A stretch of DNA of 64,000 nt, taken from contig NC_088716.1 in NCBI RefSeq assembly GCF_963576615.1, positions 43,495,910 through 43,559,909 on the forward strand, written 5' to 3'. This DNA comes from Watersipora subatra (lineage: Eukaryota). How positions within the stretch are numbered: the stretch's first letter is position 1; every line of letters begins with the position of its first letter. The translations under genes and the position numbers were made by a program. The notes under the pieces are model-generated. The model ran no database searches, was not told the DNA's origin, and saw nothing but the letters and a program-made list of their open reading frames with translations. This document shows positions 1 through 64,000 of the stretch, piece by piece.

Positions 1-1341
1 AAAGGCTAAGTTTAGTAACATCAGTGAGTTGTAAAGTTGATATAACATATTGATTCAATTCGAGATAATCTCTGTCTCACTCATAGAAACGCAAACACTC
101 TATAACACGCGATGGTCATTTGTCTGAGCCATGATTGGAGATTAGGTTATTGGAGATGCCTGACAGCAGAGCGCACGGCGTATTATCAAATATGAGTTTT
201 ATACGCTTGCCAAAGCACACGGGATAGTAGCCCTTGCATCAAAAAATAAACTTACAGCAGAAGTAAATGTTATACTCTTAAAGTTCATACGTTGCCAAGA
301 AGGGGGCGAGCTTTATGGTTATGTTCATAGACCTATTAACCATACAGTTAACTATACCTATAAACTATACAGTATAGTTAATAAGTCTATAGTTATTTCA
401 CCCAGTTTTCTAGCGTCAGCGAACTTGATGCTACAGCATTCGATGTCAAACACAGTTGTACACAAATGTTGTCTTTCAACTCATGAGTGTAACAACACTT
501 TTGATTCATTGTAAAATAATAGCTACATTTTCTAAACTAGTCGGGCCCCCTTTTGGGCACAAATTTACATTTTACTGTCAACCATCGATGCAAATATCGT
601 CATCTATTTTGAGAAGTTTAGCTAAAAGGTACTGAAACTGGCTAGTTAGCCTAAATTTCTGACTTTTAGCACTTTCAGAGTTTGTTAGACTGTAAGGCTG
701 TGAGCCTACGATCCTGTATCATCACTTAGCTATTACATATATGATATAAACATCAGTTAACTAGTTTAACAAATTCTATCAAAATAAGGGTGGGTGAGGA
801 GTGAGACCCGTCTTTAGTTCTGCCTAGGTTCTTATCTGAGTCATCGAATCACCTAGAGTAATACATATATCCAGTTTTACTACTGTACAGCAGGAGTGCC
901 AAGCTAGCCTCCATTTTTTTATTATTAATAGAGCTACTAGCTTAATAGACACAGAGGCTAAGTCTTCAGCGATATTCCCTTAGTAATGATAAGCAGAAAT
1001 CCATGAAACAAGTACTGCATGATCTTTTTTATTCCTACCCCGGTTTTTAAACAACACTAAGAAAGCAATCGTCATTTTATAAAAATAACAGCTGACTTGA
1101 AAAACAATCAAAGAAAAAATTTTAATACACCAAGTCAAAAACTCACAAATTAAATCTTTTGAAAACACCAAAAATCCTTTGAAGCTTTTTATTTTGAATC
1201 GTATGCAAATGAGTCAATGAATAAAACGGCAGGAGGTTTCCTATAGTTATAAAGCAGCTCAGTTCATCTTTTCATAGGAACACAGGCTAGTATAAAGCAA
1301 TGCAGTAGTGTTATTAGAGTGTACTATTTCTGTCTACCAAC

Positions 1342-1461
1342 CTTTTCCTTTGCTGCCTTTTCTGCTACTTCAGCTTTACGAGCTGCTTCTTCTGCTGTCT
1401 GCCTTGCTTGAACAGACATCTGTTGAGCCTCAAGTGTGGCCAGTTCAAGGTCAGCACAGAC
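1342..1461 (-). CDS. Internal coding exon (40 codons, phase 0 to 0) of a minus-strand multi-exon gene. It is a coiled-coil segment: VCADLELATLEAQQMSVQARQTAEEAARKAEVAEKAAKEK.
   Basis: Read on the minus strand, an acceptor 'atatgtag|GTCTGTGC' and a donor 'GAAAAG|gttggtag' bound the exon. The frame is open and continuous in phase with the upstream exon at 3609-3709. The heptad-like charged/Ala composition fits a coiled coil. Confidence 0.5.
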
Positions 1462-2685
1462 CTACATATTTATAGAAAATAGAACTAACAATTGTTTCGT
1501 TGTTTTAACGGAATAGTGCAGCAAGGTTTGACACTATAGTTTAAGAACTTTTATCATTGTTGTAAAAACCTTTTTAGTATTATCCTTAGACAATTCTTGG
1601 TCCAAGCTGATGAAACGTACACAAACATTAGTTTTATAAACAACCGCAGAAAAATATTTTATACTTTGTTTTTTTTTCATAGAATCGTACATGTTAATTT
1701 TTGTTGAATAAAAAGTAGTACATTATTTTGTTTATTTACGTACTTACCAAATTCCTTATATATTTGTTATCTTGAAATAGCTTTTTACATAAACAAAAAA
1801 TATTCTTTTAAAGATTTGATTCACAACTTGCAGTAGTCCGTTGCAAAAAGTTGTGTAGTTGCTTGCATGGTATTGCCTAGCACCAGAGTCGTGGTGTAAA
1901 CAATAAAGTTATTCATAGAAGATGTATTGAACAATAGCAGAACACAAAAAGACCCGTACTGCCTACAGTACGTACTGGCAGCGTTAACTGGCAGCGTTCA
2001 CTGGCAGCGTTCACTGGCAGCATTAAAGATAAACAAATAAAAGGAAATTAAAAATAGGCTTGGCTTGCAAACATTGAAGAACAATTTCAAACTCTATTTC
2101 CTGAATTAGGCTAGAGCATCACGCCTTGTTGAACAATAACGGCGTCCAATCAACACTAAACAACGATTATACTCAGTGAACCATTGACTGTTTTGCAATG
2201 ATCAGTGTAATGGGCAGGCCATGCAACAAACCCGATTGAGTTAGCAAGATCATTTACGGTGTTCAGTCAAATGTAAACAATAAATGTTCAATGAACAACA
2301 GCAATGACAATTTGTAGCGCAGGACTTGCAAAACAACAGCCTGGTATTCCCACTTGACCAATCGTCTTCAGCTATTTACAGACTCAAAACACGCATGCAT
2401 CAAGTGCACTGTTGAGCATTTGAAGAGAGCCACGAAAAATCAGTTCTGCAAATTTTGCACAACAAGGCCAAAAAAGACTATAGAGCAAAGAAATCACCCA
2501 GAGAAGGCTTCATATGTTTTGCCACATCATGCCCCAACCTGGGGAAACAACAGTACAACAAGCAACGAGCGAGTACCAGCGACCAATGAAATTGTCACAA
2601 TGTGCTCGTAAGATCACATGGGAAAAACATCAAACTAGACATTGAAAAACTAGACATGGACACCACCACATCTAAAACCATCACA

Positions 2686-2992
2686 CAGAATAGAGAGAAG
2701 GGAAGATTGCTGATACATAGTGAATGTCCTGACTGACAGAATAGAGAGAGGGGAAGATTGCTGATACATAGTGAATGTCCTGACTGACAGAATAGAGAGA
2801 GGGGAAGATTGCTGATACATAGTGAATGTCCTGACTGACAGAATAGAGAGAGGGGAAGATTGCTGATACATAGTGAATGTCCTGACTGACAGAATAGAGA
2901 GAGGGGAAGATTGCTGATACATAGTGAATGTCCTGACTGACAGAATAGAGAGAAGGGAAGATTGCTGATACATAGTGAATGTCCTGACTGAA
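2686..2992. repeat. 51-bp tandem repeat, about 6 copies, unit cagaatagagagaggggaagattgctgatacatagtgaatgtcctgactga.
   Basis: The period of 51 is visible directly (unit starts at 2686, 2737 and so on). Because the unit is divisible by 3, it produces the artefactual ORFs 2595..3050 and 2650..3123. It sits in an intron of the minus-strand gene. Confidence 0.9.
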
Positions 2993-3608
2993 AGATGCAA
3001 GTATGAACCAACAGAACCATTTGATGATGATCTGGAGTATTGGAGGTCAATTTGGTTCCTTGCTTTGATATTACAGAACCTTTGTGATTTAAAGGTCCGG
3101 TTGGGCCATGCTAAGTGAAACAATCTGTTAACATTAAATTGTTAAACAAAGTCTCTCATTTGGAATCACTAAATCTTTAGGTATTTGAATCATCGGTTTA
3201 CATGTAACTGGCTAAGATGTGCATACTTGGCCTCGGCTTAGAAAACAACTACGGTCTCCACCAGCCATTTTATGATGAATAAAAATAATTGCTGCAGAAT
3301 TTTAGCCTAAGTTCCTAAATGCTCCGAGCAATTAGAATTTATTTTCAAAGTAAAGATTATTTACTTCCAGTTTGTGCAGAGCATTTCATTTATTTCAGTG
3401 ATAGAAGTTTAGATCAAATCAAAGGCCAAAATTGTGTTAAAATGAAGTTCACAAGCTGCCATAAAATGCTCAGAGAGTAAATCTGCAGCAGCCAATAAAG
3501 TCCGTCTGCTGTGGAAATTTTCCCATCTAATTTGATAAAAAAACAAACACTGCATCTCTTATTCCATCAAGTAGTAATAACAATAATGAGACGACATTTG
3601 ACACTCAC

Positions 3609-3709
3609 CTTTGTTACACTCGCTAACTGCTGTTCTGTGTTAGCTAAACTCTCTCTCAACTGGGCAGCCTGTAACATGAGCTCACGAGAGCCAGCCTGCT
3701 CAGTGACAT
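3609..3709 (-). CDS. Internal coding exon (phase 1 to 0) of the same gene: DVTEQAGSRELMLQAAQLRESLANTEQQLASVTK.
   Basis: Minus-strand acceptor 'cttatgcag|ATGTCACT' and canonical donor 'ACAAAG|gtgagtgt'. The phase matches the preceding exon at 4646-4975, which ends in phase 1. Confidence 0.5.
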
Positions 3710-4645
3710 CTGCATAAGATATACCAATTATTTTTATTTATAGAAGCACTATTGTAGTAGAAGCTCTAAACAAGACTCTAACTCTCTGCTACTCTTTAAT
3801 ACAGTTAGTTAACACAGCGGTTAGTTCAGGGAATGTTTAGCGCTTTCCTAATTTTCAGGTTTTTGGATGCATCAAATGTGGCAAAAATCTTAGGACCCTA
3901 GGGCTACCTTCTCAACGTTTCTGTTTAAATACTAAGTGACTAAGAAAGCATAAACAAAGCTGATTCTGTTCGGAAGTTGCTTCCCTTGCTGATTAGTAAA
4001 ACACATTTTTAATATCAGATACAACTAACATTTCTCATACCCACCAGTTGTAGGCCTACGAACCCTTGAGAAAAAAAGTGGTTGTTAGTTAACTGAGGGA
4101 GTGTCAAGGACTTTTTCATTTTGCAAGTGCTGAGTCAGGTCTCTGAATGCATCAAATATTTTCAAATAACTCAGGGCCCTAGTTTTAATTTTTTCTCAAT
4201 ATATCTGATCAAATACTCAATACCAAACTAAAAACAAACAACAATGTTGAATTTTTACTTTAAGGATATAATTCACTGCCTTGCTGATCAGTGAAATATA
4301 TTCTTTACATAACTCTATCAACAGCATGCAAAATCTATTTTCTTGAATCCTGCTTTGAAAAAAAAGTTCAGTAAGCAATTTTATCTACCTAAATAACATT
4401 GTTTACTGAGTTATTGTTATATGTATTAACAGCAACTGTACTATAACTTGTACAAATAATAAAATAGCTAAACTGTAAATGAAAGCTTACAAATAGTATA
4501 AAAAACAGCGATCATAGTCTGATCACTTCAGCAGTTATAAATCACTGTGTAATACCAAAATGTTAAATTACAAAAAATATATAAATATATCATAATATAC
4601 AAATATAAGAACATATAATTTCTTTCTGATTAGTTTTGACTTTAC

Positions 4646-4975
4646 CTTGAAGTTTGATTGGCCGGTCTAGCCAAGAATCCAAACTTTCTTCTTCTATCTT
4701 CTGCATTATGGTGCTATTTAGTCGATTCAGAGCGTCGTTTGTTTTATGAAAAGCCATAACCATCTTGGCTAAAAACTGTTCGTTATAACTCATATGAGAT
4801 GTGACATGTTTTTGCAAATCATTTAATCTAGTCATGCCTGTGTAGTTCTTAAGGTCGGTAGAGCTGAGTTCACTAGAGAGTTTGTCTATCTGCTCGATGA
4901 GACTTTCGTAGTGGTCTTTTATCAGGATATCCATGCCATCATCTGAGTAGGTTACTGACACAGATCGGCTTCTTT
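4646..4975 (-). CDS. Internal coding exon (330 bp, phase 1 to 1) of the same gene: ERSRSVSVTYSDDGMDILIKDHYESLIEQIDKLSSELSSTDLKNYTGMTRLNDLQKHVTSHMSYNEQFLAKMVMAFHKTNDALNRLNSTIMQKIEEESLDSWLDRPIKLQ.
   Basis: Lies inside ORF 4590..5021 (-). Minus-strand acceptor 'ttattatag|AAAGAAGCC' and donor 'CTTCAAG|gtaaagtc'. The length satisfies 2+3n+1, consistent with the flanking phases. Confidence 0.55.
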
Positions 4976-6435
4976 CTATAATAACATAGTATGATGATAA
5001 AAAACACTCTTCGAAGAACAAACCAAATGACTAAAAAAGCAGAAAGCGGACAGATTTATTCAGAAAATATCAATTACTTTGGCTGAAAAGGTTAAAAGCA
5101 ACAGCTTACTAACAGATTATTGAGAAAAGTATCAAAAACCTGATAATAAAATCTGAACAAGTATCTGGTTTGGTGCAATCACGGTTTTTACCAGGAATTA
5201 GGAAGATTATATAAAATGGAATTTATATATTGTTTGCTAAAATAATCATTGTATTACCTAAAAGTCTCTAAGTTGAAGCATGAAAAATAAGCTGAAGATT
5301 TATACAAACAAAAGACTATACCTTATGGCTATACCTTACCTTATAACAAAACATGCTACTTGAAATAGTATAGTGTTGGCAGTACTCAAATGGCATGTTA
5401 TTATATGTGTATAAATATATACGTAGACAACATTTTATATGATTTCAAACTTTTAAAACGATCAAAGAATGAGCGTTAAGACACATGAATATCGTAATAC
5501 ATATGACCAAGCTGTAGTGTTACAGAAGCAAACTCTTGCGATCATCGAAACAATTTTTGTCTTGTTAGCGATCGCACTTGACATCATTTCTTTAAAAATA
5601 ATTTTTTTCAATGCTTTAAAAATATAGAATGTAATTACATGACCACATGTGGACTTAGTGTACATCAATACTTTGACATACATTAAGTGTGAAAACATGA
5701 ACACATGTGAACTTCCTGTACATCAATACTTTGATGTACAGTAAACTAGAAAGCATAAGAATGAACTAAAAATGACTTTCACGATCAGTGTAGTCAGCCA
5801 TACGAGATGGTGAAAATTTCTGTGCCGAGTGAACGAGTATAAAAATTCTTGGGAGCTTATTTATACAAATCTAGTTTAACTTCCAAAGTCTTGAGTAGAT
5901 TTCTATCATCATAGCAATGACATTTCTGTTAACGTTTTTGAGCGGCTAAATGAGTTTAAAATGTTTTTTGTAGTATTGACAAAACTACTGCAGAACAAAT
6001 ATTAAATATACTATACATACAGTAACTAAGTTTATAAAATGGTTTTTCATATAATCAGGTATTTAACATATGTACTAAAAGTTTGAGTAATCTATCAAGT
6101 TCCAACAGCTTGACATAAGCAAGCCACTATATTTCATGTTTTTTTACTGTATTACATAATAGAAAATAATAAAAAATACCTTAAATGGCTGAGAAATGTG
6201 CACAAAAAAAGGTCATGGGTCATTACCACGACAGTTATTGTATTCATAACTCTGCGAAGGAAAAAGTAATCTGGGAAGACGCAGACTGAAGTACAAAGAT
6301 GTAGCAAAGGTTAACATGAAGTTGAAGGAACTAGACACAAACAGATGGCAAGAGAAGGTGGAAAACAGAGCTGCATGGAAGTCAGTGATAAAGCCTAAAC
6401 TATAAGATAGTCATTGTCAAAGCGACCAATTGCAA

Positions 6436-7336
6436 GGGAGGAGAGAGATAGAGAGAGAAGAGAGAAAGAAATAGAGAGAGAGAGAGAGGAAGAGAGATAG
6501 AGAGAAACAGAGCGCGAGAGAGGGTGAGAGAGGGAGGAAGAGAAAGAGCGATAGAGAGAAATAGAGAGAGAGGGAGGGAGAGAGAGGGAGAGAGAGGGGT
6601 AGAAAGGAAAAGCGAGAGAGATAGAGAGAAATAGAGAGAGAGAGTGAAAGAGGGAGGGAGAGAGATGGAGGGAGAGAGATGGAGGGAGAGAGAGAGAGGA
6701 AGAGAGAGAGAAAGGAAGAGAGATAGAGAGAAATAGAGAGAGAGGGTGAGAGAGAGGGAGAGAGAGATGGAGGGAGAGAGAGAGGGGTAGAAAGGAAAAG
6801 CGAGAGAGATAGAGAGAAATAAATAGAGAGAGTAAGATGGAGAGAGTGAGAGAGAGAGAAATAAAGAGAGGGAGGGAGAGAGATGGAGGGAGAGAGAGGG
6901 GTAGAAAGAAAAAGCGAGAGAGATAGAGAGAAATAAATAGAGAGAGTAAGATGGAGAGAGGGAGAGTGAAAGAGAGGAAGAGAAAGAGAGATAGAGAGAG
7001 GAAGAGCGAGAGAGAAATAGAAAGAAATAAATAGATAGAGAAAGGAAGAGAAAGAGATAGAGAGAAATAGAGAGGGAGAGAGAGTAAGATGGAGAGAGGG
7101 AGAGTGAGAGAGAGGAAGAGAGAAATAGAGAGAGGGTGAGAGAGATGGAGGGAGAAAGAGAGAGAGGAGAGAGAGGAAGAGAGAGATAGAGAGAAATAGA
7201 GAGAGAGGGTGAGAGAGGGAGGGAGAGAGATGGAGGGAGAGAGAGGGGTAGAAAGAAAAAGGGAGAGGGATAGAGAGAAATAATTAGAGAGAGTAAGATG
7301 GAGAGAGGGAGAGTGAGAGAGAGGGAAAGAAAAAAA
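6436..7336. repeat. ~900 bp polypurine (GA-rich) minisatellite with a complex (GAGAGAGATAGAGAGAAATAGAGAG)-like unit.
   Basis: Almost pure A/G on the plus strand for ~900 bp. Located in the 3 kb intron between the exons at 8045 and 4975. Confidence 0.9.
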
Positions 7337-8044
7337 GTTTTGCTACCATTCTGTACCTGAATGAATGTATTCTATTAGGCCACATGGTGTTTCACAGCAC
7401 CTAACCTAGTACAGGTATATTACTATTACTGTACCACTTCAACATCACTTCTTTTGTGGTAATGGATGTTTATCATAGTGCATTACCAGTTATTTGACAA
7501 TCATATCATAGAATGCCACTGTTGTTACACCACAATATACTACCCTGACATCTCATGGCAGTATATTATAAGATGCAGATGTCAATCATGTACCCAAGTG
7601 CCTTCTGCGCAGTTTGTACGATATCGAGCACAATCATGTAGCAGTGGAAACAGCAAGCTCGTATTTCATAGCACATATTCACAGTTGTCATTAAATATCC
7701 TAACACCACATCTCACAAGTTCTCACAACATTACGCTAGCAGATCACATAATTATGTACTCATACCACAAAAAGTCGTTCTGTATCACAGTGTATGCCTG
7801 GCTACAAATTTACATGTGAACTGACTGCAGCTATTGAACTTACGGCATCATGTCCCGATGACCTGAAGGGTATATACCATAATAATATATCGGAGCTACA
7901 TTCTATTCTACCTTTTTTATATGTTTTATTCTAAAACTAGCCTCTGACGGTTCGGCAATTGAGCACCACATACTTGAGAAGTGAACACTTGGAATATAGG
8001 CATCACCGCCTTGATCGCAGTTTATCTTACATATAGATTCTCAC

Positions 8045-8258
8045 CTTCTGTTTCTCTATTCTTGTGGTCAGCAGAGCTTAAGGATCTCTCACTCTCGTAC
8101 CTAGTTGGAGAACCAGCTTCTTCCCGATGAGAGCCCGCAGTAGTTGGACTATCTGTTAAACTCTCTCTTTCTCCATTCATCGTTGTCTCCTGCTCATGGT
8201 CCGACATGCTGAGAAAGTCAGTGGTCGAATATAACTCCTCAACAAGGCAGCAATACAA
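8045..8258 (-). CDS. Candidate first coding exon of the same gene, with an ATG at 8207 (MSDHEQETTMNGERESLTDSPTTAGSHREEAGSPTRYESERSLSSADHKNRETE) or at 8258. It is Ser/Glu-rich and low in complexity, and ends in phase 1.
   Basis: ORF 8022..8258 (-). Donor 'ACAGAAG|gtgagaatc' at 8045/8044. Phase 1 matches the phase-1 start of exon 4646-4975. Upstream exons and UTR are not resolved. Confidence 0.4.
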
Positions 8259-9223
8259 ACATGGCTAGTGTGAAAATATATGACAAGGGCTACGCAGCTT
8301 CAATCGCGGCTAATGGTATGTTTTAAATGAGCTCCCTTGTACACACACAGCATGTATGTCCTCCAGTGGCTGCTTTTCATTCAATATAGCAATACGGATT
8401 CTTTACGCTTGATAGCTGTGTACTTGTCGCTTAGTAACCAAGATTAGCCTTACGTGATTGGCCTAGTAGCCGTGTCAATAGATAACACAACTACGCAAAC
8501 AAGTCTTTAGAAATGCCAACTAGGATTTCAACTCAATCACAAACAATGCCAGCAGTGGCTACACAATTGGTAGTGCTTCGCAAATCAATTCATTAAAAGG
8601 AGAGACCGCAATGCTCTACCGCAGTGCTTGAGAGTGTTTATAACATTTTCTCGGGTATTATATAACACCTCTCTAGCACCTGTAATCTTGTGTGATGTGC
8701 TGTTCTCTCCTATTAAGTTGGAAAAAATTAGGATTGGATTGTACACAAACTTCTATGCAGCACCCGGACTGCCACTGCTTTCAATGGTTCTTCGTAAAAA
8801 CAGCCTGGAGTTGATCACCATCTTTTTTTTTGGGCTTCTCTTTTTTTTTATCCTTTTTGCTACAAAAACAAGACTAAATACCAAACTTGTACTGGGAAAC
8901 TAGAAATGCTGGCAGTTAAATTGGATGTAATGTAATTGTGTTACTCTCTTAACACTCTGAGCAAGGAAAGTAAGTTTAGAAGAAGTTGTCATTACATTTT
9001 ACGCAAAGAGGCAAATGAAAATATTGTTTGAATTACTTTATTAAAAGCAAGTGTTGACAACTTCATTAATGACTTACAATGAGGCACACACTAATATGTC
9101 GAAGTCAGTTTTATTATCAATATTATTGATTTTTGATCCAACTTTATTCAGACTAAACATTGAGTTCTGAATCGTGAACCTTCATTTGTGCATCTCGGCA
9201 ACTTGAGCAACTGACTTAACAAA

Positions 9224-9345
9224 TCTAATGTAGGTCTAATGATCAATCTAAAGTAAGTGTAATGATCAATCTAATGTAGGTCTAATGATCAATCTAATGT
9301 AGGTCTAATGATCAATGTAATGCAGGTCTAATGATCAATTAGTTT
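9224..9345. repeat. 23-bp tandem repeat (atctaatgtaggtctaatgatca), about 5 copies.
   Basis: Direct periodicity in the sequence. Confidence 0.85.
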
Positions 9346-9394
9346 TAAATGGTATTTACAGGTTTCTAATGAGTTGTTCACGGTGGATTGGTGC

Positions 9395-9800
9395 ACTTTT
9401 TTAAAGTGAGTTGGCACACTTATTTAAAGTATGTTGGCGCAATTGTTTAAAGTGTGTTGGTGCCCTCATTTAATGTTTATTGGTGCACTTATTTAAAACG
9501 TATTCGTGCACTCATTCAAAGTGTGTTAGTGCATTCATTTAAAGCGTATTGGTGCACTTGTTTAAAGTGTTTTGGTGCACATGTTTAAAGTGTGTTGGCG
9601 AACTTTTCAAACTGTGTTGGTGAACTCATTCAGAGGCTATTGCTACATTTGTTTGAAGTGTTTTGTACATTTGTTTAAAGGGTGCTGCTACACTTGTTTA
9701 AAGGGTGCTGCTACACTTGTTTAAAGGGTGCTGCTACACTTGTTTAAAGGGTGCTGCTGCACTTGTTTAAAGGGTGCTGCTACACTAATTTAAAAACAAA
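9395..9800. repeat. Two adjacent minisatellites: ~28-bp units (ttggtgcacttatttaaagtgtg-like, ~10 copies) followed by a 22-bp unit (ttaaagggtgctgctacacttg, 4-5 copies).
   Basis: Direct periodicity in the sequence. Confidence 0.85.
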
Positions 9801-11174
9801 TGTAATTTAAAACAATGGAAGTCTTTATGAAAGTTCACCTGAGCATTTCTTAATGTTAACTTCAAAAATGGCTACAATGGCACTGTTATTAAGTACTACA
9901 GATGATGCCAACCAACCAATTAATAATGGTATAGCTGTTTAGCAACTTGATAGGCACTGTTGCAGACCTGTTGCATAATAAAAACATACGCCAGATATTT
10001 AGCTAGCATAGCTCTTGCCTTTTGACAGTGAACTAGCTAGTTTACAACGCTAGTTTGTTAAAATCAGGTAAATGAGAACTCTAACAACTGCAACAGAAAC
10101 ATCTGTACATTGAGAACATGAGGACATTATGATGTTAATAACAATTAACACTGTTTCAACATGCGCACCAACAGTTTTTAACAAACTGATATGCGTCAAG
10201 TAAAATACAACTTTTATTAACAAATAACCTGGCAGCCTAGACATATAAAGCTATAAACCAACTCAATCCTTATTAGAAAGGCATCCCCATCCTCAGCTGT
10301 AACGGCACACGATTTTATCACATAGCATACTTGACATCCATAATGTAGAAAATAAAATAATTTTAACCCATCGTTTTTTTTGACGTCATCAAGTCGTTTG
10401 CACATGCGCTCGTTCACGAAAAAGCCGCCATTTTTGTAGAAAACGATCGTTTTTCTTCGATTTATTAGTAATTTTAAGTGTTGTTTTGATACTATAATAA
10501 AAAATTGCAAACAAAAACGTCGTTTTCAAATTATCATTGCAAAAGCTTCGTGTTTCTAATGAAAAAATTGTCTATAAAGATGGCCGACAACGATAAAATG
10601 ACGTCACAAAAAATGAAGGATTACCAAATTATGGAGAGCTAATAGGATCTAAGGTGTTTGGTAGAAACAGACTTGGTTTTAGACGTGTTTCACACAAATC
10701 CGTTTCACACAAGCACCTTTGACAAATATGTGTTCAAACAATGATGAACTGGGTCTACAAAAATACAATAGATTTAAGATTATTACAATAGTGGAATATA
10801 AAACCGACTACCAAAATAGACATGGCAAAAAGAAAGTATATCATAATGATATAAATCAAATAGCAAAGAAATAGAGAAATATAATATTTAATATCCCATA
10901 AACACCTCAGAGATAAGAGTTAAACACACAATTAGAGAAGCAAGAAATTATATCAATACATAATAACCAGACGTTGAGTATGACTGTTCTAGCATGATTA
11001 GATAATAGTCTCCTTTTTTTTAAGGCGGATAACTAGCTGTCGGGTGTGAGCAGTACACATCATGTTTAAGAGCAGATGACTCCAAGAGGAGCCCAACTCG
11101 AGTCGTCTCAACAAATTTGGATATTTGTCAAGAAGCCACTTGCTACTGGCAATGGTCGCATCCTCAGAACTCAC

Positions 11175-11329
11175 CATACGGAGCAACTTTTGAACATTTT
11201 CACCAGACTCCACATCCTTGCTTGTCTTTTTACCAACATCACACTCTTCAAGTATTCTCGCTACGTGTTCAAGGAATGTCGCAATCTTCCAGAGGAAAAT
11301 GCATACAATTTCTGCTGCAGCTGTTTTAC
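11175..11329 (-). CDS. Candidate internal exon encoding a P-loop (Walker A) tail: (G)KTAAAEIVCIFLWKIATFLEHVARILEECDVGKKTSKDVESGENVQKLLRM.
   Basis: Minus-strand acceptor 'cttcctgtag|GTAAAACAGCTGCAGCAGAA' and canonical donor 'CTCCGTATG|gtgagttc'. The frame is open across all 155 bp. 'GKTAAAE' directly follows the acceptor. It overlaps ORF 10998..11213, whose 'M' is a GTG. Confidence 0.3.
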
Positions 11330-13080
11330 CTACAGGAAGAAAGTAAGAACCAGATAACAGGGTTTAAATGTCTGTAGAGTCTGTCAGCTATTTATGTAGA
11401 AATAATTGCTATGAGATACGAGCTTAATGCGCTTTGGGGCTGAGCTCGTACGTAAACTCACATGTATCAGAAATAATTTTTTTTAAATAAAATAGCTAAA
11501 CACAAATTAATCCATTTCCAGCATCTAAGAAGATGCATATAAACAGGAAACTACTAGAGAAAAACATGTTTTAATTGTTCTAGTTCCCCACCTAGAATCA
11601 AAAACCAACAAATACATATCTAGTGATTATGGTCTTCCATAAAATGTAACATTATTATGTACAGTGCTGTATGGCATTCTTACTTTCGAGACAAACAGTA
11701 GCGGCTAACGACGTTGTGAGAAACTTGACAGCAATGCGTTTGGTAAACTAGATGTTTGTGACGCTACCTAACATAACATAAACTTTAAATGTAACTTACC
11801 GTATATACTCATTTATATATCGATCTCATGTATAAGTCGATAGGTATTTTAAGACAAAAACTTGCATAATTATAAGTATTACTCATGTAGAAGTCAAACT
11901 CGGTATTTCGGAATATTTCGAATAACTATTTTGAATCTGAATTGATCTTTGCTCTGCAGAATAACAACATAACTTTCAAATTTTACAGTTTCTTCCGACT
12001 CGATATGACAAAGAGTTTTTCCGCTAATTTTAAACAAACTTTACGAGGACTCGCTCACGATATTATTGGTGCAACGACTGCACACTAAAACGCGAACGTT
12101 AAAGCTGCTAGAATGCATGCTAAGAATGTTGCCTGTTTGCTACACCGTGGCTAGTAAGCAAACGAAAAGCAAACATTTATTGAATGAGGTTTATTCAAAT
12201 ATTAGACTACGCATATTAGACTACACAATTACAAATTTACAGTTATAAAAATTCACTTATCATTTTTTAAATATATTACTTCTTAAATTTACAATCAGCC
12301 GTAGGCAGCACAACAAAAGCAGCTGCCTTGTTATGATTGAAAGTGCTGTCATAAGTTTGTTTGCTGGTAACTGTGAAATTGCCCCTAATATTTTATACCA
12401 GTAATTCTGTGAAGTAGCTCACACTTGTACGATGAAGTACCGTTATTATGAGAGTTTGTTAAGGCTTCATAGAGTGATGTGCATATTGCATCTATAACAG
12501 CGGAGTTTTCTTTTCATATTCACTTTCTATTCATCTCAGCAACAGATCCATGTCCACTACTCATGTATAAATCAACCCCCAATATTTACCTTAGAATCGT
12601 CGACCAAAAACTCGACATATACGTGAGTATGTACAGCAAATGAATTTAACTTACTAAGCACACACTAAAAAATAAGTTACACCAAATTTAATTTTAATTC
12701 CATTTTAAGTTTGTATTATATTCATCCGGCTTGGCTCATTTTGCTTCACTTTTAGAGTCGCTTTCACCTTCACTTTCAACTGGCCTTTTTGAATCCTTGT
12801 GGATGGGAAAGACCGAGTGATGCTGTTCTTGTAAACGGCCTCTCGCATCAAGAGCTGTCTCATATGCTCGTATCTCAAACTTGTCTCATATCTCAAAGAA
12901 AATATTCGCTCAAAATTGTCTCGTATCTCAGAGAAAATATTTGCTCAAAATTGTCTCGTATCTCAAATTTCTCATAGGTCTGAGCATATGTATCTCAAGG
13001 TACTGTATAACAAAAGATAGGTTACAAAGAACATCAGCTATCACTGCGGTTGGTATTGCTGATAGTGCGGAAGGCATTAT

Positions 13081-13212
13081 TTAGCCATTTAGCTCACCCA
13101 GAGACAAAACACCAGCATCTATAAGCAGTTCCTCCAGTGCCTTGTAATTGAACTTTTCAACCTTCTTGGTAGCAAGTAGATAACTCTCAATAAGAGTTAT
13201 GTTGGAGTCCGT
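13081..13212 (-). CDS. Candidate 3'-terminal coding exon: TDSNITLIESYLLATKKVEKFNYKALEELLIDAGVLSLGELNG*.
   Basis: Minus-strand acceptor 'aattgttacag|ACGGACTCC', open frame for 43 codons, then TAA (plus-strand tta at 13081-13083). It belongs to a gene lying at higher coordinates. Confidence 0.3.
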   Translation of the reverse strand, partial: TDSNITLIESYLLATKKVEKFNYKALEELLIDAGVLSLGELNG

Positions 13213-14418
13213 CTGTAACAATTGGTATAAAACATTTCATTTGAAGGTTAAATGATGAAGTAAGTGCAGACCCAAAGGACATGGTCAGTTTTTAAATGAC
13301 TGATCAAAAACGAGCAGTTTTACATAATACAGTGGAAGCTCTGCTTACGAAATTATTATGTTTTGGATACCGTTTCATAAGCAGTAGGAATAACAATGAG
13401 CGCATGTTGCTCTATAAATACCCCAACTCGTTCCAAGCCACCACAAAACTCAGACATAATAATTGCATGTGTTATAAAATAATGGTTAAAACCTGTAAGA
13501 AATGCATATTAGAATCAGATTACTGCGTAAGAAATAGAAAAAATACACGTGAAAAGAAGAATGAACAGAGGAAAAAAGATTAAGTTCTCAAGATCATTAA
13601 GATTAAGATCAAGATCTCAAGTTACTAGGTTAAGTTACTCAAATTCATTGGTTAAAGAAGCTTAGTCAGTAGCAACTACGTTACCTGTCACTGTTTATAA
13701 GCTGTTTTAGATCTTATGCGAATGTGTAGCATATGAGGTAAGAAATGTTTTTCACCAATCTGTTATAGCTATGCCTTGAACCTTTGAATATTTGAATCAT
13801 GCATTGGCCGGACACGCAGAAATAAGCAAACACCTTCATTTAAAAGTTAAAATGGTAAATGTTGTATACGTTGATTAATAAAAAATAAATTTTCTGTGCA
13901 GAAACTTTTTTTTAGTACCCGCGCAACGCTAGGCATTCAGTAGTCTGCAGCCAAAAATATTTATCCTTTGGTCCTATCTTTTTATCGAGCCTACTTTTAA
14001 AAAAGATTTGTACAAAATAAATGTAAAAATTTGGCTATGCATATTAAATATCCACTAAGACATAGTTTCCCCTATTTATCTCATGTTAAAAATTGCAGTA
14101 ATCTCTCCTCTTTGCAAGAGTTACTTTGGAAAGAAAATTCTAAAGGTTGTTTATAAAAAGAAAATTTCTGCAAAATAAAAAATAAATTTTTTTGAAACAT
14201 GAGTCATAACTTTGACGCTTCCGAACACTTATACCGCTTCTACATTTTCACAATTACTCTACATGTAAGTACATACATATGTCCTTGTGCATGCAGCATA
14301 TCTGTATAGTACATGGTATATATGATACTGAAATCCATAAGGACCTCACAAGAAACAAATGGAAAAGCATGACTGGAGTGAGAACCAAAGAGGTTACGAC
14401 AACGCTGAATATTCTTGT

Positions 14419-14858
14419 GCCAATCAACATTAGAATAGCGAAATGATGAGAAGTTTTGAGCCAATCAACATTAGAATAGCAAAATGATGAGAAGTTTTGA
14501 GCCAATCAACATTAGAATAGCGAAATGATGAGAAGTTTTGAGCCAATCAACATTAGAATAGCAAAATGGTGAGAAGTTTTGAGCCAATCAACATTAGAAT
14601 AATGAAATGGTGAGAAGTTTTGAGCCAATCAACATTAGAATAGCAAAATGATGAGAAGTTTTGAGCCAATCAACATTAGAATAGCGAAATGATGAGAAGT
14701 TTTGAACCAACCAACATTAGAATAGCGAAATGGTGAGAAGTTTTGAGCCAATCAACATTAGAATAGCGAAATGGTGAGAAGTTTTGAGCCAATCAACATT
14801 AGAATAGAGAAATGATGAGAAGTTTTGGGCCAATCAACATTAGAATAGCGAAATGATA
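14419..14858. repeat. 41-bp minisatellite, about 10.7 copies (gccaatcaacattagaatagcgaaatgatgagaagttttga).
   Basis: Exact period of 41 bp (unit starts at 14419, 14460, 14501 and so on). Produces the artefactual ORFs 14240..14505. Confidence 0.9.
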
Positions 14859-17143
14859 AAAAGCGCTTTTTGGCGATCCCATGTTGACAAAGGAGAGATG
14901 GTCAAACTCTATTTAATGGTTGAAAAGCGATCTCGACCAATTGCGGGAAGATATTCTACTTTTATTGACATTGGCATTTTACTTTTCGTTGACATTGGCC
15001 AGCGCATTGCTAGGTGACATTCATATCAAGAGACTGCACTACACATTTATGCCTTAGTGACAAGACAAACAGTGTATTCCTATACATATTCAAATGAGAG
15101 CTACCAAACAACCGCGATACAGCGAAGTCGCGATCGTCGAAGCCGAGCAGTAGGATTGATTACTGTATTCATCTCAATAGTTTTAGATTATCTTTCACGG
15201 CTCAGACCAAACCACTATGAAATTTCAAGAACTTACAAACCGTTGCATACCCTAGTAGTTCAACAGTCTGCTAACAGACAGGATGTGGCATTTAGCTAAA
15301 AGCTACCTGTTGATACAGGACTGGACTGAATATAGGTGATGGAGCTGATTCGTCCAAATCGCATCCAATGAGATGCAAAGATTCATTCCACTTAAAATCA
15401 GTAAGCCTGGCGTAGCTGATTCGTAAATGCACCTCACCACCTACAAGCATAGCCACAACATGATCAAGGTAAGTATATATGACATGACTTTGGAATGAAC
15501 ATAAAGCTTTTACTATAATAAGAGCCGCTTCTGTCTGTCCATCCTTCTAAAAGTGGGGTTAGAGGCTAGGATGAAAGATTGCATCAAACGAGATTAGAAC
15601 TTCTTAGGATCCCATTCCACCTGCGCTAACCTTCCAGCATATCCAAATAACTAGGCAGATGATTATTCCCTGTGCTCGATTAACGCACTAAACACGAGGC
15701 GCTAGAACATATCATATAACTATATATCAGGGTGCTAGCACAAATTATGTTTGGCTAGTTATAACCTATCTAACCTCATTATAAAACTAAGATCTCAAAA
15801 AGCTGTGTGATTGAGCGTTTGACTAGAAACTTTGTTCTTTAAAACCTCGTCAATCACGTCTTCATAAAAAGATTCATGTTTCCCAACTATATTCGCGGAT
15901 AGACAAATGATACACTGAAAATACATGCATTTCTTCATCAAGTACATTTAAACGTTGGCAAAAACTTGGACAAAAAACTGGCTCATACATAATAGAATGC
16001 TTAGAAGAAACTCTTGTTTGTACATCTAATACTCCACACCATTTTTTTGTACATGAATAATTTACACAGACAAAGACTTATTTCTAGTTCAATGGCATTG
16101 TTTGTAATAATCGTAATATAATTCCATAAGTTTTTGGCAATTTTTGTTTTATATATATTATATACATTATTTTATATATTTATATTACCGCCAAACTTTT
16201 AACGCATGACAAAGAAAACCAAAGAATTCTTGGCAGATGAATAAGATAACAAAGACTGGGTTGGATTGTGTCAAAGGTATGACAGAAATATTAATCAGAA
16301 CATTTTAAAAATGAAAAAAATTTATTATAAGCATGGACAACTGATCACCAAGGTAGACATGCAGCAGATGTTTCAGCAACCTGAAAATGTTTTTAAGCTC
16401 TAATAGGTTAAAGTAAAAAGATAAGTTACTTTGCGCTCAAAGATTGGAGCCTGTGATAGGCATTTATATTGTTGTACTGCCATTGAAATGTCATGTACCC
16501 TAACTTCTAGCTTGTTACAGGAATCAGAGCTAACTGCGCTAACTAACTGCACTTTTGTCACGACTGTTGATCCCCTCATGAACTCTTAATATTTATTAGA
16601 TCTCAGTCTACATTGATTAACAGTAATCAATACAATAAACCTTCAGTCAAAATTTAAAACTTGTTGCTAAATATTCAAATAAGCAACAATGTTAGTTGTC
16701 CGCTCTCGTCCTTGTTTGTTTAGGTAAAAATGTTGGACTCTGTCCAAGGGAGTTCACAATTAAGATAGAAAGACAATTTTTCATAAAAATCACCTGTATT
16801 GACACAAAGTATTGACATAAAGTGTGTTAAAATACAAATAAACCATACTAGTAATCACATGACAGTCACATGAAAGATCAGCGTGTGTAAGAAGTATGTT
16901 CATAACTATTCCATAAAATACCAAGATAGCAAAGTGGTGGAGTGGTTAATGCGCTTTTCTAGAAAATTGAATAATTGAGTTCAATTCTGAAGGGGAGAAA
17001 TTTTTCCCTAATGCTTTTAGCGTGGTTACGGATGGAAAGACAGACATGGCTCTTATTATAGTAAAGATTGCGAAGCTCTGGAATCATTTCATAATTTATT
17101 ATGCTTATATTCAAAGTACCTTGATGAAACCTAAAAGTCTTAC

Positions 17144-17216
17144 CTAAGATTTTCTGATAGATTCCATAAGAATCATCAACGCAGAATTCCATTGATTCCG
17201 TTACTGGTTCTGGCTC
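17144..17216 (-). CDS. Short internal exon (phase 0 to 1): EPEPVTESMEFCVDDSYGIYQKIL. Probably the next exon downstream of the proline-rich exon of copy A.
   Basis: Minus-strand acceptor 'tttttttcaag|GAGCCAGAACC' and donor 'ATCTTAG|gtaagact'. It overlaps ORF 16959..17267 (-). It is phase-compatible with the donor at 17928, which ends in phase 0. Confidence 0.35.
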
Positions 17217-17269
17217 CTTGAAAAAAATAAATGAAAATGTGTGAAAGATGCAAGACTTAGAGAACAAAC

Positions 17270-20200
17270 AGCATCAGTAACTAACATCTCGCTGCAACAG
17301 ATCAAGCATCTGACTCTAACCACATTCTCAGACAAGTTTTAAGGGTGGTTAAAGTGAATAGGGCAATTTGACTCGGTGCTTGCTGAATGAACACGTTTTG
17401 AACAAACTTAAGCGTCCAGGAAGAGGGCTGGCAAATATATCACAAAACATCTCAAAACATACGCAATTAAGAACAGATTTTGTTGCTTTCTACGCAGCAT
17501 TAAGAAAAAAGTTAAAGACTTGCACTATGATGGAGTGATACTGTCTTTCCGTTCATTGAACTTGCCTGAAAGATTATCCAAACCAATATTATAAAAGTCA
17601 TTGAGTTCAAACATTCAGTGAACTGGCAATAAATTCTTCTTGAAACTCCAGAAAAAAACAATTGACAGCAACTTATTATTTTATCAATATTTGGGAATGT
17701 CTAAAAAATGCTATGCATACAAGAATCTACTGTATACTACATAGTACAGAAAGTACAATTCTGGTGGGTAACTGTAATTTACATGTATATGGCTTTACTG
17801 TTATTCAACTAGCCCTTGATAATGCCTGTGAGACGCGCTACTAAGCTTAGAGTATGCTACCAAATCAAAAAATATTAAACCTCTGAAGAACATGATGCCA
17901 AGTTGTAGAAATAATAACCAGATTCACCTGAAAATTTTCGTTCCTTTTCCTCTCAAGCCTTGGCACCATCCTCTTTTTCATCGTGCTTGGTAACCTCATC
18001 TCGGAATTGGATGGAAAACATTGTGACATAGCTGCTGCATCCGCTAAGGATGACATGAAGTTCATGACTTGATGTTGAACTTGTTCTGCTGGTTTTGATG
18101 CAGTATTAGTTTTTAATGTAACAGACTGCAGTGATGATGTCATACCTTGAGGCACCGACTCTGCCAACTCCATCACTTTCACCTCACTCTTCGACTCCAT
18201 CTCAGAATGGGATGAGAGACAGAGATAGGATACGTTAGAGTACTGTTTAGTTCGAGGTCGTGGTAATCCAGATGTCATACCTGCTGCTGAAGATACCCTG
18301 ATATGCTGATATGGTGGTGGTGCTTCAGATGTCACACCTTGGGGCGATGATGGTGCTAGTGAAAATACCCTGTCTTGAGGTGGTGGTGCAGATGGCACTA
18401 CTCGAGGTGGTAGTGGTGGTGGTTTACTATAGTAATTCGTGTTTCCGTAAACTGACAGCCAAGCTAAAATTTATTAAATCCAATCTCTATCTAAAAATCA
18501 GCAAGTCTTATTATCTTATACATATACTCCAACTATAATATATTATGGCAAGACAAAGCGTAGTTCTTAATTGATTAAAAATACACTAGCGTGCTTGTGC
18601 CTTTGCATACATTTTGAGTTTTAAAGAACACTTTTCTAATACATACAGTGCAACCTCAGGTTACAATTTTTATCCATTACAGAGTTGGCATCATATGGGG
18701 AGAAAATCGTATAGAGAGATATAGAAAGCATAGTAATTATATAATGCGAACATCCCCTGCTAAAAATCATCAAAACTTTATACAAGTATACTGTACATAT
18801 TAAAAATTAGCAACAATGTAGTAGAGTAACTTTGGCGCCTATAGTTATCTACATCAACTTTAGTATATTTAGAGTATTTATTGGTTATAATCTGCATTAA
18901 AATGTAACATTGGAATGCGCTGAGCAGTACATACCGTAGAAGGTTCTTACCTTCAAGACAGACATATGTATAACATAGACTTTGAATTCACTTTAAATGA
19001 GTTCAGCTTACTAAACACAAATTTAAAGCTATGTTTTTGTATGCATTTTTAAACTATTTTATTGAATTTCAACTTTTCACTACTAAAATTTTATCACCTA
19101 TCGGTTTCTGGCTCTGTTTTCAGTGTAACTTTTAGTCGACTTGATTAAAACCTTTTTAACCTAATTCGCCAGGAAGCCTGAGCTATGCTGTTCTCGAAGA
19201 TGTTCTGTTTAATATCCAATGAAGTGGACTTTTGTTAGCAGGTAAAAAGAAGTTGCCTGACCACTGAACTTCCGTTTGAAGGGATTGCAACTCTAACTTT
19301 ACTACTGGTTAGTTTTAAAGGGAAAATATTAGTATTTTTCACATGAGAAATGCTGAACTGAGAGAAATTCTAGATTCTAGAGAACTAAGAGACTGCATCG
19401 CGTCTCTTTCATGCATTGTGAAAATGTTTTCGGTGAGCAGCATTTTGGCGTCTTCGTTATTTCCATGTACGTAATAAGCATACTGACTGCCAAATTTTAA
19501 CTCAAGCAAAAAATTTGTTGAATTGGTATGGTGAAATAAGATTCGTATGGTGAGGCGGAAAAATAATCATGTTCCAGTTCGTAAGGTGTAAACTCGTATA
19601 ACAGGGTAGTCGTATCCTGAGGGTGCCAATGATATCTGTATTAACAAATCCCACACTTTCATCATAAGTCTGTCTGTTACGTTAGTCCGTGTACGCATTA
19701 TGTTTCCACATTCTTGGCTGATTTCATCCAAACTTCACATGCATATGTGACAGGTGACATATGTGACAGGTGACATATGTGACAGGTGACATATGTGACA
19801 GGTGACATATGTGACGGGTGACATATGTGAAAGGTGACATATGTGAAAGGTGACATATGTGACAGGACATATCCTTGTCAATACAAATGAGGTCAGATCA
19901 GAAACTATTTTACAGCCTTATGTAATAGAAAAATTTCTCAGCTTTCCAAAACTGTTTTCGGAATTGGAAATAGTGCCATCGGCGCACAATCGAAAAGGTG
20001 CTGTTGGTCAATATGGTCAACATCAAAAAACTGAGAAATTTGTTTCCAAAAAGAATGGATTGGATTTTAAACAGTATCATCTATTGATGTTTAGGGAGGT
20101 CATTTCAACCGCACCCTACGAACATTACGTTTTTATGAATGTTAGAAATGGCTTGGCTTCAAAAAAGTTTAAGCCACATCGTTAATTTGACTTTGAGAGC

Positions 20201-20700
20201 CTATTGTGTACTATATGAAATGCCTCATTTGTATTGAAAATGATACGACCTGTCACATATGCTTCGTGCCCTCTACCAGGTCGCTAAAAGTATTTGGCTT
20301 CAAAACTCAGTCTGGTTCCTGGAAACCGTCTGGCCGAAGAAAGTCAGTCTGGTTCCTGGGTACTGTCCTATCAAACACCCACCTGCAGGCTATCTGATTG
20401 ACAATGAAATAAATTCTGGACATAAGCGGGTCGACTGCTACAGTAAGCCAGAAGGTAGTTGATAAGTGCAGGTAATACAGTGTCAGACTGCTAGGCTGAA
20501 TGTCATGAGTTCGAATCCCGCGCAAAACAATCTTTATGAAGATAATAGAAGAACTTGAATTATTGCCTGTATTATGTATTCAGTGTGACGATTTTAAGCA
20601 AAATTAGAAGATAGTCAGAGTTTTGTAAGTAATAAGTAATAGACTGTCTTCCTGCTTAGCAGAATATCTTTACTATAATAGGAGTGGTACCCGTGATGTT
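17270..20700. repeat. Segmental duplication, copy A, in module order Y-Pro-X-Z.
   Basis: 17270-17830 matches 27395-28345; 17830-18400 matches 24720-25260; 18400-19380 matches 26430-27380; 19380-20700 matches 28560-30310. Each pair is roughly 90-95% identical by eye. Confidence 0.8.
17928..18398 (-). CDS. Proline-rich coding exon, paralogous copy A: ...PPLPPRVVPSAPPPQDRVFSLAPSSPQGVTSEAPPP...EMESKSEVKVMELAESVPQGMTS...RKRNENFQ|gtgaat.
   Basis: ORF 17865..18398 (-). Canonical donor 'AATTTTCAG|gtgaatc' at 17928/17927. It is ~85% identical to the 3' part of the exon at 24722-25976. The 5' boundary is not resolved, since the frame is still open above 18398. Confidence 0.5.
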
Positions 20701-23700
20701 AAAAATTATTGCGTGAGAAATGGGTTTTATGAGCAAACTACCAGAGGTCCATCCATTACCTTCGGCATATTTAATGTGGAAATGTAGGCCCACTCCGGGC
20801 AATGCCTGGCTCAATTCGCAGTCTTGGAACTTTCATTTTCCATATAAAAGCACCACAATCTATCTGATGAAAAATGCAAGAACGCGCCTTTCCTTGTTAA
20901 ATCACTTAAATGTCACTATTAGAATAAAAACACCTTGAAGCAAGAAATTGGGCTCAAAAATTTTAACGAACAATAAAATTATATACAGTAGTAAAACTTA
21001 CTTCTAGATGTTCCCATGATCGACCTTTAAGCTTTAAACTTTTTTAATTAACTTGTTTGAAAAATAAAAATTGAAATAGCTGAAATGTTCGATACGCAAT
21101 ATAAAACTAGAAGTCACATCATGTAATCTTTCACAAAAAAAGAAAATTGATGGTTAACCAATCTAAATCAAGTAGCAAAACATGGTCTGGGCAGATACGG
21201 CTCTAAACGTTTACACAGAACCAATAAAGTTAGGTGTCAATAAGACTAGATATTAAGTGAGACAGACAAACAAAATTTGAAGTCACCTCATAGACATCAT
21301 CTGCTTGAACAATGGTTAGGGTCAAAGACTTTTGTTAAACAAAGCATTAGAGTCATTTACTGATTGTCACATGGAACCACGAGAATCATTGCAAATTGAA
21401 AGGGCAGCCAGAAACTTTGTAAAAAGTTGTCTGAAGAGGGAAAAGATCATCTAGAGAGGAATTGCTCATTCCTAACATTAAATAATAAAACTAGTTTATT
21501 CAATGGCTGACTTGGCAGTCTGAGAATGTCAGAGACTATAAACTGGCATAATTAAGACATGAAAATTCTTGATATGCAGTTTTAAACAAAAAATAATACA
21601 TTGACACTGACCGATGTAATAAATAATTTATTTACCAAATAAAAATATACAGTTAGACTGATATAAGAGTAAATACTTATAACATGAGGTCATGTGATTG
21701 AGCAGCTCTTTGTGCTCACTGATTGGCTGGCAGTCACACTACTTATTTTAATCTAAACCATCAGTAGGCCTGGTGACGCTTGGGATGTTTCCTTATCAAT
21801 CAGATACCCTAAAGGTGAGTGTTTAGGAAGCTGGTTCATAGGAACCAGATGGAGTTTTGAGACCAAATACTTTAGTGACTTGACTAAATAAAAAAGTATA
21901 TGCCGGTGAAGTTTGGAAAACATCAGCCAGTAAACATCCACAATCTTTTCAAGAATATGATAAATAATAACAATGAATAGAGAAGTACTCTGGACAAAAA
22001 CTGAACGAACCTGTCACGGGTGCTGATCCCCGGGCCTTAGGAGGAGCATTCCAGCGCCGATCCACTAAATAGTAAGAAGACATATTATATGAGTAAAATT
22101 ATTACACAGAAGTAATTATACTCTACTAAACATAATTAGACTAACACAAAAGTAATGCATGATACAGACAGCAAAGACAGTGGCTTTATAAACACATGAA
22201 TGATGCTATAACTAGGTGGTAATAGCCTTAGGACCTCGATAGAGTCAGGTAATAATCATGCATATGATGATCACTCTCTCTTACGCTACAGATATCGAAT
22301 ACCGTTAAGTATTCGAGCAACAATAACTCGAGCTGACATTTCGGTGAAGAGTTAGTTTATTGGTTGGCTATGTGCCAAAGCTTAAGTTTATCCAAATCCT
22401 TAACAAACAAACACAACTCCCTTTCCCCATCAGCTTCTATCACGCATAAAGTTGTGTAATCAAGCAGATTATCTTCATGTCCACCAATCACCTGACTGCT
22501 GCCCCAACTCACTTCAATCTAACAATCACCTGACTGCTGCCCCTACTCACTTCAATCTAACAATCACCTGACTGTTGCCCCAACTCACTTCAATCTAACA
22601 ATCACCTGACTGTTGCCCCAACTCACTTCAATCTAACAATCACCTGACTGTTGCCCCAACTCACTTCAATCTAACAATCACCTGACTGTTGCCCCAACTC
22701 ACTTCAATCTAACAATCACCTGACTGTTGCCCCAACTCACTTCAATCTAACAATCACCTGACTGTTGCCCCAACTCACTTCAATCTAACAATCACCTGAC
22801 TGTTGCCCCAACTCACTTCAATCTAACAATCACCTGACTGTTGCCCCAACTCACTTCAATCTAACAATCACCTGACTGTTGCCCCAACTCACTTCAATCT
22901 AACAATCACCTGACTGTTGCCCCAACTCACTTCAATCTAACAATCACCTGACTGTTGCCCCAACTCACTTCAATCTAACAATCACCTGACTGTTGCCCCA
23001 ACTCACTTCAATCTAACAATCACCTGACTGTTGCCCCAACTCACTTCAATCTAACAATCACCTGACTGTTGCCCCAACTCACTTCAATCTAACAATCACC
23101 TGACTGTTGCCCCAACTCACTTCAATCTAACAATCACCTGACTGCTGCCCCAACTCACTTCAATCTGTTAATCACCTGACTGCTGCCCCAACTCACTTCA
23201 ATCTATTAATCACGTGGCTGCCTGGCTTTATGCCTGCTATGATTGATGTGTTCTATTTACATAATGTAGGAATGAATGGGTTGACAGGAACCTAATACAG
23301 GGTCAAGATGTGACAATAAATATTTTAAAATCTAAAATATCTAACAATTTCACCATTCAAGTATTTAGACGCTAAAATTCACACACCAAGTTTCTTGCCA
23401 CAACCTTTACCAAGCCGAAGATCTTTGAGATTCATGGAGGTGTTTTTCTATGACAACCACTATGATATTATTAGATCATATATGTTAACATGTTAATATG
23501 TTATATCTACATTAACTTAACAAACAGTTATAAACTTTTAACAGAAGAGTCATCTCATCAAATTTAGAAATATACCAACAAGTTATTTAACCGTTTTTGA
23601 GATGTTAACAGTTAATACCAGCACTTCCAACCAACATACATTCTTCCTTCTCTTCCATTACCCCCATAAAGATAACGTTACCAAACAATGCTGACGAATA

Positions 23701-23780
23701 TTCTTCGCAGTCCTCTACCGTTTCCTCCGCACAGTCCGTAACAGCAGCATAATACAATTCCATACCAGGAGAGAAACACA
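20680..23780 (+). repeat. Composite ~3 kb interspersed repeat, copy 1, ending in the 38-bp array and then the TATATACATACAG satellite.
   Basis: Collinear with 31930-35340 and 40125-43160. Shared landmarks: 'ggagtggtacccgtgatg', 'ttaaccaatctaaatcaagtagcaaaacatggtctgggcag' and 'caatcagataccctaaaggtgagtgtttaggaagctgg'. Confidence 0.75.
22485..23210. repeat. 38-bp tandem array, about 19 copies (aacaatcacctgactgttgccccaactcacttcaatct).
   Basis: Exact 38-bp periodicity. Shorter arrays of the same unit lie at 24538-24721, 34885-35078 and 41565-41755. Confidence 0.9.
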
Positions 23781-24062
23781 GTATATATACATACATACAA
23801 TATATATACATACAGCATATATACATACAATATATATATATAGTATATATACATACAGTATATATACATACAGTATACATACATACAGTATATATACATA
23901 CATACAATATATATATACATACAGTATATATACATATATTGTATGTATATATACATACAGTATATATACATACAGTATATATACATACAGTATATATACA
24001 TACATTATATATACATACAATATATATACATACAGTATATATACATACAGTATATATAGTAG
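23781..24062. repeat. (TATATACATACAG)n-type satellite.
   Basis: Direct repeats. The same satellite occurs at 43175-43608 and 52449-52705, each time abutting the conserved 'cgcacgggtaataaaa...ttgcacagaaaat' module. Produces the artefactual poly-Tyr/Ile/Cys ORFs. Confidence 0.9.
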
Positions 24063-24537
24063 ATTAATTTTTGGCGTCGCACGGGTAATAAAAACGTTTT
24101 TGCACAGAAAATTTACATTTAATCAGCATATGCAACATTTACCATTCTAACTTTCAAATGAAGGTTTTTGTTCATTTCCGTGTACTGTGTTTATTTATGT
24201 GTACTAAGCTTATTTCTGTGAAATTCATACTGCGCCGGCTACTGTGCCCACTACAGCTTTATACTGATTGCATTAGTTTTGTTGGTCGTGTGAGTTGAAG
24301 CAATTTTCTTCTCGTATGGGCTCGTATTGTTCTTCTGACATGGCTTCACGCATAGCGTTAGCTGAAGTGTCAAACATGAAGCCATGAAAGAGTGACACAT
24401 GTTTGTTGAACGATCCTTCAAATTTAGGCAAAAATTTAAGCACAAATTTAGGCAAAAAATGAAGTACAAAAAAATTAAATGCTGTAATAAATACAAAATT
24501 AGTATGAAATAACAGAATATTTGTAATTTTCCCAACA

Positions 24538-24721
24538 ACCACCTGAATGTTGCCCCAACTCACTTCAATCTAACAATCACCTGACTGTTGCCCCAACTCA
24601 CTTCAATCTAACAATCACCTGACTGCTGCCCCAACTCACTTCAATCTAACAATCACCTGACTGCTGCTCCAACTCACTTCAATCTAACAATCACCTGACT
24701 GCTGCCCCAACTCACTTAAAC
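24538..24721. repeat. 38-bp tandem array, about 5 copies, directly abutting the stop or donor of the proline-rich exon.
   Basis: Same unit as 22485-23210. It ends at 24721, one base before the TGA at 24722-24724. Confidence 0.85.
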
Positions 24722-25976
24722 TCACTCAATCACTTTCACCTCACTCTTCGACTCCATCTCAGAATGGAATGAGAGACTGAGATAGGATACGTTAGAGTAC
24801 TGTTCAGTTCGAGGTAGTGGTAATGCAGATGCCATACCTGCTGCTGAAGATACCCCACCTTGGGGTGGTAGCGCAGATGACACTCCTCGAGGCAGTAGTG
24901 GAGGTGCTACCGCTGCAAATGCATTTGCTTGAGATAGTAGCGGTGGTGGTGGTGGTGCTTCAGATGTCATAGCTTGAGACGATGATGGTGCTGCTGAAGA
25001 TACCCCACCTTGAGGTGTTGGTGCAGATGACAATACCCTGCCTTGAGGTGTTGATGCAAATGACCCTACCGTGCCTTGAGGTGGCAGTGGAGGTGGTATC
25101 GCAGCAAATGCATTTGCTCGAGATGGTAGTGGTGGTGGTGCTTCAGATGTCACACCTTGGGGCGATGATGGTGCTAGTGAAAATACCCTGTCTTGAGGTG
25201 GTGGTGCAGATGGCACTACTCGAGGTGGTAGTGGTGGTGGGGCGGCTCCAAATAGCATACCTTGAGTTTGCAGTGATGCTGATGCCCTATATTGAGGCCG
25301 TGCCATGGCAATGCGACAGGTTTGTCCGTAGTTTTCTACTGGGGAGTTTGGTACTGGGGATGATTTATTGGACACTTGAGAATCAAATCCGGCATCTTTT
25401 ATCTGGTTAGTTACAGAGATATCATCATCGAAACGTGCTGAGGATTGAGAAGTCATGAAGGATTTTATAGAAGATGAAGTTCGTACCTGAGGACTAAAGC
25501 CAGTCGTTTTTGAAGACCTTTTTTTCATTACTCTGCTAGGAGACAGTTTAACAGGCAAATCTAGTCCCTGGATTAACAGAGGTGCTGCTGAAGTCTTAGC
25601 ACCAAATGATTCAGACTGCTTCGCAAGATTGCACAGCTTTTGTGCAGACATTGGCAATGTGGTTTCAGACTCTTGAGTCATTCCAAAATTCTCCTCCGTA
25701 CCTCTTGTACTCGGCAGCGAATCTGTGGAGTTCATGTGAACATTTTCGTCATCCTTTGACACTGCTGAAAGAGCAGAGACACTTGAAAGGTTTGATAAAA
25801 AGTTTAGTCTAGGTCTAAACTTCTTAGCTGATCTAGGCAGAGAATATCTGGCAGAAGTTGGTGAATATTTTGGAGAAGTTGAAACATGAGCCGCTTCAAG
25901 GTCACCAGGAGGAAGTGGGAAAGAGAGAGATGAACTGAGAGGTTGAGACATTGAAGAGGTGCTCTGCATCCCATAA
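24722..25976 (-). CDS. Large proline-rich coding exon, paralogous copy B (~418 codons). It has a Ser/Thr-rich N-terminal part, followed by repeated PPPLPP / APPPQ / SSAPTPQGGVSS motifs resembling an FH1- or WASP-like proline-rich tract, and ends EMESKSEVKVIE followed by TGA.
   Basis: ORF 24722..25987 (-), whose 'M' is a TTG. Minus-strand acceptor 'tttgaatttag|GTTATGGGATG' at 25977/25976. The TGA forms part of 'ATTGA|gtgagt', so it may alternatively be a splice donor. It is immediately followed by the 38-bp tandem array. Confidence 0.55.
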
Positions 25977-27924
25977 CCTAAATTCAAACAGTACTTTTAT
26001 CATCCCAAGATCATTCAATCAAGTAGGCTTGCATACAATAGATTTTGCTAGAGTGAATGATGGTAATCAGTAACCTTAGCACAACCCATTGCCTTTAAAT
26101 GTAGCCATGCAATAATTAAATACTGTTTTTAAGGAAGTCTTCAAAAAATCACAATGTAATGACTTATTTTAATTTTGTCTTAAAAATGTTAAACGATGTA
26201 TTGTAAAAGAATTATAAAAACAAGTTTAATATACACTGGTATAGTTTAACTCAAAGTCCTTATCAATATATGGTAGAATCAATCAACTAAGCAGGCTCTA
26301 AAAATCTGTTGACGCTCGCTAACACTCTTAGGAGAAATTATAATAATTTAGTTAATTACTTTTTGTGTTTTTTTGTGTTTTATGTTTTTGTGTTTATATG
26401 TTTGTGTTGATTTTTGTGTTTACTATAGTATTTCGGGTTTCTGTAAACTGACAGCCAAGCTAAAATTTATTAAATCCAATCTCTATCTAAAAATCAGCAA
26501 GTCTTATTATCTTATACATGTACTCCAACTATAATATATTATGGCAAGACAAAGCGTAGTTCTTAATTGATTAAAATACACTAGTGTGCTTGTGCCTTTG
26601 CACGCATTTTGAGTTTTAAAGAACACTTTGCTAATCCATACAGTGCAACCTCAGGTTACAATTTTTATCCATTACAGAGTTGGCATCGTATGGGGAGAAA
26701 ATCGTATAGAGAGGTATAGAAAGCATAGTAATTATATAATGCGAACATCCCCTGCTAAAAATCATCAAAACTTTATACAAGTATACTGTACAAATTAAAA
26801 ATTAGCAACAATGTAGTAGATTAACTTTGGTGCCTATAGTTATCTACATCAACTTTAGTATATTTAGAGTATTTATTGGTTATAATCTGCATTAAAATGT
26901 AACATTGGAATGCGCTATGAGCAGTACATACCGTAGAAGGTTCTTACCTTCAAGACAGACAGATGTATAACATAGACTTTTAATTCATTTTAAATGAGTT
27001 TAGCTTACTAAACACATATTTAAAGCTAAGTTTTTGTATGTATTTTTAAACTATTTTATTGAATTTCAACTTTTCACTACTAAAATTTTATCACCTATCG
27101 GTTTCTGGCTCTGTTTTCAGTGTAACTTTTAGTCGACTTGATTAAAACCTTTTTAATCTAATTCGCCAGGAAGCCTGAGCTATGCTGTTCTCGAAGATGT
27201 TCTGTTTAATATCTAATGAAGTGGATTTTTGTTAGCAGGTTAAAAGAAGTTGCCTGACCACTGAACTTCCGTTTGAAGGGACTGCAAGTCTAACTTTGCT
27301 ACTGGTTTTTAAGGGAAAATATTAGTATTTTTCACATGAAAAATGCTGAACTGAGAGAAATTCTAGACTAATTGTCTAGAACTAGCCTAGAACAAACAGC
27401 ATCAGTAACTAAAATCTAGCTGCAACAGATCAAACATCTGACTCTAACCACATTCTCAGACAGGTTTCAAGGGTAGTTAAGGTGAATAGGGCAATTTGAC
27501 TCGGTGCTTCCTGAATGAACACATTTTGAACAAACTTAAGCGTCCAGGAAGAGGGCTGGCAAATATATTATAAAACATCTCAAAACATACGCAATTAAGA
27601 ACAGATTTTGTTGCTTTCTACGCAGCATTAAGAAAAAAGGTAAAGACTTGCATTATGATGGAGTGATATTGTCTTTCCGTTCATTGAACTTGCCTGAAAG
27701 ATTATCCAAACCAATATTATAAAAGTCATTGAGTTCAAACATTCAGTAAACTGGCAATAAATTCTTCTTGAAACTCCAGAAAAAACAATTGACAGCAACT
27801 TATTATTTTATCAATAGTTGGGAATGTCTAAAAAATGCTATGCATACAAAAATCTACTGTATACTACATAGTACAGAAAGTGCAATTCTGGTGGGTAACT
27901 GTAATTTACATGTATATGGCTTTA

Positions 27925-28305
27925 CTGTTATTATTATTATTATTATATTATATGGCTTTACTATTATTATTACTATTATATGGCTTTACTATTATTATTA
28001 TATTATATGGCTTTACTACTATTATTACTATTATATTATATGGCTTTAGGGGCCTACTATTATTATTATATTATATGGCTTTACTATTATTATTATATTA
28101 TATGGCTTTACTACTATTATTACTATTATATTATATGGCTTTACTACTATTATTATTATATTATATGGCTTTACTATTATTATTATATTATATGGCTTTA
28201 CTACTATTATTACTATTATATTATATGGCTTTACTATTATTATTATATTATATGGCTTTACTATTATTATTACTATTATATTATATGGTTTTACTATTAT
28301 TCAAC
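27925..28305. repeat. Expansion of ~50-bp units (tatatggctttactattattattat-like), present only in copy B.
   Basis: The copy A ortholog (17790-17815) has a single unit. Produces the artefactual poly-Leu/Tyr ORFs 27768..28315. Confidence 0.85.
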
Positions 28306-29406
28306 TAGCCCTTAATAATGCCTGTGAGATAATGCCTGCAGCTTGTTCCAAGCTGAATAAATTTTAGCTTGGCTTTCAGTTTACAGAAACCCGAAATACT
28401 ATAGTAAATACAAAAACCAACACAAACATATAAACACAAAAACATAAAACACAAAAGATAATTAACTAAATTATTATAATTTCTCCTAAGAATGTTAGCG
28501 AGCATCAACAGATTTTTAGAGCCTGCTTAGTTGATAGACTAGTTCTCTAGAACTAGTCTCTAAGTTCTAGAGAACTAAGAGACTGTATCGCGTCTCTTTC
28601 ATGCATGGTGAGAATGTTTTCGGTGAGCAGCATTTTGGCGTCTTCGTTATTTCCATGTACGTAATAAGCATACTGACTGCCAAATTTTAATCCAAGCAAA
28701 AAATTTGTTGAATTGGTATGGTGAAATAAGATTCGTATGGCGAGGCAGAAAAATAATCATGTTCCAGTTCGTCAGGTGTAAACTCATATAACAGGGTAAT
28801 CGTATCCTGAGGGTGCCAATGATATCTGTATTAACAAATCCCACACTTTCATCATAAGTCTGTCTGTTAGTCCGTGTAGGTATCATGTTTCCACATTCTT
28901 GGCTGATTTCATCCAAACTTCACACGCATATGTGACAGGTGACATATGTGACAGGTGACATATGTGACAGGTGACATATGTGACAGGTGACATATGTGAC
29001 AGGTGACATATGTGACAGGACATATCATTATCAATACAAATGAGGTCAGATAACAAATTATTTTACAGCCCTATGTAACAGAAAAATTTCTCAGCTTTTC
29101 AATACTGTTTTCGGAATTGGAAATAGTGCCATCGGTGCACAATTGAAAAGGTGCCGTTAGTCAATATGGTCAACATCAAAAAAACTGAGAAATTTGTTTC
29201 CAAAAAAGATGGATTGGATTTTAAATAGTATCATCTATTTATGTTTAGGGAGGTCATTTCAACCGCACCCTACGAGCATTACATTTTTATGAATGTTAGA
29301 AATGGCTTGGCTTCACACAAGTTTAAGCCACATTGTTAATTAGACTTTGAGAGGCTATCGTGCACTATATGAAATGCCTCATTTGTATTGAAAATTATAC
29401 GACCTG

Positions 29407-29914
29407 CATACATGCCAAGTCTCCCGGTTTGGCCGGGACCCTCCAGTTTTTTAAGTCAGTCTCCCTTTTGCACAAAATCTCCCGTTTTCCTCCAGCTTTT
29501 TCAAATAAAAGTAGTGGTTTAATTTTTTTCTTTGCCGTTCTCCTTTTGTTTACTAGTTGTGAGCCCTCATCATCATACAAAGTTAGCAACAATGAAACAG
29601 ATCGCTATTAAACCGTATGTTTGCCATAAAACCTGGGCTATTTAGATTTAGCAACATTGATGTCTAACGATTTGCTCTACAGTTTTTCATCAATAAACAA
29701 AGATTATACATGGAGCTGTGACATATCGTTGGCAAACGACCATGACCTCACATTGATAGTAGAGTACCTGAACATTAAATAAAATCGTGAAAGGGCCTCC
29801 TATGTAAGTACCAATGAAGAAAAAAAACTTCACAAAGAAATCTAGGCTTCAGATTCAACTACTACATTTACCGTCAATCTCATGCTTTTTTTTCTCAACT
29901 ACTTGGCAAGTATG
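29407..29914. mobile_element. Non-autonomous hAT-like MITE (508 bp) with 14-bp TIRs (catacatgccaagt ... acttggcaagtatg) and a perfect 8-bp TSD, acgacctg.
   Basis: TSD at 29399-29406 and 29915-29922. An empty site in paralogous copy A (~20235, 'gatacgacctgtcacat') carries a single acgacctg. An 8-bp TSD is characteristic of hAT elements. There is no transposase ORF. Confidence 0.75.
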
Positions 29915-31929
29915 ACGACCTGTCACATGTGCTTCGTGCCCTCTACCAGGTCGCTAAAAGTATTTAGTTTCAAAACTCAGTCTGGTTCCTGGAAACCGTC
30001 TGGCCAAAGAAAGTCAGTCTGGTTCCTGGGTACTGTCCTATCAAACACCCACCTGCAGGCTATCTGACTGATAATGAAAGAAATTCTGAGCATAAGCGGG
30101 TCGACTGCTACAGTAAGCCAGAAGGTAATCGATAAGTGCAGGTAATACAGTGTCAGACTGCTAGGCTGAATGTCATGAGTTCGAATCCCGCGCAAAACAA
30201 ACTTTTATGAAGATGATAGAAGAACTTGAATTATTGACTGTATTATGTATTCAGTGTGACGATTTTAAGCAAAATTAGAAGATAGTCAGAGTTTTGTAAG
30301 TAATAAACTGTCTTCCTGCTTAGCAGAATATCTTTACTAGCCTAGGACACTTTTGCATTCGCGTCATCTAACTTTCAAATTTTCGCGGAGTCATTCATCT
30401 CGCGAAAATTTCATGAGCGAAACTAAACTATCATAACGAACGAGCGAAAACGCGAACTTAAATAGCTTTGTTCATTGATATCCACAAGAAAATCATCTAA
30501 TTAGAAATGCAGGTAACCTTTGTGTGTGGTTGGGCTCGTTGGGCAATTTCTGCTAAACTCATTATAGCTAATACGCCGACTGAGCAGCGTGGCAAAGCAA
30601 ATTGAGATAACAAGTTCTTTTGGAAAAGCAGGCCTGTATTCTCTGGTTGCAAATTGGGGCAGCTAATGTTAGGCGACTAGTTATGAGCATCTGGGGGTTT
30701 GGAGGGGCTGTATCAGCCCCCTCAACAGGTTTCTTTCATGTAGGGCCTCAACCGGGCATCTCACGTAAAGTTTTAAAATATTTTATCGGAAAGTATAAAC
30801 ATTGTTTCTTTAATTTGAGATTTGTTTGTTTTAGGTGATGTGACTGCTAGGACGTTTTCAGATTAAAACAGGCTAAGCTTGACCGCAGTTAAAACGCTCA
30901 GAAAAAAGACATCTTTTTTCTTTTGAGTGTTTCAACAAAGATCAATTTTGCCGATTTTATTTTTAGTTCATCCAAAGGTTTTTACGCTTTCGTTGGGCCA
31001 TTGCCAAATAGATGTTTGGTAAAACTTGACCTTTTGCAAACCTTTATAAAAGTCGTTAACAAAAATATTTTGCCAATCATGATAATAATGACGCCCAAGA
31101 ACTGTTAAAAGTTAACGTTTATCTCTATGGCTTGGAATAAAGTGATATTCTACAGCGATAAAAACCGTTCCCGTTAGACAAATAACTGTTCGAGTTAATG
31201 ATGTTGAGGTCGAATTATCTAAAGCACTTTATCATTACATGGGAACAGACCACAGAAATCCATTCGTGTTAACCAAGTGTTCGTGATAAAATTTTACATT
31301 CTATCCGAAGGCGAGTTCTCCGAGTTTGACTATACTTAGCCGCCAAAAATTCCTAAAAAGTTGGGGCGGCTCAGCCGGCCAGCTGTCCCAGGGAATACGG
31401 GCCTGTGGAAAAGCCAAGACAAATGAAGAAGATGATGATATTAGTTTAGTCACTGAATTTGTAACTGATGCGGATGAAAGTCTGGTAGGGAAAGTCATAA
31501 AATTGAATAATAATTATTGTAGCGATGAATTTTATTACCAACCAAAAACAATAACAACCTTGAGCCATGGCCACCACGTGCTATAAATACTTGAGATATA
31601 ATATTGGTGCCACATCAGCCACGGCGGGCAAGGGCAATGACCTAGACGTCATTGATAGTCCAAGAAACATATAGTAGCAAGCGATCAAATTGCATTGTTG
31701 ATCTCGCCCACACATTTCTACCCGCAATTCACAAATACAAACTAGTCTCAAATTGAAAAATTCTTTTACTAGTGAACTGGACCTGAGGAATCCAATTATG
31801 TTTGTTCTACTGCATTTATTTTCACATCCCTATATCTTCGCACTCATCAGATCCGCGAAATTAAGTTGTAGCGAAATTTTACTCTGTATGCTACTCACGA
31901 AAATAAATACTAGCGAAATATAAAGTGTC

Positions 31930-34900
31930 CGGGATATAATAGGAGTGGTACCCGTGATGTTAAAAATTATTGCGTGAGGAATGAGTTATATGAGCTGACT
32001 ACCAGAGGTCCATCCATTACCTTCGGCATATTTAATGTGAAAATGTAGGCCCACTCCGAGCAGTGCCTGGCTCGATTCGCAGTCTTGGAACTTTCATTTT
32101 CCATATAAAAGCGCCACAAGAACGCGCCTTTCTTGTTAAATCGCTTAAATGTCACTATTAGAATAAACACACCTTGAAGCCAGAATTGGGCACAAAAACT
32201 TAATGAACAATAAAATTATATACAGTAGTAAAACTTACTTCTAGTTGTATCATGTTCCCTTGATCGACCTTTAAGCTTTAGGATTTTTTTAATTAACTTG
32301 TTTGAAAAATAAAGTTTGAAATAGCTGAAATGTTCAATACCCAATATAAAATTATAAATCACATCATGTAATCTTTCACAAAAAAAAGAAAATTGATTGT
32401 TAACCAATCTAAATCAAGTAGCAAAACATGGTCTGGGCAGATACGGCTCTAAACGTTTAAACAGGACCAATAAAGTTAGGTGTCAACAAGACTAGATATT
32501 AAGTGAGATAGACAAAAAAAATTTGAGTTCACCTCATTGACATCATTTGTTTAAACAACAGTTAGGGTCAAGGACTTTTGTTAAATAAAGCATTAGAATG
32601 TTTACTGATTGTCACATGGAGCTACGAGAATCCATGGAATATGAAAGGGCAGCCAGAAACTTTATAAAAAGTTGTCTGAAGAGGGAAAAGGTCATCTAGA
32701 GAGGAATTGCTCATTCCTAACATTAAATAATAAAACTAGTTCATTCAATGGCTGACTTGGCAGCCATTGAATAAATAATTTGGTAAATGATTTATTTACC
32801 AAATAAAAATATACAATTAGACTGATATAAGAGTAAATACTTATAACATGAGGTCATGTGATTGAGCAGCTCTTTGTGCTCACTGATTGGCTGGCAGTCA
32901 CACTACTTATTTTAATCTAAACCATCAGTAGGCCTGGTGACTGCTTCGAATGTTTCCTTATTAAAGAATAGAGAAAGCATAATATTATTATGCTTTATTA
33001 GTTATCTTCAGGTGTTGACTGATGTTCTAAAAAAAGAATCAAGGAGATTGACCCACTAGAAGCTGAGATATAGCCAGCCAAACACAGGTCTACCTAATAA
33101 AGAATCAGAGGAAAACCCTTCGAAAATCCCGAAAACTGTGACGTATAAAATCGACTTAATGTTCATGTGCCGGAGTTGCGCACCCTTACCGCCGTTACGT
33201 ATAATGATTGTTTTGGCTACGAGATGTGAAACGCTTCTCGCGATAGTAAATAATTTACAGACTAGCTCTGGTTTCTCAGGAAAATCAAGCAAACATTGTG
33301 TGGTAAAGGCATTTACCCACAACCCCTCGCTGTGATTTTTCAAAACAGAAGAGCATATTTTGACTATTGTGCTTCAAATTTTAACTCGGTCTCCACGGAT
33401 ATGCTCCGAAGATCCTCTGTTCAACTAACGGCGCGTGTATGGTCTATATGCGACATCCGCGATTGCAGTTTGTTTAGAATAAGAAATGGGAATGTGAATT
33501 TTTGTTCATTCATCATTTTTCTACTGTGTATCTACTGCAGCATTTAGTTGATTTTCATTATTATCGTCACTATTAACAGACTGTAAGTTCACCACGGCCA
33601 TAATCTTAAAAAGAATAACTTGACCGTGCTGCTCTTGCTGTAAGAAAAGAAAACGATAATTTTTGATTTGATTTTTCTATTGATCTATTATCTTATCTAT
33701 GATTATTTTTTATGATTGATATAATAATCATAATGCATATTATACAAAATAATAATATAACTGCGTATAGAATAAATGATGTAGGCTAACTAATATAATT
33801 TGTAAAAAGTGATAGCAGAATGTTGCGAAATAATAGATGCGTGTAATTATTTTATTCTAAAACTAATCTACACGTCAGAGGGACTGGTTCGGAATTCTCA
33901 GAGCAATGATCGTTAGGCCCAATTTGATTGTTCTATACTTCCAGGGTTTAAACCAATTAAAACGCCGTGATTGTTATAGGAGAGCGCATTAGTTGGCTTA
34001 ATTGACCAATAGCACACAAGTCGATTTCATACGTCATATATCGATGATTACCAAAACACTTATGTTTTTTGGTAGACCTGTGTTTGGCTGGCTATATCTC
34101 AGCTTCTGCTTGGTCAATCTCCTTGATTCTTTTTTTAGAACATCAGTCAACACCTCAAGATAAATAATAAAGCATAATAATATTATGCTTTCTCTATTCT
34201 TTAATCAGATACCCTAAAGGTGAGTGTTTAGGAAGCTGGTTCATAGGAACCAGATGGAGTTTTGAGACCAAATACTTTAGTGACCTGACTAAATAAAAGA
34301 GTATATGCCGGTGAAGTTTGGAAAACATCAGCCAGTAAACATCCACAATCTTTTCAAGAATATGATAATGACAATGAATAAAGAAGTACTCTGGACAAAA
34401 ACTGAACGAACCTGCCGCAGGTGCTGATCGCCGTGCCTTAGGAGGAGCATCCCAGCGCCGATCCACTAAATAGTAAGAAGACATGTTAGATGAGTCAAAT
34501 TATTACACAGAAGTAATTATACTCTACTAAATATAATTAGACTAACATAAAAGTAATACATGATACCGACAGCAAAGACAGTGGCTTTATAAACACATGA
34601 ATGATGCTATAACTAGGTGGTAATAGCCTTAGGACCTCGATAGAGTCAGGTAATAATCATGTATATGATGATCACTCTCTCTTACGCTACAGATATCGAA
34701 TACCGATGAGTATTCGAGCAACAATAACTCAAGCTGACATTTCGGTGAAGAGTTAGTTTATTGGTTGGCTATGTGCCAAAGCTTAAGTTTATCCAAATCC
34801 TTAACAAACAAACACAACTCCCTTTCCCCATCAGCTTCTATCATGCATAAAGTTGTGTAATCAAGCAGATTATCTTTATGTCCACCAATCACCTGACTGC

Positions 34901-35340
34901 TGCCCCTACTCACTTCAATCTAACAATCACCTGACTGTTGCCCCAACTCACTTCAATCTAACAATCCCCTGACTGTTGCCCCAACTCACTTCAATCTAAC
35001 AATCACCTGACTGTTACCCCAACTCACTTCAATCTAACAATCACCTGACTGCTGCCCCAACTCACTTCAATCTGTTAATCACGTGGCTGCCTGGCTTTAT
35101 GCCTGCTATGATTGATGTGTTCTATTTACATAATGTAGGAATGAAAGGGTTGACAGGAACCTAATACAGGGTCAAGATGTGACAGTAAATATCTTAAAAT
35201 CTAAAATATCTAACAATTTCCCCATTCAAGTATTTAGACGCTAAAATTCCCACATCAAGTTTTTTGCCACAACCTTTACCAAGCTGAAGATCTTTGAGAT
35301 TCATGCAGGTGTTTTTGTATGAAACACACTACGTTGTTAT
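31930..35340 (+). repeat. Composite interspersed repeat, copy 2, interrupted by a nested TIR element and 3'-truncated at ~35340.
   Basis: Collinear with copy 1, except for the insertion at 32960-34205. Confidence 0.75.
32960..34205. mobile_element. Nested non-autonomous TIR element (~1.25 kb) with ~130-bp terminal inverted repeats.
   Basis: 32960-33095 is the reverse complement of 34070-34205 ('ttaaagaatagagaaagcataatattat...ccaaacacaggtctacc'). The element is absent at the homologous point in copy 1 (21775 'ttccttatcaatcagatacc') and copy 3 (40868). Its internal ORFs show no transposase motifs. Confidence 0.7.
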
Positions 35341-37559
35341 TGGAGCATATATAGGTAAGCCCTTTTATTATGGGAAACACAGAATTTCAGAACCTCCTAT
35401 TAAGATTTGACTGAAAACATACTGTAACGTGTAAGTTTACAACAAAATTCTTTATTTTCAGAATTTTCACATTTTATGCTATCATAAACTGCAATATAAA
35501 GAATATTAACTTGAAAACGACATTTAAATAAATGTTTTGCTGGCTGGTGGGGTTGCGACCTAGTGCATCCAGAAGTATCATTCAGTTTTATTGTTGTTGT
35601 TCTCTGTATAGAGATAAAATATAATTCTAAAATGCTCTCCAATTAAAATGAGACAACTTTTGTTACAGTTAAAACATAATTCGCAAGCATTTTAATCTTC
35701 AAACACCAGTTTTACCGTTACGAACACTTTCAAAATAGCGTCACGCTAGTCATTAAAATTTGTGATGATAGTACTAGGCTCGCTTGCAAAAATTATTATA
35801 ATTACATCACTACTCCATCCAGACAAACTTTTAGTAAAATAGAAAATTTGACACTTTCAGCCATTTTTACAATAATAACACAGGCATTGCAAAAAAATTT
35901 CATCACAGATATGACATTCTAATTCAACTATGATTATCACGCCATCAGCGCTAATTTAAAATTGTTCTGATCTCCAACTTCAACAATGAATAAAAGCTTG
36001 TTTGTTTTATACTTTATTTGAAAAATGGATCATACAGATAATTGTAAAAGAGATATTTGTAAATTGCTTCCTTTTAGTTTTAATAACAGAGACTAACCTG
36101 ATGCTTTTTTAAATCTAGTAATACTGATGAGGGACTGTATGAGCATTTAATCGTCTCAGTCGTTACTCTTTAATGTATAACTAAATTTCTGTTAGCGAGT
36201 TGCGATAAGAACAAACATCTAGACTGGTAGTAAATTATCATTTAAAATAAAGTTTTACATAATATACTATAAACTAGGTGCTTGTCTTGCGCTAATGATT
36301 AGATTAATTCGCTTTTAAAATATTTTTGTCAGTTGTTATTTCTTCTAAACAACGATCATGAATAGATAGGTAAATAGTAAGATAGTAAATAATGATTAAA
36401 TTAAATTAAATTAGGCTCAGATTACAACTGCTGTTAGTAAATATTTATTGCCCCATAATCTATAAATTATTTATTGTTATCGTTTCAAATGTTAGTTATC
36501 AACAATTTAATCAGTCACAAGAAGAGTTACTAATTTTTAGTTTGTGGAATTGGTAAAAAAACATATTTACATATCATTCATTGAATATAAATAGCTTTAT
36601 TGCCTGCAGAGTCTGTATATTGATGCAATTTTATTTGAATTAAAACTCTTCTAATTTTATAATAAATATGGTGTTAATTTCTAAACATCAACTAAACAAT
36701 AAGGTTTCACTTAGATCGGTTTAAGAATAAAGCACTATAATAGCTATGTAGGCTATGATGTATAATAAGCTACTACTCCAACTAAAATATATCATTTCAA
36801 ATAACTCTTTAAGAAGACTGCCATCTAAATTGACAGAAGGCAAGAGTTATCAAAAGCTTCGCAAAGAGCAGGAAGAATAAGCCAAGAACGACAGTCAGTT
36901 GTGTCATAACTATTAATACAATATGACTGAGAAGAGACAAGCTATGAGAGATGAAGTATTCAAAACACCGTAACAATGTACTATATTCCTGCAAGTCAGT
37001 ACACACAGGGTGTCACATCACACTGTGCTACCGAGTTCATTAGTGTCTTATGACTATCATGGTGTCTTTTTGTCACATGCATTTGCATCCCAATGAGACG
37101 CCACACAATCGTCAATATATAATGGACTAACTGGCCGATTTTAAACTTTTTTGAAGTTTTAAATAGATAAGATGTTGTATTATGACATATTAAAATTAGA
37201 GAATGTTTAAAAAACTTTGAAAAATGCACCAAAAATTTTCTGCAAGAATCTCATAATAGAAAATCTTACACATGTGTTACAACATAAAGTTAATAAATAC
37301 CTTCAACTTAATAGACAGTTACAGATATTTAACAGAAGAGTCAGTATCATCAAACAATTAGATTCATCCTATCAAATTTAAACATACCAACAAACTATTT
37401 AACAGGTTTTTAACATGTTATGTTTTTAACAGGTTACGAGATGTTAACAATACATACCATTAAGTTCTTCATATTCCTCTTCAAATTCATTCATTGAGTC
37501 CCCCCAATAGGTATCACACACTTTCATGGCTGGAGAGACAGATATATAATAAGTATATA

Positions 37560-38420
37560 TATACTACAGCTGTGCCATCCGGCGTTGCCCGGGTAATAGA
37601 AAAGTCTTTGGACAGAAAATTGATTTGTATTTAACATATAACAACATTTGCCATTCTAACTATCAAACTACATATCATGAGAGAAGTGTTTTGTCTTATA
37701 AATAATGAGAAGGAGTGAAGAGTTGCTCGCTATTAGCCATTTTAATGATGTGAGCGAACAGCTTCTCATGACGTTATGCTATAACCCGCGTCATACACAA
37801 AGCAGTTAGGTATTTGCTCTCATATAATGACTTATATTGGCAGGCTAGCAATTTGATTTCTGTAGTCTAGTGGGTAAGGCGTCAGACTAGTGAGCGGCAA
37901 GGTCTGAGATCGAATCTTCTTCGCTACAGAATATTTATTCCAAGATTTTAAGATCTATAGCTGGACAATCAAACATGACAAACTTTGATTTATATATAGA
38001 CTAGCTGTGCTACCTGGCATTGCCCGGGTAATAGAAAAGTCTTTTAACAGAAAATTGATTTGTATTTAACATATAACAACATTTGCCATTCTAAAACTAC
38101 ATATGAGAAAAGTGTTTTGTCTTAGAAGTAATGAGCGTTTTTGTTATTGGCCCGCGCGCTATTAGCCAGTATGTTTAGTAATGTGAGCAAACAGCTTCTC
38201 GTGACGTTATGCTATGACCCGTATCATACGCAAAGCAGTTAGGTATTTGCTCTCATATAATGACTTATATTGGCAAGCTAGCAATTCGATTTCTGTAGTC
38301 TAGTAGGTAAGGCGTCAGATTGGTGAATGGCAGGGTCTGAGATCGAATTTTCTTCGGTACGGAATATAAATTCCAAGATTTTAAGATCTATAGCCGCACA
38401 ATCAATCCTACAAACATACG
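37560..38420 (+). repeat. Tandem duplication (2 x ~430 bp) of a unit containing the 'cccgggtaatagaaaagtc...ttaacatataacaacatttgccattctaac' module and a tRNA-like segment.
   Basis: 37560-37990 and 37990-38420 are ~90% identical. The tRNA-like parts at 37855-37940 and 38285-38370 have a T-arm-like 'gatcgaatc' and complementary ends 'tctgtag...ctacaga', but their D and anticodon stems do not pair canonically. Confidence 0.7.
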
Positions 38421-40124
38421 ACAAACTTTGAGAAATATATATAGATATATAATCCTACGACCAAACACGAGCGGAGCGATTGGTTGGGAGATTTATGATA
38501 ATGCACATGTGCACAAAACTGCTGAAAAATTATCCGTTAACGGCCGTCGCAAACCCTTGTAATGAAATCTCATCAACAAATTTAACCATTTTTCTGTAAA
38601 GTCGTTTAAGTATAGTAATGATACAAAACACGTATAAACCTATTTAAATATGTTACCAAGACTTTGAAAGGTTACCACAAATGCCTAAACCTAACCCATC
38701 TGATCGGATTATAGATAAATAGACAGATTAATTTGGCCAAAAACCACGATAAAAACTTGACAATCTTCCTCTAATCAAAATTAAGACCGGCCAACAAAAC
38801 GCCAATAAGGCCGTGCAACAAATAGTAGAACTATTAAGTCGTGCACATTTCACGAGAAAAACGTGCACATTTCACCAGTCTATAGCACTGTCTACTTGCC
38901 GGAGGTTTCGGCAATTAACATAGGAGTACAGAAATCGTTTCATTCTTGCCTATTTCAATTTTTTCATTTTCAATTTCATTTCTGTAATTAACGTAAAAGT
39001 ACACAAAACTAATCGTTGCTTTTTTGCCGATTTCAAAGTAACTGACGTTTTGGACAATTATAATGAGTACTTTGGTATTCCAACTGAAGTCCGGAGCAGT
39101 GAAAGTAAAGGGAATGACGATGATATTTTTCCAACGAATCTTATAAGATTATTACGATGTTTAATTATAAGAATAATTATTTGATTTTATAAGGTTTAAT
39201 TATAAGAATAGTCATTCGAATTTAAAAGATCGAAGTATATAGTGACCGATGTTGGGCAATATGTCACTGTTATTATTTTTTCTAAATAAGTTTGTTAAAT
39301 AAATTTTCTAAAAATCTAGATAAATATCACAACTTCTTGATATTGGTTGTTATGACGCTTTAAAATGTAAACAATTGTGCATTGGTTTTCTATTATTACT
39401 GTATTAGTATATTAACATACCTGCCAACTCTTACGCATTGGGCGTGAGACTCACGCAATCACCCCAAATAAAAAAGTGAAAATGCGTGAGATTTTTGCCC
39501 CAATTTCCACAATTTTATATATACTATCATTGATACATCAATTGCCCCAAAACCAAATCTCAAGCATTGCCCCACTCTTGGGTTGGCAGGCCTGTATAGT
39601 AATAATATTGGTTATTCTAATAATATCAGTGCATTTTACTTCTAATATTGCAGTTCTCCTATTGCAGCGGGATGATATAAACATATAATCTTTTCCTTTC
39701 ATTATTGCTGTTTGTTATACATAATAACACCCAGTGCATTACAGCTACCATTGCAGTTATCCTATTGCACCGCAGTGCCATTTGACAGCTAATATTGCAT
39801 TTCTCAACTATCAGTACCCTTTCTTTTTTCCAATATCACTTTGGTCGTGGGCTGTATGACAGGGGAATTTCTAGTACACATTTTGTATTTGTCTGTCCAT
39901 CTGCCTGAGGCCAGGAGTAGAGGTTAAAACAAAATAATGCATTGTGCTGGACTTCAGTTTGTGGCATTCCACTTCGTAGACCGGAACACTAATGCTTGCA
40001 CCAATCAAAGGCATATAAGGATAATTATGTATTTATGTACAGTAGCTAAGCTTACCTCTAGGTTTACGACGCTCCCTTGATTGACTCATTTGACTTGAAT
40101 AATTTTGAATTGGCTTGCCTGAAA

Positions 40125-43100
40125 CATGAAGTTTGAATTAGCTGAAATGTTCAATACCCAATATAAAACTAAAAGTCACATCATGTAATCTTTCATAGGA
40201 AAAGAAAATTGATTGTTAACCAATCTAAATCAAGTAGTAAAACATGGTCTGGGCAGATACGGCTCTAAACGTTTACACAGGACCAATAAAGTTAGGTGTC
40301 AACAAGACTAGATATTAAGTGAGATAGACAAACAAAATTTGAGTTCATCTCATTGACATCATTTGCTTAAACAATGGTTAGGGTCAAGACCTTTAGTTAA
40401 ACAAAGCATTAGAGTCATTTACTGATTGTCACATGGAGCCACGAGAATCATTGCAAATTGAAAGGGCAGCCAGAAACTTTGTAAAAAGTTGTCTGAAGAG
40501 GGAAAAGATCATCAAGAGAGGAATTGCTCATTCCTAACATTAAATATTAAAACTAGTTCATTCAATGGCTGATTTGGCAGTCTGAGAATGTCAGAGACTA
40601 TAAACTGGCATAATAAAGACATGAAAATTCTTGATATGCAGTTTTAAACAAAAAATAATACATTGACACTGACCGATGTAATAAATAATTTATTTACCAA
40701 ATAAAAATATACAGTTAGACTGATATAAAGAGTACAAACTTATAAAATGAGGTCATGTGATTGAGCAGCTCTTTGTGCTCATTGATTGGTTGGCAGTCGC
40801 ACTACTTATTTTAGTCACACTACTTATTTTAATCTAAACCACCAGTAGGCCTGGTGATGCTTGGGATTTTTCATTATCAATCAGATACCCTAAAGGTGAG
40901 TGTTTAGGAAGCTGGTTCATAGGAACCAGATGGAGTTTTGAGATCAAATACTTTAGTGACCTGACTAAATAAAAGAGCATATGCCGGTGAAGTTTGGAAA
41001 ACATCAGCCAGTAAACATCCACAATTTTTTCAAGAATATGATAAATAATAACAATGAATAGAGAAATACTCTGGACAAAAACTGAACGAACCTGTCGCAG
41101 GTGCTGATCGCCGGGCCTTAATAGAAGCATCCCTGCACCGATCCACTAAATAGTAAGAAAACATGTTATATGAGTCAAATTATTACACAGAAGTAATTAT
41201 ACTCTACTAAACATAATTAGACTAACACAAAAGTAATGCATGATGCCGACAGCAAAGACAGTGGCTTTATAAACACATGAATGATGCTATAACTAGGTGG
41301 TAATAACCTTAGGACCTCGATAGAGTCAGGTAATAATCATGTATATGATGATCACTCCCTCTTACGCTACAGATATCGAATACCGATAAGTATTCGAGCA
41401 CCAATAACTCGAGCTGACATTTTGCTGAAGAGTGAGCTTAATGGTTAGCTATATGCCAAAGCTTAAATTGATCCAAATCCTTAACAAGCAAACACAACTC
41501 CCTTTCCCCATCAGCTTTCTATCACGCATGAAGTTGTGTAATCAAGCAGATTATCTCTATGTCCACCAATCACCTGACTACTGCCCCAACTCACTTCAAT
41601 CTAACAATCACCTGACTGTTGCCCCAACTCACTTCAATCTAACAACCACCTGACTACTGCCCCAACTCACTTCAATCTAACAATCACCTGACTGTTGCCC
41701 CAACTCACTTCAATCTAACAATCCCCTGACTGCTGCCCCAACTCACTTCAATCTATTAATCACGTGGCTGCCTGGCTTATGCTTGCTATGATTGATGTGT
41801 TCTATTTACATAATGTAAGAATGAAGGGCTTGACAGGAACCTAATACAGGGTCAAATTGTGACAATAAATATCTGAAAATCTAAAATATCTAACAATTTC
41901 ACCATTCAAGTATTTAGGCGCTAAAATTCTCCCACCAAGTTTCTTGTCACAGACACCCTTTACCAAGCCGAAGGTCTTTGAGATTCATGTAAGTGATTTT
42001 TTGCATGACAACCACTATGATATTATTGGAGCATATATGTTATATCTACATTAACTTAACAAACAGTTATAAACTTTTAACAGAATAGTCATCTCATCAA
42101 ATTTGGAAATATGCCAACAAGTTATTTAACGGGTTTTGAGATGTTAAAGGTTGACTTGCAACAAAATTCACATTACCGTTATTTGATATGAAAAGATTCA
42201 CCATGTCTTACTCTGTTGTGTTGTAGGTGCAAAATATGTGGAAAGGTGATTACAAGCTCTTAAAAGCTCAAAAACGAACAGAAAATCGCGGCCACACGAG
42301 ACCGCCGTAGTTTGGATTCCCTTTCCAAAACGGCTCAAATGTGATGTAGTTGTGAGAGATGGTTTCCGTTTACACTTTCTTGCAACCTTAATCGTCGAAA
42401 TATTTTCACAAATATACTTCACGCATTCAATAAAACTATGTCTATTGATCTTACGCGTCTGTTTTATTGTCATCGTAATGCTGGCACTTTTAGCACTGAT
42501 ATCTTATAACTTACCGTGAAAAATTCGTTAAACTTTTTAACCTTACCTCGAATGAGTACATATCATTGTCTGATAATCGTGACGAGCCTGTTGGTCACCT
42601 GTGATAATCGAAAAGTGCTGCAAAAATTATTTGCGAAGTATTGGGTCACGTGATCAGATTACGACTTGACGATTGAATAATGCCGGAACAAAACTGTAAA
42701 GTAGCGAACATCTATATTCGATACGGGGTCTTCGGTGAAACCCGAAGTGTTTGTCATAAACTAGTACTGCGATAAGTTTTATATTGAGCTTTGTATTGGC
42801 CTTTCAATTAACGTGAGAATATACGTGACAAGACGATAACCAAATTTCGTGGTTACGTCATCGAAATAAAGAGAGTCCAATCTACGGCGGCTTTTCGTTT
42901 TTGAGCTTTTAAGAGCTTGTAATCACATTTCCACATATTTGGCACTTACAACACAGCAGAGTAAGACATGGTGAATCTTTTGATACCAAATAACTGTAAT
43001 GTGAATTTTGTTGCAAGTCAACCTTTAACAGTTAATAACAGCACTTCCACCCAGCATACATTCTTCCTTCTCTTTCATTACCTCCATACAGACAATCTTC

Positions 43101-43160
43101 GTAGTCCTCTACCGTTTCCTCCGCACAGTCCATAACAGCAGCATCATACATTTCCATATC
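40125..43160 (+). repeat. Composite interspersed repeat, copy 3, 5'-truncated and interrupted by a nested TTAA-flanked element.
   Basis: Collinear with copy 1 (21070-23770), except for the insertion at 42148-43024. Confidence 0.75.
42148..43024. mobile_element. Nested non-autonomous TIR element (877 bp) flanked by TTAA, i.e. piggyBac-type target duplication, with ~140-bp TIRs.
   Basis: TTAA at 42144-42147 and 43025-43028. The ends 'aggttgacttgcaac...gttgcaagtcaacct' are perfect reverse complements. Empty sites 'gatgttaacagttaata' are present in copy 1 (~23600) and in the homologous 37415 region. The internal ORF 42198..42473 has no transposase similarity. Confidence 0.7.
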
Positions 43161-43174
43161 TGGAGAGAAACACA

Positions 43175-43608
43175 GTATATATACATACATACATACATAC
43201 ATACAATATATATACATACAGTATATATACATACAGTATATATACATACAATATATATATACATACAGTATATATACATACAGTATATATACTGTATGTA
43301 TATATACTGTATGTATATATACATACAGTATATATACATACAATATATATAAATACAGTATGTATATATACATACAATATATATACATACAGTATATATA
43401 CATACAGTATATATACATACAATATATATATACATACAGTATATATACATACAGTATATATACTGTATGTATATATACTGTATGTATATATACATACAGT
43501 ATATATACATACAATATATATAAATACAGTATGTATATATACATACAATATATATACATACAGTATATATATATATCTACAGTATATATATAGTATATTA
43601 ATTTTCGG
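43175..43608. repeat. (TATATACATACAG)n-type satellite.
   Basis: Same family as 23781-24062. Source of the artefactual ORFs 43032..43692. Confidence 0.9.
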
Positions 43609-44569
43609 CGTCGCACAGGTAATAAAAACCTTTTTGCACAGAAAATTTACATTTAACCAACGTATGCAATATCTACCATTCCAACTTTTCAATGAAGGTT
43701 TTTGTTCATTTCCATGTACTATGTTTATGTTTGTGTACCATTACTTTTGTGTGATTCATACTGTATCGGCTGCAGTACCTACTACAGCTTTATACTGATT
43801 GCAATAGTCTTGTTGGCCATGTGAGTTGAAGCAATTTTCTTCTCGTATGGGCACATATTCTTCTTCTGGTATGGCTTCACGCATAGCGCTAGCTGAAGTG
43901 TTAAGCGTGAAGCCATGAAAGAGTGACAGATGTTTGACAAACGATCTTTCAAATTTAAGCAAAAATTTAGGCAAAAAATGAGGTACAAAAGAAGTAAATG
44001 CCGTAATAAATACAAAATTAGTATGAAATAACAGAATATTTGTAATTTTCCCAATGATCATGTAAAAAAGCTTCCACACATTTTTAGAGGGCTGCCTAAG
44101 ATATTTATATGTACGATTAGAAGGCTAATTTAGAGGAGAGGCCTGTTGTTCACGCTAAACCAAGCCAAGCTAGTCACTTAAACATCATCTTTTCTAATGG
44201 TCAACAGTCACCACGACTCAATCCGTAAAACCGACTCGGCTAAAACAATTTGCTAGTCAACAGGAAAAATCTTGACTAATTTTTAAAAATATTGTCTATA
44301 GCAATCATCTGTTCTCAAACTGATAATTCTCAGCATTTTGTGTAGAGGACAATACCCCGAGCAAAATAGTCATCACATAGTGCAAATTACTGCACATTAA
44401 AACTATGGACACCGTCAAAAACTGATAAACATCAGGTAGAACAACAGAAGGTCCTCAACAGCCAATTGCTGAGTTCAAATAATAGGTTATCCACCAGCTT
44501 ACAATTACTATCCCCATACAAAAAATTTATTTATTTATACAGAACACATCTGTGATTCACAGTAGGCTT

Positions 44570-44719
44570 TGGATATACAACATATATATATATATTTATA
44601 TATATTTACATATATATATTTATATATAATTATATATATAAATCTATATAAATATAAAAATATATATATATATAAATATCTATAAATATATATATATTTA
44701 TATATATAAATATATATAA

Positions 44720-44751
<32 letters not shown>

Positions 44752-44830
44752 ATTTATATAAATATATATATATATTTATTTACAGTGTATATAAATATAT
44801 ATAAATAAATATATATATATTTATATATAT
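44570..44830. repeat. AT-rich microsatellite (TATATATTTA/TATAAATA variants).
   Basis: Direct inspection. Confidence 0.9.
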
Positions 44831-44849
44831 ATTTCTCAAAGTTAGTGTG

Positions 44850-44960
44850 TGTCTGTGTATGTCGAGATATAACTAGTAAAATCTTAGATTAAAAGCTCCC
44901 TGCTCACTGTATTTGAACTCATGATGATTACAACCGCAGTCTTTCAATCCACACGCTTAA
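44850..44960 (-). mobile_element. tRNA-derived SINE-like head (minus strand): gtctgcatagctcagtggttaagcgtgtggattgaaagactgcggttg...catgagttcaaatac.
   Basis: It has an A-box-like 'tagctcagtggtta' and a B-box-like 'gagttcaaat', but its acceptor, D and T stems do not pair, so it is not a functional tRNA. A similar 'catgagttcgaatcc' tail occurs at 20490-20530 and 30160-30200. Confidence 0.4.
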
Positions 44961-45467
44961 CCACTGAGCTATGCAGACATAAATGTGTTGCACTTATCAT
45001 ACAGTGTATACCGTACGCACACGGTGCAAAAGTGCAGGCCAAATATGCACTTTTGATTATTAACTAATATTACCTTTTGCATTGGTTATTTTTTGAAGCT
45101 GTTGAAAAGCTAATTTTTGCTACCACTACTTATATTTTTAATTTGTAATATTTAAATGTGCCGTTTCAATTTCAAATGTTGGTTATATTTCTAGTTCCGG
45201 TTTTCCGTAATAGTGGAGAAGCAGCCCAGAGCTATCTTTCACTCTTATTTATATAAATATGGAGAATAAAGTAAGACCAGATTCTTGGCCAGAATTTTAT
45301 GCTGAGTTTAATGATATAGTTTCTACACCTATAACTGGTCACATTTAGAAGTTCTAGGACGATTTTATTTTGAGAGAGGACAACTCCTAAAATTTCGGAA
45401 AATTGGTATTTTTCTGTTTGAAATTACTGCTACGAGTCAAGTTTTCACATTTAAGAGTTATAAAAGC

Positions 45468-45758
45468 ATGGATGATAAGGAGTGTGTCTTCCATTGTGTG
45501 GAAATTTGTGGGGAAACCTTGGTTAGGGTCACAGCACAGCAGTGGAAAACTGCTCAGGAGTACACACGGAAGTGGACTGAGTTGGATGATGAACTTAACA
45601 TAGTAATTGCAGCTAACATTCTTGAACATGAGTCACACACAAACCTTGTTTGTCACTATGCATGCTACAAAAAATACTGCAATAAGTTACTCTTGGAAAG
45701 AGCTGAGGCCAGACATGGGAAGAGAAAATCAGCAGAGGATGCTGCCAGCTCTGAAGAG
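45468..45758 (+). CDS. Exon 1 (97 codons) of a large transposon-like gene: MDDKECVFHCVEICGETLVRV...HTNLVCHYACYKKYCNKLL...SSEE. It is Cys/His-rich and looks like a putative zinc finger.
   Basis: ATG in a good Kozak context (aaaagcATGG). Donor 'GAAGAG|gtgggtac'. The phase is continuous through exons 2-5. Confidence 0.6.
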
Positions 45759-46038
45759 GTGGGTACTGTGGTGTCCATCCATTTCACCACTGGGCACTGA
45801 ATAATGTTGCTCTTCATTGTTTTTATTGCCATTGTGATACACATAAATTATATATTTATTATTAATAAATCTCTATATTCATATTGTTTTACAAGTTTAG
45901 TAAGAGCAAAGCAATGTCATTTGTGCTCCATTTGTGTTAACTTATTTGAAAGTTTACATGGTGTTTGGTGACTTCCGTCCATGTTATAGTCATGCACTGT
46001 TACAATGACTGTTTATTTGTGTCATGAGTTTATTCTAG

Positions 46039-46198
46039 AAAACCACAAAAAGAACAAGGTCATTTGGCACTGTTAGAGGAACTGGTCCTCGTTTACCTCA
46101 GTTGTGCATCATATGTCAGAAGAAAGATAAATGGTTGAAGAAATCGGGAAAGAAAACTGTAAGAGATACGCTAGTCAAAGCACAAACCTTGACAGCAG
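46039..46198 (+). CDS. Exon 2 (phase 0 to 1): KTTKRTRSFGTVRGTGPRLPQLCIICQKKDKWLKKSGKKTVRDTLVKAQTLTA.
   Basis: Acceptor 'ttattctag|AAAACC' and donor 'GACAGCAG|gtgatg'. Confidence 0.55.
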
Positions 46199-46313
46199 GT
46201 GATGAATCAAGTCTTGTTACAAATAGGCTGCATGATTATGACGACCTACTTAGCCCTTTATTACTTCCAAAATAACCAATCGACATAAATTTTTGGCATT
46301 CACTTTTTTATAG

Positions 46314-46476
46314 GATTGCTGATTGACTACACCAGAAGACGGCCAGATGGACAAAAGGTATTGGATTTAATTGGTCAGGACCCAGATTTGGTAGCTATGG
46401 AAGCGAGATACCACAGAGTATGTTTCAGAGAATTCACCCGCCAAGACTTTAGGACAACACAGCCAGCCGTACAAAG
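46314..46476 (+). CDS. Exon 3 (phase 1 to 2): GLLIDYTRRRPDGQKVLDLIGQDPDLVAMEARYHRVCFREFTRQDFRTTQPAVQ.
   Basis: Acceptor 'cacttttttatag|GATTGC' and donor 'GTACAAAG|gtaagcc'. Confidence 0.55.
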
Positions 46477-46706
46477 GTAAGCCATTTTGTTTGCCTGCAA
46501 TCAATCTAACTTGAACATATACTGTATATAAGAGAATAGAGAATATATCTATATCTCTAAGATATAGATATATAGATATATACTAAGATATATATCTATA
46601 TCTTAGAATAGAGCTATCTAGCAATGGCACATTACCTTGTTAAATTCTGGGCTTTTTGGGGTCATTGGTGAAAGTTTTTCATTGCTTTTTATATTGATGC
46701 TTTCAG

Positions 46707-46865
46707 AGAATCAGATCCATACACTGAAACGTACCGGAAATACTTTATGCCATTCATCCAGAAAAAGATTGTAGAGCAAGGCAAAATATATAGATTGGTG
46801 GCACTGACCAAAGTCTTCACCAAAATGATAAACAAGTATGAGGATAAAGCCGTCAAAACATTTCA
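46707..46865 (+). CDS. Exon 4 (phase 2 to 2): RESDPYTETYRKYFMPFIQKKIVEQGKIYRLVALTKVFTKMINKYEDKAVKTF.
   Basis: Acceptor 'gatgctttcag|AGAATC' and donor 'CATTTCA|gtaagtgg'. Confidence 0.55.
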
Positions 46866-47029
46866 GTAAGTGGCGACATTGAAAAACTAATAATATTCTT
46901 TGATGGCAAAACTTATTCACAGTAGGTCTGAATAAATATGATAGCATGTGTTACGATGTGTTACTCTAGATCTGGATGTGTTTTTTTTTGCTAAAAAAGT
47001 TCAAATCATGGCTACTTTTTTATTTATAG

Positions 47030-48875
47030 GGCAGAACAACTGAAGCGCTTACTACAACGAGACTGCCCAACTTTGATTATGCATGCACAGACAAAGAAAG
47101 AAGGTATAAATGTCTACCATCCATCAGCAGTTGATCATTGCAGCGATGAAGACACTGATACATACACAACAGATGATGCTGCCTCACAGTACTCCATGAG
47201 CCCTCTCAAGTTAGGTGGGACACACAATTTACAAACTCCCCTCCAATCAGCCTACTACACTCAAATCATGTTAAGCAATTCTTTAGATGAACACTCCTAC
47301 AAGACGCCATGGCCTTTAACATCTGCCCATGTCAATCTCAAATCATTTGAAGAATCTGTACCTGAGGAAATTTTGCAATTTGTTGGTACACTCCTGCAAT
47401 CTCGCTCAGGGATGCCTATCCCACATTCTGATAAAGTCAAAGTCACTTCAGTTTGCCAGGATTTGGTTATGCTCATGTCAAAGGGTCAGCTTACTACTCC
47501 AAAAGCGTTGGCATTGGGGCTAGTTGTCAAACATTTGACTGGATCTAAAGAGCTGATAAATATTCTTCATAACATGGGGCACTGTGCATCATATGACAGC
47601 ATACAGAGGTATGAAACATCACTTGCTATGCACTCACTTGAAAACCAGTCAAAAGTGCCAGACAACTTTGAGTATGGACAACCCATAGTGGTGGTATGGG
47701 ATAACATAGACTTCTTGGAAGCGACGAGAACGGGCCACAATACTACACAACACACAAATGGGATATTACTTCAACTACGTTTCCAAAAACCCAAAACCAA
47801 AACAGACAAACAAAATCGACCACGCGGTGGAACTAGAACACTAATCCAATTTACTGAATCAATAGACCACCTGCCCACATATTCAAGAACAAACCCTGCA
47901 CATTTGAATGCAGTTGAGATCTCTCCCATACAAAGAATTCTTGACACTGACATTCTTGAGTTCCAGTTTGCCCTTGTACGCAGGCAAAACGAATACAGCA
48001 AGCCTAGCTGGACTGGTTTCAATAAGATGTTTAGGCAAGCTGAAAGCTCTCCCAAAACTGAGATTATGTACCTGCCAGTGATACAGGCTGCCCCTACTGA
48101 TATTGAGGTTGTAAATCAAGTTCTTCAGAAAAGTATCGATGACGCTGACAAGTTTGGTATAGAAACTGCAGTAGTAGTGTTTGACCAAGCTATATATTGT
48201 AAAGCACAAACTATTCGCTTCCTCAATCCCATTCTGATGTCAAGACTTGTCTCTAGATTAGGAGATTTCCACACAGTGATGGCTTTTCTTGGTGTGATAG
48301 GCAAAAGGTATGGTGATGGTGGGTGGGCTAAAATAATCACAGAATCGCAATGTATCGCTGAAGGAAGCCTGAAAGGGGTGATCAATGGTCACAGTTACAA
48401 TAGGTCCATCATGGCACACAAACTTTGCATGGAAGCACTGTATGACCTATTGTTGGATGAATTCGCTGAAAGTCTTGAATCCTCTAGTGCCCTTGACTTT
48501 TTTAGTTTGTACGTTAGTAGAGCTGTTTCCAATCACACTGAATGTAATCAATCTGAACTCGCCCACATGAATCAGGCATTCCAAGAGTTTATAGTCACCT
48601 CTTCAAAAGGCAACCCCACATTTAGATTCTGGGTAGAGTATATTGAAATGGTGACACAACTGCTAAGTTTTGTCCGCGCCACAAGGGAATCTGATTGGAA
48701 CCTCCATGTCAACTCACTACATAGACTCTTGCCATGGTTTTTTGCATACGACCACTCTAACTATGCAAGGTATGGGCACACTTTACTATATGGAGATGAC
48801 GCAGCTGGCAAAGACTCACCCCCTAATTTACCAAGCAATGACAGATCACCGTGGTTATTCTACCTTTCAATATGA
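47030..48875 (+). CDS. Exon 5, the large central domain (~600 codons) of the transposon-like protein. Motifs seen: VVVWDNIDF, AVVVFDQAIYCKAQTIRFL, LGDFHTVMAFLGVIGKRYGDGGW, HKLCMEALYDLLLDEF.
   Basis: Acceptor 'tttatttatag|GGCAGAAC' at 47030. The frame is continuous with ORF 47073..48875. The open frame ends at 48875, but homology continues in another frame, so a frameshift lies near 48780. Confidence 0.6.
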
Positions 48876-51016
48876 GCATCACCGCCCATTCTCCAGCGTT
48901 GCCTGTGATATGGCGATAGAACAGACTGTCAATCGGAATTCTAAATCACAGGGAGGTCTCATTGGATTCACAAAAACCCAATCTGCCTCACAGAGATGGA
49001 CCATGGCGCATCCACAAAGGACAGCTGTGCACACAGAAATAAAAAACCTTCTAGAATTGGACTCCACTACTCAGACAAGCACGGCTTGTCAGAATCAGCA
49101 TGGAAAGCTGACGAAGATATAAGATGTATCATCAAAGAAATCATATTAGCTCGAATCAACCTATTCAAGCACAAATGTAAAAACCTTGTCTCTATCGTCA
49201 GTAGAGTGGAGGCTTCAACTGACATTGCCTATGATTTACAAAATGCAAGACAGATCGGAGAAAAGCAGTTTCAAGATTTTGTCACCAAACGGATGGCAAC
49301 TCAAGAAGTAGAATTCAATGCACCAATAAAGGCAAAGAAACTGAAAGATTTTGCTTTGAGTCAAAGTGCTAAGAAGACTTCTAGTAAGAAAAATCTACAG
49401 TGTACAGGACGGATCTTTGATCGTCTTCTTGTAATCAGCCAGCAGAGGAACATCGATCTTAGAAAAGTACTTTCTTATTCCCTTGGCAATGTAAGCTGGA
49501 GCCTGGCAAATGCGGATGGATTGATGATGAAGACAGCTAAGTCTACCCTTATGACAGCATTGGAGAAAGAGCTAGAGCCACATCCAACATGTTACACAAA
49601 ATTTGAAAACCTTCCAAAATTTGATGCTGTGGTCATTGATGGAATGGCTGAGATTCAAGCTTTGAAACCCCCAGCAACATTCGGAATGGTTGCTAGTGTC
49701 CTATTGAAAAGGCTAGCATCAATCGCTACATCATATGGCTTTTCTCGGGTGGATTTTGTCTGTGATAGCTATCCTGAGGCCAGCATCAAATCAACAGAAT
49801 GAATGCGTCGTGGATTGAAAGGTAGTCAAAAGGTGACAATTTTTGGATCGAATCAAATGGTACCAAAATGGTCAGACTTCTTGGCAGAGAAGCTGCCAGG
49901 AAGTTAACAAAGAAGTTTTGGTGGCTTTCTTGAGTAAGGAGTGGAGCAGTGCACAGATCAAACAGGATCTTGATGTATACATAGCATTTTCTTCCAAGTG
50001 CAACAAGATCAGTTTTCAAATGGATGGGAACACTAGTAATAAAATTATAGTGAGTCTAGCATCAGATCATGAGGAAGCTGACACAAGAATGATAGCACAT
50101 ATAATGTCTATCATGGAAGACTAAGGATCGAACTGTACGGTGATGATAAAGTGTCAAGATACAGATGTGTTTATGATTTGTATATCTTTGGTACATGAGC
50201 TTCCATCAGATCGATTGTACTACTTCTGTGGGAAGAAAGAACGAATGCGATACATACACATTGGAAATGTATCAGGTATTCTAACACCGCCCTACTGCCA
50301 AGCACCTCTGGGTCTACATGCACTCAGCGGTTGTGATAGTATCAGCGCATTTCATTCAAAGGGAAAGAAATCCTTTTTGAATTTGCTCAATCAGAACCCT
50401 GAGTTCATCAACGTATTAAGCTCTTTGGGCTTAGAGTTTGAGGTTGATGATGATACTCAGCAGGCTTTATAATATTGACACAACTGAAAAGGTCAATGAA
50501 GCAAGTTATTTGGTTTATTGCTCTCCCTCAAGGATTTCCCAAGCTAACCTTCCTCCAACCCAAGATGAATTGAGGCTGCATGTAATGAGAGCTGGTTACC
50601 AAGCAGCCATATGGCGTAGAGCTGTGCAGCCAACAATTGATCCACCCCTACCCACTAATCATGGCTGGACTTTGTATAATGGAAATCTCAAAATCACATG
50701 GATGACACAGAACCCAGCGCCTTCTGATGTGATGAAAGACATGTTTTGTTGATGTAAGACAGGATGTTCATCCAATAGATGCCAGCGCCAGAAGGCTGGA
50801 CTCAAATGTACAGATATGTGCCAGTGCAAGGACTGTGGAAACAAAACTGGTGTTGAAGAAGAGAATACAGATTCTGATGAGGATGTCGGTAAAGCTAGGT
50901 TATTATACATCAAGTATCAGGTTATTTCTTTGAAAGTTTGCAGAAAATTTCCACTCATGATACCTTTCCCTGATACCAGACAGAAAAAAAATTCTACATT
51001 TTGGTCCAATCTTTAA
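48670..51016 (+). pseudogene. Degraded C-terminal half of the same gene, carrying the PIN/FEN-like 5'-nuclease motifs and the Cys-rich CXC-like tail.
   Basis: ORFs 48670..49122, 48996..49802, 49843..50124, 50140..50472, 50438..50752 and 50816..51016 form one continuous protein once frameshifts at ~48780, ~49090 and ~50470 are allowed for. There is an in-frame TAA at 50122-50124 (SIMED*GSNCTVMIKCQD) and an in-frame TGA at 50749-50751 (MFC*CKTGC). The motifs are SLASDHEEADTRMIAHI, VMIKCQDTDVFMICISL, ALSGCDSISAFHSKGKKSFLNLL and CKTGCSSNRCQRQKAGLKCTDMCQCKDCGN. Confidence 0.6.
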
Positions 51017-52448
51017 ACAGCTGTGACAGTTTTTGATTCATTTTTCCTTCTTGTAGATGTATAGGAGATAACACACAGTCATGGTGCTACATCAGACCGA
51101 CAGACAGACAAATTATGTAATCCATTATATTATATAATATCGTGTATAAGTTCAAATCTATGCAACTTAGAAAGATATAAATATTAAATCTGAAATATAC
51201 TACAAATTCTGATCTTGATTGATGTGTTGCAACCTCTTTGCTTTCCCCAAATGATGAACTGGAGAAATTTGAAATTATATCATTAAATTCATGTATTACA
51301 TAATACATTATGAAAATGTTGTGGCCAGTTGAGAGAATTGTCAATTACATACTCAGAACAAGCTTCAAATTTTAGTCCAAAAACACATGGAATTTAGTGG
51401 TATTCACAATTATATTTAATACATACTTCAAGTTACGCATCTAACTTACATAATAATATCATGTAATATAAATTCAAATCCATCCGTTTTTGAAATCTTA
51501 TAATATGATATTTGAAATCAGCTACAAATTTGGATCTAGTTTGATGTATCACAGTCCCGCTCTGTTCTGGTCGAACTTGTAAATTATAAAAATTATATTA
51601 TTAATTTATTGTATCATATAATACATTATAATTAGTCTGGTGGCTAGTTTAGAAGTGTAGAAACTAGATATTCAGAATCAGCATAAAATTCTGGTCTAGA
51701 ACATTATTTCAGCATATTGTCCATCCTAATATAAAATAAATCAATTTTTTTGAGCACTTTATGGTAGGCTGCTGCTCCGCTATAAGGTTTGATTGCTAAA
51801 TCGGTAAAGGAAAATATTTTTCACGCGGTTAATTGTATTATCTCGAGTAGGAATAGCCTTTACATTCTCTTTCCGTTCGGTCAGACAAAATACCAGACAA
51901 AGACAGTCCGATATCTCATTTTTAGATTTGTACCAGTATCAAGAGGTACCAGTATTGTCGTATTGAAAGTTTTGATAGATTGCGTCTGCTGGAACAGTAA
52001 CCTTTTTATACACACACACGCACACATTTCTATGCAATAATTGTTATTATTAATTCAACATATTCAGGACTTTTATACTACTTTCTCAGTTCGTAATAAT
52101 TGTATCATTACCAAACCATCTTTTATTGTAATCGTAGCTAAACAGGCTTAATTTAGCTATTACTAATAATTATTTCATATTTATATTTAAACACTTTTAT
52201 AGTTGTTTTATTTCGTTCCTTAATTTATTTTACCTGCACAAAATTTTTTCCTCATAATTTGAAATTTAAAAGTTACAGTTGTTTGACAAAGTTTGAAAAC
52301 CTTTACAGTTTTATTTTTTCTCTTAATTTATTTAAACTGCACAAAACACTTTTCACATGATTTGAAAGTTAGAATGTTAACTGTTGTTATATGTTAAATA
52401 AAAATGATTTTTCTGTGCAAAGAATTTTATTACCCGGGCAACAACGGA

Positions 52449-52491
52449 CATTCGTCTAGTGTATATATATATATGTATATATACATATGTA

Positions 52492-52525
<34 letters not shown>

Positions 52526-52705
52526 AGTTGCATATATATATAGTTTAGATACAGGGAATATATACAATATATGTATATTCCCTGTATATATGTTGTATAG
52601 ATACTGTGTATATATATAGTATATTCAGGGAATATATATATATTGAATATAAACACTGTATGTATACAATATATATATATACATGTACAGAGAATATACA
52701 TTTCT
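52449..52705. repeat. (TATATAC..)n satellite next to a reverse-oriented copy of the 'cccgggtaata...' module (52300-52450).
   Basis: The reverse complement of 52300-52450 matches 37575-37700 and 24060-24180. Confidence 0.8.
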
Positions 52706-54134
52706 TACGTTATTACTACAAGTAAAACAACAATAATAGTTATCATTAATTCTTTCGCAACGAAATGTTTTTACCGAAACAAATTGGCTCATATAAGTTT
52801 TCATAACATTTGACCAAATTAATTTGCACAAAATTTAACATCATCTGATCCAATAAAAAAGTCACAATTGTGTTGCAGAAAGAGTTCAGCCACCTTTTGT
52901 TCTCTTCATACTACCATGGTTGACAAGTTGAGCATGTTCTGAGTCAGACGAGTTGAGTTACCGCTATTACTATAGCTTACATCATTATCGTTATTGTTAT
53001 TATTACTTCATTGCTTACATCATTATTATTACCTACCTACTTATTACCTACCATTATTATTACCATTTCCTAGCAATTAAGAAGCGATATGATAGGCTAA
53101 TTATACACAGCGGACACTCGTCTTACAATTTTAATTCATTGTAGTGATGTCATCGTCTAGTAAAAATGTCATGTAGAGGGGTATAGAAACCCATAGTAAC
53201 TATCCAATAGAAACACCCCTGGTAAAAATCATCAAAATTCTATATACGTAGTGTACATATTAAAAATTAGTAACAAAATAGTATATTAACCTTAGTAACC
53301 ATAACTACCTACAGTTACTTTAGTGTATTTAGTGGTTATGATCAGCAATAAATTTAATATTACAATGTACAGTGCACCCTTAGGATACGGTTTTAATCCA
53401 AACTTGATACGAATTTCCACTTTTTATCACTAAAACTTAACGCAATTTGCTTATGGCTTCGTTTTCAATATAATGTTAGTCGATCTTATTAAAACTTTTC
53501 TCAACATAATGCGGCAAAAAAACCCAAACGATGCCGTTTTCGCAAGAAGTGGATTTTTGTTAGCAGGTTAAGAGAAATTGTCTGACCATTGCCCTTCTGT
53601 TTGAAGGGATCGCAACTCCAACTTTGTGATTGGTTTAATGGGAAAATATTCCCGTTTTACACGTGAGAATTGCCACACTGGAAGAAACCGGTCATTGTGT
53701 TTCTTTCAAACAACATTTACGGCAAACATCAATTTGGTGTCTTCGCTATTTTGACGTACGTAATAAGCACACCAGCTGCTAAATTTGAACTCAGGCGAAA
53801 ATTTTGTTGAATTTTTATGGTGAAATAAGATTCGTATGGTGATATGAAAAAATCATCATGTTCCAATTCGTAAGGTGACAAAATCATATATCAAGGTTAT
53901 CGTACCCTGAAGGTGCACTGTATAAAAGTATAAACAACTAACTACAAGAAGTATGACACAATAATCTCGGACATGGCAATAAGTAAGACATGCATCACAT
54001 TACACCAATGAAGATGAACAACTTGAAAACTATTTGCGGAGCTCATGTGTCGGCATTTGAAAATTGTGGGTTCTCAATGTAGCTCCAAACTTAATGGTAT
54101 GTAATCAATGCAAGAGTGTAACAGAAATGTTACG

Positions 54135-56452
54135 TTCTCCTAGCATGCTCTTACATGTATATATATGTTCTCCTAGCATGCTCTTACATGTATATATATG
54201 TTCTGCTAGCCTGCACTTACATGTATATATATGTTCTGCTAGCCTGCACTTACGTGTATATGTTCTGCTAGCATGCTCTTACATGTATATATATGTTCTG
54301 CTAGCATGCTCTTACATGTATATATATATGTTCTGCTAGCATGCTCTTACATGTATATATATGTTCTGCTAGCATGCTCTTACATGTATATATATATGTT
54401 CTGCTAGCATGCTCTTACATGTATATATATGTTCTGCTAGCATGCCCTTACATGTATATATATGTTCTGCTAGCATGCTCTTACATGTATATATATGTTC
54501 TGCTAGCATGCTCTTACATGTATATATATGTTCTGCTAGCATGCTCTTACATTTATATATATGTTCTGCTACCATGCTCTTACGTGTATATATATGTTCT
54601 GCTAGCATGCTCTTACATGTATATATATGTTCTGCTAGCATGCTCTTACATGTATATATATATGTTCTGCTAGCATGCTCTTACATGTATATATATGTTC
54701 TGCTAGCATGCTCTTACATGTATATATATATATGTTCTGCTAGCATGCTCTTACATGTATATATACGTTCTGCTAGCATGCTCTTACATGTATATATATG
54801 TTCTGCTAGCATGCTCTTACATGTATATATATGTTCTGCTAGCATGCTCTTACATGTATATATATATGTTCTGCTAGCATGCTCTTACATGTATATATAT
54901 GTTCTGCTACCATGCTCTTACATGTATATATATGTTCTGCTAGCATGCTCTTACATGTATATATATGTTCTGCTAGCATGCTCTTACATGTATATATATA
55001 TGTTCTGCTAGCATGCACTTACATGTATATATATATGTTCTGCTAGCATGCACTTACATGTATATATATGTTCTGCTGGCCTGCACTTACATGTATATAT
55101 ATGTTCTGCTAGCATGCTCTTACATGTATATATATGTTCTGCTAGCCTGCACTTACATGTATATATATGTTCTGCTAGCATGCTCTTACATGTATAAATA
55201 TGTTCTGCTAGCCTGCACTTACATGTATATATATGTTCTGCTAGCCTGCACTTACATGTATATATATGTTCTGCTAGCCTGCACTTACATGTATATATAT
55301 GTTCTGCTAGCCTGCACTTACATGTATATATATGTTCTGCTAGCATGCTCTTACATGTATATATATGTTCTCCTAGCATGCTCTTACATGTATATATATG
55401 TTCAGCTAGCATGCTCTTACATTTATATATATGTTCTGCTAGCATGCTCTTACATGTATATCTATGTTCTGCTAGCCTGCACTTACATGTATATATATGT
55501 TTTGCTAGCCTGCACTTACATGTATATATATGTTCTTCTAGCATGCTCTTACATGTATATATATGTTCTGCTAGCATGCTCTTACATGTATATATATGTT
55601 CTGCTAGCCTGCACTTACATGTATATATATGTTCTGCTAGCATGCTCTTATATGTATATATACGTTCTGCTAGCATGCACTTACATGTATATATATTTTC
55701 TGCTAGCATGCTCTTACATGTATATATACGTTCGGCTAACATGCTCTTACATGTATATATATGTTCTGCTAGCATGCTCTTACATGTATATATATGTTCT
55801 GCTAGCATGCTCTTACATGTATATATATGTTCTGCTAGCATGCTCTTACATGTATATATATGTTCTGCTAGCCTGCACTTACATGTATATATATGTTCAG
55901 CTAGCATGCTCTTACATGTATATATATGTTCTGCTAGCATGCTCTTACATGTATATATATGTTCTGCTAGCATGCTCTTACATTTATATATATGTTCTGC
56001 TAGCATGCTCTTACATGTATATATACGTTCGGCTAACATGCTCTTACATGTATATATATGTTCTGCTAGCATGCTCTTACATGTATATATATGTTCTGCT
56101 AGCATGCTCTTACATGTATATATATGTTCTGCTAGCATGCTCTTACATGTATATATATGTTCTGCTAGCCTGCACTTACATGTATATATATGTTCAGCTA
56201 GCATGCTCTTACATGTATATATATGTTCTGCTAGCATGCTCTTACATGTATATATATGTTCTGCTAGCATGCTCTTACATTTATATATATGTTCTGCTAG
56301 CATGCTCTTACATGTATATATATGTTCTCCTAGCATGCTCTTACGTGTATATATATGTTCTGCTAGCATGCTCTTACATGTATATCTATGTTCAGCTAGC
56401 ATGCTCTTACATTTATATATATGTTCTGCTAGCATGCACTTACATGTATATA
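54135..56452. repeat. 2.3 kb minisatellite of 33-35-bp units (gttctgctagcatgctcttacatgtatatatat, with variants cctgcacttac/tcctag), about 68 copies.
   Basis: Direct periodicity. The 33-bp unit has no stop codons in several frames, which creates the long artefactual ORFs 55008..56435 (-), 55013..56470 (+), 55345..56463 (+) and 54409..55011 (+). Confidence 0.95.
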
Positions 56453-56734
56453 CAGTGGTGTGAAAAATAAATGGACCACCTTATAAAACTTGGTCATTGC
56501 TAGCGCTCAGCACTCAAGGTGATTAAATCCCTCATTAAGCTCTTGTTATTGAGTAGAACCTATACATAGTATACATCAAAAGAAAGCTTAGAATGAGTAG
56601 AACTTGATGAAACTAATTTTAGCTTGAAACAACAATGTTAGATAAGTTTTAGAGAGAGTCAAAGTTAGCAATTATTTTTGGCATTTCCACTCATTTTGAA
56701 TAAAATTAAACCTTTATTTTATTTATGTTCAAAC

Positions 56735-57245
56735 TCAAAGCAGTGATGGTACTCAGATCAAAGACGTTGTGTGAAACGATCTTCACGTCGTTATGTTGTG
56801 TACAACAGAATAGTTTTCTTTGAAGTTGCTAACTTGCTATAAAAGTGAACTTCTAGCGTTGGTAGATTAATTCAGTGAAATCATTCAGTCATTTTTCCGT
56901 CCTCTACCCTTTCTTTCCTGTAAGTCACCTTGCTCACCAAACCGTTTGATGGTGTTACAAACAGTACTTTTAGCAACCTTTACTTCTTTGGTAATCTCCC
57001 GCTGTGATTTGCCTTCCTGGTAAAGGTGTACGATGACTGCTCGCTTTGCTTCTGTAAGATGACGAGGCATGATGTCGATGTTTGACTGAATGAATCTACC
57101 AACGCTAGAAGTTCACTTTTATAGCAAGTTAGCAACTTCAAAGACAAATTATTCTGTTGTGCAAAACGTAACGACATGAGGATTGTTTAACGCAACGTCT
57201 TTGATGTGAGTACCATCACTGCTCTAGTTGAACGAAGTTGAACAA
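56735..57245 (-). mobile_element. Internally deleted Tc1/mariner relic: ~140-bp TIRs flank a 61-aa remnant of the transposase N-terminal paired-like HTH.
   Basis: ORF 56885..57070 (-) is MPRHLTEAKRAVIVHLYQEGKSQREITKEVKVAKSTVCNTIKRFGEQGDLQERKGRGRKND, the classic Tc1 N-terminus. 56750-56880 is the reverse complement of 57070-57225 ('cagtgatggtactcagatcaaagacgttg'). No DDE domain remains. Confidence 0.7.
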
Positions 57246-57264
57246 AAAAGCAATGAGAGGTATT

Positions 57265-57580
57265 CCAAAAAGGAAGGGAAAATAAATGTTCCTGAAAAGA
57301 AAGGAAAATAGATGTTCCGAAAAGGGAAGATAGATGTTCCTAAAAGGAAGGGAAGATAGATTTTATTAAAAAGAAGGGAAGATAGATGTTTCTAAAAGGA
57401 AGGAAAGCTAGATGTTACTGAAATAAAGGGAAGATAGATGTACCTAACAGGAAGAAAAAATAGAAGTTCCAAAAAGGAAGGAAATATAGATGTTCCAAAA
57501 AGGAAGGAAATATAGATGTTCCAAAAAGGAAGGAAATATAGATGTTCCAAAAAGGAAGGAAATATAGATGTTTCTATTAA
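57265..57580. repeat. 26-bp tandem repeat (gatgttccaaaaaggaaggaaatata), about 12 copies with variants.
   Basis: Direct periodicity. Followed at 57600-57700 by 5 copies of an 11-bp 'tcgagctctca' repeat. Confidence 0.85.
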
Positions 57581-57949
57581 TGAAAGAAAAAATGTAACTT
57601 GAACTTACCGTCTAAAGCCATGCAATATATCGAGCTCTCAATCGAGCTCTCACTCGAGCTCTCACTCGAGCTCTCAATCGAGCTCTCACTTAAGCCTGAA
57701 ATACAAATAACAACATGGATATGCAAGTATTAGTCTATAAATTTCTCAATCGCAAAAGTCTAGTTAGGCTTTGCCTGACAGAGTACAGCGTAATCTGTAT
57801 GAGTTGATTTGATAGCGGCAGCAATTTAAAGTTAGATTATCTTCCTGTAACAAAAAGTGACATATTTTGGAAATTGTCTTCCAATCTGCTGTGCACAGGT
57901 CAGGCACTCTCAATTGTTGAAGCATGGCTGCTCATCTATGTATAGTATA

Positions 57950-58127
57950 TATATATATACATATATGTTTATATATATGAACATATGTTTATATATATAT
58001 ACATATATATGTTTATATATATACATATATGTTTATATATATACATATATGTTTATATATATACATATATGTTTATATATACATATATATATATATATTA
58101 TATATATATATATTTATATATATATAT

Positions 58128-58159
<32 letters not shown>

Positions 58160-58170
58160 CACATACAGGA
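57950..58170. repeat. TA-rich microsatellite (tatatatacatatatgtt-type units).
   Basis: Direct inspection. Produces the artefactual ORFs 57857..58212. Confidence 0.9.
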
Positions 58171-58240
58171 CAGATAGCGCAGTTGGTGAGGTATCGGGAC
58201 CGTGATCATTAGGTCCTCGGTTCAAACCCCAACAACTGCA
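58165..58240 (+). other. tRNA-like segment (gatagcgcagttggtgaggtatcgggaccgtgatcattaggtcctcggttcaaacccc), followed by nested palindromes.
   Basis: It has A-box-like 'tagcgcagttggt' and B-box-like 'ggttcaaaccc', but no acceptor stem. It is followed at 58245-58310 by the hairpins 'ctgtagctgaa..ttcagctacag' and 'cagctacaggcagc..gctgcctgtagctg'. Confidence 0.4.
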
Positions 58241-59448
58241 CTTTTCTGTAGCTGAACTGCACGTTTCAGCTACAGGCAGCTAAGCGCTGCCTGTAGCTGA
58301 ACCAGGACAAGGCAGTGAAAAATGGGTTACTGGTTCAAAACGGATGAAATGGACTCAGACTGATAACACGGTCCTCATGCAGTGCTACTTTATGAGTGAA
58401 CTTCAAAAGTGGGGCTACATGGGAAGGATGCGTCAACTGTGGATAAACATGCGCCCTGAAATTGCCACTAACCGCTAAGCAACTTGTAGCTCAGAGGAGT
58501 AACATGATCAAGCGGTACCTCATATCGGAACTTGAGGTAGATGAAATTAGAGAACAATTCACCCAAGTAACCTCAACCAACAAAAAGTGCATGTCAACAC
58601 ACACTGTCACACATACACGATCATGTGTTGACTCACAGGTTGAAGGAGACATGCCTCAACTCACCCTTGGGTCAAGGGTGAGTTGAGGCATGTCTCCTTC
58701 AACCTGTGAGTCAACACAGGTTGAAGGAGTTGTTGATGATATTTTCCGCAAGCTCTCTCACCCTTGGGTCAAGGGTGAGAGAGCTTGCGGAAAATATCAT
58801 CAACAACATGTCAGCTGCTAATGATTATGGAAGCAGGGTACCACTACGAAGAGTTAGCAAGGCCATACCTAAGAAGCTGTTAGAAGACATTAACTTGGCA
58901 CTGAAGTTGATCTCAACTGAATCGATCAGTGAGACTAATGCCTTAATCTACAGTACAGCAACCATCATCTTGGAGGAGATGGATATTAAGCCACTGCCAA
59001 CAAGGCAGTTCCATCCTGGCAGCTGAGGCTACAAAATAAGATCAAGCACTTGCGCAAGAAAGTTAGTAGGCTCAGTGAGAGATCTAACCACAGTTTGAAG
59101 CGTCCAAAAAGGGAAGCCACAGAAGAAGCTCTAGAATCTGCCAAACAGCAGCTAGTAGCACTCTCGGCACGACTGAAGCGGTACACCAAAGAGCGGGATA
59201 ACAAGAGAATGAACAAACTGTTCATCAAAAATTCGTCTAGAGTGTATTCCCAGTTCAAAGGTGAACTGCAGAGGCCAATGTCTGAGCCTCTCCGATCAAA
59301 GTTCAAACTTCAAATTTCTGGAAGGACATCTGGGAGAAAGAGACTACTCATAACACCACTGCAAACTGGCTGAAGAGGCTTAAAGAGAGCCATCAACACA
59401 CTGTGGCTCAGCAAGGACTCACCATCAGCAAATAGCATCAAGTGCAGA

Positions 59449-60567
59449 GTGCAGCGTATGAAGAACTGGGCAGCACCTGGCCATGACATGATTCAAGCCT
59501 TCTGGTTGAAGAAATTGACATCACTTCACACTAGAATGGCTAAGCAGATGGAATGCCTAATAAAACAAGGTGACCATCCAGAATGGCTGACCAAAGGACG
59601 AACTGTACTTCTGATAAAAGATCCAAAGCAGGGGCCAATTCCCAAAAACTATCGACCAATAACGTGCTTGCCCACCACTTGGAAACTGCTCTCCGGAATA
59701 GTTGCAGACAAACTGGAAGAGCACATGAGTCACTATATGACCATCGCTCAGAAAGGAATTGGGCGCAACACCCGAGGAGCCAAACATCAGTTACTGGTGG
59801 ATCGGACGATCTGTCAAGACAGCAGGAAAAGGCAAACCAATCTTGCCATGGCTTGCATTGACTACAAAAAGGTCTATGACTCAATTCCCCATAGTTGGAT
59901 ACTTGAGTGCCTCAGTATGTACAATGTTCACCCTGCTCTTGTGGCATTCATCAAGATGTCAATGACCAAATGGAAGATGGAACTGGAGGCTAATGGCAAA
60001 AAGCTGGCGAGTGTCAAAATTAAGCGAGGCATCTATCAATGTGACTCCTTATCACCGCTGCTCTTCTGCATATGCCTAAACCCTCTAAGCAATATGCTGG
60101 AGGAGACTCAATATGGGTACCAGTTTAAGAATGGCACCAAGATGAACCACCTCTTCTACATGGATGACATCAAGCTGTACGCTAACAAAGAAAGGGACAT
60201 TGATTCGCTAATACACCTCACTCAGGTATACAGCAAGGACATCGGAATGACCTTCGGTATTGAGAAATGTGGAAGGCTAACTCTTAAGAAAGGCCATTCT
60301 ATGTTCACAGATGGCCTAAGAATGCCAAATGGTACCATCAAAGATATAGAAGAAGGGTACAAGTACTTGGGGATTATGCAAAGCAACATCAACCACGAAG
60401 CCAAGGTACGTCACAAAGCCATTACAGAATACAAGAAACGCCTTCGGCAGGTCCTACGGAGCCAGCTCAATGCCAAGAACCAAGTCATGGCAATAAATAC
60501 CTACGCACTGCCAGTAATAAGATATCCATCAGGCATAATAAAGTGGACTGAGGAAGCCATCAAATAA
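59449..60567 (+). CDS. Reverse transcriptase domain of the LINE.
   Basis: PGHDMI, ITCLPTTWKLLSGIVADKL, IDYKKVYDSIPHSW, QCDSLSPLLF and FYMDDIKLYA correspond to RT motifs 0-5. The 'M' at 59449 is internal to the element ORF. Confidence 0.7.
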   Translation: MQRMKNWAAPGHDMIQAFWLKKLTSLHTRMAKQMECLIKQGDHPEWLTKGRTVLLIKDPKQGPIPKNYRPITCLPTTWKLLSGIVADKLEEHMSHYMTIAQKGIGRNTRGAKHQLLVDRTICQDSRKRQTNLAMACIDYKKVYDSIPHSWILECLSMYNVHPALVAFIKMSMTKWKMELEANGKKLASVKIKRGIYQCDSLSPLLFCICLNPLSNMLEETQYGYQFKNGTKMNHLFYMDDIKLYANKERDIDSLIHLTQVYSKDIGMTFGIEKCGRLTLKKGHSMFTDGLRMPNGTIKDIEEGYKYLGIMQSNINHEAKVRHKAITEYKKRLRQVLRSQLNAKNQVMAINTYALPVIRYPSGIIKWTEEAIK

Positions 60568-60733
60568 ACAGATATAGCAACTCGTAAACTGCTGACCATG
60601 CATGGAGCACTCCACCAAAAATCTGACACTACTAGATTGTATCTTAATAGGAAAGATGGCGGTAGGGGATTCAAAAGTGTACAGCAGACAGTGAAAGAAG
60701 AGGAGCAAAGCATCAAAAGCATATGCAGCCTCC

Positions 60734-61585
60734 ATGGCCATTTCAGATAAGTTGCTAGCTGAATTTCAATCGGCTGCTCTTACAACGGACCTACGCCCTG
60801 ATGATGAGGAAATTGACTGGCACGCGAAACCTCTTCATGGTGGTTACCACCAACAAATATCTAAGGTTGGCGATCTTCACCAGACATATATGTGGCTGAA
60901 CAAAGGACACTTAACGGCCAATACAGAGTCGCTAATCATGGCAGCCCAGGAGCAAGTGCTCCCAACAAGGCAATTCCAAACAAAAATCTATCACACTAGG
61001 GACGATCCTAGATGCAGACTGTGCAAAGATGCGCCTGAGACCATTCAACACATCATCAGTGGATGCAAGCAGCTAGCAGGAAACGCATACACTGAGCGGC
61101 ATAATCATGTCGCAGGTGTTGTGTATAGAAGTCTATGTGATGAGTATGGCCTTAATAAACCACAACACCTGTGGGAAGCTCCTGGTAAGGTCAATAAAAA
61201 TGACCGCGCTAAGATCCTCTGGGACTTCTACATCCGAACTGACAAGCATGTCCTAGCAAACCAACCAGATATAGTGGTGGTAGACAAGAAAAACGAAAGG
61301 GCTACTTTAATAGATATAGCAGTACCCAATGACTACAATATAGCCAGCAAAGAAAAAGAAAAGGTAGAGAAATATCTCCCTCTTGGAGAAGAAATTGAAA
61401 AATGCTGGAATGTAAGAACAACTGTAATACCAGTAGTCATTGGGGCATTGGGCGCAATAACACCGGCGCATAAAATGTGGCTTGCCCAAATACCAACAAA
61501 AATCAACTCAGGTGAGTTGCAGAAAAGTGCGCTATTGGGAACAGCTAAGATCTTGAGGCGAGCGCTCAAACTCCCAGGTCTCTGA
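60734..61585 (+). CDS. C-terminal CCHC zinc-finger plus restriction-enzyme-like endonuclease (RLE) domain of the LINE. It is frameshifted relative to the RT.
   Basis: C-x2-C-x8-H-x4-C followed by RHNHV, then (Q)PDIVVVDKK...ATLIDIAVP...KEKEKVEKY, as in R2/R4/NeSL/HERO endonucleases. It lies +1/-1 out of frame from the RT ORF, which ends at 60567. Confidence 0.65.
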   Translation: MAISDKLLAEFQSAALTTDLRPDDEEIDWHAKPLHGGYHQQISKVGDLHQTYMWLNKGHLTANTESLIMAAQEQVLPTRQFQTKIYHTRDDPRCRLCKDAPETIQHIISGCKQLAGNAYTERHNHVAGVVYRSLCDEYGLNKPQHLWEAPGKVNKNDRAKILWDFYIRTDKHVLANQPDIVVVDKKNERATLIDIAVPNDYNIASKEKEKVEKYLPLGEEIEKCWNVRTTVIPVVIGALGAITPAHKMWLAQIPTKINSGELQKSALLGTAKILRRALKLPGL

Positions 61586-62056
61586 TAGGAGACCCGAATT
61601 GCAGCAGAAATTACCACCCATACGGGGTATCCGAGGTGAGGAAACAGTTTTTATATATATATATATATATATATAATCAATAAAACAGACTATAACTTTA
61701 GATAAAACACTTTATTACTATTAGTTCCATGCTTGGTAAAAGCAATCTTCAGATAAATGTCAGCACCAGTTTTGGTTACTTATATACAGCTAGAACTATT
61801 AAAATTACTAAAGGTTTATAGCTGGAAGGTTATGGATTCATAGAAGCATTAGGTTTTAAAGTTGGACAGTGGAAACTTGCTAGCATGTCTGCAGGCGCTG
61901 ACGAGTTCAGTGCGTATGTTTAATGAACTAAGGTGTGGCCTGTATATAATATATAAATTTTCTTGTAGACACAAAGTACAGTTTTAGAGCCATTGGCCAG
62001 CGGCATGGACTGCTCCAGTATTCTCCAGTTGATGGAATAGTTAGTGTTTGAATCCT

Positions 62057-62317
62057 TCAACCGCCATATGTGCTTGTGAGTTCAGTGGCAGTTATTTTAT
62101 TTTGTTGTGTAATTGACGCTTTGTGATTGTTATAGCGCGTTTTAAATGAAGTTTCTGTGAAGCCGATGTAGTTAGCTTCACCATCATGGGAGGTGACAGT
62201 GGCTTGGTAAATTATAGCAGGCTGTAAACATTTCCTCTGTAGTGGGCAGTTGGCTTTTACACGACAGTTGCAAGCATTTGCTGGTGAATTTTTCCTGGTA
62301 GATTCTTTACTTTTCAA
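62057..62317 (-). pseudogene. Fragment encoding a Cys-cluster plus GIY-YIG-like nuclease motif (CNCRVKANCPLQRKCLQPAIIYQATV...ANYIGFTETSFKTRYNNHKAS). It may be a Penelope-like-element endonuclease remnant.
   Basis: ORF 62057..62317 (-). It contains 'IIYQA' (GIY-like), 'YIGFTET' (YIG) and 'RYNNHK' (R..H), preceded by C-x-C-x5-C-x6-C. No RT-coding sequence is detectable upstream on the minus strand (62320-63000 is AT-rich repeat). Confidence 0.4.
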
Positions 62318-62739
62318 GAGTTTTAGGTTGTGCGAGTCGATGATGTTTCTTTATGTTTTTCATACAGCTGTAGCTGATTTTTAGAGTGTAAAAAACAGCT
62401 ATAGCTGTATGAAAAATGTAAAAAACATCATTATTATTAAGAAATTAGTGAATGCGCATGAGCTACTGACCACAAGACCATTGATGTAATGGTCATAGCT
62501 CGACATCAGGCTGTGTAGCTGCCGCCTTAGTTTATTTATAGCAACAGATATTACTCTATAGCCAGAAATATTGCTATATTTATAGGAATGCATTAATCTT
62601 CTTATAATTATCTATCTTATTCTAGAGATGAATGTGTTATTGAAATATTTAGAGCAAACCATAATATACACCTATTATTACTGGTATTTTTAATAAAGTA
62701 AAAATATGTATCAATTTAGCATACAGGACTTTGTAGACA

Positions 62740-63045
62740 AGTTAACTATTTCTGTATGTTTTCTGTATCTGCATGTATGTCTGTACCTACATGTATTTTT
62801 GTACCTACATGTATTTCTGAACCTATGTGTAATTTTGTACCTAAACGTATTTCCGTAACTATGAATATATCTGTTATACGCATAGGTACAGATATACGTT
62901 TGATCCTCTTTTCCAACTCGTATTTTTGTACCTACATTTATTTCTGTACCTGCATTTATTTCTGTACCTGCATATATTTCTGCACCTGCATATATGTCTG
63001 TACCTGCATATATGTCTGACGAACCTCTACTGTTGTTTCTATACA
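62740..63045. repeat. ~18-19-bp minisatellite (tctgtacctgcatatatt variants) arranged around a palindromic centre.
   Basis: The arms 'tgtacctacatgtat...' surround the palindrome 'gtaactatgaatatatctgttatacgcataggtacagatatacgtt'. Produces the artefactual ORFs 62711..63046 (-) and 62756..63019 (+). Confidence 0.85.
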
Positions 63046-64000
63046 ATCAATAAATAACTTTATTAATATTTGAATGTATTCAGTCAAAACTCGGTGAGTG
63101 AATTCTAGCCAGATAAAAAGAGTGATCTGTGGTAATGGGTCTCATGTTGGTCAACGCAAGTTTTTTTCGCAATCGCATACAAGTATCCAGTAAATTAAAA
63201 TTATTTAATGGGTGAGGTGTGTGTTTCGTTAAGTTTTTCAATTTCACAAAATGTAAAAGGTTCTTAGAAAAGCATTAAAGAAAAAGAAACATTGTGTTCT
63301 CTTCTTTGTATTTAATGGCTAAACTTTTGAACCTTGTGAGAGACATCTTTAAAAATGAACTTACAGATAATGTTAGTAAGTTTTATTAAAAATCATTATT
63401 AATTTTATTAATTATTATTAATTTTTCATAATTTGCGATTGGTTTTGACGCTTGAGGTAATCCGACTTGAAGATGTTTCAAGGTTAAAAACAATTGATTT
63501 TGATCATAGGAAAAACACTCAAACTCAAGTGAAACTGTGATTATGATGTTTATAGCTGCACTTCAGCAAACAGACCGACAGAATAGAGACACATAACGAT
63601 GCAACTTGAATGCAATAGACAATATCAATTATAGCAGAGACATCATTAGGGCGCATATTTTTCTTCCGAGCATGTAACCGCAAAGTTTTGTCGATTATAA
63701 TCTTGAAACATCCTGGCAGTCAAATCACATCAAACATCAAAAACGATTGCAGACGATAGAACTATATTGATACTTTCTAATAAGATCTACTAAAATTCGG
63801 TGTAAGTTTGTCTTTAACATGGACACAAGTACATGGTAATATGGATTTTAAAAGAAGAGTTATATGTGAATTAAAATATAAAAGCGTTCCATCTTTAAAC
63901 TAAACATTTTTCAGGGTATAATGTTATCACCATTCTTATCATTTCGACACAAACTTTCCAATTAATTATAGGACAATTTAAATCTTCCATGCATAGATTT

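Follow-up and report, generated by a model that had tools for sequence, protein, structure and literature searches.

How does a locus come to carry the same four sequence modules twice, in two different orders? Self-BLAST of the window, i.e., the whole stretch of 64,000 nucleotides analyzed here, recovered all four modules (Y, Pro, X, and Z) twice, all on the + strand, with E-values effectively zero and no more than a few bases from the positions proposed by an earlier sequence-only reading, and upheld the orders described there, namely Y-Pro-X-Z in copy A and Pro-X-Y-Z in copy B. The copies are 3–7% diverged, with K2P distances of 0.032–0.072 per module. The outer limits previously given to them (20700 and 30310) were too narrow, as colinearity extends to 23483 in copy A and to 35352 in copy B. 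Copy A (18167–23483) is colinear with copy B (24724–35352) and has the same orientation, with same-strand colinear matches spanning 5.3 kb in A versus 10.6 kb in B. The explanation toward which we lean is that of a genuine, moderately old tandem segmental duplication, with a complex templated insertion in one copy, located in a transposon- and satellite-rich part of an animal-like eukaryotic genome. The rearrangement is of an ordinary structural kind and involves no new biological system and no new element type. The sequences that delimit the duplication and its older relatives are as follows.

17834..18166, minus strand: U, a segment found only in copy A, which extends the proline-rich frame by 100 codons
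20684..23483, plus strand: continuation of copy A past 20700 (BLAST to 31935–35352 and 40033–42038)
22485..23220, plus strand: 38-bp satellite in the copy A continuation, 19 units (TRF)
24534..24717, plus strand: inter-copy junction, where 4.8 copies of the 38-bp satellite unit abut the exon
31935..35352, plus strand: continuation of copy B, minus the TTAA element (BLAST)
34886..35073, plus strand: 38-bp satellite in the copy B continuation (TRF)
40033..44054, plus strand: third, older partial copy (BLAST)
53097..53937, plus strand: old X-Z copy, 69–71% identical, with colinearity maintained over the X/Z junction

Neither flank is homologous between the two copies: on the left, U (copy A) faces the 38-bp satellite (copy B), and on the right, 23484–24533 faces the sequence from 35353 onward. 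The left breakpoint of the duplication falls within a large minus-strand proline/serine-rich exon, and an apparent microhomology, ATCAC, is found at the inter-copy junction where the 38-bp satellite meets this exon. The third copy, which includes the 38-bp satellite (41567–41771) and a TTAA element of its own (42148–43024), is an outgroup to A and B according to three-way substitution counts, and the homology between it and copy A stops exactly at 24533/44054.

The exon at this breakpoint is preserved in two incomplete pieces.

18167..18422, minus strand: truncated 3' exon fragment, copy A
24725..25996, minus strand: proline/serine-rich open frame of 424 codons, copy B

The shared part of the exon, i.e., the Pro module, aligns in two pieces, 18167–18298 with 24724–24855 (94.7% identity) and 18312–18422 with 25130–25240 (100%), and all seven of its substitutions (7/7) are nonsynonymous. 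The copy B frame retains the 5' 421 codons of the exon and reaches a stop 3 codons past the breakpoint, in the 38-bp satellite; its 252-codon 5' part remained open in 0 of 20000 shuffles. The copy A fragment lacks the counterpart of 24856–25129 (a net loss of 261 bp, in frame) and that of 25241–26417, a 1177-bp deletion that removed the 5' two-thirds of the exon and whose junction displays 1–2 bp of microhomology. Its stop-to-stop frame (17868–18470) runs through U, which stays open in 20 of 20000 shuffles and has no other copy within the 64-kb window; U is probably the original 3' end of the proline-rich exon. Homology between these "paralogous proline-rich exons", as they had been called, was confirmed, but their paralogous status was overstated, copy A keeping only ~80 homologous codons without the 5' two-thirds. 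The exon resembles FH1-like and other proline-rich disordered regions in its proline runs (APPPLPP, IPPPLPP, and APPPPP) within serine-rich low-complexity sequence. It differs from them in that the copy B exon yielded no Pfam hit, no FH2 or other Pfam domain was found nearby in minus-strand frames of at least 40 aa across 1–13 kb (a scan that short exons may escape), and no homologue was detected among 5.8 billion word-indexed proteins or 1.84 billion HMMER representatives. A formin (FH1-FH2) gene was considered and rejected, since FH2 was found neither in the exon nor in the frames of that scan.

The change in module order is confined to copy B, where a composite block separates X from Z.

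17261..17833, plus strand: Y, copy A (BLAST against 27389–27932 and 28302–28329)
18423..19374, plus strand: X, copy A (BLAST)
19375..20683, plus strand: Z, copy A, abutting X directly (BLAST)
26279..26471, plus strand: left arm of the inverted repeat
26418..27367, plus strand: X, copy B (BLAST)
27368..28564, plus strand: composite insertion of 1197 bp, private to copy B, between X and Z (junction sequences)
28565..30339, plus strand: Z, copy B, split by a MITE (BLAST)

The old copy at 53097–53937 also has X and Z contiguous, which indicates that X-Z adjacency is ancestral and therefore that copy B gained an insertion rather than underwent an inversion; X-Z is itself an old repeat. The X copies (18422–19374 and 26418–27367) share 96.1% identity (K2P 0.032), and Z aligns in two pieces, 19369–20262 with 28559–29415 (90.6%) and 20245–20683 with 29915–30347 (94.3%). 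Two further features of Z in copy A are an array of tandem 16-bp units and a small element (19854–20261) delimited by 39-nt inverted repeats. Y lies just 3' of the minus-strand open frame in copy A, 32 bp past its stop, and its main parts (17261–17805 and 27389–27932) are 96.5% identical (K2P 0.034).

Read from left to right, the insertion consists of a filler, Y (27389–27932, resuming at 28302–28329) with an internal satellite (27913–28301), fillers (28330–28355), an inverted copy of 26279–26471 (28356–28538), and a last filler (28539–28564). It is thus composed of a second Y, the inverted segment, and short fillers, the latter being direct or inverted copies of sequence located between a few bases and 0.9 kb from them. 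The ~180-bp inverted repeat previously noticed around X and Y was confirmed as 26279–26471 versus 28538–28356, with arms 91% identical when gaps are counted and 96.2% identical over 183 aligned bases (K2P 0.039), a spacer of 1.9 kb, and a source for the inverted 190-bp segment 0.9 kb away. The left arm predates the duplication, because its inner part, the first 53 bp of X, is also found in copy A. The satellite, made of 27/33-bp units, is likewise confirmed to be restricted to copy B, and represents an internal expansion of the 3' motif of Y itself, since Y resumes beyond it (28302–28329 corresponding to 17806–17833). Divergence is 3.2–3.9% for Y against Y, X against X, and arm against arm.

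Three of the junctions display locally templated fillers, whose exact overlaps are presumptive. The ends of the insertion carry a 25-nt direct repeat (22/25; 27364–27388 and 28535–28559), and within the window the 11-mer TCTAGAACTAG is confined to the two insertion junctions. The filler TAATGCCTG is a re-copy of sequence 14 nt upstream; AGTTCTCTAGAACT reproduces the adjoining Z flank exactly, in reverse complement. The right junction is palindromic, and the palindrome CAGCTTGTTCCAAGCTG has CCAAGCT in common with the start of X.

Copy B further includes three private transposons; all three are flanked by target-site duplications, and the corresponding sites in copy A are empty.

29407..29914, plus strand: hAT-like MITE (target-site duplication, terminal inverted repeats, empty site in A)
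30340..31934, plus strand: inverted-repeat element, TA target-site duplication, private to copy B
32965..34200, plus strand: element flanked by a TTAA target-site duplication, terminal inverted repeats of 144 bp, private to copy B

The MITE had already been recognized as specific to copy B; its limits are exactly 29407–29914, and copy A reads straight through the site. It has the features that define MITEs, including the lack of coding capacity, along with an 8-bp target-site duplication (ACGACCTG) and 14-nt terminal inverted repeats (CATAC(A/T)TGCCAAGT). Its placement as hAT-like is a putative one, based only on target-site duplication length.

Taken together, these observations suggest a microhomology-mediated tandem duplication with a breakpoint inside the proline-rich exon, and an insertion that may have been produced by template-switching synthesis during repair or replication, either MMBIR/FoSTeS-like or through polymerase-theta end joining in which long templated inserts were added, as part of the duplication event itself or shortly thereafter. 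Subsequently, the 27/33-bp satellite would have grown from the 3' motif of Y, the three transposons would have entered copy B, and the exon fragments would have decayed neutrally. We infer the template switching and its timing from the sequence. The K2P distances of Y, X, and the arms (0.032–0.039) are consistent with a one-event origin of all junctions, equal divergence being no proof of a single event, and the polarity of some steps, i.e., the left Y of copy A as the source and TTCTAGA-TTCTAGA as a pre-insertion site versus an excision footprint, rests on parsimony.

According to published work, MMBIR is recognized by discontinuous duplications that are interspersed with deletions and inverted segments, by 2–5 bp of microhomology, and by endpoints near repeats (PMC2621351). 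The locus displays the first of these MMBIR/FoSTeS features in its tandem duplication, relocated Y, inverted 190-bp copy, and 1177-bp deletion in copy A. Like FoSTeS/MMBIR duplications of human PLP1 and MECP2, including DUP-TRP/INV-DUP forms, it combines discontinuous duplication, deletion, and an inverted segment, with donors within ~10 kb, apparent microhomology of 1–5 bp or short templated fillers, and breakpoints beside satellites or palindromic motifs. Unlike these cases, it is fixed or old (3–7% diverged) and reconstructed from one sequence, it spans kilobases rather than hundreds of kilobases, and we infer rather than observe its single-event origin and ancestral state. Fillers that are direct or reverse-complement copies from a few nucleotides away, such as the exact 14-nt inverted flank copy and the 9–11-nt re-copy found here, are also a feature of polymerase-theta end joining. 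Typical polymerase-theta fillers are <30 nt, whereas long pieces (573 and 183–193 nt) were inserted here, so that a break-induced-replication-like process fits better.

An unlikely though credible alternative is that block 27368–28564 is a non-autonomous DNA transposon inserted into copy B after the duplication, in which case the copy A Y and the arm at 26279–26471 would be unrelated fragments of one transposon family lying nearby by chance, and the tandem TTCTAGA of copy A would be its target or the footprint of an excision. Transposon remnants are densely nested in this region, three other transposons entered copy B after the duplication, and with all other B-private insertions being transposons, the prior for one more is not small. 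TTCTAGA is found on both sides of the block, but the empty site in copy A, TTCTAGATTCTAGAG, already holds both TTCTAGA copies, so that there is no clean target-site duplication, though the pair may be an excision footprint. The two ends also share a CTAG-rich near-palindromic motif with a weak inverted-repeat-like score that no shuffle reached (16, against at most 13 in shuffles); however, the best inverted match (17/22) lies 8 nt off the right end, in a CTAG near-palindrome that also copies the flanking target, and the similarity between the start of Y and the 190-bp arm does not exceed that of shuffles. Whereas the MITE, TA, and TTAA elements are textbook insertions, akin to the nested transposons of repeat-rich introns and intergenic DNA, the Y-carrying block is built from local sequence and has neither proper terminal inverted repeats nor a clean target-site duplication. 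The Y of copy A lacks both of its ends, no Y-like or arm-like sequence occurs in the 64 kb beyond the two Y copies and two arms, and the equal 3.2–3.9% divergence of Y, X, and arms would have to be a coincidence. Searches of JGI metagenomes and IMG/VR returned no exact match. A transposon bounded by the 190-bp inverted repeat itself (26279–28538) was rejected, as its flanks (GGTAGAA and AGACTAG) differ and X runs straight into Z in copy A and the 53-kb copy.

It is rather improbable that A and B are an assembly artefact, i.e., divergent haplotypes placed in tandem or a repeat mis-join. Such heterotype false duplications are common in assemblies (Ko et al. 2022, PMC9516828) and, like the present case, consist of neighbouring copies that differ by a few per cent and by indels; repeats are very abundant at the locus, and 3–7% divergence with transposon presence/absence is possible between haplotypes of highly heterozygous marine animals. 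Here, however, the window contains no Ns, the sequences on both sides of A and B are non-homologous where alleles should match, the join at 24533/24534 lies outside any shared repeat, and the third, older copy attests to a real duplication history. The 3–7% difference between the copies and the three B-private transposons with target-site duplications and empty sites in A also stand against an artefact, and the exon-truncating deletion and different Y position in A would need several extra allelic structural differences. A duplication with a later inversion, or with recombination between the two 190-bp arms, appears very improbable: although a 183–193 bp inverted repeat does bracket X and Y in copy B, inversion between its arms cannot bring Y in from outside, and X-Z contiguity in copy A and the 53-kb copy denotes an insertion without a flip. 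The inversion suggested by the sequence-only reading is contradicted by X and Y both matching copy A on the + strand, and its fold-back mechanism survives only at small scale, in the snap-back or palindromic fillers and the inverted 190-bp copy from 0.9 kb away.

Under the favored duplication with a templated insertion, the feature has no evident function, and its effect was to divide one coding exon between two incomplete pieces and to create a 190-bp inverted repeat whose arms are separated by 1.9 kb. Treating these pieces as intact paralogues would give wrong gene counts and wrong "paralogous exon" calls at this locus, since only a decaying fragment is left in copy A and the exon of copy B is truncated. 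The point is chiefly one of housekeeping and opens no long-standing question. Good documentation of multi-step templated repair already exists for humans, yeast, and other organisms, and for structural-mutation research these junctions offer a readable natural case, in which one segment was copied locally in inverted orientation, another was copied from ~10 kb away, and snap-back fillers were added. A bolder reading, and a long shot, is that a single template-switching event in the germ line duplicated the locus and at once divided an orphan exon into complementary halves, with a new junction stop in copy B and a 190-bp inverted repeat placed just 5' of the exon. If true, this would represent gene remodelling by MMBIR caught in the act in a marine invertebrate, and, if transcribed, the locus could give rise to a new, truncated isoform of the protein and to a long hairpin RNA serving as a source of siRNA. 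The 190-bp inverted repeat would lie within the gene if the promoter is located further upstream.

Self-BLAST of the window recovered every module listed by the sequence-only reading twice, far beyond chance and all in direct orientation, in the order Y-Pro-X-Z in copy A and Pro-X-Y-Z in copy B, where Pro denotes pieces of a proline-rich exon:

Self-BLAST matches between copy A (first interval) and copy B (second interval)
17261-17805 and 27389-27932, Y, 96.5% identity
18167-18298 and 24724-24855, Pro piece a, 94.7%
18312-18422 and 25130-25240, Pro piece b, 100%
18422-19374 and 26418-27367, X, 96.1%
19369-20262 and 28559-29415, Z piece 1, 90.6%
20245-20683 and 29915-30347, Z piece 2, 94.3%
20674-21518 and 31935-32763, further match
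21620-21799 and 32784-32964, further match
21798-22688 and 34203-35089, further match
23017-23483 and 34886-35352, further match

The complete identity of the 111-bp Pro piece b is not significant once the number of such windows is allowed for. The four further matches show that the duplication runs well beyond 20700 and 30310, where it had been taken to end. Copy A therefore spans 18167-23483 and copy B 24724-35352, the latter being twice as long because of insertions private to it. Copy B showed no homology to the left flank of copy A or to U, the copy-A-only segment between Y and Pro (17834-18166), except for the 28-nt tail of Y. A third copy, incomplete, lies at 40033-44054 and corresponds to 20979-24535, with a TTAA element of its own at 42148-43024. 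Because unique substitutions in a three-way comparison of 1661 sites numbered 33 in copy A, 46 in copy B and 88 in the third copy, the last would be the older outgroup under a rough clock. The interval separating copy B from the third copy (35353-40032) does not match the other copies, and holds a 433-bp unit repeated twice (37554-38405).

X is joined directly to Z in copy A, and a much older X-Z copy at 53097-53937 (69-71% identical) is colinear with 18636-19647 across the X/Z junction. The X-Z adjacency is therefore ancestral, and 27368-28564 was inserted in copy B. The inverted repeat reported around X and Y in copy B is real, with 26279-26471 (left arm) matching 28538-28356 (right arm) with 96.2% identity in 183 aligned bases and a single 10-nt indel. 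The inversion proposed along with it did not hold, the 183-bp right arm being the sole part inverted relative to copy A. The idea that the 190-bp inverted repeat delimits an element was likewise rejected, since X runs straight into Z both in copy A and in the older copy at 53 kb. The structure of the insertion and its junction sequences are established, and comprise six parts:

Parts of the copy B insertion, 27368-28564
Part 1, 21-nt filler
Part 2, Y with its later satellite
Part 3, TAATGCCTG, Y sequence from 14 nt upstream copied again
Part 4, palindrome CAGCTTGTTCCAAGCTG, with CCAAGCT common to the start of X
Part 5, inverted copy of 26279-26471
Part 6, 26-nt filler with AGTTCTCTAGAACT, exactly reverse-complementary to the adjoining Z flank

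A 25-nt direct repeat (22/25) lies at both ends of the insertion, and the 11-mer TCTAGAACTAG occurs within the window only at these two ends. The copy A site reads TTCTAGATTCTAGAG, and the insertion falls exactly between its two TTCTAGA copies; therefore, there is no clean target-site duplication. The ends gave a modest inverted-repeat-like score (16 vs a shuffle maximum of 13), which arises from a CTAG-rich near-palindrome offset from the true right end. Homology of the start of Y to the arm was rejected, since the similarity score did not exceed those of shuffles.

K2P distances were 0.034 for Y, 0.032 for X, 0.036-0.051 for Z and 0.039 for the inverted-repeat arms, with other modules at 0.029-0.072. 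By these distances the A/B duplication cannot be told apart in age from the Y copy or the inverted arm. Copy A also has, beside X, the inner 53 bp of the left arm, which makes this arm the older one that served as template and the right arm the copy made from it.

The A/B junction does not represent a crossover between long homologous stretches: copy A and the third copy cease to be homologous exactly at 24533/44054, after which come 4.8 units of a 38-bp satellite, joined to the exon at ATCAC in a CCAACTC...ATCAC context of loose similarity. Hastings et al. (2009, PMC2621351) describe template switching of the MMBIR type by microhomology of 2-5 bp, endpoints close to repeats, and discontinuous duplications accompanied by deletions and inverted segments. 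The same combination as in microhomology-mediated template-switching repair is seen here, with a non-crossover junction, a relocated direct copy, an inverted copy and snap-back fillers. The direct copy matches DNA ~10 kb away and the inverted copy DNA 0.9 kb away. We lean towards such an origin, through a single event or a few in close succession.

An unlikely alternative is that the block between X and Z is itself a transposon, with the left arm and copy A's Y lying nearby by chance as members of its family. Copy B did gain three other transposons, but the block lacks proper terminal inverted repeats or a target-site duplication, has no further copies in the 64 kb, and its matching divergences would be coincidence. 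We consider an assembly artefact or haplotypic false duplication (PMC9516828) less probable still, as the window is without gap, the A/B join lies outside any shared repeat, neither flank is allelic, and an older third copy is present. Inversion between the arms is contradicted by the module orientations, and we give it hardly any credence. The locus looks like a real tandem segmental duplication among transposon remnants, carrying a complex templated insertion and an orphan exon that has been disrupted. Duplication and insertion together are an ordinary structural feature, another instance of an already known type of event.

Of the paralogous proline-rich exons noted earlier, that of copy B has a minus-strand frame open for 424 codons (24725-25996), and that of copy A retains just the last ~80 homologous codons. 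The copy B frame begins with ~250 serine-rich, non-repetitive codons that stay open in 0/20000 shuffles, continues into APPPLPP-type repeats, and has a plausible splice acceptor near 25976 (tttgaatttag/G; read by eye). Its stop lies three codons past the end of homology, at the start of the 38-bp satellite. Copy A lacks 24856-25129 of copy B (net -261 bp, in frame) as well as 25241-26417 (1177 bp), which takes in the exon's 5' two-thirds with its acceptor and, in the left arm, the outer 139 bp. The copy A frame stays open for 100 codons more through U, as in 20/20000 shuffles. We infer that the ancestral exon would have run through U, with the duplication breakpoint inside it, and that neither copy now holds it whole. 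Across the shared 132 bp of exon all seven substitutions are nonsynonymous (7/7), which gives no hint of constraint, and purifying selection on this part was rejected.

The 421-aa proline-rich ORF matched 0 Pfam families, and neither a word-indexed search of 5.8 billion proteins nor an exhaustive phmmer run over 1.84 billion representatives found a homologue. Looked up as exact sequences, this ORF and two transposon ORFs returned no record. Pfam searches of the concatenated minus-strand frames of 1-13 kb, as gene context, found no family. An exon-like 143-aa ORF lies at 4590-5021 (-), its sole detectable homologue (61% identity) being on an 896-bp unannotated TARA metagenome scaffold (ERZ28653426), and further minus-strand frames at 1327-1461 and 3570-3737 look coiled-coil. 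These three, downstream of the proline-rich exon, may represent host-gene exons.

As first read, the satellite at 27913-28301 is restricted to copy B, and a MITE occupies exactly 29407-29914. This MITE ends in 14-nt terminal inverted repeats and is flanked by an 8-bp target-site duplication (ACGACCTG), and copy A reads through the empty site without interruption. Y resumes beyond the satellite, with 28302-28329 equal to 17806-17833, which makes the satellite an expansion, inside Y, of the module's own motif TATATGGCTTTACTGTTATT. A 38-bp satellite, its unit similar to sequence at the exon breakpoint (TGCCAACTCCATCAC), occurs once per duplicated unit in greatly differing unit numbers:

Private copy B elements and 38-bp satellite arrays
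30340-31934, 1595-bp element, TA target-site duplication, empty site in copy A
32965-34200, 1236-bp element, TTAA target-site duplication, 144-bp terminal inverted repeats, empty site in copy A
22485-23220, satellite, copy A, 19.4 units
24534-24717, satellite, A/B junction, 4.8 units
34886-35073, satellite, copy B, 4.9 units
41567-41771, satellite, third copy, 5.4 units

Exact patterns from this satellite and from Y had zero matches in JGI metagenomes and IMG/VR. A small element within Z (19854-20261; 28927-29045) has 39-nt inverted repeats (CATATGTGACAGG...) at its ends. Its terminal motif has expanded into a 16-bp tandem array (19742-19866; 28927-29019), and its right end is where the hAT-like MITE of copy B inserted.

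The window is 36% G+C, without Ns and rich in tandem arrays, with no tRNA genes (ARAGORN) and no Rfam match at the gathering threshold. Among its transposon ORFs is the following:

58770-61585 (+), non-LTR retrotransposon L001, RVT_1 and zf-RVT ORFs

The L001 reverse transcriptase (59449-61585) matched RVT_1 at E=5e-26, and a 2-kb copy, 93% identical, lies on ENA metagenome contig ERZ6864376:c_000000102814, so that sample holds DNA of the same or a close species. Together with the TARA homologue, these features hint at eukaryotic nuclear DNA, probably from a marine animal. Long ORFs of 600 and 268 aa at 47073-49802 (+), their sole match a weak, sub-threshold one to DUF6589, are probably a DNA transposon. 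By eye only, Tc1/mariner-type helix-turn-helix-like and cysteine-rich GIY-YIG-like ORF fragments at 56888-57112 (-) and 62060-62350 (-) look like more transposon remnants. A 33-bp satellite at 54134-56452 (~70 units, 94% matches) is unrelated to the duplication, and further arrays at 6435-7323, 2685-2995, 14415-14857 and 9388-9794 comprise a ~880-bp GA-rich microsatellite and units of 51 bp, 41 bp and 23 bp.

Follow-up and report, generated by a model that had tools for sequence, protein, structure and literature searches.

A partial segmental duplication in Watersipora subatra with a minisatellite-patched junction that probably accounts for a truncated proline-rich exon

Tandem duplications that copy the 5' end of a gene and recruit non-coding DNA as a 3' end are common, with 143 and 96 instances in two Drosophila species, often accompanied by modifying deletions and complex breakpoints (PMC4069613). 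The locus described here belongs to a stretch of 64,000 nucleotides of Watersipora subatra, called the window below (NCBI RefSeq assembly GCF_963576615.1, contig NC_088716.1, positions 43,495,910 to 43,559,909 of the forward strand; coordinates are counted from its first letter). It is similar to the cases of Rogers et al. 2014 (PMC4069613) in that a duplication boundary falls in coding sequence, a new stop is supplied by non-coding DNA, and the copies are adjacent, in direct orientation and modified by secondary deletions. Unlike in those cases, the 3' sequence is here a 190-bp minisatellite block copied to the junction, and the parental copy later appears without its own 5' end. The templating of a minisatellite block to the junction and the later 5' loss of the parental copy would thus be what is peculiar to this locus with respect to the Drosophila class.

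Templated insertions combined with junction microhomology are a recognised signature of FoSTeS/MMBIR (PMC5120786), and a pattern of template switching or polymerase-theta end joining at mismatched microhomology has been described as well (PMC13015775). A short block copied from nearby between two breakpoints is likewise seen here, as are further copied and inverted pieces in the region, and what may be imperfect microhomology at the joins would recall these mechanisms. Unlike the cases covered there, this would be a germline, fixed and old event, whose mechanism has to be read from its scar, and the template is itself a tandem repeat, the copy of which could have grown or shrunk later. A third group of comparable systems concerns intron gain by segmental or tandem duplication, as in Hellsten et al. 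2011 (PMC3265369) and the potato RdRp gene (PMC4974935), where a duplicated AGGT provides both splice sites and splicing has been demonstrated. Two partial exon copies on one strand, with duplicated DNA between them that could be spliced, are also found in the present locus; unlike in those studies, the candidate splice sites are weak and of different origin.

Self-comparison of the window revealed a large unit in three direct copies: unit A (18167-24535), unit B (24724-35352, with degenerate traces to about 37700) and the partial unit C (40033-44054). Positions 18167-23608 of A and 24724-35352 of B form colinear blocks of 90-97% identity, on the same strand throughout (18422-19374 = 26418-27367; 19369-20262 = 28559-29415; 20245-20675 = 29915-30339; 20674-21518 = 31935-32763; 21620-21796 = 32784-32961; 21798-22688 = 34203-35089; 23017-23483 = 34886-35352). 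Several extra insertions are present in B relative to A. Colinearity of A with C 40033-44054 is partial (87-93% identity). In the block beside the array discussed below, A and B are 95.7% identical and either of them is about 93% identical to C, so that A and B are nearest to each other. The end of unit A (23221-24535) is homologous to C 41772-42147 and 43025-44054, and this A/C homology is cut off exactly at 24535/44054 (...TTGTAATTTTCCCAA).

Each unit contains a resident 38-bp minisatellite, on the minus strand, at 22485-23220 in A (19.4 copies), 34886-35073 in B (4.9 copies) and 41567-41771 in C (5.4 copies). The conserved flanks are the same in all three units: ...GCCAGGCAGCCACGTGATTA on one side of the array and GTGGACAT[G/A][A/G]AGATAATCTGC... 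on the other. Since internal position and flanks are identical, the three resident arrays are inherited parts of the duplicated unit and not independent insertions. The idea of the 38-bp array as a mobile element inserted four times was dropped for the same reason, the arrays sitting in colinear duplicated units. When used as an exact pattern, the 38-bp unit gave no match in metagenome and viral contigs.

A fourth array (sat-2), also on the minus strand, lies at the A/B junction (24534-24724) and is made of 4.8-5 units of TTAGATTGAAGTGAGTTGGGGCAGCAGTCAGGTGATTG. It is reported by TRF at 24534-24717, with a 38-bp period, 4.8 copies and 96% matches; with the units laid in register, a degenerate first unit (GTGAGTTTAAGTGAGTTGGGG...) starts already at 24725, which bears out the original prediction that the array begins at the stop of the reading frame. 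This junction array has none of the flanks found around the resident arrays, and it is 92-95% identical to the resident array of unit A, 1.3 kb away, which is its likely template. On the low-coordinate side it borders the end of unit A (23801-24535), where the rest of the exon is not found, and on the high-coordinate side the broken exon with which unit B opens. Homology between the A and B exons stops at B 24724 / A 18167, within the open reading frame (ORF). Because it lacks the resident flanks and has breakpoints on both edges, the junction array is a 190-bp filler between two breakpoints, and thus the scar of the A/B duplication.

The simplest competing explanation is that an otherwise intact B exon received an insertion or expansion of the 38-bp minisatellite, alone or as part of a mobile element. 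The array does begin where A and B diverge, its four occurrences in the window would suit a dispersed element, and genuine TTAA-flanked MITE insertions occur nearby. However, what lies beyond the array is the end of unit A and not the remaining exon, and the A continuation of the exon has no second copy in the window (word size 7, tblastn). Moreover, the other three arrays share one position in colinear duplicated units, and the junction array has neither resident flanks nor a target-site duplication. Insertion is therefore given a very small probability. The original prediction had proposed, as the first of two options, that a repeat insertion truncated the C-terminus of B: the truncated, derived state of B and the preservation of the native 3' end in A have stood, whereas insertion into the exon has to be given up, in view of the far side of the array and of the single occurrence of the A extension.

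The broken exon of unit B carries, on the minus strand, an ORF of 415 amino acids from its ATG to the last sense codon (24725-25969). From stop to stop it spans 424 codons (25996 to 24725), and it appears in the ORF list as 24722-25987, with 421 amino acids counted from a TTG. Its composition is dominated by Ser (19%), Pro (13%) and Ala (10%). The N-terminal 243 residues are single-copy in the window, and the C-terminal 172 residues consist of in-frame repeats rich in proline. The C-terminus reads ...SFHSEMESKSEVKVIE (also given as ...EMESKSEVKVIE or ...EVKVIE) and is followed by a TGA stop (24722-24724), the T of which is the last base common to copy A, the GA coming from the degenerate first repeat unit. 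As originally described, this TGA sits within ATTGA/GTGAGT. The repeat unit contains TAG or TGA in all three frames, the longest open stretch within the array being at most 15 codons, so that any ORF entering the array ends almost at once and a stop at its edge is expected. A special explanation for a stop falling exactly there was accordingly abandoned. Upstream of the repeats, the 252 N-terminal non-proline codons of B contain no stop, for 11.9 expected from dinucleotide shuffles (P ~7e-6). B is without the last ~80 codons and without the downstream exon. Beyond the TGA of B, the nearest AATAAA is 529 nt away.

The homologous ORF of copy A runs from 18470 to 17868 on the minus strand. Its remnant of the proline-rich part (18167-18422) keeps the frame of B, and the coding sequence common to both copies amounts to 243 bp only: A 18167-18298 matches B 24724-24855 at 94.7% identity, and A 18312-18422 matches B 25130-25240 at 100% identity. 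The perfect identity of this 111-bp block, next to others at about 95%, points to gene conversion or to a subsequent exchange. The internal proline-rich repeat is shorter in A than in B by 261 nt (87 codons, in frame). Past 18422, copy A jumps directly to the equivalent of B 26418. It has no counterpart of the B segment 25241-26417, which contains the ATG with 420 bp of upstream sequence as well as the initial ~250 codons. Since the open frame of B crosses this segment, its absence is taken to be a deletion in A. Copy A is thus neither an intact paralogue nor a complete parental copy.

At the break itself, both copies share the stretch GTGAAAGTGAT[G/T]GAGT. Beyond it, A continues as ELAESVPQGMTS...NENFQ for 80 codons (18167 to 17928), and this 3' portion of the exon, exclusive to copy A (17929-18166, minus strand), leads to a donor CAG/GTGAAT, in agreement with the read-through predicted originally. 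The extension has no stop in 99 codons, for 4.6 expected (dinucleotide shuffles; P ~0.007), and it is single-copy in the window (word size 7; tblastn). The open frames of both ORF B and the A extension thus exceed chance. The phase-compatible next exon that had been proposed was also recovered as a 73-nt segment at 17144-17216 (minus strand), with a pyrimidine-rich acceptor (tttatttttttcaag/), a donor (TAG/GTAAGA) and an open phase-0 frame. To judge from these signals, the exon of A would be spliced to it; it is single-copy in the window as well. Copy numbers obtained by tblastn and blastn in the window are thus one for the N-terminal part of B, one for the A extension, one for the next exon, and two for the middle part.

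The polarity of the change is given by a short coding motif. The 17-nt sequence C[CT]CAAG[GC]T[GA]TGACATC, which encodes PQG[V/M]TS, occurs at 25161, 24978, 18343 and 18151, and at no other site on either strand of the window; all four copies are inside the ORF, and the one at 18151 lies within the A extension, near its start. Because it carries this fourth copy of the ORF's own motif, the A extension is the native continuation of the exon, and B is the truncated, derived form. The reverse polarity would take the B ending as ancestral, with A a fragment of the proline-rich exon fused to unrelated open sequence or to another gene. It could find some comfort in the greater damage suffered by A, which has no start and fewer repeats, and in the lack of homologues of the A extension. 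It has to face, however, an extension that opens with the ORF-specific motif (PQGMTS, compared with PQGVTS and SQAMTS in B), remains open for 99 codons (P ~0.007), and has at its end the region's best donor, beyond which lies a small, well-formed exon; in addition, two breakpoints only 190 bp apart bound the end of B. The reverse polarity is thus considered very unlikely.

The truncated B is probably explained by a partial segmental duplication with a minisatellite-patched junction. The ancestral state would have been a single large minus-strand exon coding for a serine/proline-rich, probably disordered orphan protein, with the N-terminal ~250 codons followed by the proline-rich repeats, then ...SEMESKSEVKVMELAESVPQGMTS...NENFQ, the donor and the small exon; in other words, one exon in which the proline repeats run into ...EVKVMELAESVPQGMTS...NENFQ, with a single upstream unit. 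In a local direct (tandem-type) segmental duplication, the 5' portion of the exon would then have been copied along with ~6 kb of DNA lying upstream, with breakpoints inside the exon (A 18167 = B 24724) and at the unit end (24535). Some 190 bp (4.8 units), taken from the resident 38-bp minisatellite of the unit, 1.3 kb off, may have bridged the two ends, helped by a short and imperfect resemblance of the repeat unit to the exon sequence at the break. A bridged junction of this kind would be characteristic of repair by template switching or microhomology. Copy B would have ended immediately, the exon T and the repeat GA making up the TGA, and non-coding sequence would have become its 3' end. 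Copy A would later have lost the first ~250 codons with the 5' flank, through a 1177-bp deletion, as well as 87 internal repeat codons. Such a succession, the most plausible order of events to be read from the scar, would have left two complementary fragments, B being a start without its native end and A a native end without a start.

The similarity invoked for the bridging can be examined in the sequence. Just past the break, A reads GAGTTGGCAGAGTCGGTG, which aligns imperfectly with the repeat segment GAGTTGGGGCAGCAGTCAGGTG, at 18 of 22 positions, and the AAGTGATKG of the exon resembles the end of the repeat unit (AGGTGATTG). The alignment score is in the top 2.3% of those of random 106-nt windows (P ~0.02), which is modest and counts somewhat against the duplication account, as does the microhomology of only ~2-3 nt at the other edge of the junction array. 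Another difficulty is that the 24535 boundary coincides with the end of the A/C homology, which is not predicted by a one-step tandem duplication. A boundary common to the A/B junction and to the end of A/C homology may point to breakpoint reuse or the terminus of a mobile element.

The history must also extend beyond a single duplication, because unit B contains an extra copy of an intron segment of A. This copy (27389-28329, corresponding to A 17261-17833) lies in a 1190-bp block found only in unit B (27368-28558), which is flanked by TTCTAGA and which also holds an expanded array of 33-bp units and, in inverted orientation, a copy of 26282-26471. The corresponding empty site in unit A reads TTCTAGATTCTAGA. 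An excision footprint or a further template switch could account for this block.

An error of assembly would offer a quite different explanation, in which a single heterozygous locus is represented twice, by its divergent haplotypes A and B, placed in tandem through a repeat-induced mis-join. The divergence of ~4-10% and the numerous indels are of a kind seen between haplotypes of some marine invertebrates, and the join falls in a minisatellite. Nevertheless, there is not a single N in the window, a third partial copy (C) is found further along, and the two copies are complementary, each lacking a different end, as alleles would not be. Moreover, unique sequence is present on both sides of the junction array, and reads must therefore have spanned it. 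An artefact of this kind is thus highly improbable. The locus is an ordinary partial segmental gene duplication with a well-resolved junction, which provides a clean natural case, resolved to the base, of a duplication junction patched by a minisatellite block that supplies an immediate stop.

Both ORF fragments are still open, which also speaks against the duplication account, although this is expected of young pseudogenes at ~5% divergence; since such a divergence leaves young pseudogenes open too, the open frames are no argument for function. All seven coding differences between A and B are non-synonymous (7/7, for 175 non-synonymous and 65 synonymous sites), a result without synonymous changes having a probability of 0.11 under neutrality, and there is no sign in these A/B differences of purifying selection since the duplication. 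Taken as separate units, A and B most likely have no function or are in decay. Automatic gene prediction could annotate two "paralogues" or one odd gene at this place. Outside annotation, the importance of these fragments of one ancestral orphan exon would be small.

The possibility of a functional transcript joining both fragments depends on the donor sites around the junction. These were scored with a rough matrix, built on frequencies of the metazoan consensus, which serves as a ranking aid only. The original prediction had seen a textbook donor in the junction, and as one option a donor newly created there. However, AAGTGAGTTGG, which contains GTGAGT, is part of each 38-bp unit, with 32 occurrences on the minus strand, and CAG/GTGATT is likewise found in every unit (31 occurrences). 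The junction site TGA/GTGAGT combines a perfect intron half (GTGAGT) with a poor exon half (TGA), and with a rough-matrix score of 5.3 it ranks last among the 10 donor-like sites of the array and its edge. On the same rough scale the copy A donors reach 8.8 and 9.4, and the strongest donor-like site of the region is the one that ends the extension. Before the B stop, donor-like sites are found at 24745, 24740 and 24726, in phases 1, 0 and 2 respectively, with scores of 5.3-6.0. The AGs upstream of the A remnant, at ~18464, ~18453 and ~18425, are in phases 1, 1 and 2. The phase match between B donors and A acceptors was discarded as evidence of splicing, since the donors cover all phases.

It could still be imagined that the locus forms one gene with a new intron, B being spliced across the 6.3-kb duplicated block to A and then to the downstream exon, which is unlikely. 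TTGA/GTGAGT at 24726 (phase 2), or the weak sites at 24740 and 24745, would be the donor candidates, and the acceptor would be sought in ctatag/T at ~18425 (phase 2) or in the phase-1 AGs at ~18453 and ~18464. An internally repeated protein and a created intron would then replace two dead fragments, an outcome of low probability. Such an arrangement would make sense of a part with the start (B) and a part with the native end (A), one of each, standing on the same strand, in the right order and both still open; the 24726 donor and the 18425 acceptor are phase-compatible, with ...EVKVI-D-KPPPLPPRVV... as the product, and introns made by duplication are documented (PMC3265369, PMC4974935). Yet with donors in three phases and acceptors in two, compatibility is almost guaranteed and carries no weight. 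The donors are weak, at 5.3-6.0 for 8.8-9.4 in the A donors by the rough matrix, the ctatag acceptor has a poor pyrimidine tract, and all 7 of the 7 A/B coding differences are non-synonymous. That the duplicated 6.3-kb block is now an intron, with its GTGAGT donor derived from the filler and its acceptor positioned by the 1177-bp deletion of A, would be quite improbable. If true, the protein would have a duplicated proline-rich module, and the scars of the rearrangements would have supplied the two splice sites of a recently gained intron.

The proline tracts noticed originally (PPPLPP, PPPQ and PPPPP) are all found in the ORF, and they had been compared to FH1/WASP-type regions binding profilin or SH3 domains. 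As in the corresponding regions of formins and WASP/WAVE proteins, low-complexity PPLP (three copies), PxxPxR (two), RxxPxxP (one) and a single PPPPP are present in ORF B, and these could bind WW, SH3 or profilin partners. Unlike in FH1/WASP regions, the proline runs are short, with one run of 5 and the remaining ones of 3, Ser and Ala are at least as abundant, and no sequence homologue was found. The several long profilin-type polyproline tracts of formins are thus absent from ORF B, and a motif scan of it detected no WH2-like LKK[VTA] and no FPPPP. An FH2 domain directly C-terminal of the proline-rich part, as in formins, was not detected by Pfam in ORFs of at least 35 aa, nor did Pfam detect the N-terminal WH1/SHD or GBD and the C-terminal WH2-central-acidic module of WASP/WAVE. 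More generally, no FH2, GBD/FH3, WH1, WH2 or acidic module is seen in the ORFs or in the 17 kb downstream, unlike in formins, WASP and WAVE; Pfam gave no domain for ORF A or ORF B, and no hit, including FH2, WH1 and WH2, for the minus-strand ORFs of at least 35 aa in 1-17300, the 17 kb downstream of A. The comparison with FH1/WASP is therefore reduced to a likeness of short motifs.

A protein-level search of the ORFs had been suggested as a check, and three database searches provided no homologues. A word-seeded search of 5.8 billion proteins retrieved none, either for the whole of ORF B or for its N-terminal 243 residues, and a metagenome scan with ORF B gave no match. An exhaustive HMMER search of ORF A against 1.8 billion representatives returned a single match (P0020, E = 3.7e-07), a 2991-aa protein with repeated CASC3/Barentsz domains. 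This match is confined to a proline-rich linker (PSLPPRAVPDAPPKQ); it was rejected as a homologue because the similarity is compositional and ORF B has no Btz domain. As judged from its sequence, the A/B protein would be a serine/proline-rich orphan of low complexity.

The surroundings of these fragments in the window are clearly eukaryotic, AT-rich (31-43% GC across 2-kb bins) and dense in mini- and microsatellites (65 TRF rows). The tRNA and Rfam scans of the window gave zero matches. TTAA-flanked MITE insertions, judged genuine, are located close by. Elsewhere in the window, the neighbouring ORFs show transposon-type domains only: Pfam recognised as transposon remnants a reverse transcriptase ORF (59374-60564), a zf-RVT ORF (60695-61582) and a 626-aa ORF that is weakly DUF6589-like (46995-48872). 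A protein search with this 626-aa transposon-like ORF found relatives at up to 60% identity, together with a 33% match in the crinoid Antedon mediterranea.

Copies A and B of the serine/proline-rich orphan reading frame (the ORF), which belong to the first two of the three direct copies (units A, B and C) of a large duplicated unit, are 100% identical over 111 bp (18312–18422 vs 25130–25240), while the neighbouring blocks show 94.7–96% identity. At 5% divergence, the probability of a perfect match of this length is about 0.003. The identical block adjoins the deletion junction of copy A, the point at which this copy lacks a counterpart of part of copy B, and this identity points to gene conversion, or to an exchange at a later time, beside the junction.

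Unit B alone carries a 1190-bp block (27368–28558), with related segments at 26282–26471, 17261–17833 and 19369–19376. This block is composite: one part is a 96.5% copy of the intron segment lying downstream of the proline-rich exon of copy A, another is an expanded 33-bp array (27928–28301) and another is the 26282–26471 segment, copied in inverted orientation. The block is flanked by TTCTAGA and the equivalent site in unit A reads TTCTAGATTCTAGA, which could be either an excision footprint or the scar of a second template switch.

Two insertions of non-autonomous DNA transposons were also identified, with terminal inverted repeats of about 140 bp and TTAA target-site duplications, one confined to unit B (32962–34202) and the other to unit C (42148–43024). 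Both empty sites are found in unit A, at ~21797 (reading TCAA) and ~23607 (reading TTAA). A TTAA target site is typical of piggyBac-type elements. Units A and C each carry at their end a copy of a dispersed element associated with a (TATATATACATACAG)n tail (23702–24158 and 43096–43600), which may define the boundary shared by these two units (24535/44054). The unit B version (37554–38405) consists of two tandem copies of a 433-bp sequence, and an inverted fragment lies at ~52.4 kb (52341–52442).

A 626-codon open frame on the plus strand (46995–48872; also 48945–49799 and 50125–50749) gives a weak DUF6589-like match. It has 19 relatives, with up to 60% identity, all from metagenome or sequencing-run assemblies except one crinoid protein, and probably belongs, as a transposase-like gene, to an uncharacterised mobile element. 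A non-LTR retrotransposon remnant follows on the same strand (58447–61582), with interrupted reading frames, namely a reverse transcriptase ORF (59374–60564; RVT_1, E = 6e-26) and then a zf-RVT ORF (60695–61582).

The segment upstream of the ORF (18661–19626 and 26656–28816) has a fourth copy at 53123–53916, more diverged (75–82%) and with the contiguous, A-type arrangement, so the region upstream of the ORF also consists of repeated DNA. A large 33-bp satellite (54134–56452; 70 copies, 94% matches, unit GTTCTGCTAGCATGCTCTTACATGTATATATAT) gives rise to spurious long ORFs on both strands.

Follow-up and report, generated by a model that had tools for sequence, protein, structure and literature searches.

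What is the 508-bp sequence that interrupts one copy of a duplicated segment in this locus, and did that copy gain it or did the other copy lose it? The window (the whole stretch of DNA analysed, 64,000 nucleotides) holds two paralogous copies, A and B, of a tandemly duplicated segment, and the sequence in question is present in B and missing from A. The reading that we favor, with a probability of about 0.9, is that of a short, non-coding, non-autonomous hAT DNA transposon of the MITE type that keeps only termini, belonging to a FAM200/ZBED5-like (Buster-type) lineage, which entered copy B after the duplication. We combined the anatomy of the insertion and its empty site with terminal homology and coding sequence from relatives in other organisms to evaluate this reading against its competitors.

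A sharply bounded insertion in copy B

The features of the element and its target are listed below, where TIR stands for terminal inverted repeat and TSD for target-site duplication. The + strand was defined as the orientation in which the end with TCCC[G/T] repeats is the 5' end.

20245-20252, no strand: empty target site ACGACCTG, one copy, in paralogous copy A
29399-29406, no strand: left TSD copy ACGACCTG, identical to 29915-29922
29407-29914, + strand: predicted non-autonomous hAT element, 508 bp, 37% GC, non-coding, delimited by the empty site and the TIRs
29407-29420, + strand: 5' TIR CATACATGCCAAGT, the same TIR as in the 1.49-kb metagenome family, L103, and L104
29421-29500, + strand: 5' subterminal module, TCCC[G/T] repeats and CCTCCAG(T/C)TTTT twice
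29855-29900, + strand: 3' subterminal region, different from the 5' end, TCAACTACT twice
29901-29914, + strand: 3' TIR ACTTGGCAAGTATG, inverted-repeat pair with 29407-29420
29915-29922, no strand: right TSD copy ACGACCTG, by direct reading and script

The original prediction had described a hAT-like MITE layout at 29407-29914, with 14-bp TIRs bearing one mismatch and an 8-bp TSD on both sides, and direct reading and a script confirmed it, with the TIR and TSD pairs also reported by find_repeats, the ends being fixed by the empty site in copy A together with the TIRs. The element begins CATACATGCCAAGT and terminates ACTTGGCAAGTATG, the reverse complement of which is CATACTTGCCAAGT. The two 14-nt TIRs are identical at 13/14 positions (mismatch at position 6), and their complementarity ends at position 14. 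The TSD is exactly 8 bp long, since the bases beyond the two ACGACCTG copies differ (t/g upstream, c/t downstream). In the subterminal module that follows the 5' TIR, TCCC[G/T] occurs at element positions 16, 56, and 74, a density reached by few random sequences (at least three motifs in the first 120 nt in 11 of 20 000 shuffles), and these subterminal repeats are presumed to be transposase-binding sites. Coding capacity was not detected: no ORF exceeds 83 aa or has homology, and a blastx comparison with all the hAT proteins fetched gave no match. Exact-protein look-up returned no record for a 65-aa ORF inside the element or for a 283-aa ORF elsewhere in the window (60734-61585). The element is single-copy in the 64-kb window, where neither a second copy nor a second terminus was found, and no hAT transposase of its lineage is encoded there.

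A non-mobile origin would require that an inverted and a direct repeat coincide by chance at a paralogue indel, produced either by a microhomology deletion in A or by filler DNA in B. Indels are indeed common between the copies, with six gap events in 1.26 kb amid many rearrangements. Yet with the ends fixed by the empty site, the analytical probabilities of chance agreement are ~1.6e-7 for a 13/14 TIR and ~1.5e-5 for an 8/8 repeat. We also searched all 64 kb for the same configuration, namely an 8-mer repeated directly at a distance of 50-3000 bp and enclosing TIRs of at least 13/14 that abut it. None of 30 shuffled windows (Markov-1 random sequences) contained a match, and in the real window every match apart from the 508-bp element lay in AT-rich low-complexity or minisatellite tracts or in one of two long inverted repeats, which pass the scan via palindromic 8-mers that they contain. 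Moreover, in another organism, ~100 elements flanked by 8-bp TSDs are bounded by the same termini (see below), and we regard a chance indel as scarcely credible.

Timing of the insertion

In a MAFFT alignment of copy B minus the element with copy A, A falls short of exactly one 8-bp unit, which bears out the earlier claim that the empty site sets the element boundaries to the base. The single, uninterrupted ACGACCTG predicted for copy A is likewise present, although it lies at 20245-20252, ~10 bases from the position first given (~20235). The flanks of the two copies are 95.4% identical over 1262 aligned bases (94.7% over ±300 bp). The exact empty site in A supports an insertion after the A/B duplication, as originally proposed; the element would have entered copy B once the copies had separated (~4.6% divergence), with A keeping the unoccupied target. 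Besides the 508-bp element, copy B contains two more insertions absent from A, one flanked by TA and one by TTAA, which indicates that transposons were still arriving after the duplication. Searches with ARAGORN and Rfam were both negative for a tRNA or SINE signal in a B-box-like motif beside the insertion, and we dropped that identity for the motif.

In the opposite history, the element predates the duplication and A later lost it by precise transposase-mediated excision or by recombination between the TSDs, the empty site being a revertant. A deletion between the two 8-bp TSD copies would leave a single ACGACCTG, which is what A shows. hAT excision, however, normally leaves footprints, as the flank hairpins are repaired imprecisely (Hermes, Ac), and copy A shows no such footprint. 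The two other B-only insertions, each with its own type of TSD, make gain in B the parsimonious explanation for all three, and the TSD copies of the 508-bp element are still identical and its TIRs match at 13/14 positions within flanks that have diverged by 4.6%. We therefore consider loss from A highly improbable and retain gain in B. The event is real and is an ordinary post-duplication insertion of a hAT-type transposon; animal genomes rich in repeats routinely show non-autonomous hAT elements that inserted after a duplication, opposite an empty site in the paralogue.

Relatives in other organisms

A metagenome scan with the 19-nt 5' terminus retrieved 100 contigs from another organism, ~90 of which bear one ~1.49-kb non-autonomous element (Ga0224501/Ga0224511 contigs). 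This family has the same 14-nt TIR, the same end asymmetry, and the same first and last bases as the window element; its consensus agrees at 33/38 nt of the 5' end and at 16/16 of the first 16 nt (reverse complement) of the 3' end. A complete ~1.5-kb element on a Logan contig (SRR31840191_377402, L104) agrees at 31/33 nt (5') and 24/28 nt (3'). Position 6 of the TIR, the mismatched one in the window element, is T or A among the 1.49-kb family, L103 (a TARA scaffold), and L104. TCCC[G/T] recurs at conserved positions 16/36/56/~75/86 in L104, L103, the 1.49-kb consensus, and an autonomous element of Mytilus (described below). The 1.49-kb family and L104 thus resemble the window element in the 14-nt TIR, the TCCC[G/T] 5' module, and the 3' start CATAC(T/A)TG(C/T)CAAGTAG, but are three times longer, keep a transposase first exon, and have unrelated interiors. 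The source organisms differ as well (GC 42.5% for the 1.49-kb family and 38% for L104 vs 35% for the window), and no other sequence is shared among them. No published name was found for the 1.49-kb family or the L104 element.

Insertion sites of the 1.49-kb family carry TSDs of the expected length. The repeats match at 8/8 positions in six events (L002, L035, L057, L064, L093, and one nested composite), at 7/8 in L038 and L039, and at 6/8 in L023, L073, and L089, whereas control pairs using an internal pseudo-terminus reach 0-4/8. The expectation that other copies would show the same boundaries and 8-bp TSDs thus held among metagenome relatives with the same TIR, which are not copies of the 508-bp element itself. 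Matches to the terminus on L003, L026, L037, and L082 were discarded, since these contigs are bacterial or fungal-like and match over 19-20 nt by chance, and long ORFs on the metagenome contigs were rejected as transposases, being host ankyrin/WD40 genes or lacking a Pfam match. The terminus had 0 matches in viral_contigs.

The link to coding sequence runs through a zinc-finger exon, a deletion derivative, and an intact element. The 1.49-kb consensus retains a first exon encoding a zinc finger (MSKKPKYSCKFQKEW...CSFCNTDF...GGKHD.DVTRH), which is also found in L103, ~400 bp in from the same terminus, and within the L104 element. An exhaustive phmmer search identified this finger as the N-terminus of P0069 and other proteins. 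Pfam gave no significant match for the finger exon, zf-BED included, and Pfam and PDB sequence searches were equally without a significant match for P0069 itself; its class was assigned through its full-length homologues, which bear PF14291, PF27073 (FAM200-ZBED5_RNase-like), and PF05699. The finger by itself is not diagnostic of hAT, as it is also present three times in P0033, a POGZ-like pogo-derived protein, which hints at domain capture or domestication.

Coding sequence of greater extent is enclosed by related termini in two further elements. The first is a deletion derivative of 1.27 kb (L106:9737-11007) that ends in CATAGTTGCCAAC termini, matches at 7/8 positions over 8 bp of flank, and encodes residues 27-213 and 622-666 of P0102, the N- and C-terminal remnants of a transposase. 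The second, L109:5386-8847, comes from Mytilus californianus and is intact: it spans 3,462 bp, has 13-nt TIRs CAGACCTGCCAAC, and contains a gene, split into two exons, for a 663-aa hAT transposase (P0107), which scores 40.4 bits on Dimer_Tnp_hAT (cut-off 21.4) and also matches PF27073. Its first 24 nt agree with the window element at 19/24 positions (background maximum 13), and the duplication at its own site is 6 bp, not 8 bp. Across the linked relatives, the transposases have DUF4371 and FAM200-ZBED5_RNase-like domains, and hmmscan placed Dimer_Tnp_hAT above the curated Pfam cut-off. The autonomous hAT partner with shared termini that the original prediction proposed to look for is absent from the window, but homologous termini (19/24 nt) do bound the Mytilus element, which is a candidate active source element. 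P0110 on L108 was rejected as an autonomous copy with this terminus because no matching TIR or TSD was present. The interior of the 508-bp element showed no DNA similarity to any relative, and because it is unrelated to the autonomous ones, the window element is not a simple internal-deletion derivative.

Superfamily and family assignment

The hAT assignment was first drawn from TSD length alone and now has coding evidence from relatives (the finger exon, the L106 remnants, and the L109 gene). Its support is indirect and comes from homology between the ends of the window element and those of elements in other organisms, spanning ~40 nt on the 5' side and ~16-28 nt on the 3' side; the termini of these relatives are physically linked to hAT transposase coding sequence. 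Elements of the hAT superfamily have 10-25-bp TIRs and 8-bp TSDs (PMC3942097). The window element falls within these ranges (14-nt TIRs, 8-bp TSD), and it has termini in common with an autonomous hAT element only through its relatives in other organisms. A hAT transposase combines an RNase-H-like DDE core, into which a further domain is inserted, and a hAT dimerization domain at the C-terminus. The start of hAT elements is usually quoted as (C/T)A(A/G)NG, a soft feature that is not strictly defining. The window terminus CATAC departs from it at position 3 (T) and position 5 (C), and the Mytilus L109 terminus CAGAC fits at position 3 and not at position 5.

TSD length cannot by itself discriminate hAT from other superfamilies, as P, Zisupton, Merlin, and Novosib elements also produce TSDs of roughly 8 bp. 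The element might accordingly belong to one of these (P element/THAP9-like, Zisupton/KDZ, Merlin, or Novosib), with hAT-like ends that are convergent or captured. Its CATAC start, unlike the typical CAG/TAG of hAT elements, points in this direction and loosely resembles CATG, with which the Drosophila P element begins, and the window contains a large degenerate transposase-like gene (45468-50752) with a weak, below-cut-off match to DUF6589 (E 0.0049), which may belong to a KDZ/Zisupton-like group. Against this, four independent relatives (the 1.49-kb family, L103/L104, L106, and L109) join this type of terminus to hAT-type coding sequence; no copy of the terminus adjoins a THAP, KDZ, or Merlin-type domain, and all coding sequence linked to it is of hAT type; and the 45-51 kb element has no terminus in common with the 508-bp element. 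Membership in another superfamily is thus very unlikely, and hAT remains our assignment. The 45-51 kb set of transposase-like ORFs was also dismissed as a partner, having neither terminus nor sequence in common with the element.

Homologues of that ORF set are unannotated. For a 600-aa ORF, the best named matches (gastropods, a sea urchin) are just 37-39% identical.

Within hAT, membership of the Buster family is defined by a transposase that groups with Buster, ZBED5, and FAM200 in phylogeny (Arensburger 2011, cited in PMC3942097 and PMC3606216), and ZBED5 is Buster1 (PMC3606216). Relatives of the window element are named in their sources as ZBED5-like, FAM200B, or SCAN domain-containing 3-like and match PF27073; our Buster placement, which follows Pfam family names, is putative. 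Active Buster elements have 14-16-bp TIRs, and AnBuster needs, beyond the TIR, ~135-240 bp of its left end and ~126 bp of its right end (PMC12637253). The Buster target consensus is nnnTAnnn (PMC3499496). In a small sample of ten oriented TSDs, positions 4-5 read TA in 2/10 and do not in the window's ACGACCTG. The Ac target consensus is reportedly nTnnnnAn; it too fits 2/10 TSDs and not that of the window.

Proposed mobilization and significance

The 508-bp element is unable to move unaided; the transposase that mobilizes it would be encoded at another genomic site and act in trans. This enzyme may recognize the 14-nt TIRs together with asymmetric subterminal repeats, chiefly the 5' TCCC[G/T] array with its ~20-nt spacing. 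It would then cut the element out and integrate it again where it makes a staggered break of 8 bp, and filling in of the stagger would leave the two ACGACCTG copies. Such cut-and-paste chemistry is established for hAT enzymes such as Hermes. The one-ended periodic array is a candidate transposase-binding site for the lineage.

At least four unrelated sources have nearly identical termini: the window host, a JGI metagenome eukaryote (42% GC), a scaffold from TARA plankton, and a Logan run. A recognizable homologue is present in Mytilus. We only tentatively raise the idea, which we think rather unlikely, that the window element belongs to a marine hAT lineage that is widely dispersed and has so far escaped cataloguing. 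Hallmarks of that lineage may be a 5' end that is asymmetric and unusually well conserved over ~40 nt, CATAC(A/T)TGCCAAGT followed by TCCC[G/T] at ~20-nt spacing, and an N-terminal zinc finger that does not score as BED. Recent horizontal transfer from one marine animal to another could account for the conservation of these non-coding ends. In the searchable literature, the terminus sequence matched only unrelated primer or codon strings.

The element itself matters little alone, and its uses are modest: a history marker, exact ends, and a candidate binding array. As a clean, base-exact marker, the insertion polarizes the history of the tandemly duplicated segment, in which copy B received three independent post-duplication insertions with flanking repeats of 8 bp, TA, and TTAA, recording transposon activity after ~4.6% divergence. 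Exact ends are now given for a hAT lineage whose termini were not found in the searchable literature, which aids repeat annotation.

Comparison with known systems

The term MITE implies high copy number. As generally described, MITEs are short, lack coding capacity, and have TIRs and a TSD (PMC3942097). The 508-bp element has all of these features and is present as one copy in 64 kb. It resembles animal hAT MITEs (Mar, the BuT2-MITEs of Drosophila willistoni, and hobo-MITEs), which are ~0.5-0.9 kb long and non-coding and consist of the outermost ends of an autonomous hAT element only, with short TIRs and 8-bp TSDs (PMC3517528, PMC3942097). Those MITEs, however, are multi-copy in their hosts and are accompanied by a cognate autonomous element, either in that genome or in a related one, whereas the window element was seen once and its cognate partner is known only from other organisms. 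With the Buster clade (TcBuster and AnBuster, and the domesticated ZBED5/Buster1 and FAM200A/B), it shares the 8-bp TSD, the 14-nt TIR, and asymmetric ends with subterminal sequence conserved past the TIR, and its relatives encode FAM200-ZBED5_RNase-like, DUF4371, and Dimer_Tnp_hAT domains. It differs from that clade in its terminus, CATAC(A/T)TGCCAAGT instead of a CAG.../TAG...-type start, in TSDs that mostly lack nnnTAnnn, and in the N-terminal finger of its relatives, which Pfam does not score as zf-BED.

Results

A 508-bp hAT-like MITE lies between two identical 8-mers in copy B of a segment duplicated within the window. Every base quoted for it in the original prediction was verified by reading the window sequence directly and slicing it by script.

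Table. The window element and its target-site duplication (TSD)
29399-29406: left TSD, ACGACCTG
29407-29914 (+): element, 508 bp, starting CATACATGCCAAGT and ending ACTTGGCAAGTATG
29915-29922: right TSD, the identical 8-mer

The bases flanking the two 8-mers on the outside differ, which limits the direct repeat to exactly 8 bp. In a repeat search, the element's ends formed a 14-nt terminal inverted repeat (TIR) with one mismatch, and end-to-end complementarity ceased past position 14. The paralogous site in copy A carries the TSD sequence once, as predicted, but at 20245-20252, ~10 bases from the position first given (~20235). Aligning copy B minus the element to copy A left a single 8-bp gap in A, corresponding exactly to the second TSD copy (flanks 95.4% identical, 1262 aligned bases).

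The whole window was scanned for 8-mer direct repeats spaced 50-3000 bp apart with TIRs of ≥13/14 immediately inside. The same criteria retrieved this configuration in 0 of 30 Markov-1 random sequences, and the window element was the sole match outside AT-rich or minisatellite tracts, apart from inverted-repeat artefacts; its TSD and TIR layout is non-random. The artefacts, palindromic 8-mers within two long inverted repeats, were discarded. The inverted repeat at 26279-26471 / 28356-28538 (~190 nt arms, 91%), which yielded such false matches, encloses ~1.9 kb including a minisatellite (27906-28301) and could represent a further TIR element or a foldback.

With its exact empty site, copy A dates the insertion to after the two copies separated (4.6% divergence), as originally proposed. 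Had the element been present before the duplication and then been precisely lost from copy A, footprint-free excision or deletion between the TSD copies would be required; two further insertions found only in B also run counter to such a loss, which we consider highly improbable.

Table. Other insertions restricted to copy B
30340-31926: ~1.59 kb, TA-flanked; absent from A at ~20675
~32958-34206: ~1.24 kb, TTAA on both sides; absent from A at ~21796

The first has imperfect TIRs (GCCTAGGACACTTT... / ...AAAGTGTCCGGGA) and looks like a Tc1/mariner-type non-autonomous element. The second has ~140-nt TIRs (32960-33101 / 34065-34205, 95%) and a copy A site reading TCAA, and its features suggest a TTAA-targeting (piggyBac- or Kolobok-like) MITE. 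Since neither has a counterpart in A, post-duplication transposon gain in B is recurrent.

The window is eukaryotic, repeat-rich and ~35% GC, with numerous minisatellites. Of the copies of the duplicated unit in the window, A and B alone extend across the insertion site. The element is single-copy within the window, its TIR occurs at no other window position, and the window contains no gene for a hAT transposase of the relevant lineage.

Table. Duplicated units and other residents of the window
~17.3-23.5 kb: duplicated unit, copy A
~24.7-35.4 kb: duplicated unit, copy B
near 40-44 kb and 53-54 kb: partial extra copies
22480-23220, 24534-24733, 34886-35090, 41567-41771: minisatellite arrays common to duplicated units
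23780-24060, 43170-43570, 54064-56470: minisatellite arrays common to duplicated units
45468-50752 (+): degenerate transposase-like ORF set (110, 600, 150, 268, 93, 110 and 104 aa)
59449-61585 (+): non-LTR retrotransposon remnant, RVT_1 ORF (372 aa), then a 283-aa ORF with a sub-threshold zf-RVT match

The shared minisatellites, including a 38-bp-period array and TATACA-type arrays, explain why the GC skew swings strongly at 6-8 kb and at 22-24 kb. The ORF run at 45468-50752 looks like one degenerate ~1,700-aa gene, probably of transposon origin; its DUF6589 match is weak and sub-threshold, and its homologues are mainly unannotated metagenome or Logan proteins (best named 37-39% identical, from the gastropods Patella and Gigantopelta and the sea urchin Diadema). 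Just downstream of the insertion site, both copies carry a tRNA-like B-box, GAGTTCGAATCCCGCGC (~30130-30200 in B, ~20470-20540 in A), in a region that may be a tRNA-derived SINE and in which ARAGORN and Rfam gave no tRNA or RNA-family matches.

A single metagenome scan with the terminus CATACWTGCCAAGTCTCCC yielded 100 contigs; most belong to two JGI samples, and they derive from a different organism (median GC 42.5%, no other sequence in common with the window). Copies of a ~1.49-kb element, 85-90% identical among themselves, occurred in ~90 contigs. This 1.49-kb family matches the window element over 33/38 nt at the 5' end and 16/16 nt at the 3' end, sharing its 14-nt TIR and its asymmetry (TCCC[G/T]-rich 5' side; 3' side starting ...AAGTAG). 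Contigs L003 and L026/L037/L082 were rejected as chance matches in bacterial or fungal-like sequence. Consistent boundaries and 8-bp TSDs, which the original prediction expected of other copies, were recovered in these relatives from another organism, scored as matches over 8 bp at independent full-length insertions.

Table. TSD matches in the metagenome relatives
8/8: L002, L035, L057, L064, L093 and one composite (GCCTAGGA)
7/8: L038; L039 (385-bp sub-family)
6/8: L023, L073, L089
0-4/8: control pairings with an internal pseudo-terminus

The composite was scored once, since here the element sits inside a different repeat that was later amplified. The pseudo-terminus, CATACTTGCCTAGTCTCTCGC, lies ~240 bp from the 3' end of the family (L001-L100, Ga0224501 / Ga0224511). 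Self-nested copies, inserted at the family's own position ~300, and a 48-bp 'solo-ends' mini-element in L089 were also observed.

Within the first 120 nt of each element, TCCC[G/T] motifs recur at conserved positions; the three in the window element were reached by only 11/20000 shuffles.

Table. TCCC[G/T] positions in the first 120 nt
Window element: 16, 56, 74
L104 (Logan contig): 16, 56, 85
L109 (Mytilus): 16, 36, 62
L103 (TARA scaffold): 16, 36, 56, 75, 86
1.49-kb consensus: 16, 36, 67, 75, 86

TSD length alone does not distinguish hAT, P, Zisupton, Merlin and Novosib elements. The initial hAT-like assignment is backed by hAT coding sequence joined to this terminus type in relatives. The 1.49-kb consensus keeps a first exon (MSKKPKYSCKFQKEW...CSFCNTDF...GGKHD.DVTRH...GKTH) ending at a GTAAGT donor-like site, of which protein P0001 is an intact version. 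An exon of this type is found ~400 bp behind CATACTTGCCAAGTGTCCCGG... in L103 (P0034) and within a complete ~1.5-kb element in L104 (P0035), whose ends match the window element over 31/33 nt (5') and 24/28 nt (3'). When 1.84 billion representatives were searched exhaustively with phmmer, the zinc finger of P0001 matched the N-terminus of P0069, as well as P0040 and P0046. Full-length P0069 homologues (650-700 aa) contain PF14291 (DUF4371), PF27073 (FAM200-ZBED5_RNase-like) and PF05699, and hmmscan placed Dimer_Tnp_hAT above the curated cut-off in P0107, P0102, P0110 and P0083. Residues 27-213 and 622-666 of P0102 are still encoded by a 1.27-kb deletion derivative (L106:9737-11007; termini CATAGTTGCCAAC/GTTGGCAACTATG; 8-bp flanks matching 7/8).

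An intact 3,462-bp element with perfect 13-nt TIRs (CAGACCTGCCAAC) was found in Mytilus californianus (GCA_021869535.1, L109:5386-8847). It encodes the two-exon, 663-aa transposase P0107, which starts with the same finger type, and it agrees with the window element at 19 of the first 24 nt (background maximum 13, mean 6). Judged against the adjacent uninterrupted paralogous site, it carries a duplication of 6 bp (AATCAT) instead of 8 bp. The element lies in a locally duplicated 169-bp repeat that provides its own empty site (L109:5186-5400, 8840-8870). Pfam zf-BED did not recognise the N-terminal zinc finger of the transposase. The same finger occurs three times in tandem in P0033 (1776 aa; zf-POGZ, HTH_Tnp_Tc5, DDE_1), a POGZ-like pogo-derived protein, possibly through domain capture between transposon families or domestication.

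Discussion

What the window records is a genuine insertion of a non-autonomous hAT element with exact boundaries, acquired after the duplication; biologically it is ordinary. The element is best supported as a termini-only MITE of a hAT lineage. It contains no ORFs with homology, and its interior resembles the autonomous relatives in neither DNA nor protein sequence; mobilisation in trans would therefore be required. By analogy with characterised hAT elements, a hAT-type transposase would bind the TIR and subterminal repeats, with integration at an 8-bp staggered cut presumably producing the TSD. An 8-bp TSD is part of the hAT definition (PMC3942097). A search of the literature, as distinct from Repbase and Dfam, did not recover the terminus sequence, so the family may be undescribed. 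The most interesting remaining possibility, a rather unlikely one, is that the strong conservation of the ends is the signature of a marine hAT lineage that is widely dispersed and perhaps horizontally transferred.

The hAT start is usually quoted as (C/T)A(A/G)NG, unlike the CATAC of the window element, and the Ac family has the target consensus nTnnnnAn. For Buster, the target consensus is nnnTAnnn (PMC3499496). The ten oriented TSDs conform to neither target consensus, with 2/10 matching that of Buster and 2/10 that of Ac. Pfam family names and the identity of ZBED5 as Buster1 (PMC3606216), rather than a tree, tentatively point to the Buster clade. Buster TIRs (14-16 bp) are not sufficient alone, and ~135-240 bp of the left and ~126 bp of the right end are needed (PMC12637253), in agreement with the asymmetric ends of the window element and with their conservation past the TIR.

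Follow-up and report, generated by a model that had tools for sequence, protein, structure and literature searches.

A TTAA-flanked, non-autonomous transposon with Kolobok-like termini in a paralogous segment of Watersipora subatra

A 64,000-nucleotide stretch of the Watersipora subatra genome (the window) carries an 877-bp element, here called E1, that was found inserted between two copies of TTAA in one of three paralogous segments. It is almost certainly a non-autonomous cut-and-paste transposon with a specificity for TTAA. Judged by its termini and target-site duplication (TSD), it would be an old, non-autonomous transposon of Kolobok type, a reading to which we give a probability of about 70%, and the piggyBac label attached to it in the original prediction is probably wrong. 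The family is new, while the kind of element is already known.

Structure of E1 and its empty site

The boundaries of E1 were set by alignment to an empty paralogue and by the end of similarity to ten other copies, and the features of the insertion are as follows.

42148..43024, no strand: E1, non-autonomous terminal inverted repeat (TIR) transposon, 877 bp, termini 5'-AGG...CCT-3'
42144..42147, no strand: left TTAA of the target-site duplication, read directly
43025..43028, no strand: right TTAA of the target-site duplication, read directly
42148..42278, plus strand: left TIR core, 131 nt (TIR profile, E=4.6e-45)
42894..43024, minus strand: right TIR core, 131 nt, with an inner extension at 42868-42893 (TIR profile, E=7.3e-46)
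23605..23608, no strand: unoccupied TTAA target in the first copy of the paralogous segment

The three paralogous segments (17261-24535, 26418-35352, and 40033-44054) are 88-97% identical to each other, with the order rearranged in the second copy and with transposon insertions that differ among them. E1 begins with AGGTTGACTTGCAAC and ends with GTTGCAAGTCAACCT, and the filled site in the third segment reads gatgTTAA-AGGTTGACTTGCAAC...GTTGCAAGTCAACCT-TTAAcagttaata. At the empty site, in the first segment, TTAA stands once, within gatgTTAAcagttaata. BLAST aligned 23017-23608 to 41567-42147 at 90.6% identity, and this alignment stops exactly at 23608, opposite 42147; only one TTAA is present at the paralogous empty site, and both flanks of the E1 insertion could be aligned to the empty paralogue. 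The comparison involves one empty site only, since the homology of the second segment ends before the insertion point. These alignments bear out two claims made earlier from the sequence, that a nested TIR element of 877 bp lies between two TTAA and that its target TTAA is single in the first copy of the repeat.

The two TIR arms are perfectly matched over their first 29 nt and identical at 124 of 131 core positions (94.7%). The left arm contains 20 extra bases beyond the 131-nt core, after which pairing resumes for about 26 nt (42299-42324), and the family consensus has an uninterrupted TIR of about 177 bp. The predicted TIRs of about 140 bp with perfect ends were thus right as to the ends but not as to the length: they measure 131 bp, and about 177 bp when the indel is spanned. 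In the window the 24-nt terminus of E1 has exactly two occurrences, inverted relative to each other, and shuffled sequence contained none. Searches of the window with this 24-mer, allowing up to three mismatches, and with a profile built from aligned TIR copies of the E1 family returned the two arms and no further copy of E1.

E1 has no coding capacity. Its longest open-reading frame is 91 aa, has no match in Pfam, and has as its sole database relative another copy of the same element, in agreement with the original statement that no transposase is carried. A SINE or tRNA-derived origin was also considered and dropped, as Rfam gave only sub-threshold chance matches on E1 and the window contains no tRNA genes according to ARAGORN. 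If transcribed, the TIRs would fold into a very long stem (z = -18 compared to shuffles), but so long a stem is simply what paired TIRs produce and does not point to a function at the RNA level.

A multicopy family with a TTAA target

Further copies of E1 were reached through a protein index, using peptides encoded by the element. With the 91-aa reading frame as query, a single ENA protein was recovered, and its contig (L001) contains a full second copy that aligns to E1 from TTAA to TTAA at 88.5% identity. Each TIR of E1 also contains an outward-reading frame that starts with MVNL[LF]I[PS]NN[CG]NVNFVASQPL and runs on into the adjoining flank. The TIR-encoded peptide MVNLLIPNNCNVNFVASQPL was used as a query for copies of the family, and a concatenated query of three 20-aa variants of the TIR peptide recovered eight more proteins with differing C-terminal tails, encoded on contigs L002-L009. 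Such a short TIR-encoded peptide is a reusable handle for retrieving copies of a non-coding transposon from a protein-indexed database. All nine contigs belong to one ENA metagenome assembly, ERZ6864376, and they have further interspersed repeats in common with the window, indicating that their source is this organism or one closely related to it.

The window copy and the ten copies on these contigs make up 11 independent insertions whose flanks are all different: four full copies (871-911 bp), six partial copies, cut off at the end of a contig or incomplete for other reasons, and a 287-bp derivative with an internal deletion. Pairwise identity between copies is 82-94%. Divergence from a rough 910-bp consensus is 5-10% across the copies (6.4% in the case of E1), and on this ground the family is considered old and not recently active. 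The 287-bp derivative (L008, 7771-8057) keeps the family ends and lies between two TTAA; about 30 nt remain of its left TIR, the right arm is intact, and it could be either a true MITE-sized offspring or the product of a deletion after insertion. A second copy on L004 (2053-2754) loses similarity after element position 691, which either a truncation or a further insertion could explain. This broken copy was followed as an entry to a longer autonomous element and then set aside, as the remaining 1.6 kb of L004 adjoining it contained no TIR, no long open-reading frame, and no similarity to the compared sequences. No Pfam matches were found in the flanking reading frames of the ENA contigs, and the exact 24-nt terminus had no match in JGI metagenome contigs or GTDB genome contigs, which are collections without the host genome. 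A literature search with the terminal sequence returned unrelated papers only.

The target site was read from the ends of these copies. TTAA adjoins 13 of the 15 readable ends among the 11 insertions, the other two being TCAA and TTCA, and in the five insertions that could be read at both ends, both neighbours are TTAA, with the single TTCA as the exception. At the fifth base outward from the ends g, c, t, and a all occur with no preference, and 15 of 16 TIR arms start with AGG, the remaining one with AAG. Since TTAA is found at nearly all ends, the next base is variable, and a single TTAA is present at the empty paralogue, TTAA is the real target and one copy of it was created on insertion. 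The recurrence of TTAA at other loci, proposed as a check on the original prediction, was therefore observed, with two one-base variants.

The palindromic TTAA fits three forms of insertion: a 4-bp duplication with ends AGG...CCT, a 2-bp TA duplication with ends AAGG...CCTT, and a blunt insertion between TT and AA. The predicted TTAA-element-TTAA arrangement is upheld in that two TTAA are present at the filled site and one at the empty site, and the caution that came with it, that a TA duplication is formally compatible with the palindrome, was well placed and applies equally to no duplication at all; the target is TTAA either way. A target of TA alone is unlikely because the outer T and A are near-invariant. 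The 4-bp duplication is the reading with known precedent and the one we infer here, at a length that the palindrome itself cannot separate from 2 or 0 bp.

Superfamily assignment

Repbase sorts non-autonomous DNA transposons by their termini, TSDs, and TIRs (PMC4455052), with a rule that allows at most one mismatch over terminal positions 1-11, and E1 was compared to known systems on the same features. Duplication of TTAA is the classical hallmark of piggyBac (PMC2872659), while Kolobok elements also have TTAA-specific 4-bp TSDs and, unlike piggyBac, termini of the form 5'-RR...YY-3' (PMC9587614). These are the two described superfamilies that duplicate TTAA, as E1 does, so that a flanking TTAA pair is not enough to recognise piggyBac; it is the terminal bases that separate the two. 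The elements of the piggyBac superfamily and their MITEs have TIRs of 12-19 bp with a terminal CC[C/T]T that is reported as required for transposition (PMC2872659). E1 instead has ends AGGT...ACCT and TIRs of 131-177 bp, and its termini, 5'-AGGTTG...CAACCT-3', conform to the RR...YY pattern. Because E1 departs from the piggyBac termini and agrees with those of Kolobok, Kolobok is the preferred assignment, although the two-base RR...YY rule is a weak criterion.

The closest likeness is to Kolobok-related elements of Xenopus. Ten full-length Xenopus Kolobok elements have AGG or AG directly beside TTAA (PMC6004289), and the autonomous elements XKol-A2 to A5, with TIRs like AGGACATGTCAACCCC, combine the TTAA TSD with 5'-RR...YY-3' ends (AG...CT) as E1 does, but encode a transposase that E1 lacks (PMC6004289; PMC9587614). 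No transposase with ends matching those of E1 was found in the window. The long terminal direct repeats of the KolobokP lineage are absent from E1. Xenopus T2-MITEs (Xmix and others), which are defined by TTAA and a terminal AGGRR, resemble E1 in their TTAA TSD, in AGG beside TTAA, and in forming non-coding, multicopy families of long persistence (PMC6004289). This likeness is one of description; the terminal pentamer of E1 is AGGTT and therefore falls outside the stricter T2 motif, and the E1 family, at 877-911 bp and with TIRs of 131-177 bp, is longer than T2-MITEs and has much longer TIRs. With regard to the MITE label in the original prediction, E1 is non-coding and belongs to a family of at least 11 copies with TIRs and TSDs, and at 877 bp it is large for a MITE, the usual length being less than 500 bp (PMC2872659).

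The assignment made in the original prediction, a MITE of the piggyBac superfamily, would call for a piggyBac-like transposase that tolerates unusual ends, and we consider it unlikely. It is consistent with the TTAA target, and piggyBac-derived CMITE families of corals resemble E1 in having a TTAA TSD, a non-coding body, and mobility documented by comparison of empty and filled sites (PMC2872659). The CMITEs and piggyBac elements, however, start from CC[C/T]T and end in A[G/A]GG, with TIRs about ten times shorter than those of E1, which starts with AGG; these termini are described as a hallmark needed for piggyBac transposition (PMC2872659) and are exactly what divides Kolobok from piggyBac in the literature (PMC9587614). 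No match to the piggyBac transposase domain (PF13843) or to THAP was found among the 76 reading frames of at least 75 aa in the window after low-complexity filtering. In a genome-wide repeat library, the piggyBac label would lead to misannotation of the whole E1 family, and beyond annotation the significance of E1 is small.

Membership in some other or undescribed superfamily that is TTAA-specific, such as a Sola group, which has 4-bp TSDs and might share the E1 signature, or one with an uncharacterised transposase, is distinctly unlikely. This reading gains from the fact that E1 is classified by its TSD and a two-base terminal rule with no linked transposase, and a transposon-like coding region at 45.3-51.7 kb shows that the genome has poorly described elements. 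The putative ends of that region are, however, unrelated to those of E1, do not start with AGG, and have no TTAA flanks at the putative inverted repeat. The E1 terminus was found nowhere else in the window and in none of its open-reading frames, and the combination of TTAA with AGG fits a described superfamily with no extra assumption.

A Tc1/mariner-like element with ends AAGG...CCTT, a TA-only duplication, and a chance position within TTAA is very improbable. A TA duplication would formally fit the empty site, the terminal AGGTTG presumably resembles the starts of mariner TIRs, and a Tc1-like helix-turn-helix fragment is present in the window at 56888-57112. Tc1/mariner (Stowaway-like) elements duplicate TA with no further target requirement, which should leave the outer bases variable, whereas the outer T and A are present at 13 of 15 E1 family ends and their chance occurrence was estimated at roughly 0.1 per insertion; we know of no TA-duplicating superfamily that requires TTAA. 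Finally, a local palindromic rearrangement or assembly artefact, which might have been suspected from the single copy of E1 in the window, is refuted by an independent assembly, where the same ends recur in ten more copies whose flanks are unrelated.

Insertion history and the surrounding window

Under the preferred Kolobok-type reading, a DDE transposase carrying the Kolobok C/DxxH signature, encoded at some other locus, would bind the long TIRs of E1, excise the element, and insert it at TTAA, where a 4-bp staggered cut would be repaired to give the flanking TTAA pair; the 4-bp stagger and the identity of the transposase are inferred. E1 landed in one of the three paralogous segments, most simply after their duplication, since it is present in only one of the two paralogues that can be compared. 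Precise excision of E1 from the other paralogue is an alternative to later insertion that is compatible with the same pattern. What is now seen is a decaying copy.

A second non-autonomous element flanked by TTAA was found in the second paralogue only.

32965-34200 (with TTAA, 32961-34204): non-autonomous element, 1236 bp, TTAA on both sides, AG...CT ends

Its TIRs are about 137-144 nt long and 94-95% identical, and its ends are AGAATAGAG...CTCTATTCT (also given as AGAATAGAGAAAGCAT...ATGCTTTCTCTATTCT). The corresponding empty sites in the other two segments (21796-21799 and 40877-40880) both read TCAA, from which it appears that a C-to-T change probably created the TTAA target before this element inserted. 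E1 and this element share no sequence beyond chance, as their common k-mers were no more frequent than in shuffles. The presence of a second element with TTAA flanks and AG...CT ends in the window indicates that elements of this type have inserted here more than once, and as each of the two occupies a single one of the three paralogous segments, they most simply mark events after the segmental duplication. We regard it as doubtful, and very much so, that E1, and perhaps also the 1236-bp element, was mobilised by a TTAA-specific transposase outside both canonical Kolobok and canonical piggyBac, possibly one of an undescribed lineage or a piggyBac relative that no longer needs CCYT ends. Were this so, the known set of transposases that target TTAA, and possibly excise seamlessly, would be broader.

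The window as a whole has 35.8% G+C and is rich in microsatellites and transposon remnants, with one reverse-transcriptase element. Parts of a 38-bp tandem array are present in all three paralogous segments, the longest of them at 22485-23221. A 190-nt inverted repeat (26282-26471 and 28356-28535, 91.6% identity) encloses about 1.9 kb; either a further TIR element or the junction of an inversion in the second paralogue could account for it.

Between 45282 and 51701, same-strand open-reading frames interrupted by frameshifts, including one of 600 aa at 47073-48875, together with a cysteine-rich stretch at 50753-51013, look like a decayed DNA-transposon protein. Pfam gave only a weak DUF6589 match for this region. 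The named proteins closest to it, all uncharacterised, come from molluscs, echinoderms, a fish, and Hydra (genera Patella, Gigantopelta, Diadema, Antedon, Alosa, and Hydra) and are 30-39% identical; those of Patella and Gigantopelta, at 37-39%, are the best among them, and further contigs reach up to 60%. The region is bounded by an imperfect, putative inverted repeat (45282-45334 and 51649-51701, about 50 nt) that has no TTAA flanks. The region was considered as a source of the partner transposase of E1 and rejected, given its unrelated putative ends, the lack of flanking TTAA, and the weakness of the DUF6589 match.

Other mobile-element remnants were found further downstream. A reverse transcriptase of the non-LTR retrotransposon type (RVT_1, E=5e-26) is encoded on the plus strand at 59374-61582, followed by a reading frame with a zf-RVT domain. 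The fragment at 56888-57112, on the minus strand, corresponds to the helix-turn-helix of a Tc1/Sleeping-Beauty-like transposase (HTH_23, HTH_29, and HTH_SB matches). At 54131-56452, a long array of tandem repeats of roughly 33 bp gives rise to spurious open-reading frames of 370-485 aa on both strands.

Follow-up and report, generated by a model that had tools for sequence, protein, structure and literature searches.

At positions 45211–51782 of the window (the whole 64-kb stretch of Watersipora subatra DNA analysed) lies a decayed, 6.6 kb, cut-and-paste DNA transposon of the AcademX lineage (the branch of the eukaryotic Academ superfamily that carries an XPG nuclease), bounded by terminal inverted repeats (TIRs) and a 3-bp target-site duplication (TSD). 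These limits exceed the interval 45468–51016 marked out as a transposon gene in the initial annotation. The features are as follows.

45208–45210, no strand: left TSD, TAA, the same as the 3 bp past the right terminus
45211–45342, plus: left TIR; terminal 16 nt TAGTGGAGAAGCAGCC, degenerate inner part 45245–45342
45468–45758, plus: exon 1; start codon, N-terminal Cys/His module (C6, H9 ... H63, C66), open frame, GT donor
46039–46198, plus: exon 2; LCIICQKKDKW (CxxC), AG/GT bounds, collinear with the intronless P0174
46314–46476, plus: exon 3; RYHRVCFREF (HxxC), AG/GT bounds, collinear with P0012 and P0174
46707–46865, plus: exon 4; AG/GTAAGT bounds, P0012 collinear over both junctions
47030–50896, plus: exon 5; the remaining transposase–nuclease–CXC protein, with four frameshifts and three stops
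47688–48936, plus: DDE transposase core (RNase H-like)
47700–47702, plus: D1 codon, in WDNIDF (VVVWDNIDF at 47688–47714)
48183–48185, plus: D2 codon, in VVFDQ (AVVVFDQAIY at 48168–48197)
48255–48281, plus: RLGDFHTVM, containing the GDFH motif
48919–48921, plus: catalytic E codon, in CDMAIEQT
49626–50370, plus: FEN/XPG-like 5'-nuclease domain, from its acidic motifs and a fold search with a homologue model
49638–49640, plus: nuclease D of IDGMA
49764–49766, plus: nuclease D of VCDSY
within 50071–50082, plus: nuclease E, E and D of EEAD (DHEEADTRM at 50065–50091)
50158–50166, plus: nuclease D and D of DTD (KCQDTDVFM at 50149–50175)
50335–50337, plus: nuclease D of GCD, with GKK next (LSGCDSISAFHSKGKK at 50323–50370)
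50747–50842, plus: CXC (tesmin/LIN54-type) cluster, the ‘Cys8 finger’ of AcademX, from a profile match to the LIN54 CXC; CKTGC...CKDCGN at 50753–50842
51640–51782, minus: right TIR, ending in ...GGCTGCTGCTCCGCTA
51783–51785, no strand: right TSD, TAA

How is the gene put together? The five exons first proposed for it hold at all their coordinates (291, 160, 163 and 159 nt, then exon 5), with introns that are GT..AG throughout and phases that agree. The predicted intron positions are supported at the protein level by intronless relatives: P0174 spans exons 1, 2 and 3 unbroken (38% identity, E = 2e-36) and P0012 spans exons 3, 4 and 5 unbroken. The W. subatra gene model P0163 shares the exact exon 3/4 junction, and its residues 148–195 are 92% identical to exon 3. 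Exon 1 has 14 true homologues (E from 1e-20 to 2e-4), among which C6, H9, H63 and C66 are conserved; the full cysteine pattern that the initial annotation listed for this exon is not. Homology stops near 50896, short of the gene end at 51016 given there. Every motif it quoted was found in the conceptual translation and could be assigned coordinates.

Once spliced, the exons read through 872 codons without interruption before a TGA at 48873–48875. The length first given, over 1,500 aa, is reached conceptually, at 1,543 aa after repair, and not by the open reading itself. Searching with intact homologues (tblastn) places the coding homology in five frame segments (47031 to ~48775, ~48778–49065, ~49074–49886, ~49906–50450 and ~50462–50896), whose switches mark four frameshifts at ~48776, ~49070, ~49895 and ~50455. 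In-frame stops lie in the last three segments, one in each: TGA at 49800, TAA at 50122 and TGA at 50750. Residues 148–1527 of the repaired protein align to one continuous frame of L002, a near-intact relative from a metagenome that has the entire protein in one frame, TAGGCCATGGGCCAG TIRs and a TTA/TTA TSD. We conclude that the W. subatra copy is a pseudogene and cannot make its protein.

What is the long central domain noted in the initial annotation? In sequence and in its modelled structure it is a DDE/RNase H-like transposase. We compared it by BLASTP with the AcademX transposase domains of Data S3 of PMC7165386; it matches Academ-2_SP at 39.7% identity over 433 aa (E = 1.5e-80), Academ-4_BF at E = 2e-68 and Academ-1_AMi at E = 4e-52, which bears out the earlier guess that the element was Academ-like. 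The published Academ hallmarks are a D1–D2 distance of 138–192 aa, G/A/E/QxxH after D2 and an insertion between β2 and β3 (PMC7165386). Here D1 and D2 are 161 aa apart, GDFH provides the GxxH motif 26 aa past D2, and the catalytic E lies 247 aa past D2. An insertion separates β2 from β3 here as well. A long helical insertion ahead of the catalytic E also belongs to the Academ pattern, and the structure model, built on the window sequence and ending before that E, contains an all-α region after β5, in agreement with it.

Does a nuclease take the place of this transposase? The initial annotation had set a DDE/RNase H fold against a PIN-like nuclease; the DDE transposase is present, and a FEN-like nuclease comes in addition to it, not in its place. 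In the homologues the two lie in one ORF (in one frame in L002), the nuclease C-terminal to the transposase. Across 50 homologues its acidic residues D82, D124, E225/E226/D228, D254/D256 and D313 are either invariant or conserved at 90% or more, and the window copy keeps the full acidic set in canonical order. A marginal HMMER profile match to EXO1 (E = 0.04) pairs VFD and GCD..G.G with residues 75–99 and 220–264 of that protein; residue-level equivalence extends to the VFD and GCD motifs only, the other carboxylates being assigned by motif order.

For the fold we used an AF2 model of the intact homologue P0043, which is 47–52% identical to the window copy (pLDDT 83 overall, above 90 across the nuclease domain). 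Its best 39 Foldseek matches in the PDB are all XRN1/2 (including yeast Rat1), T5 FEN, EXO1, FEN1, Rad2 or XPG, and at probability 1.0 they include XRN2 (E = 1.9e-6), T5 FEN (1.1e-4), EXO1 (1.3e-4), FEN1 (8e-4) and Rad2 (1e-3). The EXO1 group among these matches includes a plastid exonuclease 1. On the other hand, the Pfam search proposed in the initial annotation (5_3_exonuc, XPG_I, PIN) gave nothing significant: at E ≤ 1 the window pieces match none of XPG_N, XPG_I, 5_3_exonuc and PIN, and XPG, 5_3_exonuc and PIN have no significant match on the 50 homologues, one of which gives 5_3_exonuc_N at E = 0.064. It is therefore the fold, the conserved motifs and the marginal EXO1 match that support the assignment, and we conclude that the C-terminal 5'-nuclease first noted there has a FEN-like fold but falls outside the curated models of the XPG family.

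The C-terminal cysteine cluster, likewise recognized at the outset as tesmin-like, matches the LIN54 CXC domain (structure 5fd3) in a profile search of the PDB (E = 7e-4). Pfam TCR (PF03638) reaches E = 0.05 on this copy and has matches in 22 of the 50 homologues, the best at 8e-5; two reported TCR scores, 14.3 and 16.9 bits, lie under the 23.5-bit gathering cut-off. Seven cysteines are at least 90% conserved in the homologues. In the window copy one conserved Cys has become Arg and one codon a stop.

Where does the element end? Its ends, TAGTGGAGAAGCAGCC...GGCTGCTGCTCCGCTA, match in inverted orientation at 14 of 16 terminal bases (left against the reverse complement of right), and have the form 5'-TAGTGGAG...CTCCGCTA-3', with the 5' pyrimidine and 3' purine asked of AcademX. 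The inner block 45245–45342 is 79% identical, inverted, to 51739–51640, with an alignment score of 65 against 26 ± 2.5 in shuffles; the TIR arms are 79–88% similar. In a scan of the 64 kb, exact matches to the 17-mers CCAGAATTTTATGCTGA and ATAGYGGAGMAGCAGCC are confined to the two TIR sites, in inverted orientation. Each of these scans also gave one unrelated match with three mismatches. The TAA on both sides agrees with the 3-bp TSD of animal AcademX elements; a 3-bp match has a chance of ~0.02 at this base composition, for a single copy in AT-rich DNA. Since inverted similarity extends ~25 bp beyond the proposed termini, 45211 and 51782 are the best reading of the exact ends, not a certain one.

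The window holds one copy of the element, where a multi-copy look had been remarked. The closest match to its protein, and the only near-identical sequence found, is the W. subatra model P0163 (88–92% aa).

Might the gene nevertheless serve its host, as an Academ transposase exapted and expressed through its spliced N-terminal exons? In favour of this, the reading frame stays open as far as codon 872, all four introns are intact and a W. subatra gene model holds a fragment of the family. That model (P0163), however, is a chimera of LRR exons and a deleted, partly out-of-frame transposon fragment, the four frameshifts and three stops fall in the downstream two fifths, including the DDE-to-E segment and the nuclease, and TIRs and TSD remain recognizable; we regard a functional host gene as very improbable. 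It is equally improbable that the apparent frameshifts and stops are artefacts of assembly or sequencing in an AcademX element that is in fact intact and active. The catalytic residues of both enzymes are indeed all still present in the conceptual translation, but the copy carries seven disabling lesions, independent of one another, of which three are stop-creating substitutions, together with the Cys to Arg change and TIR arms diverged to 79–88% identity. This is a pattern of age, not of indel errors.

A nuclease-bearing member of another large-protein superfamily (KDZ/Zisupton, P, hAT or Kolobok) is the least credible reading, to which we give almost no weight, given full-length Academ transposase domain matches with E down to 1e-80 and the exact AcademX combination of nuclease, Cys cluster and 3-bp TSD. 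Among the Pfam matches at E ≤ 1 there is no transposase family, whether KDZ, hAT, P or any other. The KDZ-like resemblance suggested in the initial annotation found no counterpart, and KDZ (Kyakuja–Dileera–Zisupton) is excluded: its transposase and CxC1/CxC2 Pfam families are absent at E ≤ 1, with a weak DUF6589 match only.

We are thus highly confident that at 45211–51782 an autonomous AcademX element is represented by a single copy, old and now inactivated. The present analysis shows to which family it belongs, how its domains fold, that its catalytic residues are conserved, that TIRs and a TSD bound it, and that it has decayed. The copy is a previously undescribed, dead member of a lineage already named, not of an under-described family as had been suggested. 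AcademX being a known, if little-studied, family, the region is a real but ordinary repeat annotation.

How might an intact element have worked? Its five-exon gene would encode a single protein of ~1,540 aa with four parts: an N-terminal Cys/His region, presumably DNA-binding; a DDE transposase of RNase H fold, into which a long α-helical domain is inserted; a putative FEN/XPG-type metal-dependent 5'-nuclease; and a CXC zinc cluster. As to how transposition is catalysed and what the nuclease does in it, we infer that the transposase would bind the TAG...CTA inverted repeats, and that the element would be excised and then inserted at a 3-bp staggered cut, yielding the TAA duplication. The FEN-like nuclease would probably act on the non-transferred 5' strand, or on flap or gap intermediates.

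[quoted passage not shown] With these, for example Academ-2_SP of Strongylocentrotus purpuratus, the element shares a single large polypeptide in which a DDE transposase, an XPG/FEN-like nuclease and a C-terminal Cys cluster are joined, as well as the 3-bp TSD, the 5' pyrimidine and 3' purine, the D1–D2 spacing and GxxH. Its TAG...CTA termini resemble those of Acropora AcademX, TAGTC...GACTA (supplement of PMC7165386). It differs in being a pseudogene, in its four N-terminal introns, where AcademX families mostly have a single long ORF (‘often, but not always’, PMC7165386), in its bryozoan host, a phylum absent from the host list of that paper, and in a conserved N-terminal C/H region not among the three domains named there. 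AcademH/AcademHP, the helicase-encoding Academ lineage, has a homologous DDE transposase core. AcademH, however, has a separate RecQ-like helicase, neither nuclease nor Cys8 finger, and 9–10-bp TSDs, whereas the element has a nuclease, a CXC cluster and a 3-bp TSD; within 45211–51782, on both strands, there is no helicase ORF, and no ORF above 110 aa besides those of the transposase gene.

The nuclease shares with FEN1, EXO1, XPG/Rad2, T5 FEN and XRN (the FEN-like branch of the PIN-like superfamily) its fold, at Foldseek probability 1.0, and the acidic motif order D; D; E-x-D; D-x-D; GxD, then a Gly-rich helix-turn-helix-like motif. It differs from them in its ~10–13% identity, in lying under the Pfam thresholds and in its fusion downstream of a transposase, and it resembles XPG no more closely than it does XRN or T5 FEN. 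The Cys cluster has the tesmin/TSO1/LIN54 spacing C-x-C-x3-C-x4-C-x-C-x6-C-x3-C-x-C-x2-C, as a single unit where LIN54 has a tandem pair, and scores under the Pfam gathering cut-off. In Tn7 a DDE transposase, TnsB, is paired with a second, unrelated nuclease, TnsA, that cuts the 5' strands, leading to complete excision. Although TnsA has a restriction-enzyme fold and is a separate polypeptide, the element, with its DDE transposase and second nuclease, may be a functional analogue, and an analogue only, of this pair.

To which group of mobile elements does the gene at 45468–51016 belong? We took the transposase-domain alignment from the supplement of PMC7165386, removed its gaps and compared it with the window protein by BLASTP. 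The window protein matched Academ-2_SP at 39.7% identity over 433 aa (E 1.5e-80), Academ-4_BF at E 2e-68 and Academ-1_AMi at E 4e-52, which bears out the initial annotation's 'Academ-like' suggestion. [quoted passage not shown] In the window protein 161 aa separate D1 (WDNIDF) from D2 (VVFDQ); D2 is followed by GDFH and, at a distance of 247 aa, by the E of CDMAIEQT. The KDZ-like reading, put forward alongside the Academ-like one, is ruled out because Pfam finds no KDZ domains. We conclude that the region is a degraded AcademX transposon, a member of a known family; the observation is confirmed overall and its interpretation supported.

Metagenome and Logan assemblies commonly contain homologues at 32–60% identity, as do cnidarian, crab, fish and hydrozoan genomes, and the names attached to the transposase homologues, where there are any, are generic or plainly wrong. 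When the frame pieces of the central domain were searched against Pfam, a sub-threshold DUF6589 was the sole result. This weak match to DUF6589 (PF20231; window 48100–48780, residues 547–841, E 0.012) runs from beta3 through the insertion domain, and the same family is a precomputed match in the homologues P0009 and P0040. DUF6589 and the core of the Academ transposase may be one and the same.

Does the proposed five-exon structure hold? On reading and translating the sequence we found each exon (45468–45758, 46039–46198, 46314–46476, 46707–46865 and 47030–50896) bounded by GT..AG as had been claimed, the lengths of 291, 160, 163 and 159 nt keeping the phase; all of the motifs quoted in the initial annotation were likewise located in the window. 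The intron junctions were checked by alignment to relatives that lack the introns. P0174, a single ORF, aligns without a break over exons 1, 2 and 3 (38% identity, E 2e-36), while the alignment of P0012 spans exons 3, 4 and 5. In the W. subatra gene model P0163, the joint at which ...PAVQR meets ESDPY... is exactly the predicted exon 3/4 junction. Once spliced, the gene has an open reading of 872 codons, which ends at the stop at 48873–48875. With intact homologues as tblastn queries, the coding homology switches frame near 48776, 49070, 49895 and 50455, and exon 5 carries in-frame stops at 49800 (TGA), 50122 (TAA) and 50750 (TGA). After frame repair the conceptual protein has 1,543 residues.

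Where does the element end? Self-comparison revealed an inverted repeat around the gene, 45245–45342 against 51739–51640, at 79% identity; this inner repeat aligns with a score of 65, against 26 ± 2.5 in shuffles, and two 17-mers have exact inverted-orientation matches at these two sites alone in the 64 kb. A blind brute-force search for TIRs with TSDs returned AT-rich chance pairs and nothing more, and the ends near 45185/51817 suggested by a permissive alignment have no TSD. AcademX elements in animals have 3-bp TSDs (Kojima 2020, PMC7165386), and their termini carry a pyrimidine at the 5' and a purine at the 3' end (PMC7165386); those of Acropora read TAGTC...GACTA with 3-bp TSDs (PMC7165386 supplement). 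A near-intact relative in an ENA metagenome assembly (L002, reached via the protein P0045) encodes the whole protein in one frame, 35% identical to window residues 148–1527, and is bounded by TAGGCCATGGGCCAG...TTGGCCCATGGCCTA with TTA flanking either side. It was the TAG...CTA termini learned from that supplement and from L002 that allowed the ends to be resolved.

We therefore searched the window for YAG...CTR termini with identical 3-bp flanks, and one solution stood out. Its left end, at 45211, reads TAGTGGAGAAGCAGCC; its right end, at 51782, reads TAGCGGAGCAGCAGCC as the reverse complement and matches the left end at 14 of 16 bases. The proposed element, TAGTGGAG.../...CTCCGCTA, is thus 6,572 bp long. 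TAA lies directly outside both ends; it is one 3-bp match, which would arise by chance with a probability of about 0.02. Inverted similarity runs on for some 25 bp beyond them, perhaps because the target site is an imperfect palindrome. On the sequence, 45211 and 51782 are the best reading of the element's ends.

The insertion site, rebuilt from 45185–45210 and 51783–51817, reads ...TTCCGGTTTTCCG-TAA-GGTTTGATTGCTAAATCGGTAAAGG..., an imperfect palindrome, and in this reconstruction the empty target would read ...CCGTAAGG.... The target of L002 (5969–5975 and 12888–12895) is a perfect palindrome, CCTTAAGG. Palindromic sites may be preferred as targets; among the few Acropora flanks printed in the PMC7165386 supplement there is no obvious sign of this. 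Within the 3' untranslated part of the window element, a stretch of about 244 bp occurs twice in direct orientation (51134–51377 and 51453–51696), with 68% identity between the copies. The downstream copy reaches into the inner part of the right TIR, and both may be subterminal repeats.

What is the domain that lies C-terminal to the transposase? The initial annotation had called it a PIN/FEN-like nuclease. Aligning 50 homologues that cover the C-terminal region showed complete or almost complete conservation of the D in IDGMA, the D in VFDxY, H-E-E-A-D-T-R, D-T-D, and G-C-D with GKGK after it. The order of the carboxylates is that of FEN/XPG, and the active site is fully conserved in more than 50 homologues, drawn from several phyla. 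A profile of this region gave collinear local alignments with human EXO1 among PDB sequences, at an E of only 0.04, pairing VFD with EXO1 residues 75–99 and GCD..G.G with residues 220–264. We modelled the structure of P0043, an intact homologue that is collinear with the window protein and 47–52% identical to it (pLDDT 83 overall, above 90 over residues 220–650). In Foldseek, each of the best 39 PDB matches of this model is a FEN-like 5'-nuclease (probability 0.96–1.0; 1.0 for the best-scoring): XRN2 (E 1.9e-6), XRN1, T5 FEN, EXO1, FEN1, Rad2 or XPG.

Fold and conserved carboxylates thus speak for the nuclease, but the Pfam check proposed for it did not: the window frame pieces gave no PIN or XPG match, the weak DUF6589 and TCR matches standing alone, and the XPG, 5_3_exonuc and PIN models were not significant in any of the 50 homologues. 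With its FEN-like fold and active site and no significant Pfam model, the domain is one that the curated family models do not take in. XRN and T5 FEN are at least as near to it as XPG. At the level of the fold, the 'XPG' domain of AcademX is confirmed as a complete FEN-type nuclease, a small gain for the field. Between this domain and the C-terminal cysteines lies a strongly conserved segment (50549–50700; protein LPPTQDELRLHVMRAGYQAAIWRR...HGW...W) in which PP, R and W are invariant; it is modelled as a helix and a beta-hairpin, and it matches no known family.

The C-terminal cluster had been described as Tesmin/TSO1-like, and that description is probably right. The profile that aligned with EXO1 also matches LIN54 in its CXC domain (5fd3; E 7e-4), and Pfam TCR is found at E <= 0.1 in 22 of the 50 homologues (best 8e-5). 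By these matches the 'Cys8 finger' of AcademX is probably a CXC/tesmin-type cluster, so that the field gains a probable CXC/LIN54-type assignment for it. In the window copy a Cys that is otherwise conserved is replaced by Arg, and a codon close by is a stop. Seven lesions disable this copy, one zinc ligand is gone and the TIRs have diverged: it is dead. For annotation, 45211–51782 should be masked as a DNA/Academ repeat, and no gene should be called there.

At the other end of the protein, exon 1 alone retrieved 14 true homologues (E 1e-20 to 2e-4) from 1.8 billion representative proteins; a further match, P0172, is a bacterial repeat protein and spurious. Only C6, H9, H63 and C66 are conserved in the 14. 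Metal binding, as proposed for this exon, therefore stays plausible, but the ligands are unlike those first suggested. The exon 1 profile matched no PDB sequence below E 0.35. An undescribed DNA-binding module is one possible identity for this CxxH...HxxC / CxxC...HxxC region, whose conservation is a further small gain for the field.

Are there other copies in the host? The 64-kb window holds one. The single close relative of any part of the element is P0163, whose identity is 92% across exon 3 and 81% where exon 4 begins. This chimeric model consists of LRR exons followed by a fragment of exons 3–4 of the transposon family (window 46334–46767), then jumps to sequence that matches window ~49944–49970, in the nuclease region, out of frame. 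Its transposon part is probably an internally deleted copy absorbed into a gene model, and the family thus probably has at least one further copy in Watersipora. Exact-product lookups of a window ORF and of P0163 gave no match, and no copy turned up when metagenomes were scanned with a degenerate TIR pattern. The 4-kb contig that carries P0001 (L001; 59% aa identity) was too short, and its similarity too low, to be informative. The window copy may be the first record of AcademX for Bryozoa, a small extension of the family's range to an apparent bryozoan host. The window's other features are as follows.

59449–61585, + strand: non-LTR retrotransposon with two adjacent ORFs, a reverse transcriptase (Pfam RVT_1, E 5e-26) and a zinc-binding region (zf-RVT, E 5e-5)
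54409–56470, both strands: short tandem repeat of ~2 kb, open in several frames
43170–43600, 44570–44835, 52460–52700, 57934–58165 and 23780–24060: AT-rich short-period repeat blocks (TATATAC-like; YIYIY in ORFs)
42133–42281 / 42891–43039: inverted repeat of 149 nt, 92% complementary, 609 nt between arms
24722–25987, - strand: Pro/Ser-rich ORF of 421 aa with no Pfam match; shorter paralogous ORF at 17865–18398, - strand

The tandem repeat, whose open frames read as repeated peptides (MLAEHIYTCKS and YMYIYVLLAC among them), is satellite- or minisatellite-like. The AT-rich blocks are 70–85% alike and occur in both orientations, two of them 400–700 bp outside the transposon ends. The inverted repeat at 42133–43039 could be a MITE or foldback-type element. 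Near the Pro/Ser-rich ORFs, the segments 26656–26912 and 18661–18917 also resemble 53123–53367, and ORFs and segments together suggest local segmental duplication.

Why should a DDE transposon carry a flap-type nuclease? This is a question about the family, and the degraded window copy cannot advance the answer. Neither a two-nuclease mechanism nor the N-terminal module nor the bryozoan range is particular to this dead copy. Its homology makes this a cut-and-paste element, whose DDE transposase would act on the TIRs and integrate with a 3-bp stagger. Kojima (2020, PMC7165386) speculates on a coupling of the nuclease to DNA repair. By analogy with TnsA of Tn7, the FEN-like nuclease would process the 5' non-transferred strand or flap intermediates. 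Transposition by two nucleases throughout the family, with the DDE domain cutting and joining the 3' ends and the FEN-like nuclease cleaving the 5' non-transferred strand or flap, is a conjecture that we think rather unlikely to be right. Were it true, AcademX would be a eukaryotic counterpart of the TnsA/TnsB pair of Tn7.

Follow-up and report, generated by a model that had tools for sequence, protein, structure and literature searches.

A decayed LINE of the R2 superfamily at a (TA)n microsatellite in Watersipora subatra, with a tRNA-derived head and possible transcription by RNA polymerase III

Positions 58166-61675 of a 64,000-nucleotide stretch of Watersipora subatra DNA (GCF_963576615.1 NC_088716.1:43495910-43559909; hereafter the window) lie between a TA-rich microsatellite on the 5' side and (TA)12 on the 3' side and begin with a tRNA-like segment, which raises the questions of what this element is, whether the tRNA-like segment belongs to it, and how it could have been transcribed. 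The interval holds a full-length but decayed LINE copy whose single ORF encodes a reverse transcriptase (RT), a CCHC knuckle and a restriction-like endonuclease (RLE) (Table 1). Pfam RVT_1 matches the ORF at 59449-60567 (E=5.3e-26, ORF residues 59-309), and zf-RVT gives a weak match in the CCHC/endonuclease region. When a profile of 20 homologs was searched against the PDB, R2 proteins ranked best (9nl3, E=5.5e-55), followed by L1 ORF2p RTs; a search with one sequence by itself likewise matched R2 proteins. In this alignment, the CCHC, RH(N/D), PD, D and K positions occupy the same columns as in R2, with CRLC..HIISGC, RHN, PD, D and K aligned to residues 909-1136 of 9nl3, and none of the 20 homologs has a Pfam domain of the endonuclease/exonuclease/phosphatase type. 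The agreement with solved R2 proteins, nuclease motifs included, bears out the first-pass annotation of this DNA, which had called an R2-superfamily LINE with an RLE, and every protein motif quoted there was located. These alignments show the interval to be a dead, full-length, single-ORF copy of that superfamily. Among its 1,902 homologs, P0001 is an intact protein of 1088 aa with 75% identity to the reconstructed window protein, and the RT/RLE ORF is likewise intact in P0003, P0007 and others.

Table 1 Features of the element and its flanks, in window coordinates
Feature	Position	Strand	Basis or remark
Compound TA-rich microsatellite directly 5' of the element	57937..58159	.	TRF: period 2, 112 copies, 79% matches
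tRNA-derived head, flush with the element's 5' end	58166..58245	+	Homology start shared with L001; head-profile nhmmer E=7e-20
Rest of 5'UTR	58246..58284	+	~76 nt deleted relative to L001; CCTGGACAAGG-type motif of relatives lost; pairwise and multi-head alignments
Decayed single ORF, ~1,090 aa if intact	58285..61585	+	Three-frame translation; tblastn with reconstructed protein; comparison with P0001
Conserved N-terminal-side segment	58347..58442	+	Conserved alignment columns; no Pfam match; resemblance at sequence level only (PMC7998251)
Two near-perfect palindromes (58624-58718, 58729-58807) with shared centre CTCACCCTTGGGTCAAGGGTGAG	58624..58807	.	Self-complementarity 97% and 96%
Reverse transcriptase domain	59623..60375	+	Pfam RVT_1; aligned to R2 RT
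CCHC knuckle CRLCKDAPETIQHIISGC (61013-61066), RHNHV (61097-61111) and PD..D..K endonuclease (61262-61375; QPDIVVVD 61262-61285, LIDIAVP 61307-61327, KVEKY 61361-61375)	61013..61375	+	Aligned with R2 CCHC and RLE motifs
Conserved stem-loop over the stop codon	61565..61604	+	RNAalifold on 10 relatives
Second small 3'UTR hairpin, CCAYCC-loop-GGRTGAG type	61614..61641	+	Read by eye from aligned 3'UTRs
Terminal T5 run, candidate Pol III terminator	61648..61652	+	+3483 from the 5' end
(TA)12 at the 3' end of the element	61653..61675	.	TRF, 61652-61675, 100% matches

The element shares with R2 (9nl2, 9nl3, 9dou, 8gh6; E down to 5.5e-55) the RT, CCHC and RLE architecture, a sequence-specific target, a presumed recognition through a structured 3'UTR and, as far as its transcription can be inferred, a reliance on uncapped RNA made without a Pol II promoter of its own. 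However, R2 targets 28S rDNA and not a microsatellite, no Myb/SANT domain or zinc finger was detected by Pfam at the N-terminus of the window protein or its homologs, and the place of the HDV-like ribozyme, for which Rfam gives no match at E<=10 across 57600-62000, is taken by the tRNA-derived head. The R2 clade proper was rejected on these differences.

The R4/Dong clade is favoured instead, on indirect evidence. Members of this clade have rDNA or microsatellites as insertion sites and no zinc fingers at the N-terminus, and Oryzias is among their hosts; their N-terminus carries a diverged Myb/SANT-like domain whose published detection needed HHpred (PMC7998251). The present protein family has a conserved motif W..L..CY..GY..RM..W, with no Myb/SANT match in Pfam, homologs also occur in Oryzias, and the window element and more than 15 related loci are flanked on both sides by (TA)n, (ACT)n or (AAT)n. 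Anolis has many close homologs (45% identity across 99% of the query); the LINE clades listed for this genus are L1, L2, CR1, RTE and R4 (PMC5389967, PMC5753468), with R4 the sole RLE clade among them. Placement in the HERO clade, or with NeSL/Togen-like elements, would accord with the microsatellite targets of some HERO families and the (TG)n target of fish Togen (PMC4640811), but it is unlikely given the absence of HERO from the anole list, the missing N-terminal zinc fingers, the R4/Dong-like elements reported from Oryzias and the existence of relatives at ~40% identity that are flanked by (TAA)n exactly as is Dong of Bombyx mori. With Dong and the R4/Dong clade, fish Rex6-type elements included, the window element has in common a single ORF in which the RT precedes the CCHC and RLE, the lack of N-terminal zinc fingers and insertion into simple repeats. 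It differs from them in that its sub-lineage lies in (TA)n and the sister in (ACT)n rather than (TAA)n, in a T-run before the repeat, and in a tRNA-derived head with A and B boxes followed by a body free of T4; no description of such a head or body in R4/Dong was found in the literature searched.

The head was examined with an A box of TRGCNNAGTGG type and a B box of GGTTCGANNCC type, 30-60 nt apart near the 5' end, as criteria. By this measure the window head has the boxes of a Pol III type-2 unit: an A box TAGCGCAGTTGG at 58175-58186 (+10) and, after a gap of 32 nt, a B box GGTTCAAACCC at 58219-58229 (+54), with TTTT at its end (58242-58245). Such heads are present in at least 11 lineages. 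Wherever an A box could be placed it lies at +9 to +11, the B box falls at +52 to +67, and the (ACT)n group has a degenerate B box (GGTTAGTACCC). Homology between the window copy and L001 begins at the same base with unrelated flanks upstream, and four copies of the P0007 family agree on their 5' terminus within 3 nt. Its A and B boxes, its start precisely at the 5' end and its homologs in relatives identify the head as part of the element. These comparisons show it to be a conserved 5' module of the element's own, neither a private capture nor part of the target, and the proposal that a SINE-like tRNA head had been captured at the 5' end of this copy is therefore contradicted by its homologs in L001 and the other lineages. 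The companion description of 58165-58240 as tRNA-like was right as to a tRNA-related segment with A and B boxes and wrong if taken to mean a tRNA. In the window, ARAGORN finds 0 tRNAs and Rfam gives no tRNA match at E<=10 (57600-62000), and the minimum-energy fold of the head lacks a cloverleaf; the identity of a tRNA gene was rejected accordingly. Across heads in general, none of eight minimum-energy folds is a cloverleaf (z-scores -4.1 to +1.7), the acceptor and T stems are mismatched on direct reading, and ARAGORN is negative in the window and ~70 loci, the one exception being the L099 head (L099:23-115, tRNA-Leu-like). L001 scores 18 bits on the Rfam tRNA model, and heads overall have no Rfam tRNA match or one below the gathering score. 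Heads vary greatly among lineages, and what is conserved is the sequence of the A and B boxes and not pairing.

In these respects the element resembles tRNA-derived SINEs (SINE2, and CORE-SINEs such as MIR), which also start ~10 nt before the A box with the B box 30-45 nt later, are tRNA-related without a conserved cloverleaf, avoid internal TTTT, and end in a LINE-type stem-loop and a simple repeat. Several relatives of the window element further resemble CORE-SINEs in a CCTTGGGCAAG-type motif after the head. The L002 head aligns over ~95 nt (z=14) with the presumed MIR consensus, which is a lead and not a test, and the window head has no significant similarity to that presumed sequence (z=0.6). 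The element itself was rejected as a SINE: SINEs are short (<~700 bp), non-coding and partner-dependent, whereas this element is 3.5 kb long and autonomous by its own RT/RLE ORF. Of the roles considered for the head, that of a SINE-type promoter is the likeliest.

A run of four or more T residues (T4+) on the sense strand terminates Pol III, and such runs are nearly absent from every head-bearing lineage. Their ORFs contain 1 T4+ run against 16.7 expected from permutation of synonymous codons, with a Poisson P of ~1e-6 that overstates significance, because the loci without T4 group into just two or three clades (in a rough NJ tree with no support values) and so provide few independent evolutionary contrasts; under the same codon null, ORFs of relatives with other heads contain 57 against 60.3. 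With dinucleotide shuffles as the null, 2 runs were observed against 21.8 expected in 23 loci totalling 53.8 kb, and 398 against 363.5 in the other 62 loci. Antisense runs (A4+) in the same 23 loci are barely depleted (416 against 502), and the depletion is therefore specific to the sense strand. Two lineages added after the hypothesis had been formed, L099 and L100, both combine a B-box head with a T4-free ORF. In L096, L091, L092, L093 and L006, no T4+ occurs between the 5' end and the terminal T-run, a distance of 3450-3571 nt. Every (TA)n and (ACT)n relative has a homologous run of T4-T17 in this position; it is missing from L002, L007 and L099, and some (AAT)n lineages lack it. In the window, L001, the P0007 family and L100, a T4-T5 run lies 13-30 nt after the head; it would stop much Pol III transcription, so that read-through must be assumed.

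The tRNA-derived head and this statistical avoidance of TTTT suggest that the family was transcribed by RNA polymerase III, which is unusual for a protein-coding element; to our knowledge, protein-coding Pol III units of ~3.5 kb are not an established class. The preferred reading, in which a SINE-type Pol III promoter drives transcription of an autonomous LINE, is given slightly less than an even chance. A broader and more tentative proposal is a widespread animal lineage, in teleost fish and marine invertebrates, of autonomous R4/Dong-like, microsatellite-specific LINEs that would be transcribed by Pol III from a tRNA-derived internal promoter through ~3.4 kb in which selection at synonymous sites would keep out TTTT, often ending at the terminal T-run. 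Confidence is high that the element is an RLE LINE that targets microsatellites and that the head is integral to it; the whole, from LINE identity through targeting and integral head to Pol III transcription, is judged somewhat more probable than its contrary. If the proposal is true, such elements would be "SINE-headed LINEs" and internal deletions in them could give rise directly to tRNA-derived SINEs, perhaps also to those with CORE-like bodies.

R2-type elements use uncapped RNA as mRNA and template by way of ribozyme-processed Pol I co-transcripts. For the present family, it is conceivable, at a little under even probability, that transcription starts at the first bases of the element from the internal A-box and B-box promoter. 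The polymerase would pass through the TTTT-free body and terminate either at the terminal T-run or in flanking DNA, and its uncapped product would be translated as well as reverse-transcribed. By analogy with R2 and stringent-type LINEs, the protein may bind the conserved stem-loop over the stop codon of its ORF, its endonuclease would nick the repeat, and reverse transcription would be primed on the nicked repeat at the RNA 3' end, so that the new copy would be bordered by repeat DNA at either end.

Two other roles for the head were weighed against that of a promoter. In the first, which is improbable, the head would be an RNA processing signal, a tRNA-like fold in a read-through transcript whose cleavage by RNase P or RNase Z would set the 5' end of the element, in the way that the HDV-like ribozyme does for R2. 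Its position fits, at the exact 5' end beside a microsatellite that offers no promoter, as do the tRNA-Leu-like call for L099, the 18 bits of L001 and the dependence of R2-superfamily elements on co-transcription and 5' processing stated in PMC3774820. However, the absence of a cloverleaf from all eight folds, the mostly negative ARAGORN and Rfam searches, the mismatched stems and the conservation of box sequence instead of pairing argue against such a signal, which would also leave the strand-specific T4 depletion and the terminal T-run unexplained. Template switching onto small RNAs at the 5' ends of LINEs is established for other LINEs. Slightly less probable again is a head that is functionless baggage, tRNA or SINE RNA added by such switching at the end of reverse transcription and passively inherited, with the lack of TTTT a consequence of a T-poor sense strand. 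The large differences between the heads of different lineages are compatible with repeated captures, and the T content of the head-bearing lineages is indeed low (0.16-0.20). Against this stand the retention of A and B boxes and their spacing across lineages at only 40-75% amino-acid identity, a T4 depletion that survives nulls preserving dinucleotides, or amino-acid sequence and codon usage, and the prospective association of head and T4-free ORF in L099 and L100. The modularity of SINEs is reviewed in PMC5786205.

With regard to the target, the first-pass annotation had placed the copy after a TA-rich microsatellite and ending in (TA)12, and TRF finds both arrays. The upstream repeat is presumed to be the 5' remainder of a (TA)n target, and the (TA)12 is either a tail or what is left of that target on the 3' side. 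In relatives, which are mostly short metagenome contigs, (TA)n of variable length at the 3' end is followed by unrelated flanks, and the order of head, body, T-run and microsatellite is the same in independent relatives (a fish chromosome and metagenome contigs). Seven independent 5' junctions are available for the (TA)n sub-lineage; five lie on (TA)n, which adjoins the head in the window, L096, L083, L084 and L086; the other two, L001 and L085, lack it. On the fish chromosome, L096 has (TA)~30 upstream and (TA)~16 downstream. The loci L091-L095 and the long-read contig L097 have (ACT)n on both sides, and L002, L003, L005, L006, L008, L098 and L099 have (AAT)n on both sides. These junctions show a lineage that inserts into (TA)n, with sister lineages inserting into (ACT)n or (AAT)n, and so sustain the earlier suggestion of a microsatellite-targeting lineage. 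It is very improbable that the (TA)n is only a 3' tail from RT slippage, with the upstream TA coincidental or the tail of a neighbouring copy and no target specificity: simple-repeat ends are common among LINEs, two junctions lack (TA)n, the L003 tail is followed by another head, so that tandem copies or assembly loops do occur, and self-complementary (TA)n gives fold-back assemblies (L089), but the five junctions on (TA)n, the unique DNA beyond the repeat in the chromosome-scale or long contexts of the window and L096, the constant match of 5' and 3' units in the sisters ((ACT)n with (CTA)n, (AAT)n with (AAT)n) and the 5'-truncated L097, still within (ACT)~60, oppose it.

The stem-loop over the stop codon, presumed to be the element recognized by the RT, is supported by covariation: 93% of positions are paired with 6 pairs changed on both sides, its score was reached by 0 of 500 shuffles, and slid controls are 25-50% paired. 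In the window copy, the inner helix is intact and the outer helix partly decayed. In the second hairpin, CACCC/GGGTG of L096, L091 and L092 is replaced by CATCC/GGATG in the P0007 family. Retrotransposition of eel UnaL2, a stringent-type LINE, needs a 3' stem-loop and terminal repeats. The window family is like UnaL2 in the conserved, here covariation-supported, 3' stem-loop beside a terminal simple repeat; it differs in that UnaL2 is of the APE-type L2 clade with no microsatellite target specificity, and in that, in the window element, the stem takes in the stop codon and the terminal repeat is identical to the target.

Finally, the window copy is degenerate, with several frameshifts and in-frame stops (e.g., at 58476 and 60565), a palindromic insertion of ~150 nt and, compared with L001, deletions in the 5'UTR. 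All matches of Rfam miRNA models over the palindromes fall below the gathering score. The palindromes are an inverted-duplication insertion private to the window copy that breaks the ORF; the insertion is absent from the P0001 ORF, and its excision restores the reading ..DMPQLTLGSRVRELAENIINN...

A single retroelement occupies positions 58166-61675 of the window on the forward strand. Its three-frame translation reveals a long single reading frame interrupted by stop codons and frameshifts, in which Pfam detects an RVT_1 match (E = 5e-26) and, in the downstream ORF, a weak match to zf-RVT. When the PDB was searched with a single sequence, R2 proteins ranked at the top (9nl2, E = 1.6e-27), with L1 ORF2p behind, and the CCHC-RHN segment of the element aligned with R2. 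A profile built from 20 homologs matched 9nl3 (E = 5.5e-55), with the CCHC, RH(N/D), PD, D, and nuclease K positions aligning with R2. The RVT_1 match, the R2 matches, the restriction-like endonuclease (RLE) motifs quoted in the first-pass annotation, and the arrays found by TRF confirm that the RLE-type LINE described there between TA repeats is real, and this core description is held with high confidence. The closest intact relative is P0001, a 1088-aa protein encoded on the metagenome contig L001 (75% identity), and, among named proteins, the nearest is P0023 of the bryozoan Watersipora subatra, with 78% identity across 61% of the query, which makes a bryozoan origin of the window plausible. 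Searches of the window with the element (blastn, tblastn) and with a head profile (nhmmer) picked up nothing beyond the element and unrelated TA repeats: no further copies and no SINE-like partners.

The window copy is dead, with frameshifts, stop codons, and palindromes. The two adjacent palindromes are made up of neighbouring ORF sequence in inverted copies, together with a short fragment in forward orientation. They form an inverted-duplication insertion, private to this copy, about an ORF segment that is naturally palindromic, and taking them out brings back ..DMPQLTLGSRVRELAENIINN.., the same sequence as in the intact relative. This insertion looks like the product of zig-zag template switching where the sequence is prone to hairpins. 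A miRNA identity for positions 58628-58806 was rejected, as perfect hairpins match generically in Rfam and the scores fell far under the gathering scores.

Coordinates of features in and around the element (window positions unless a related locus is named)
Feature	Position	Detail
ORFs on both strands	55008-56470	~480 aa
Short ORF with HTH domain	56885-57070 (-)	HTH_23, E = 7e-10
Minisatellite	57263-57590	26-bp unit, ~12.8 copies
Minisatellite	57629-57688	12-bp unit (ATCGAGCTCTCA), 5 copies
TA-rich array	57937-58159	TRF
A box	starts 58175	TAGCGCAGTTGG
B box	starts 58219	GGTTCAAACCC; 32-nt gap from A box
TTTT 3' of B box	58242-58245	window head
T4-T5 after B box	L001:141-145; L083:~127-131; L100:46-49	related loci
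Palindrome	58624-58718	95 nt, near-perfect; 23-nt palindromic centre common to both
Palindrome	58729-58807	79 nt, near-perfect
ORF with RVT_1 match	59449-60567	Pfam
ORF with zf-RVT match	60734-61585	Pfam
RLE motifs	61013-61375	
Two-tier 3' stem-loop	61565-61604	over stop codon
(TA)12	61652-61675	TRF
Minisatellite	62756-63018	18-bp unit, ~14.6 copies
Palindromic 5' junction	L085:40-75	AAACCCGCACCCGC joined to GGGTGCG..
Non-tRNA-type 5' terminus	L003:76-150; L005:55-120; L028:~440-505	AGCGCCAGTGGTGG...ATCGGCTTGGTGCCCGACGCTTCACTGGACC

The insertion sites of other copies support the earlier suggestion of a microsatellite-targeting lineage. Within the (TA)n sub-lineage, (TA)n adjoins five of seven independent 5' junctions (the window copy; L096, a fish chromosome locus with (TA)~30; L083; L084; and L086), with L084 and L088 counted once as the same insertion; the 5' junctions of L001 and L085 are without (TA)n. 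Every 3' end in this sub-lineage has a T-run followed by a (TA)n stretch whose length varies, beyond which the DNA is unrelated. A sister group has (ACT)n on its 5' side and a T8-T17 run plus (CTA)n on its 3' side, and a 5'-truncated copy of this group lies within (ACT)~60 on a 53-kb long-read contig. More distant relatives (about 40% identity) are flanked on both sides by (AAT)n, an arrangement that is the hallmark of Dong (PMC7998251). The junctions also show that repeat-unit specificity has shifted within the group. At L085, a palindromic 5' junction is present in place of (TA)n, and at its 3' end L089 folds back via (TA)n to an inverted 3'UTR copy. Each structure is either a genuine inverted insertion or an artefact of assembly caused by the self-complementary repeat.

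At its 5' end, the element bears a tRNA-related head. The initial description of this segment as tRNA-like holds for the A and B boxes but not for an actual tRNA. ARAGORN was negative on the window and on about 70 loci, the head of L099 being the sole call, and Rfam gave nothing reaching a gathering score (top, L001 at 18.1 bits) and no tRNA in the window head even at E ≤ 10. A cloverleaf is absent from the single-sequence minimum-energy folds of the window head and its relatives, and there is no consistent tRNA fold among the heads of the relatives compared. Rfam also gave no match to an HDV-like ribozyme at the 5' end. A homologous head is present at the 5' end of the L001 element, whose alignment with the window begins at an identical base (CAGGMAGRATRGCGCAGTTGG), with no similarity between the upstream flanks; the head is therefore part of the element. 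Heads with A and B boxes, often with a CCTGGRCAAG-type motif beyond, are found at L096, in the P0007 family (L083-L090), at L082 (P0003), at L091-L095 (P0011, P0016, P0013), and at L002, L006, L099, and L100. The P0007 family is young, since its eight contigs encode an identical 1090-aa ORF. As judged from these sequences, it is the promoter boxes rather than a structure that are conserved in the heads. An A-rich linker joins the B box to CCTGGRCAAG in the 5'UTR of L083-L088 and L092-L094, and its length varies even among copies with identical proteins. The (AAT)n-specific relatives L003, L005, and L028 have in common a non-tRNA-type 5' terminus with no Rfam match, and L008, L018, and L098 carry yet another head type.

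To probe the Pol III promoter capacity of the head, sense-strand runs of at least four T residues (T4+), the Pol III terminator, were counted. Under synonymous-codon permutation, which keeps codon usage and protein sequence, the ORFs of 11 lineages with a head or a T-run contain one T4+ versus 16.7 expected (Poisson P ~1e-6 with lineages taken as independent), and those of eight relatives with other 5' heads contain 57 versus 60.3 expected. With dinucleotide shuffles, the T4-free clades (23 non-redundant loci, 53.8 kb) have 2 versus 21.8 expected and the remaining 62 loci 398 versus 363.5; the T4-free loci form only two or three clades in a rough NJ tree, and the independent contrasts are therefore few. 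A4+ runs, equivalent to antisense T4+, show hardly any depletion in those 23 loci (416 versus 502 expected), which makes the T4+ depletion sense-strand-specific. In L096, L091, L092, L093, and L006, the first T4+ is the 3'-terminal T-run, 3450-3571 nt from the 5' end; some (AAT)n lineages are without a terminal T-run. The window copy, though decayed, retains the pattern, with T4 at +77 and +577 from the 5' end of the element and then a terminal T5 at +3483, and the run at +577 arose through the palindromic insertion. L099 and L100, fetched after the hypothesis, both have B-box heads and T4-free ORFs. In four lineages, a T4-T5 run lies 13-30 nt past the B box, where a tRNA gene has its own terminator; this run could act as an attenuator and also give a small head RNA.

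The most economical reading of the head and the T4 pattern is a putative SINE-type internal Pol III promoter with a terminator-free body. Such a promoter would drive transcription of the element, and the terminator-free body would let full-length RNA form from within promoter-less microsatellites, with read-through of the T4-5 just past the head required in four lineages, including that of the window. Full-length copies of the P0007 family agree in their 5' terminus to within about 3 nt and the A box lies at +9 to +11 in elements where it was located, which matches the expected Pol III start. Because R2 RNA is freed from a Pol I co-transcript by a ribozyme, translation of uncapped RNA would be no new demand for the superfamily. 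That the lineage is transcribed by Pol III from the head is proposed tentatively, with a likelihood put slightly below even. An RNase P-type processing signal is disfavoured, as the heads are without conserved structure. Passive capture of the head is also disfavoured, given that the A and B boxes are conserved and T4 is depleted at synonymous sites. A tRNA gene as the insertion target is excluded by the junctions: microsatellite rather than unique DNA lies upstream of the head, and head and ORF diverge together.

LINEs are thought to depend on Pol II internal promoters, the rDNA-specific R2 and R4 use Pol I co-transcripts that are then processed by ribozymes, and Pol III use is a SINE trait. 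If true, a protein-coding LINE that combines a SINE-type head and a terminal T-run with a body free of terminators would blur the LINE/SINE divide in transcription, provide a route for an rDNA-dependent lineage to transcriptional self-sufficiency inside promoter-less microsatellites, and allow the birth of tRNA-derived SINEs by ORF deletion from such an element. R2 proteins are under engineering for gene insertion, and a practical pointer would be to compact, sequence-specific insertion systems, related to these proteins, that are driven by uncapped RNA. What appears new is the tRNA-derived head on an autonomous LINE and its terminator-free body; microsatellite-specific RLE LINEs are themselves known. 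The literature searched, an incomplete set beyond which a prior description may exist, for example in Repbase Reports, yielded no tRNA-headed or Pol III-transcribed autonomous LINE and no terminator-free LINE body. The head-plus-motif arrangement resembles that of CORE-SINEs. Against what we take to be the mammalian MIR/CORE-SINE consensus, the head and following motif of L002 (L002:10-120) align over ~95 nt (score 48, z = 14), and the window head gives no comparable alignment to the presumed MIR consensus (z = 0.6). The likeness of L002 to MIR is a lead that, if verified in Dfam, would tie CORE-SINE heads to the 5' ends of R4/Dong LINEs.

Independently of the Pol III reading, the data define Dong relatives specific for (TA)n and for (ACT)n, and a covariation-supported 3' stem-loop with a putative recognition role. 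This two-tier stem-loop is common to ten relatives, with pairing in 93% of cells and changes on both sides in six pairs. Its covariation score of 0.35, versus 0.225 in shuffles, was reached by none of 500 shuffles, and sliding the partners as a control lowers the pairing to 25-50%. A second small 3' hairpin, CCAYCC..GGRTGAG, is altered in a compensatory way in the P0007 family, as seen by eye and unscored. By analogy with R2 and stringent-type LINEs, the 3' region is likely an RT recognition element.

Placement of the element in the R4/Dong clade is favoured, indirectly, from its relatives and domain content. Homologs are abundant in Anolis (45% identity over 99% of the query), and the LINE clades given for the anole are L1, L2, CR1, RTE, and R4 (PMC5389967, PMC5753468); Oryzias has R4/Dong-like elements (PMC7998251). 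R4/Dong elements insert into rDNA or microsatellites and are without N-terminal zinc fingers (PMC7998251), and Pfam found no zinc fingers in the element proteins. A Pfam search for a Myb/SANT domain gave no match. The microsatellite-specific RLE LINEs already known are Dong (PMC7998251), some HERO families, and Togen (PMC4640811); a HERO or Togen-like placement of the present element is less likely. Across its whole length, the element protein shares 60-62% identity with teleost elements (P0005, P0006, P0012). One 90%-identity cluster covers Oryzias, Betta, and Mugilogobius and another Xiphophorus, Syngnathus, and Austrofundulus; the names of the protein clusters carry no TE clade label. As these fishes are distantly related, horizontal transfer is suspected, and the evidence for such transfer among aquatic animals is suggestive.

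Minisatellites flank the element. The short minus-strand ORF upstream encodes an HTH domain of the Tc1/mariner type (Sleeping Beauty-like) and is probably a transposase fragment. The ORFs found on both strands of one stretch have only low-complexity Pfam matches and probably represent repetitive sequence, not a gene.
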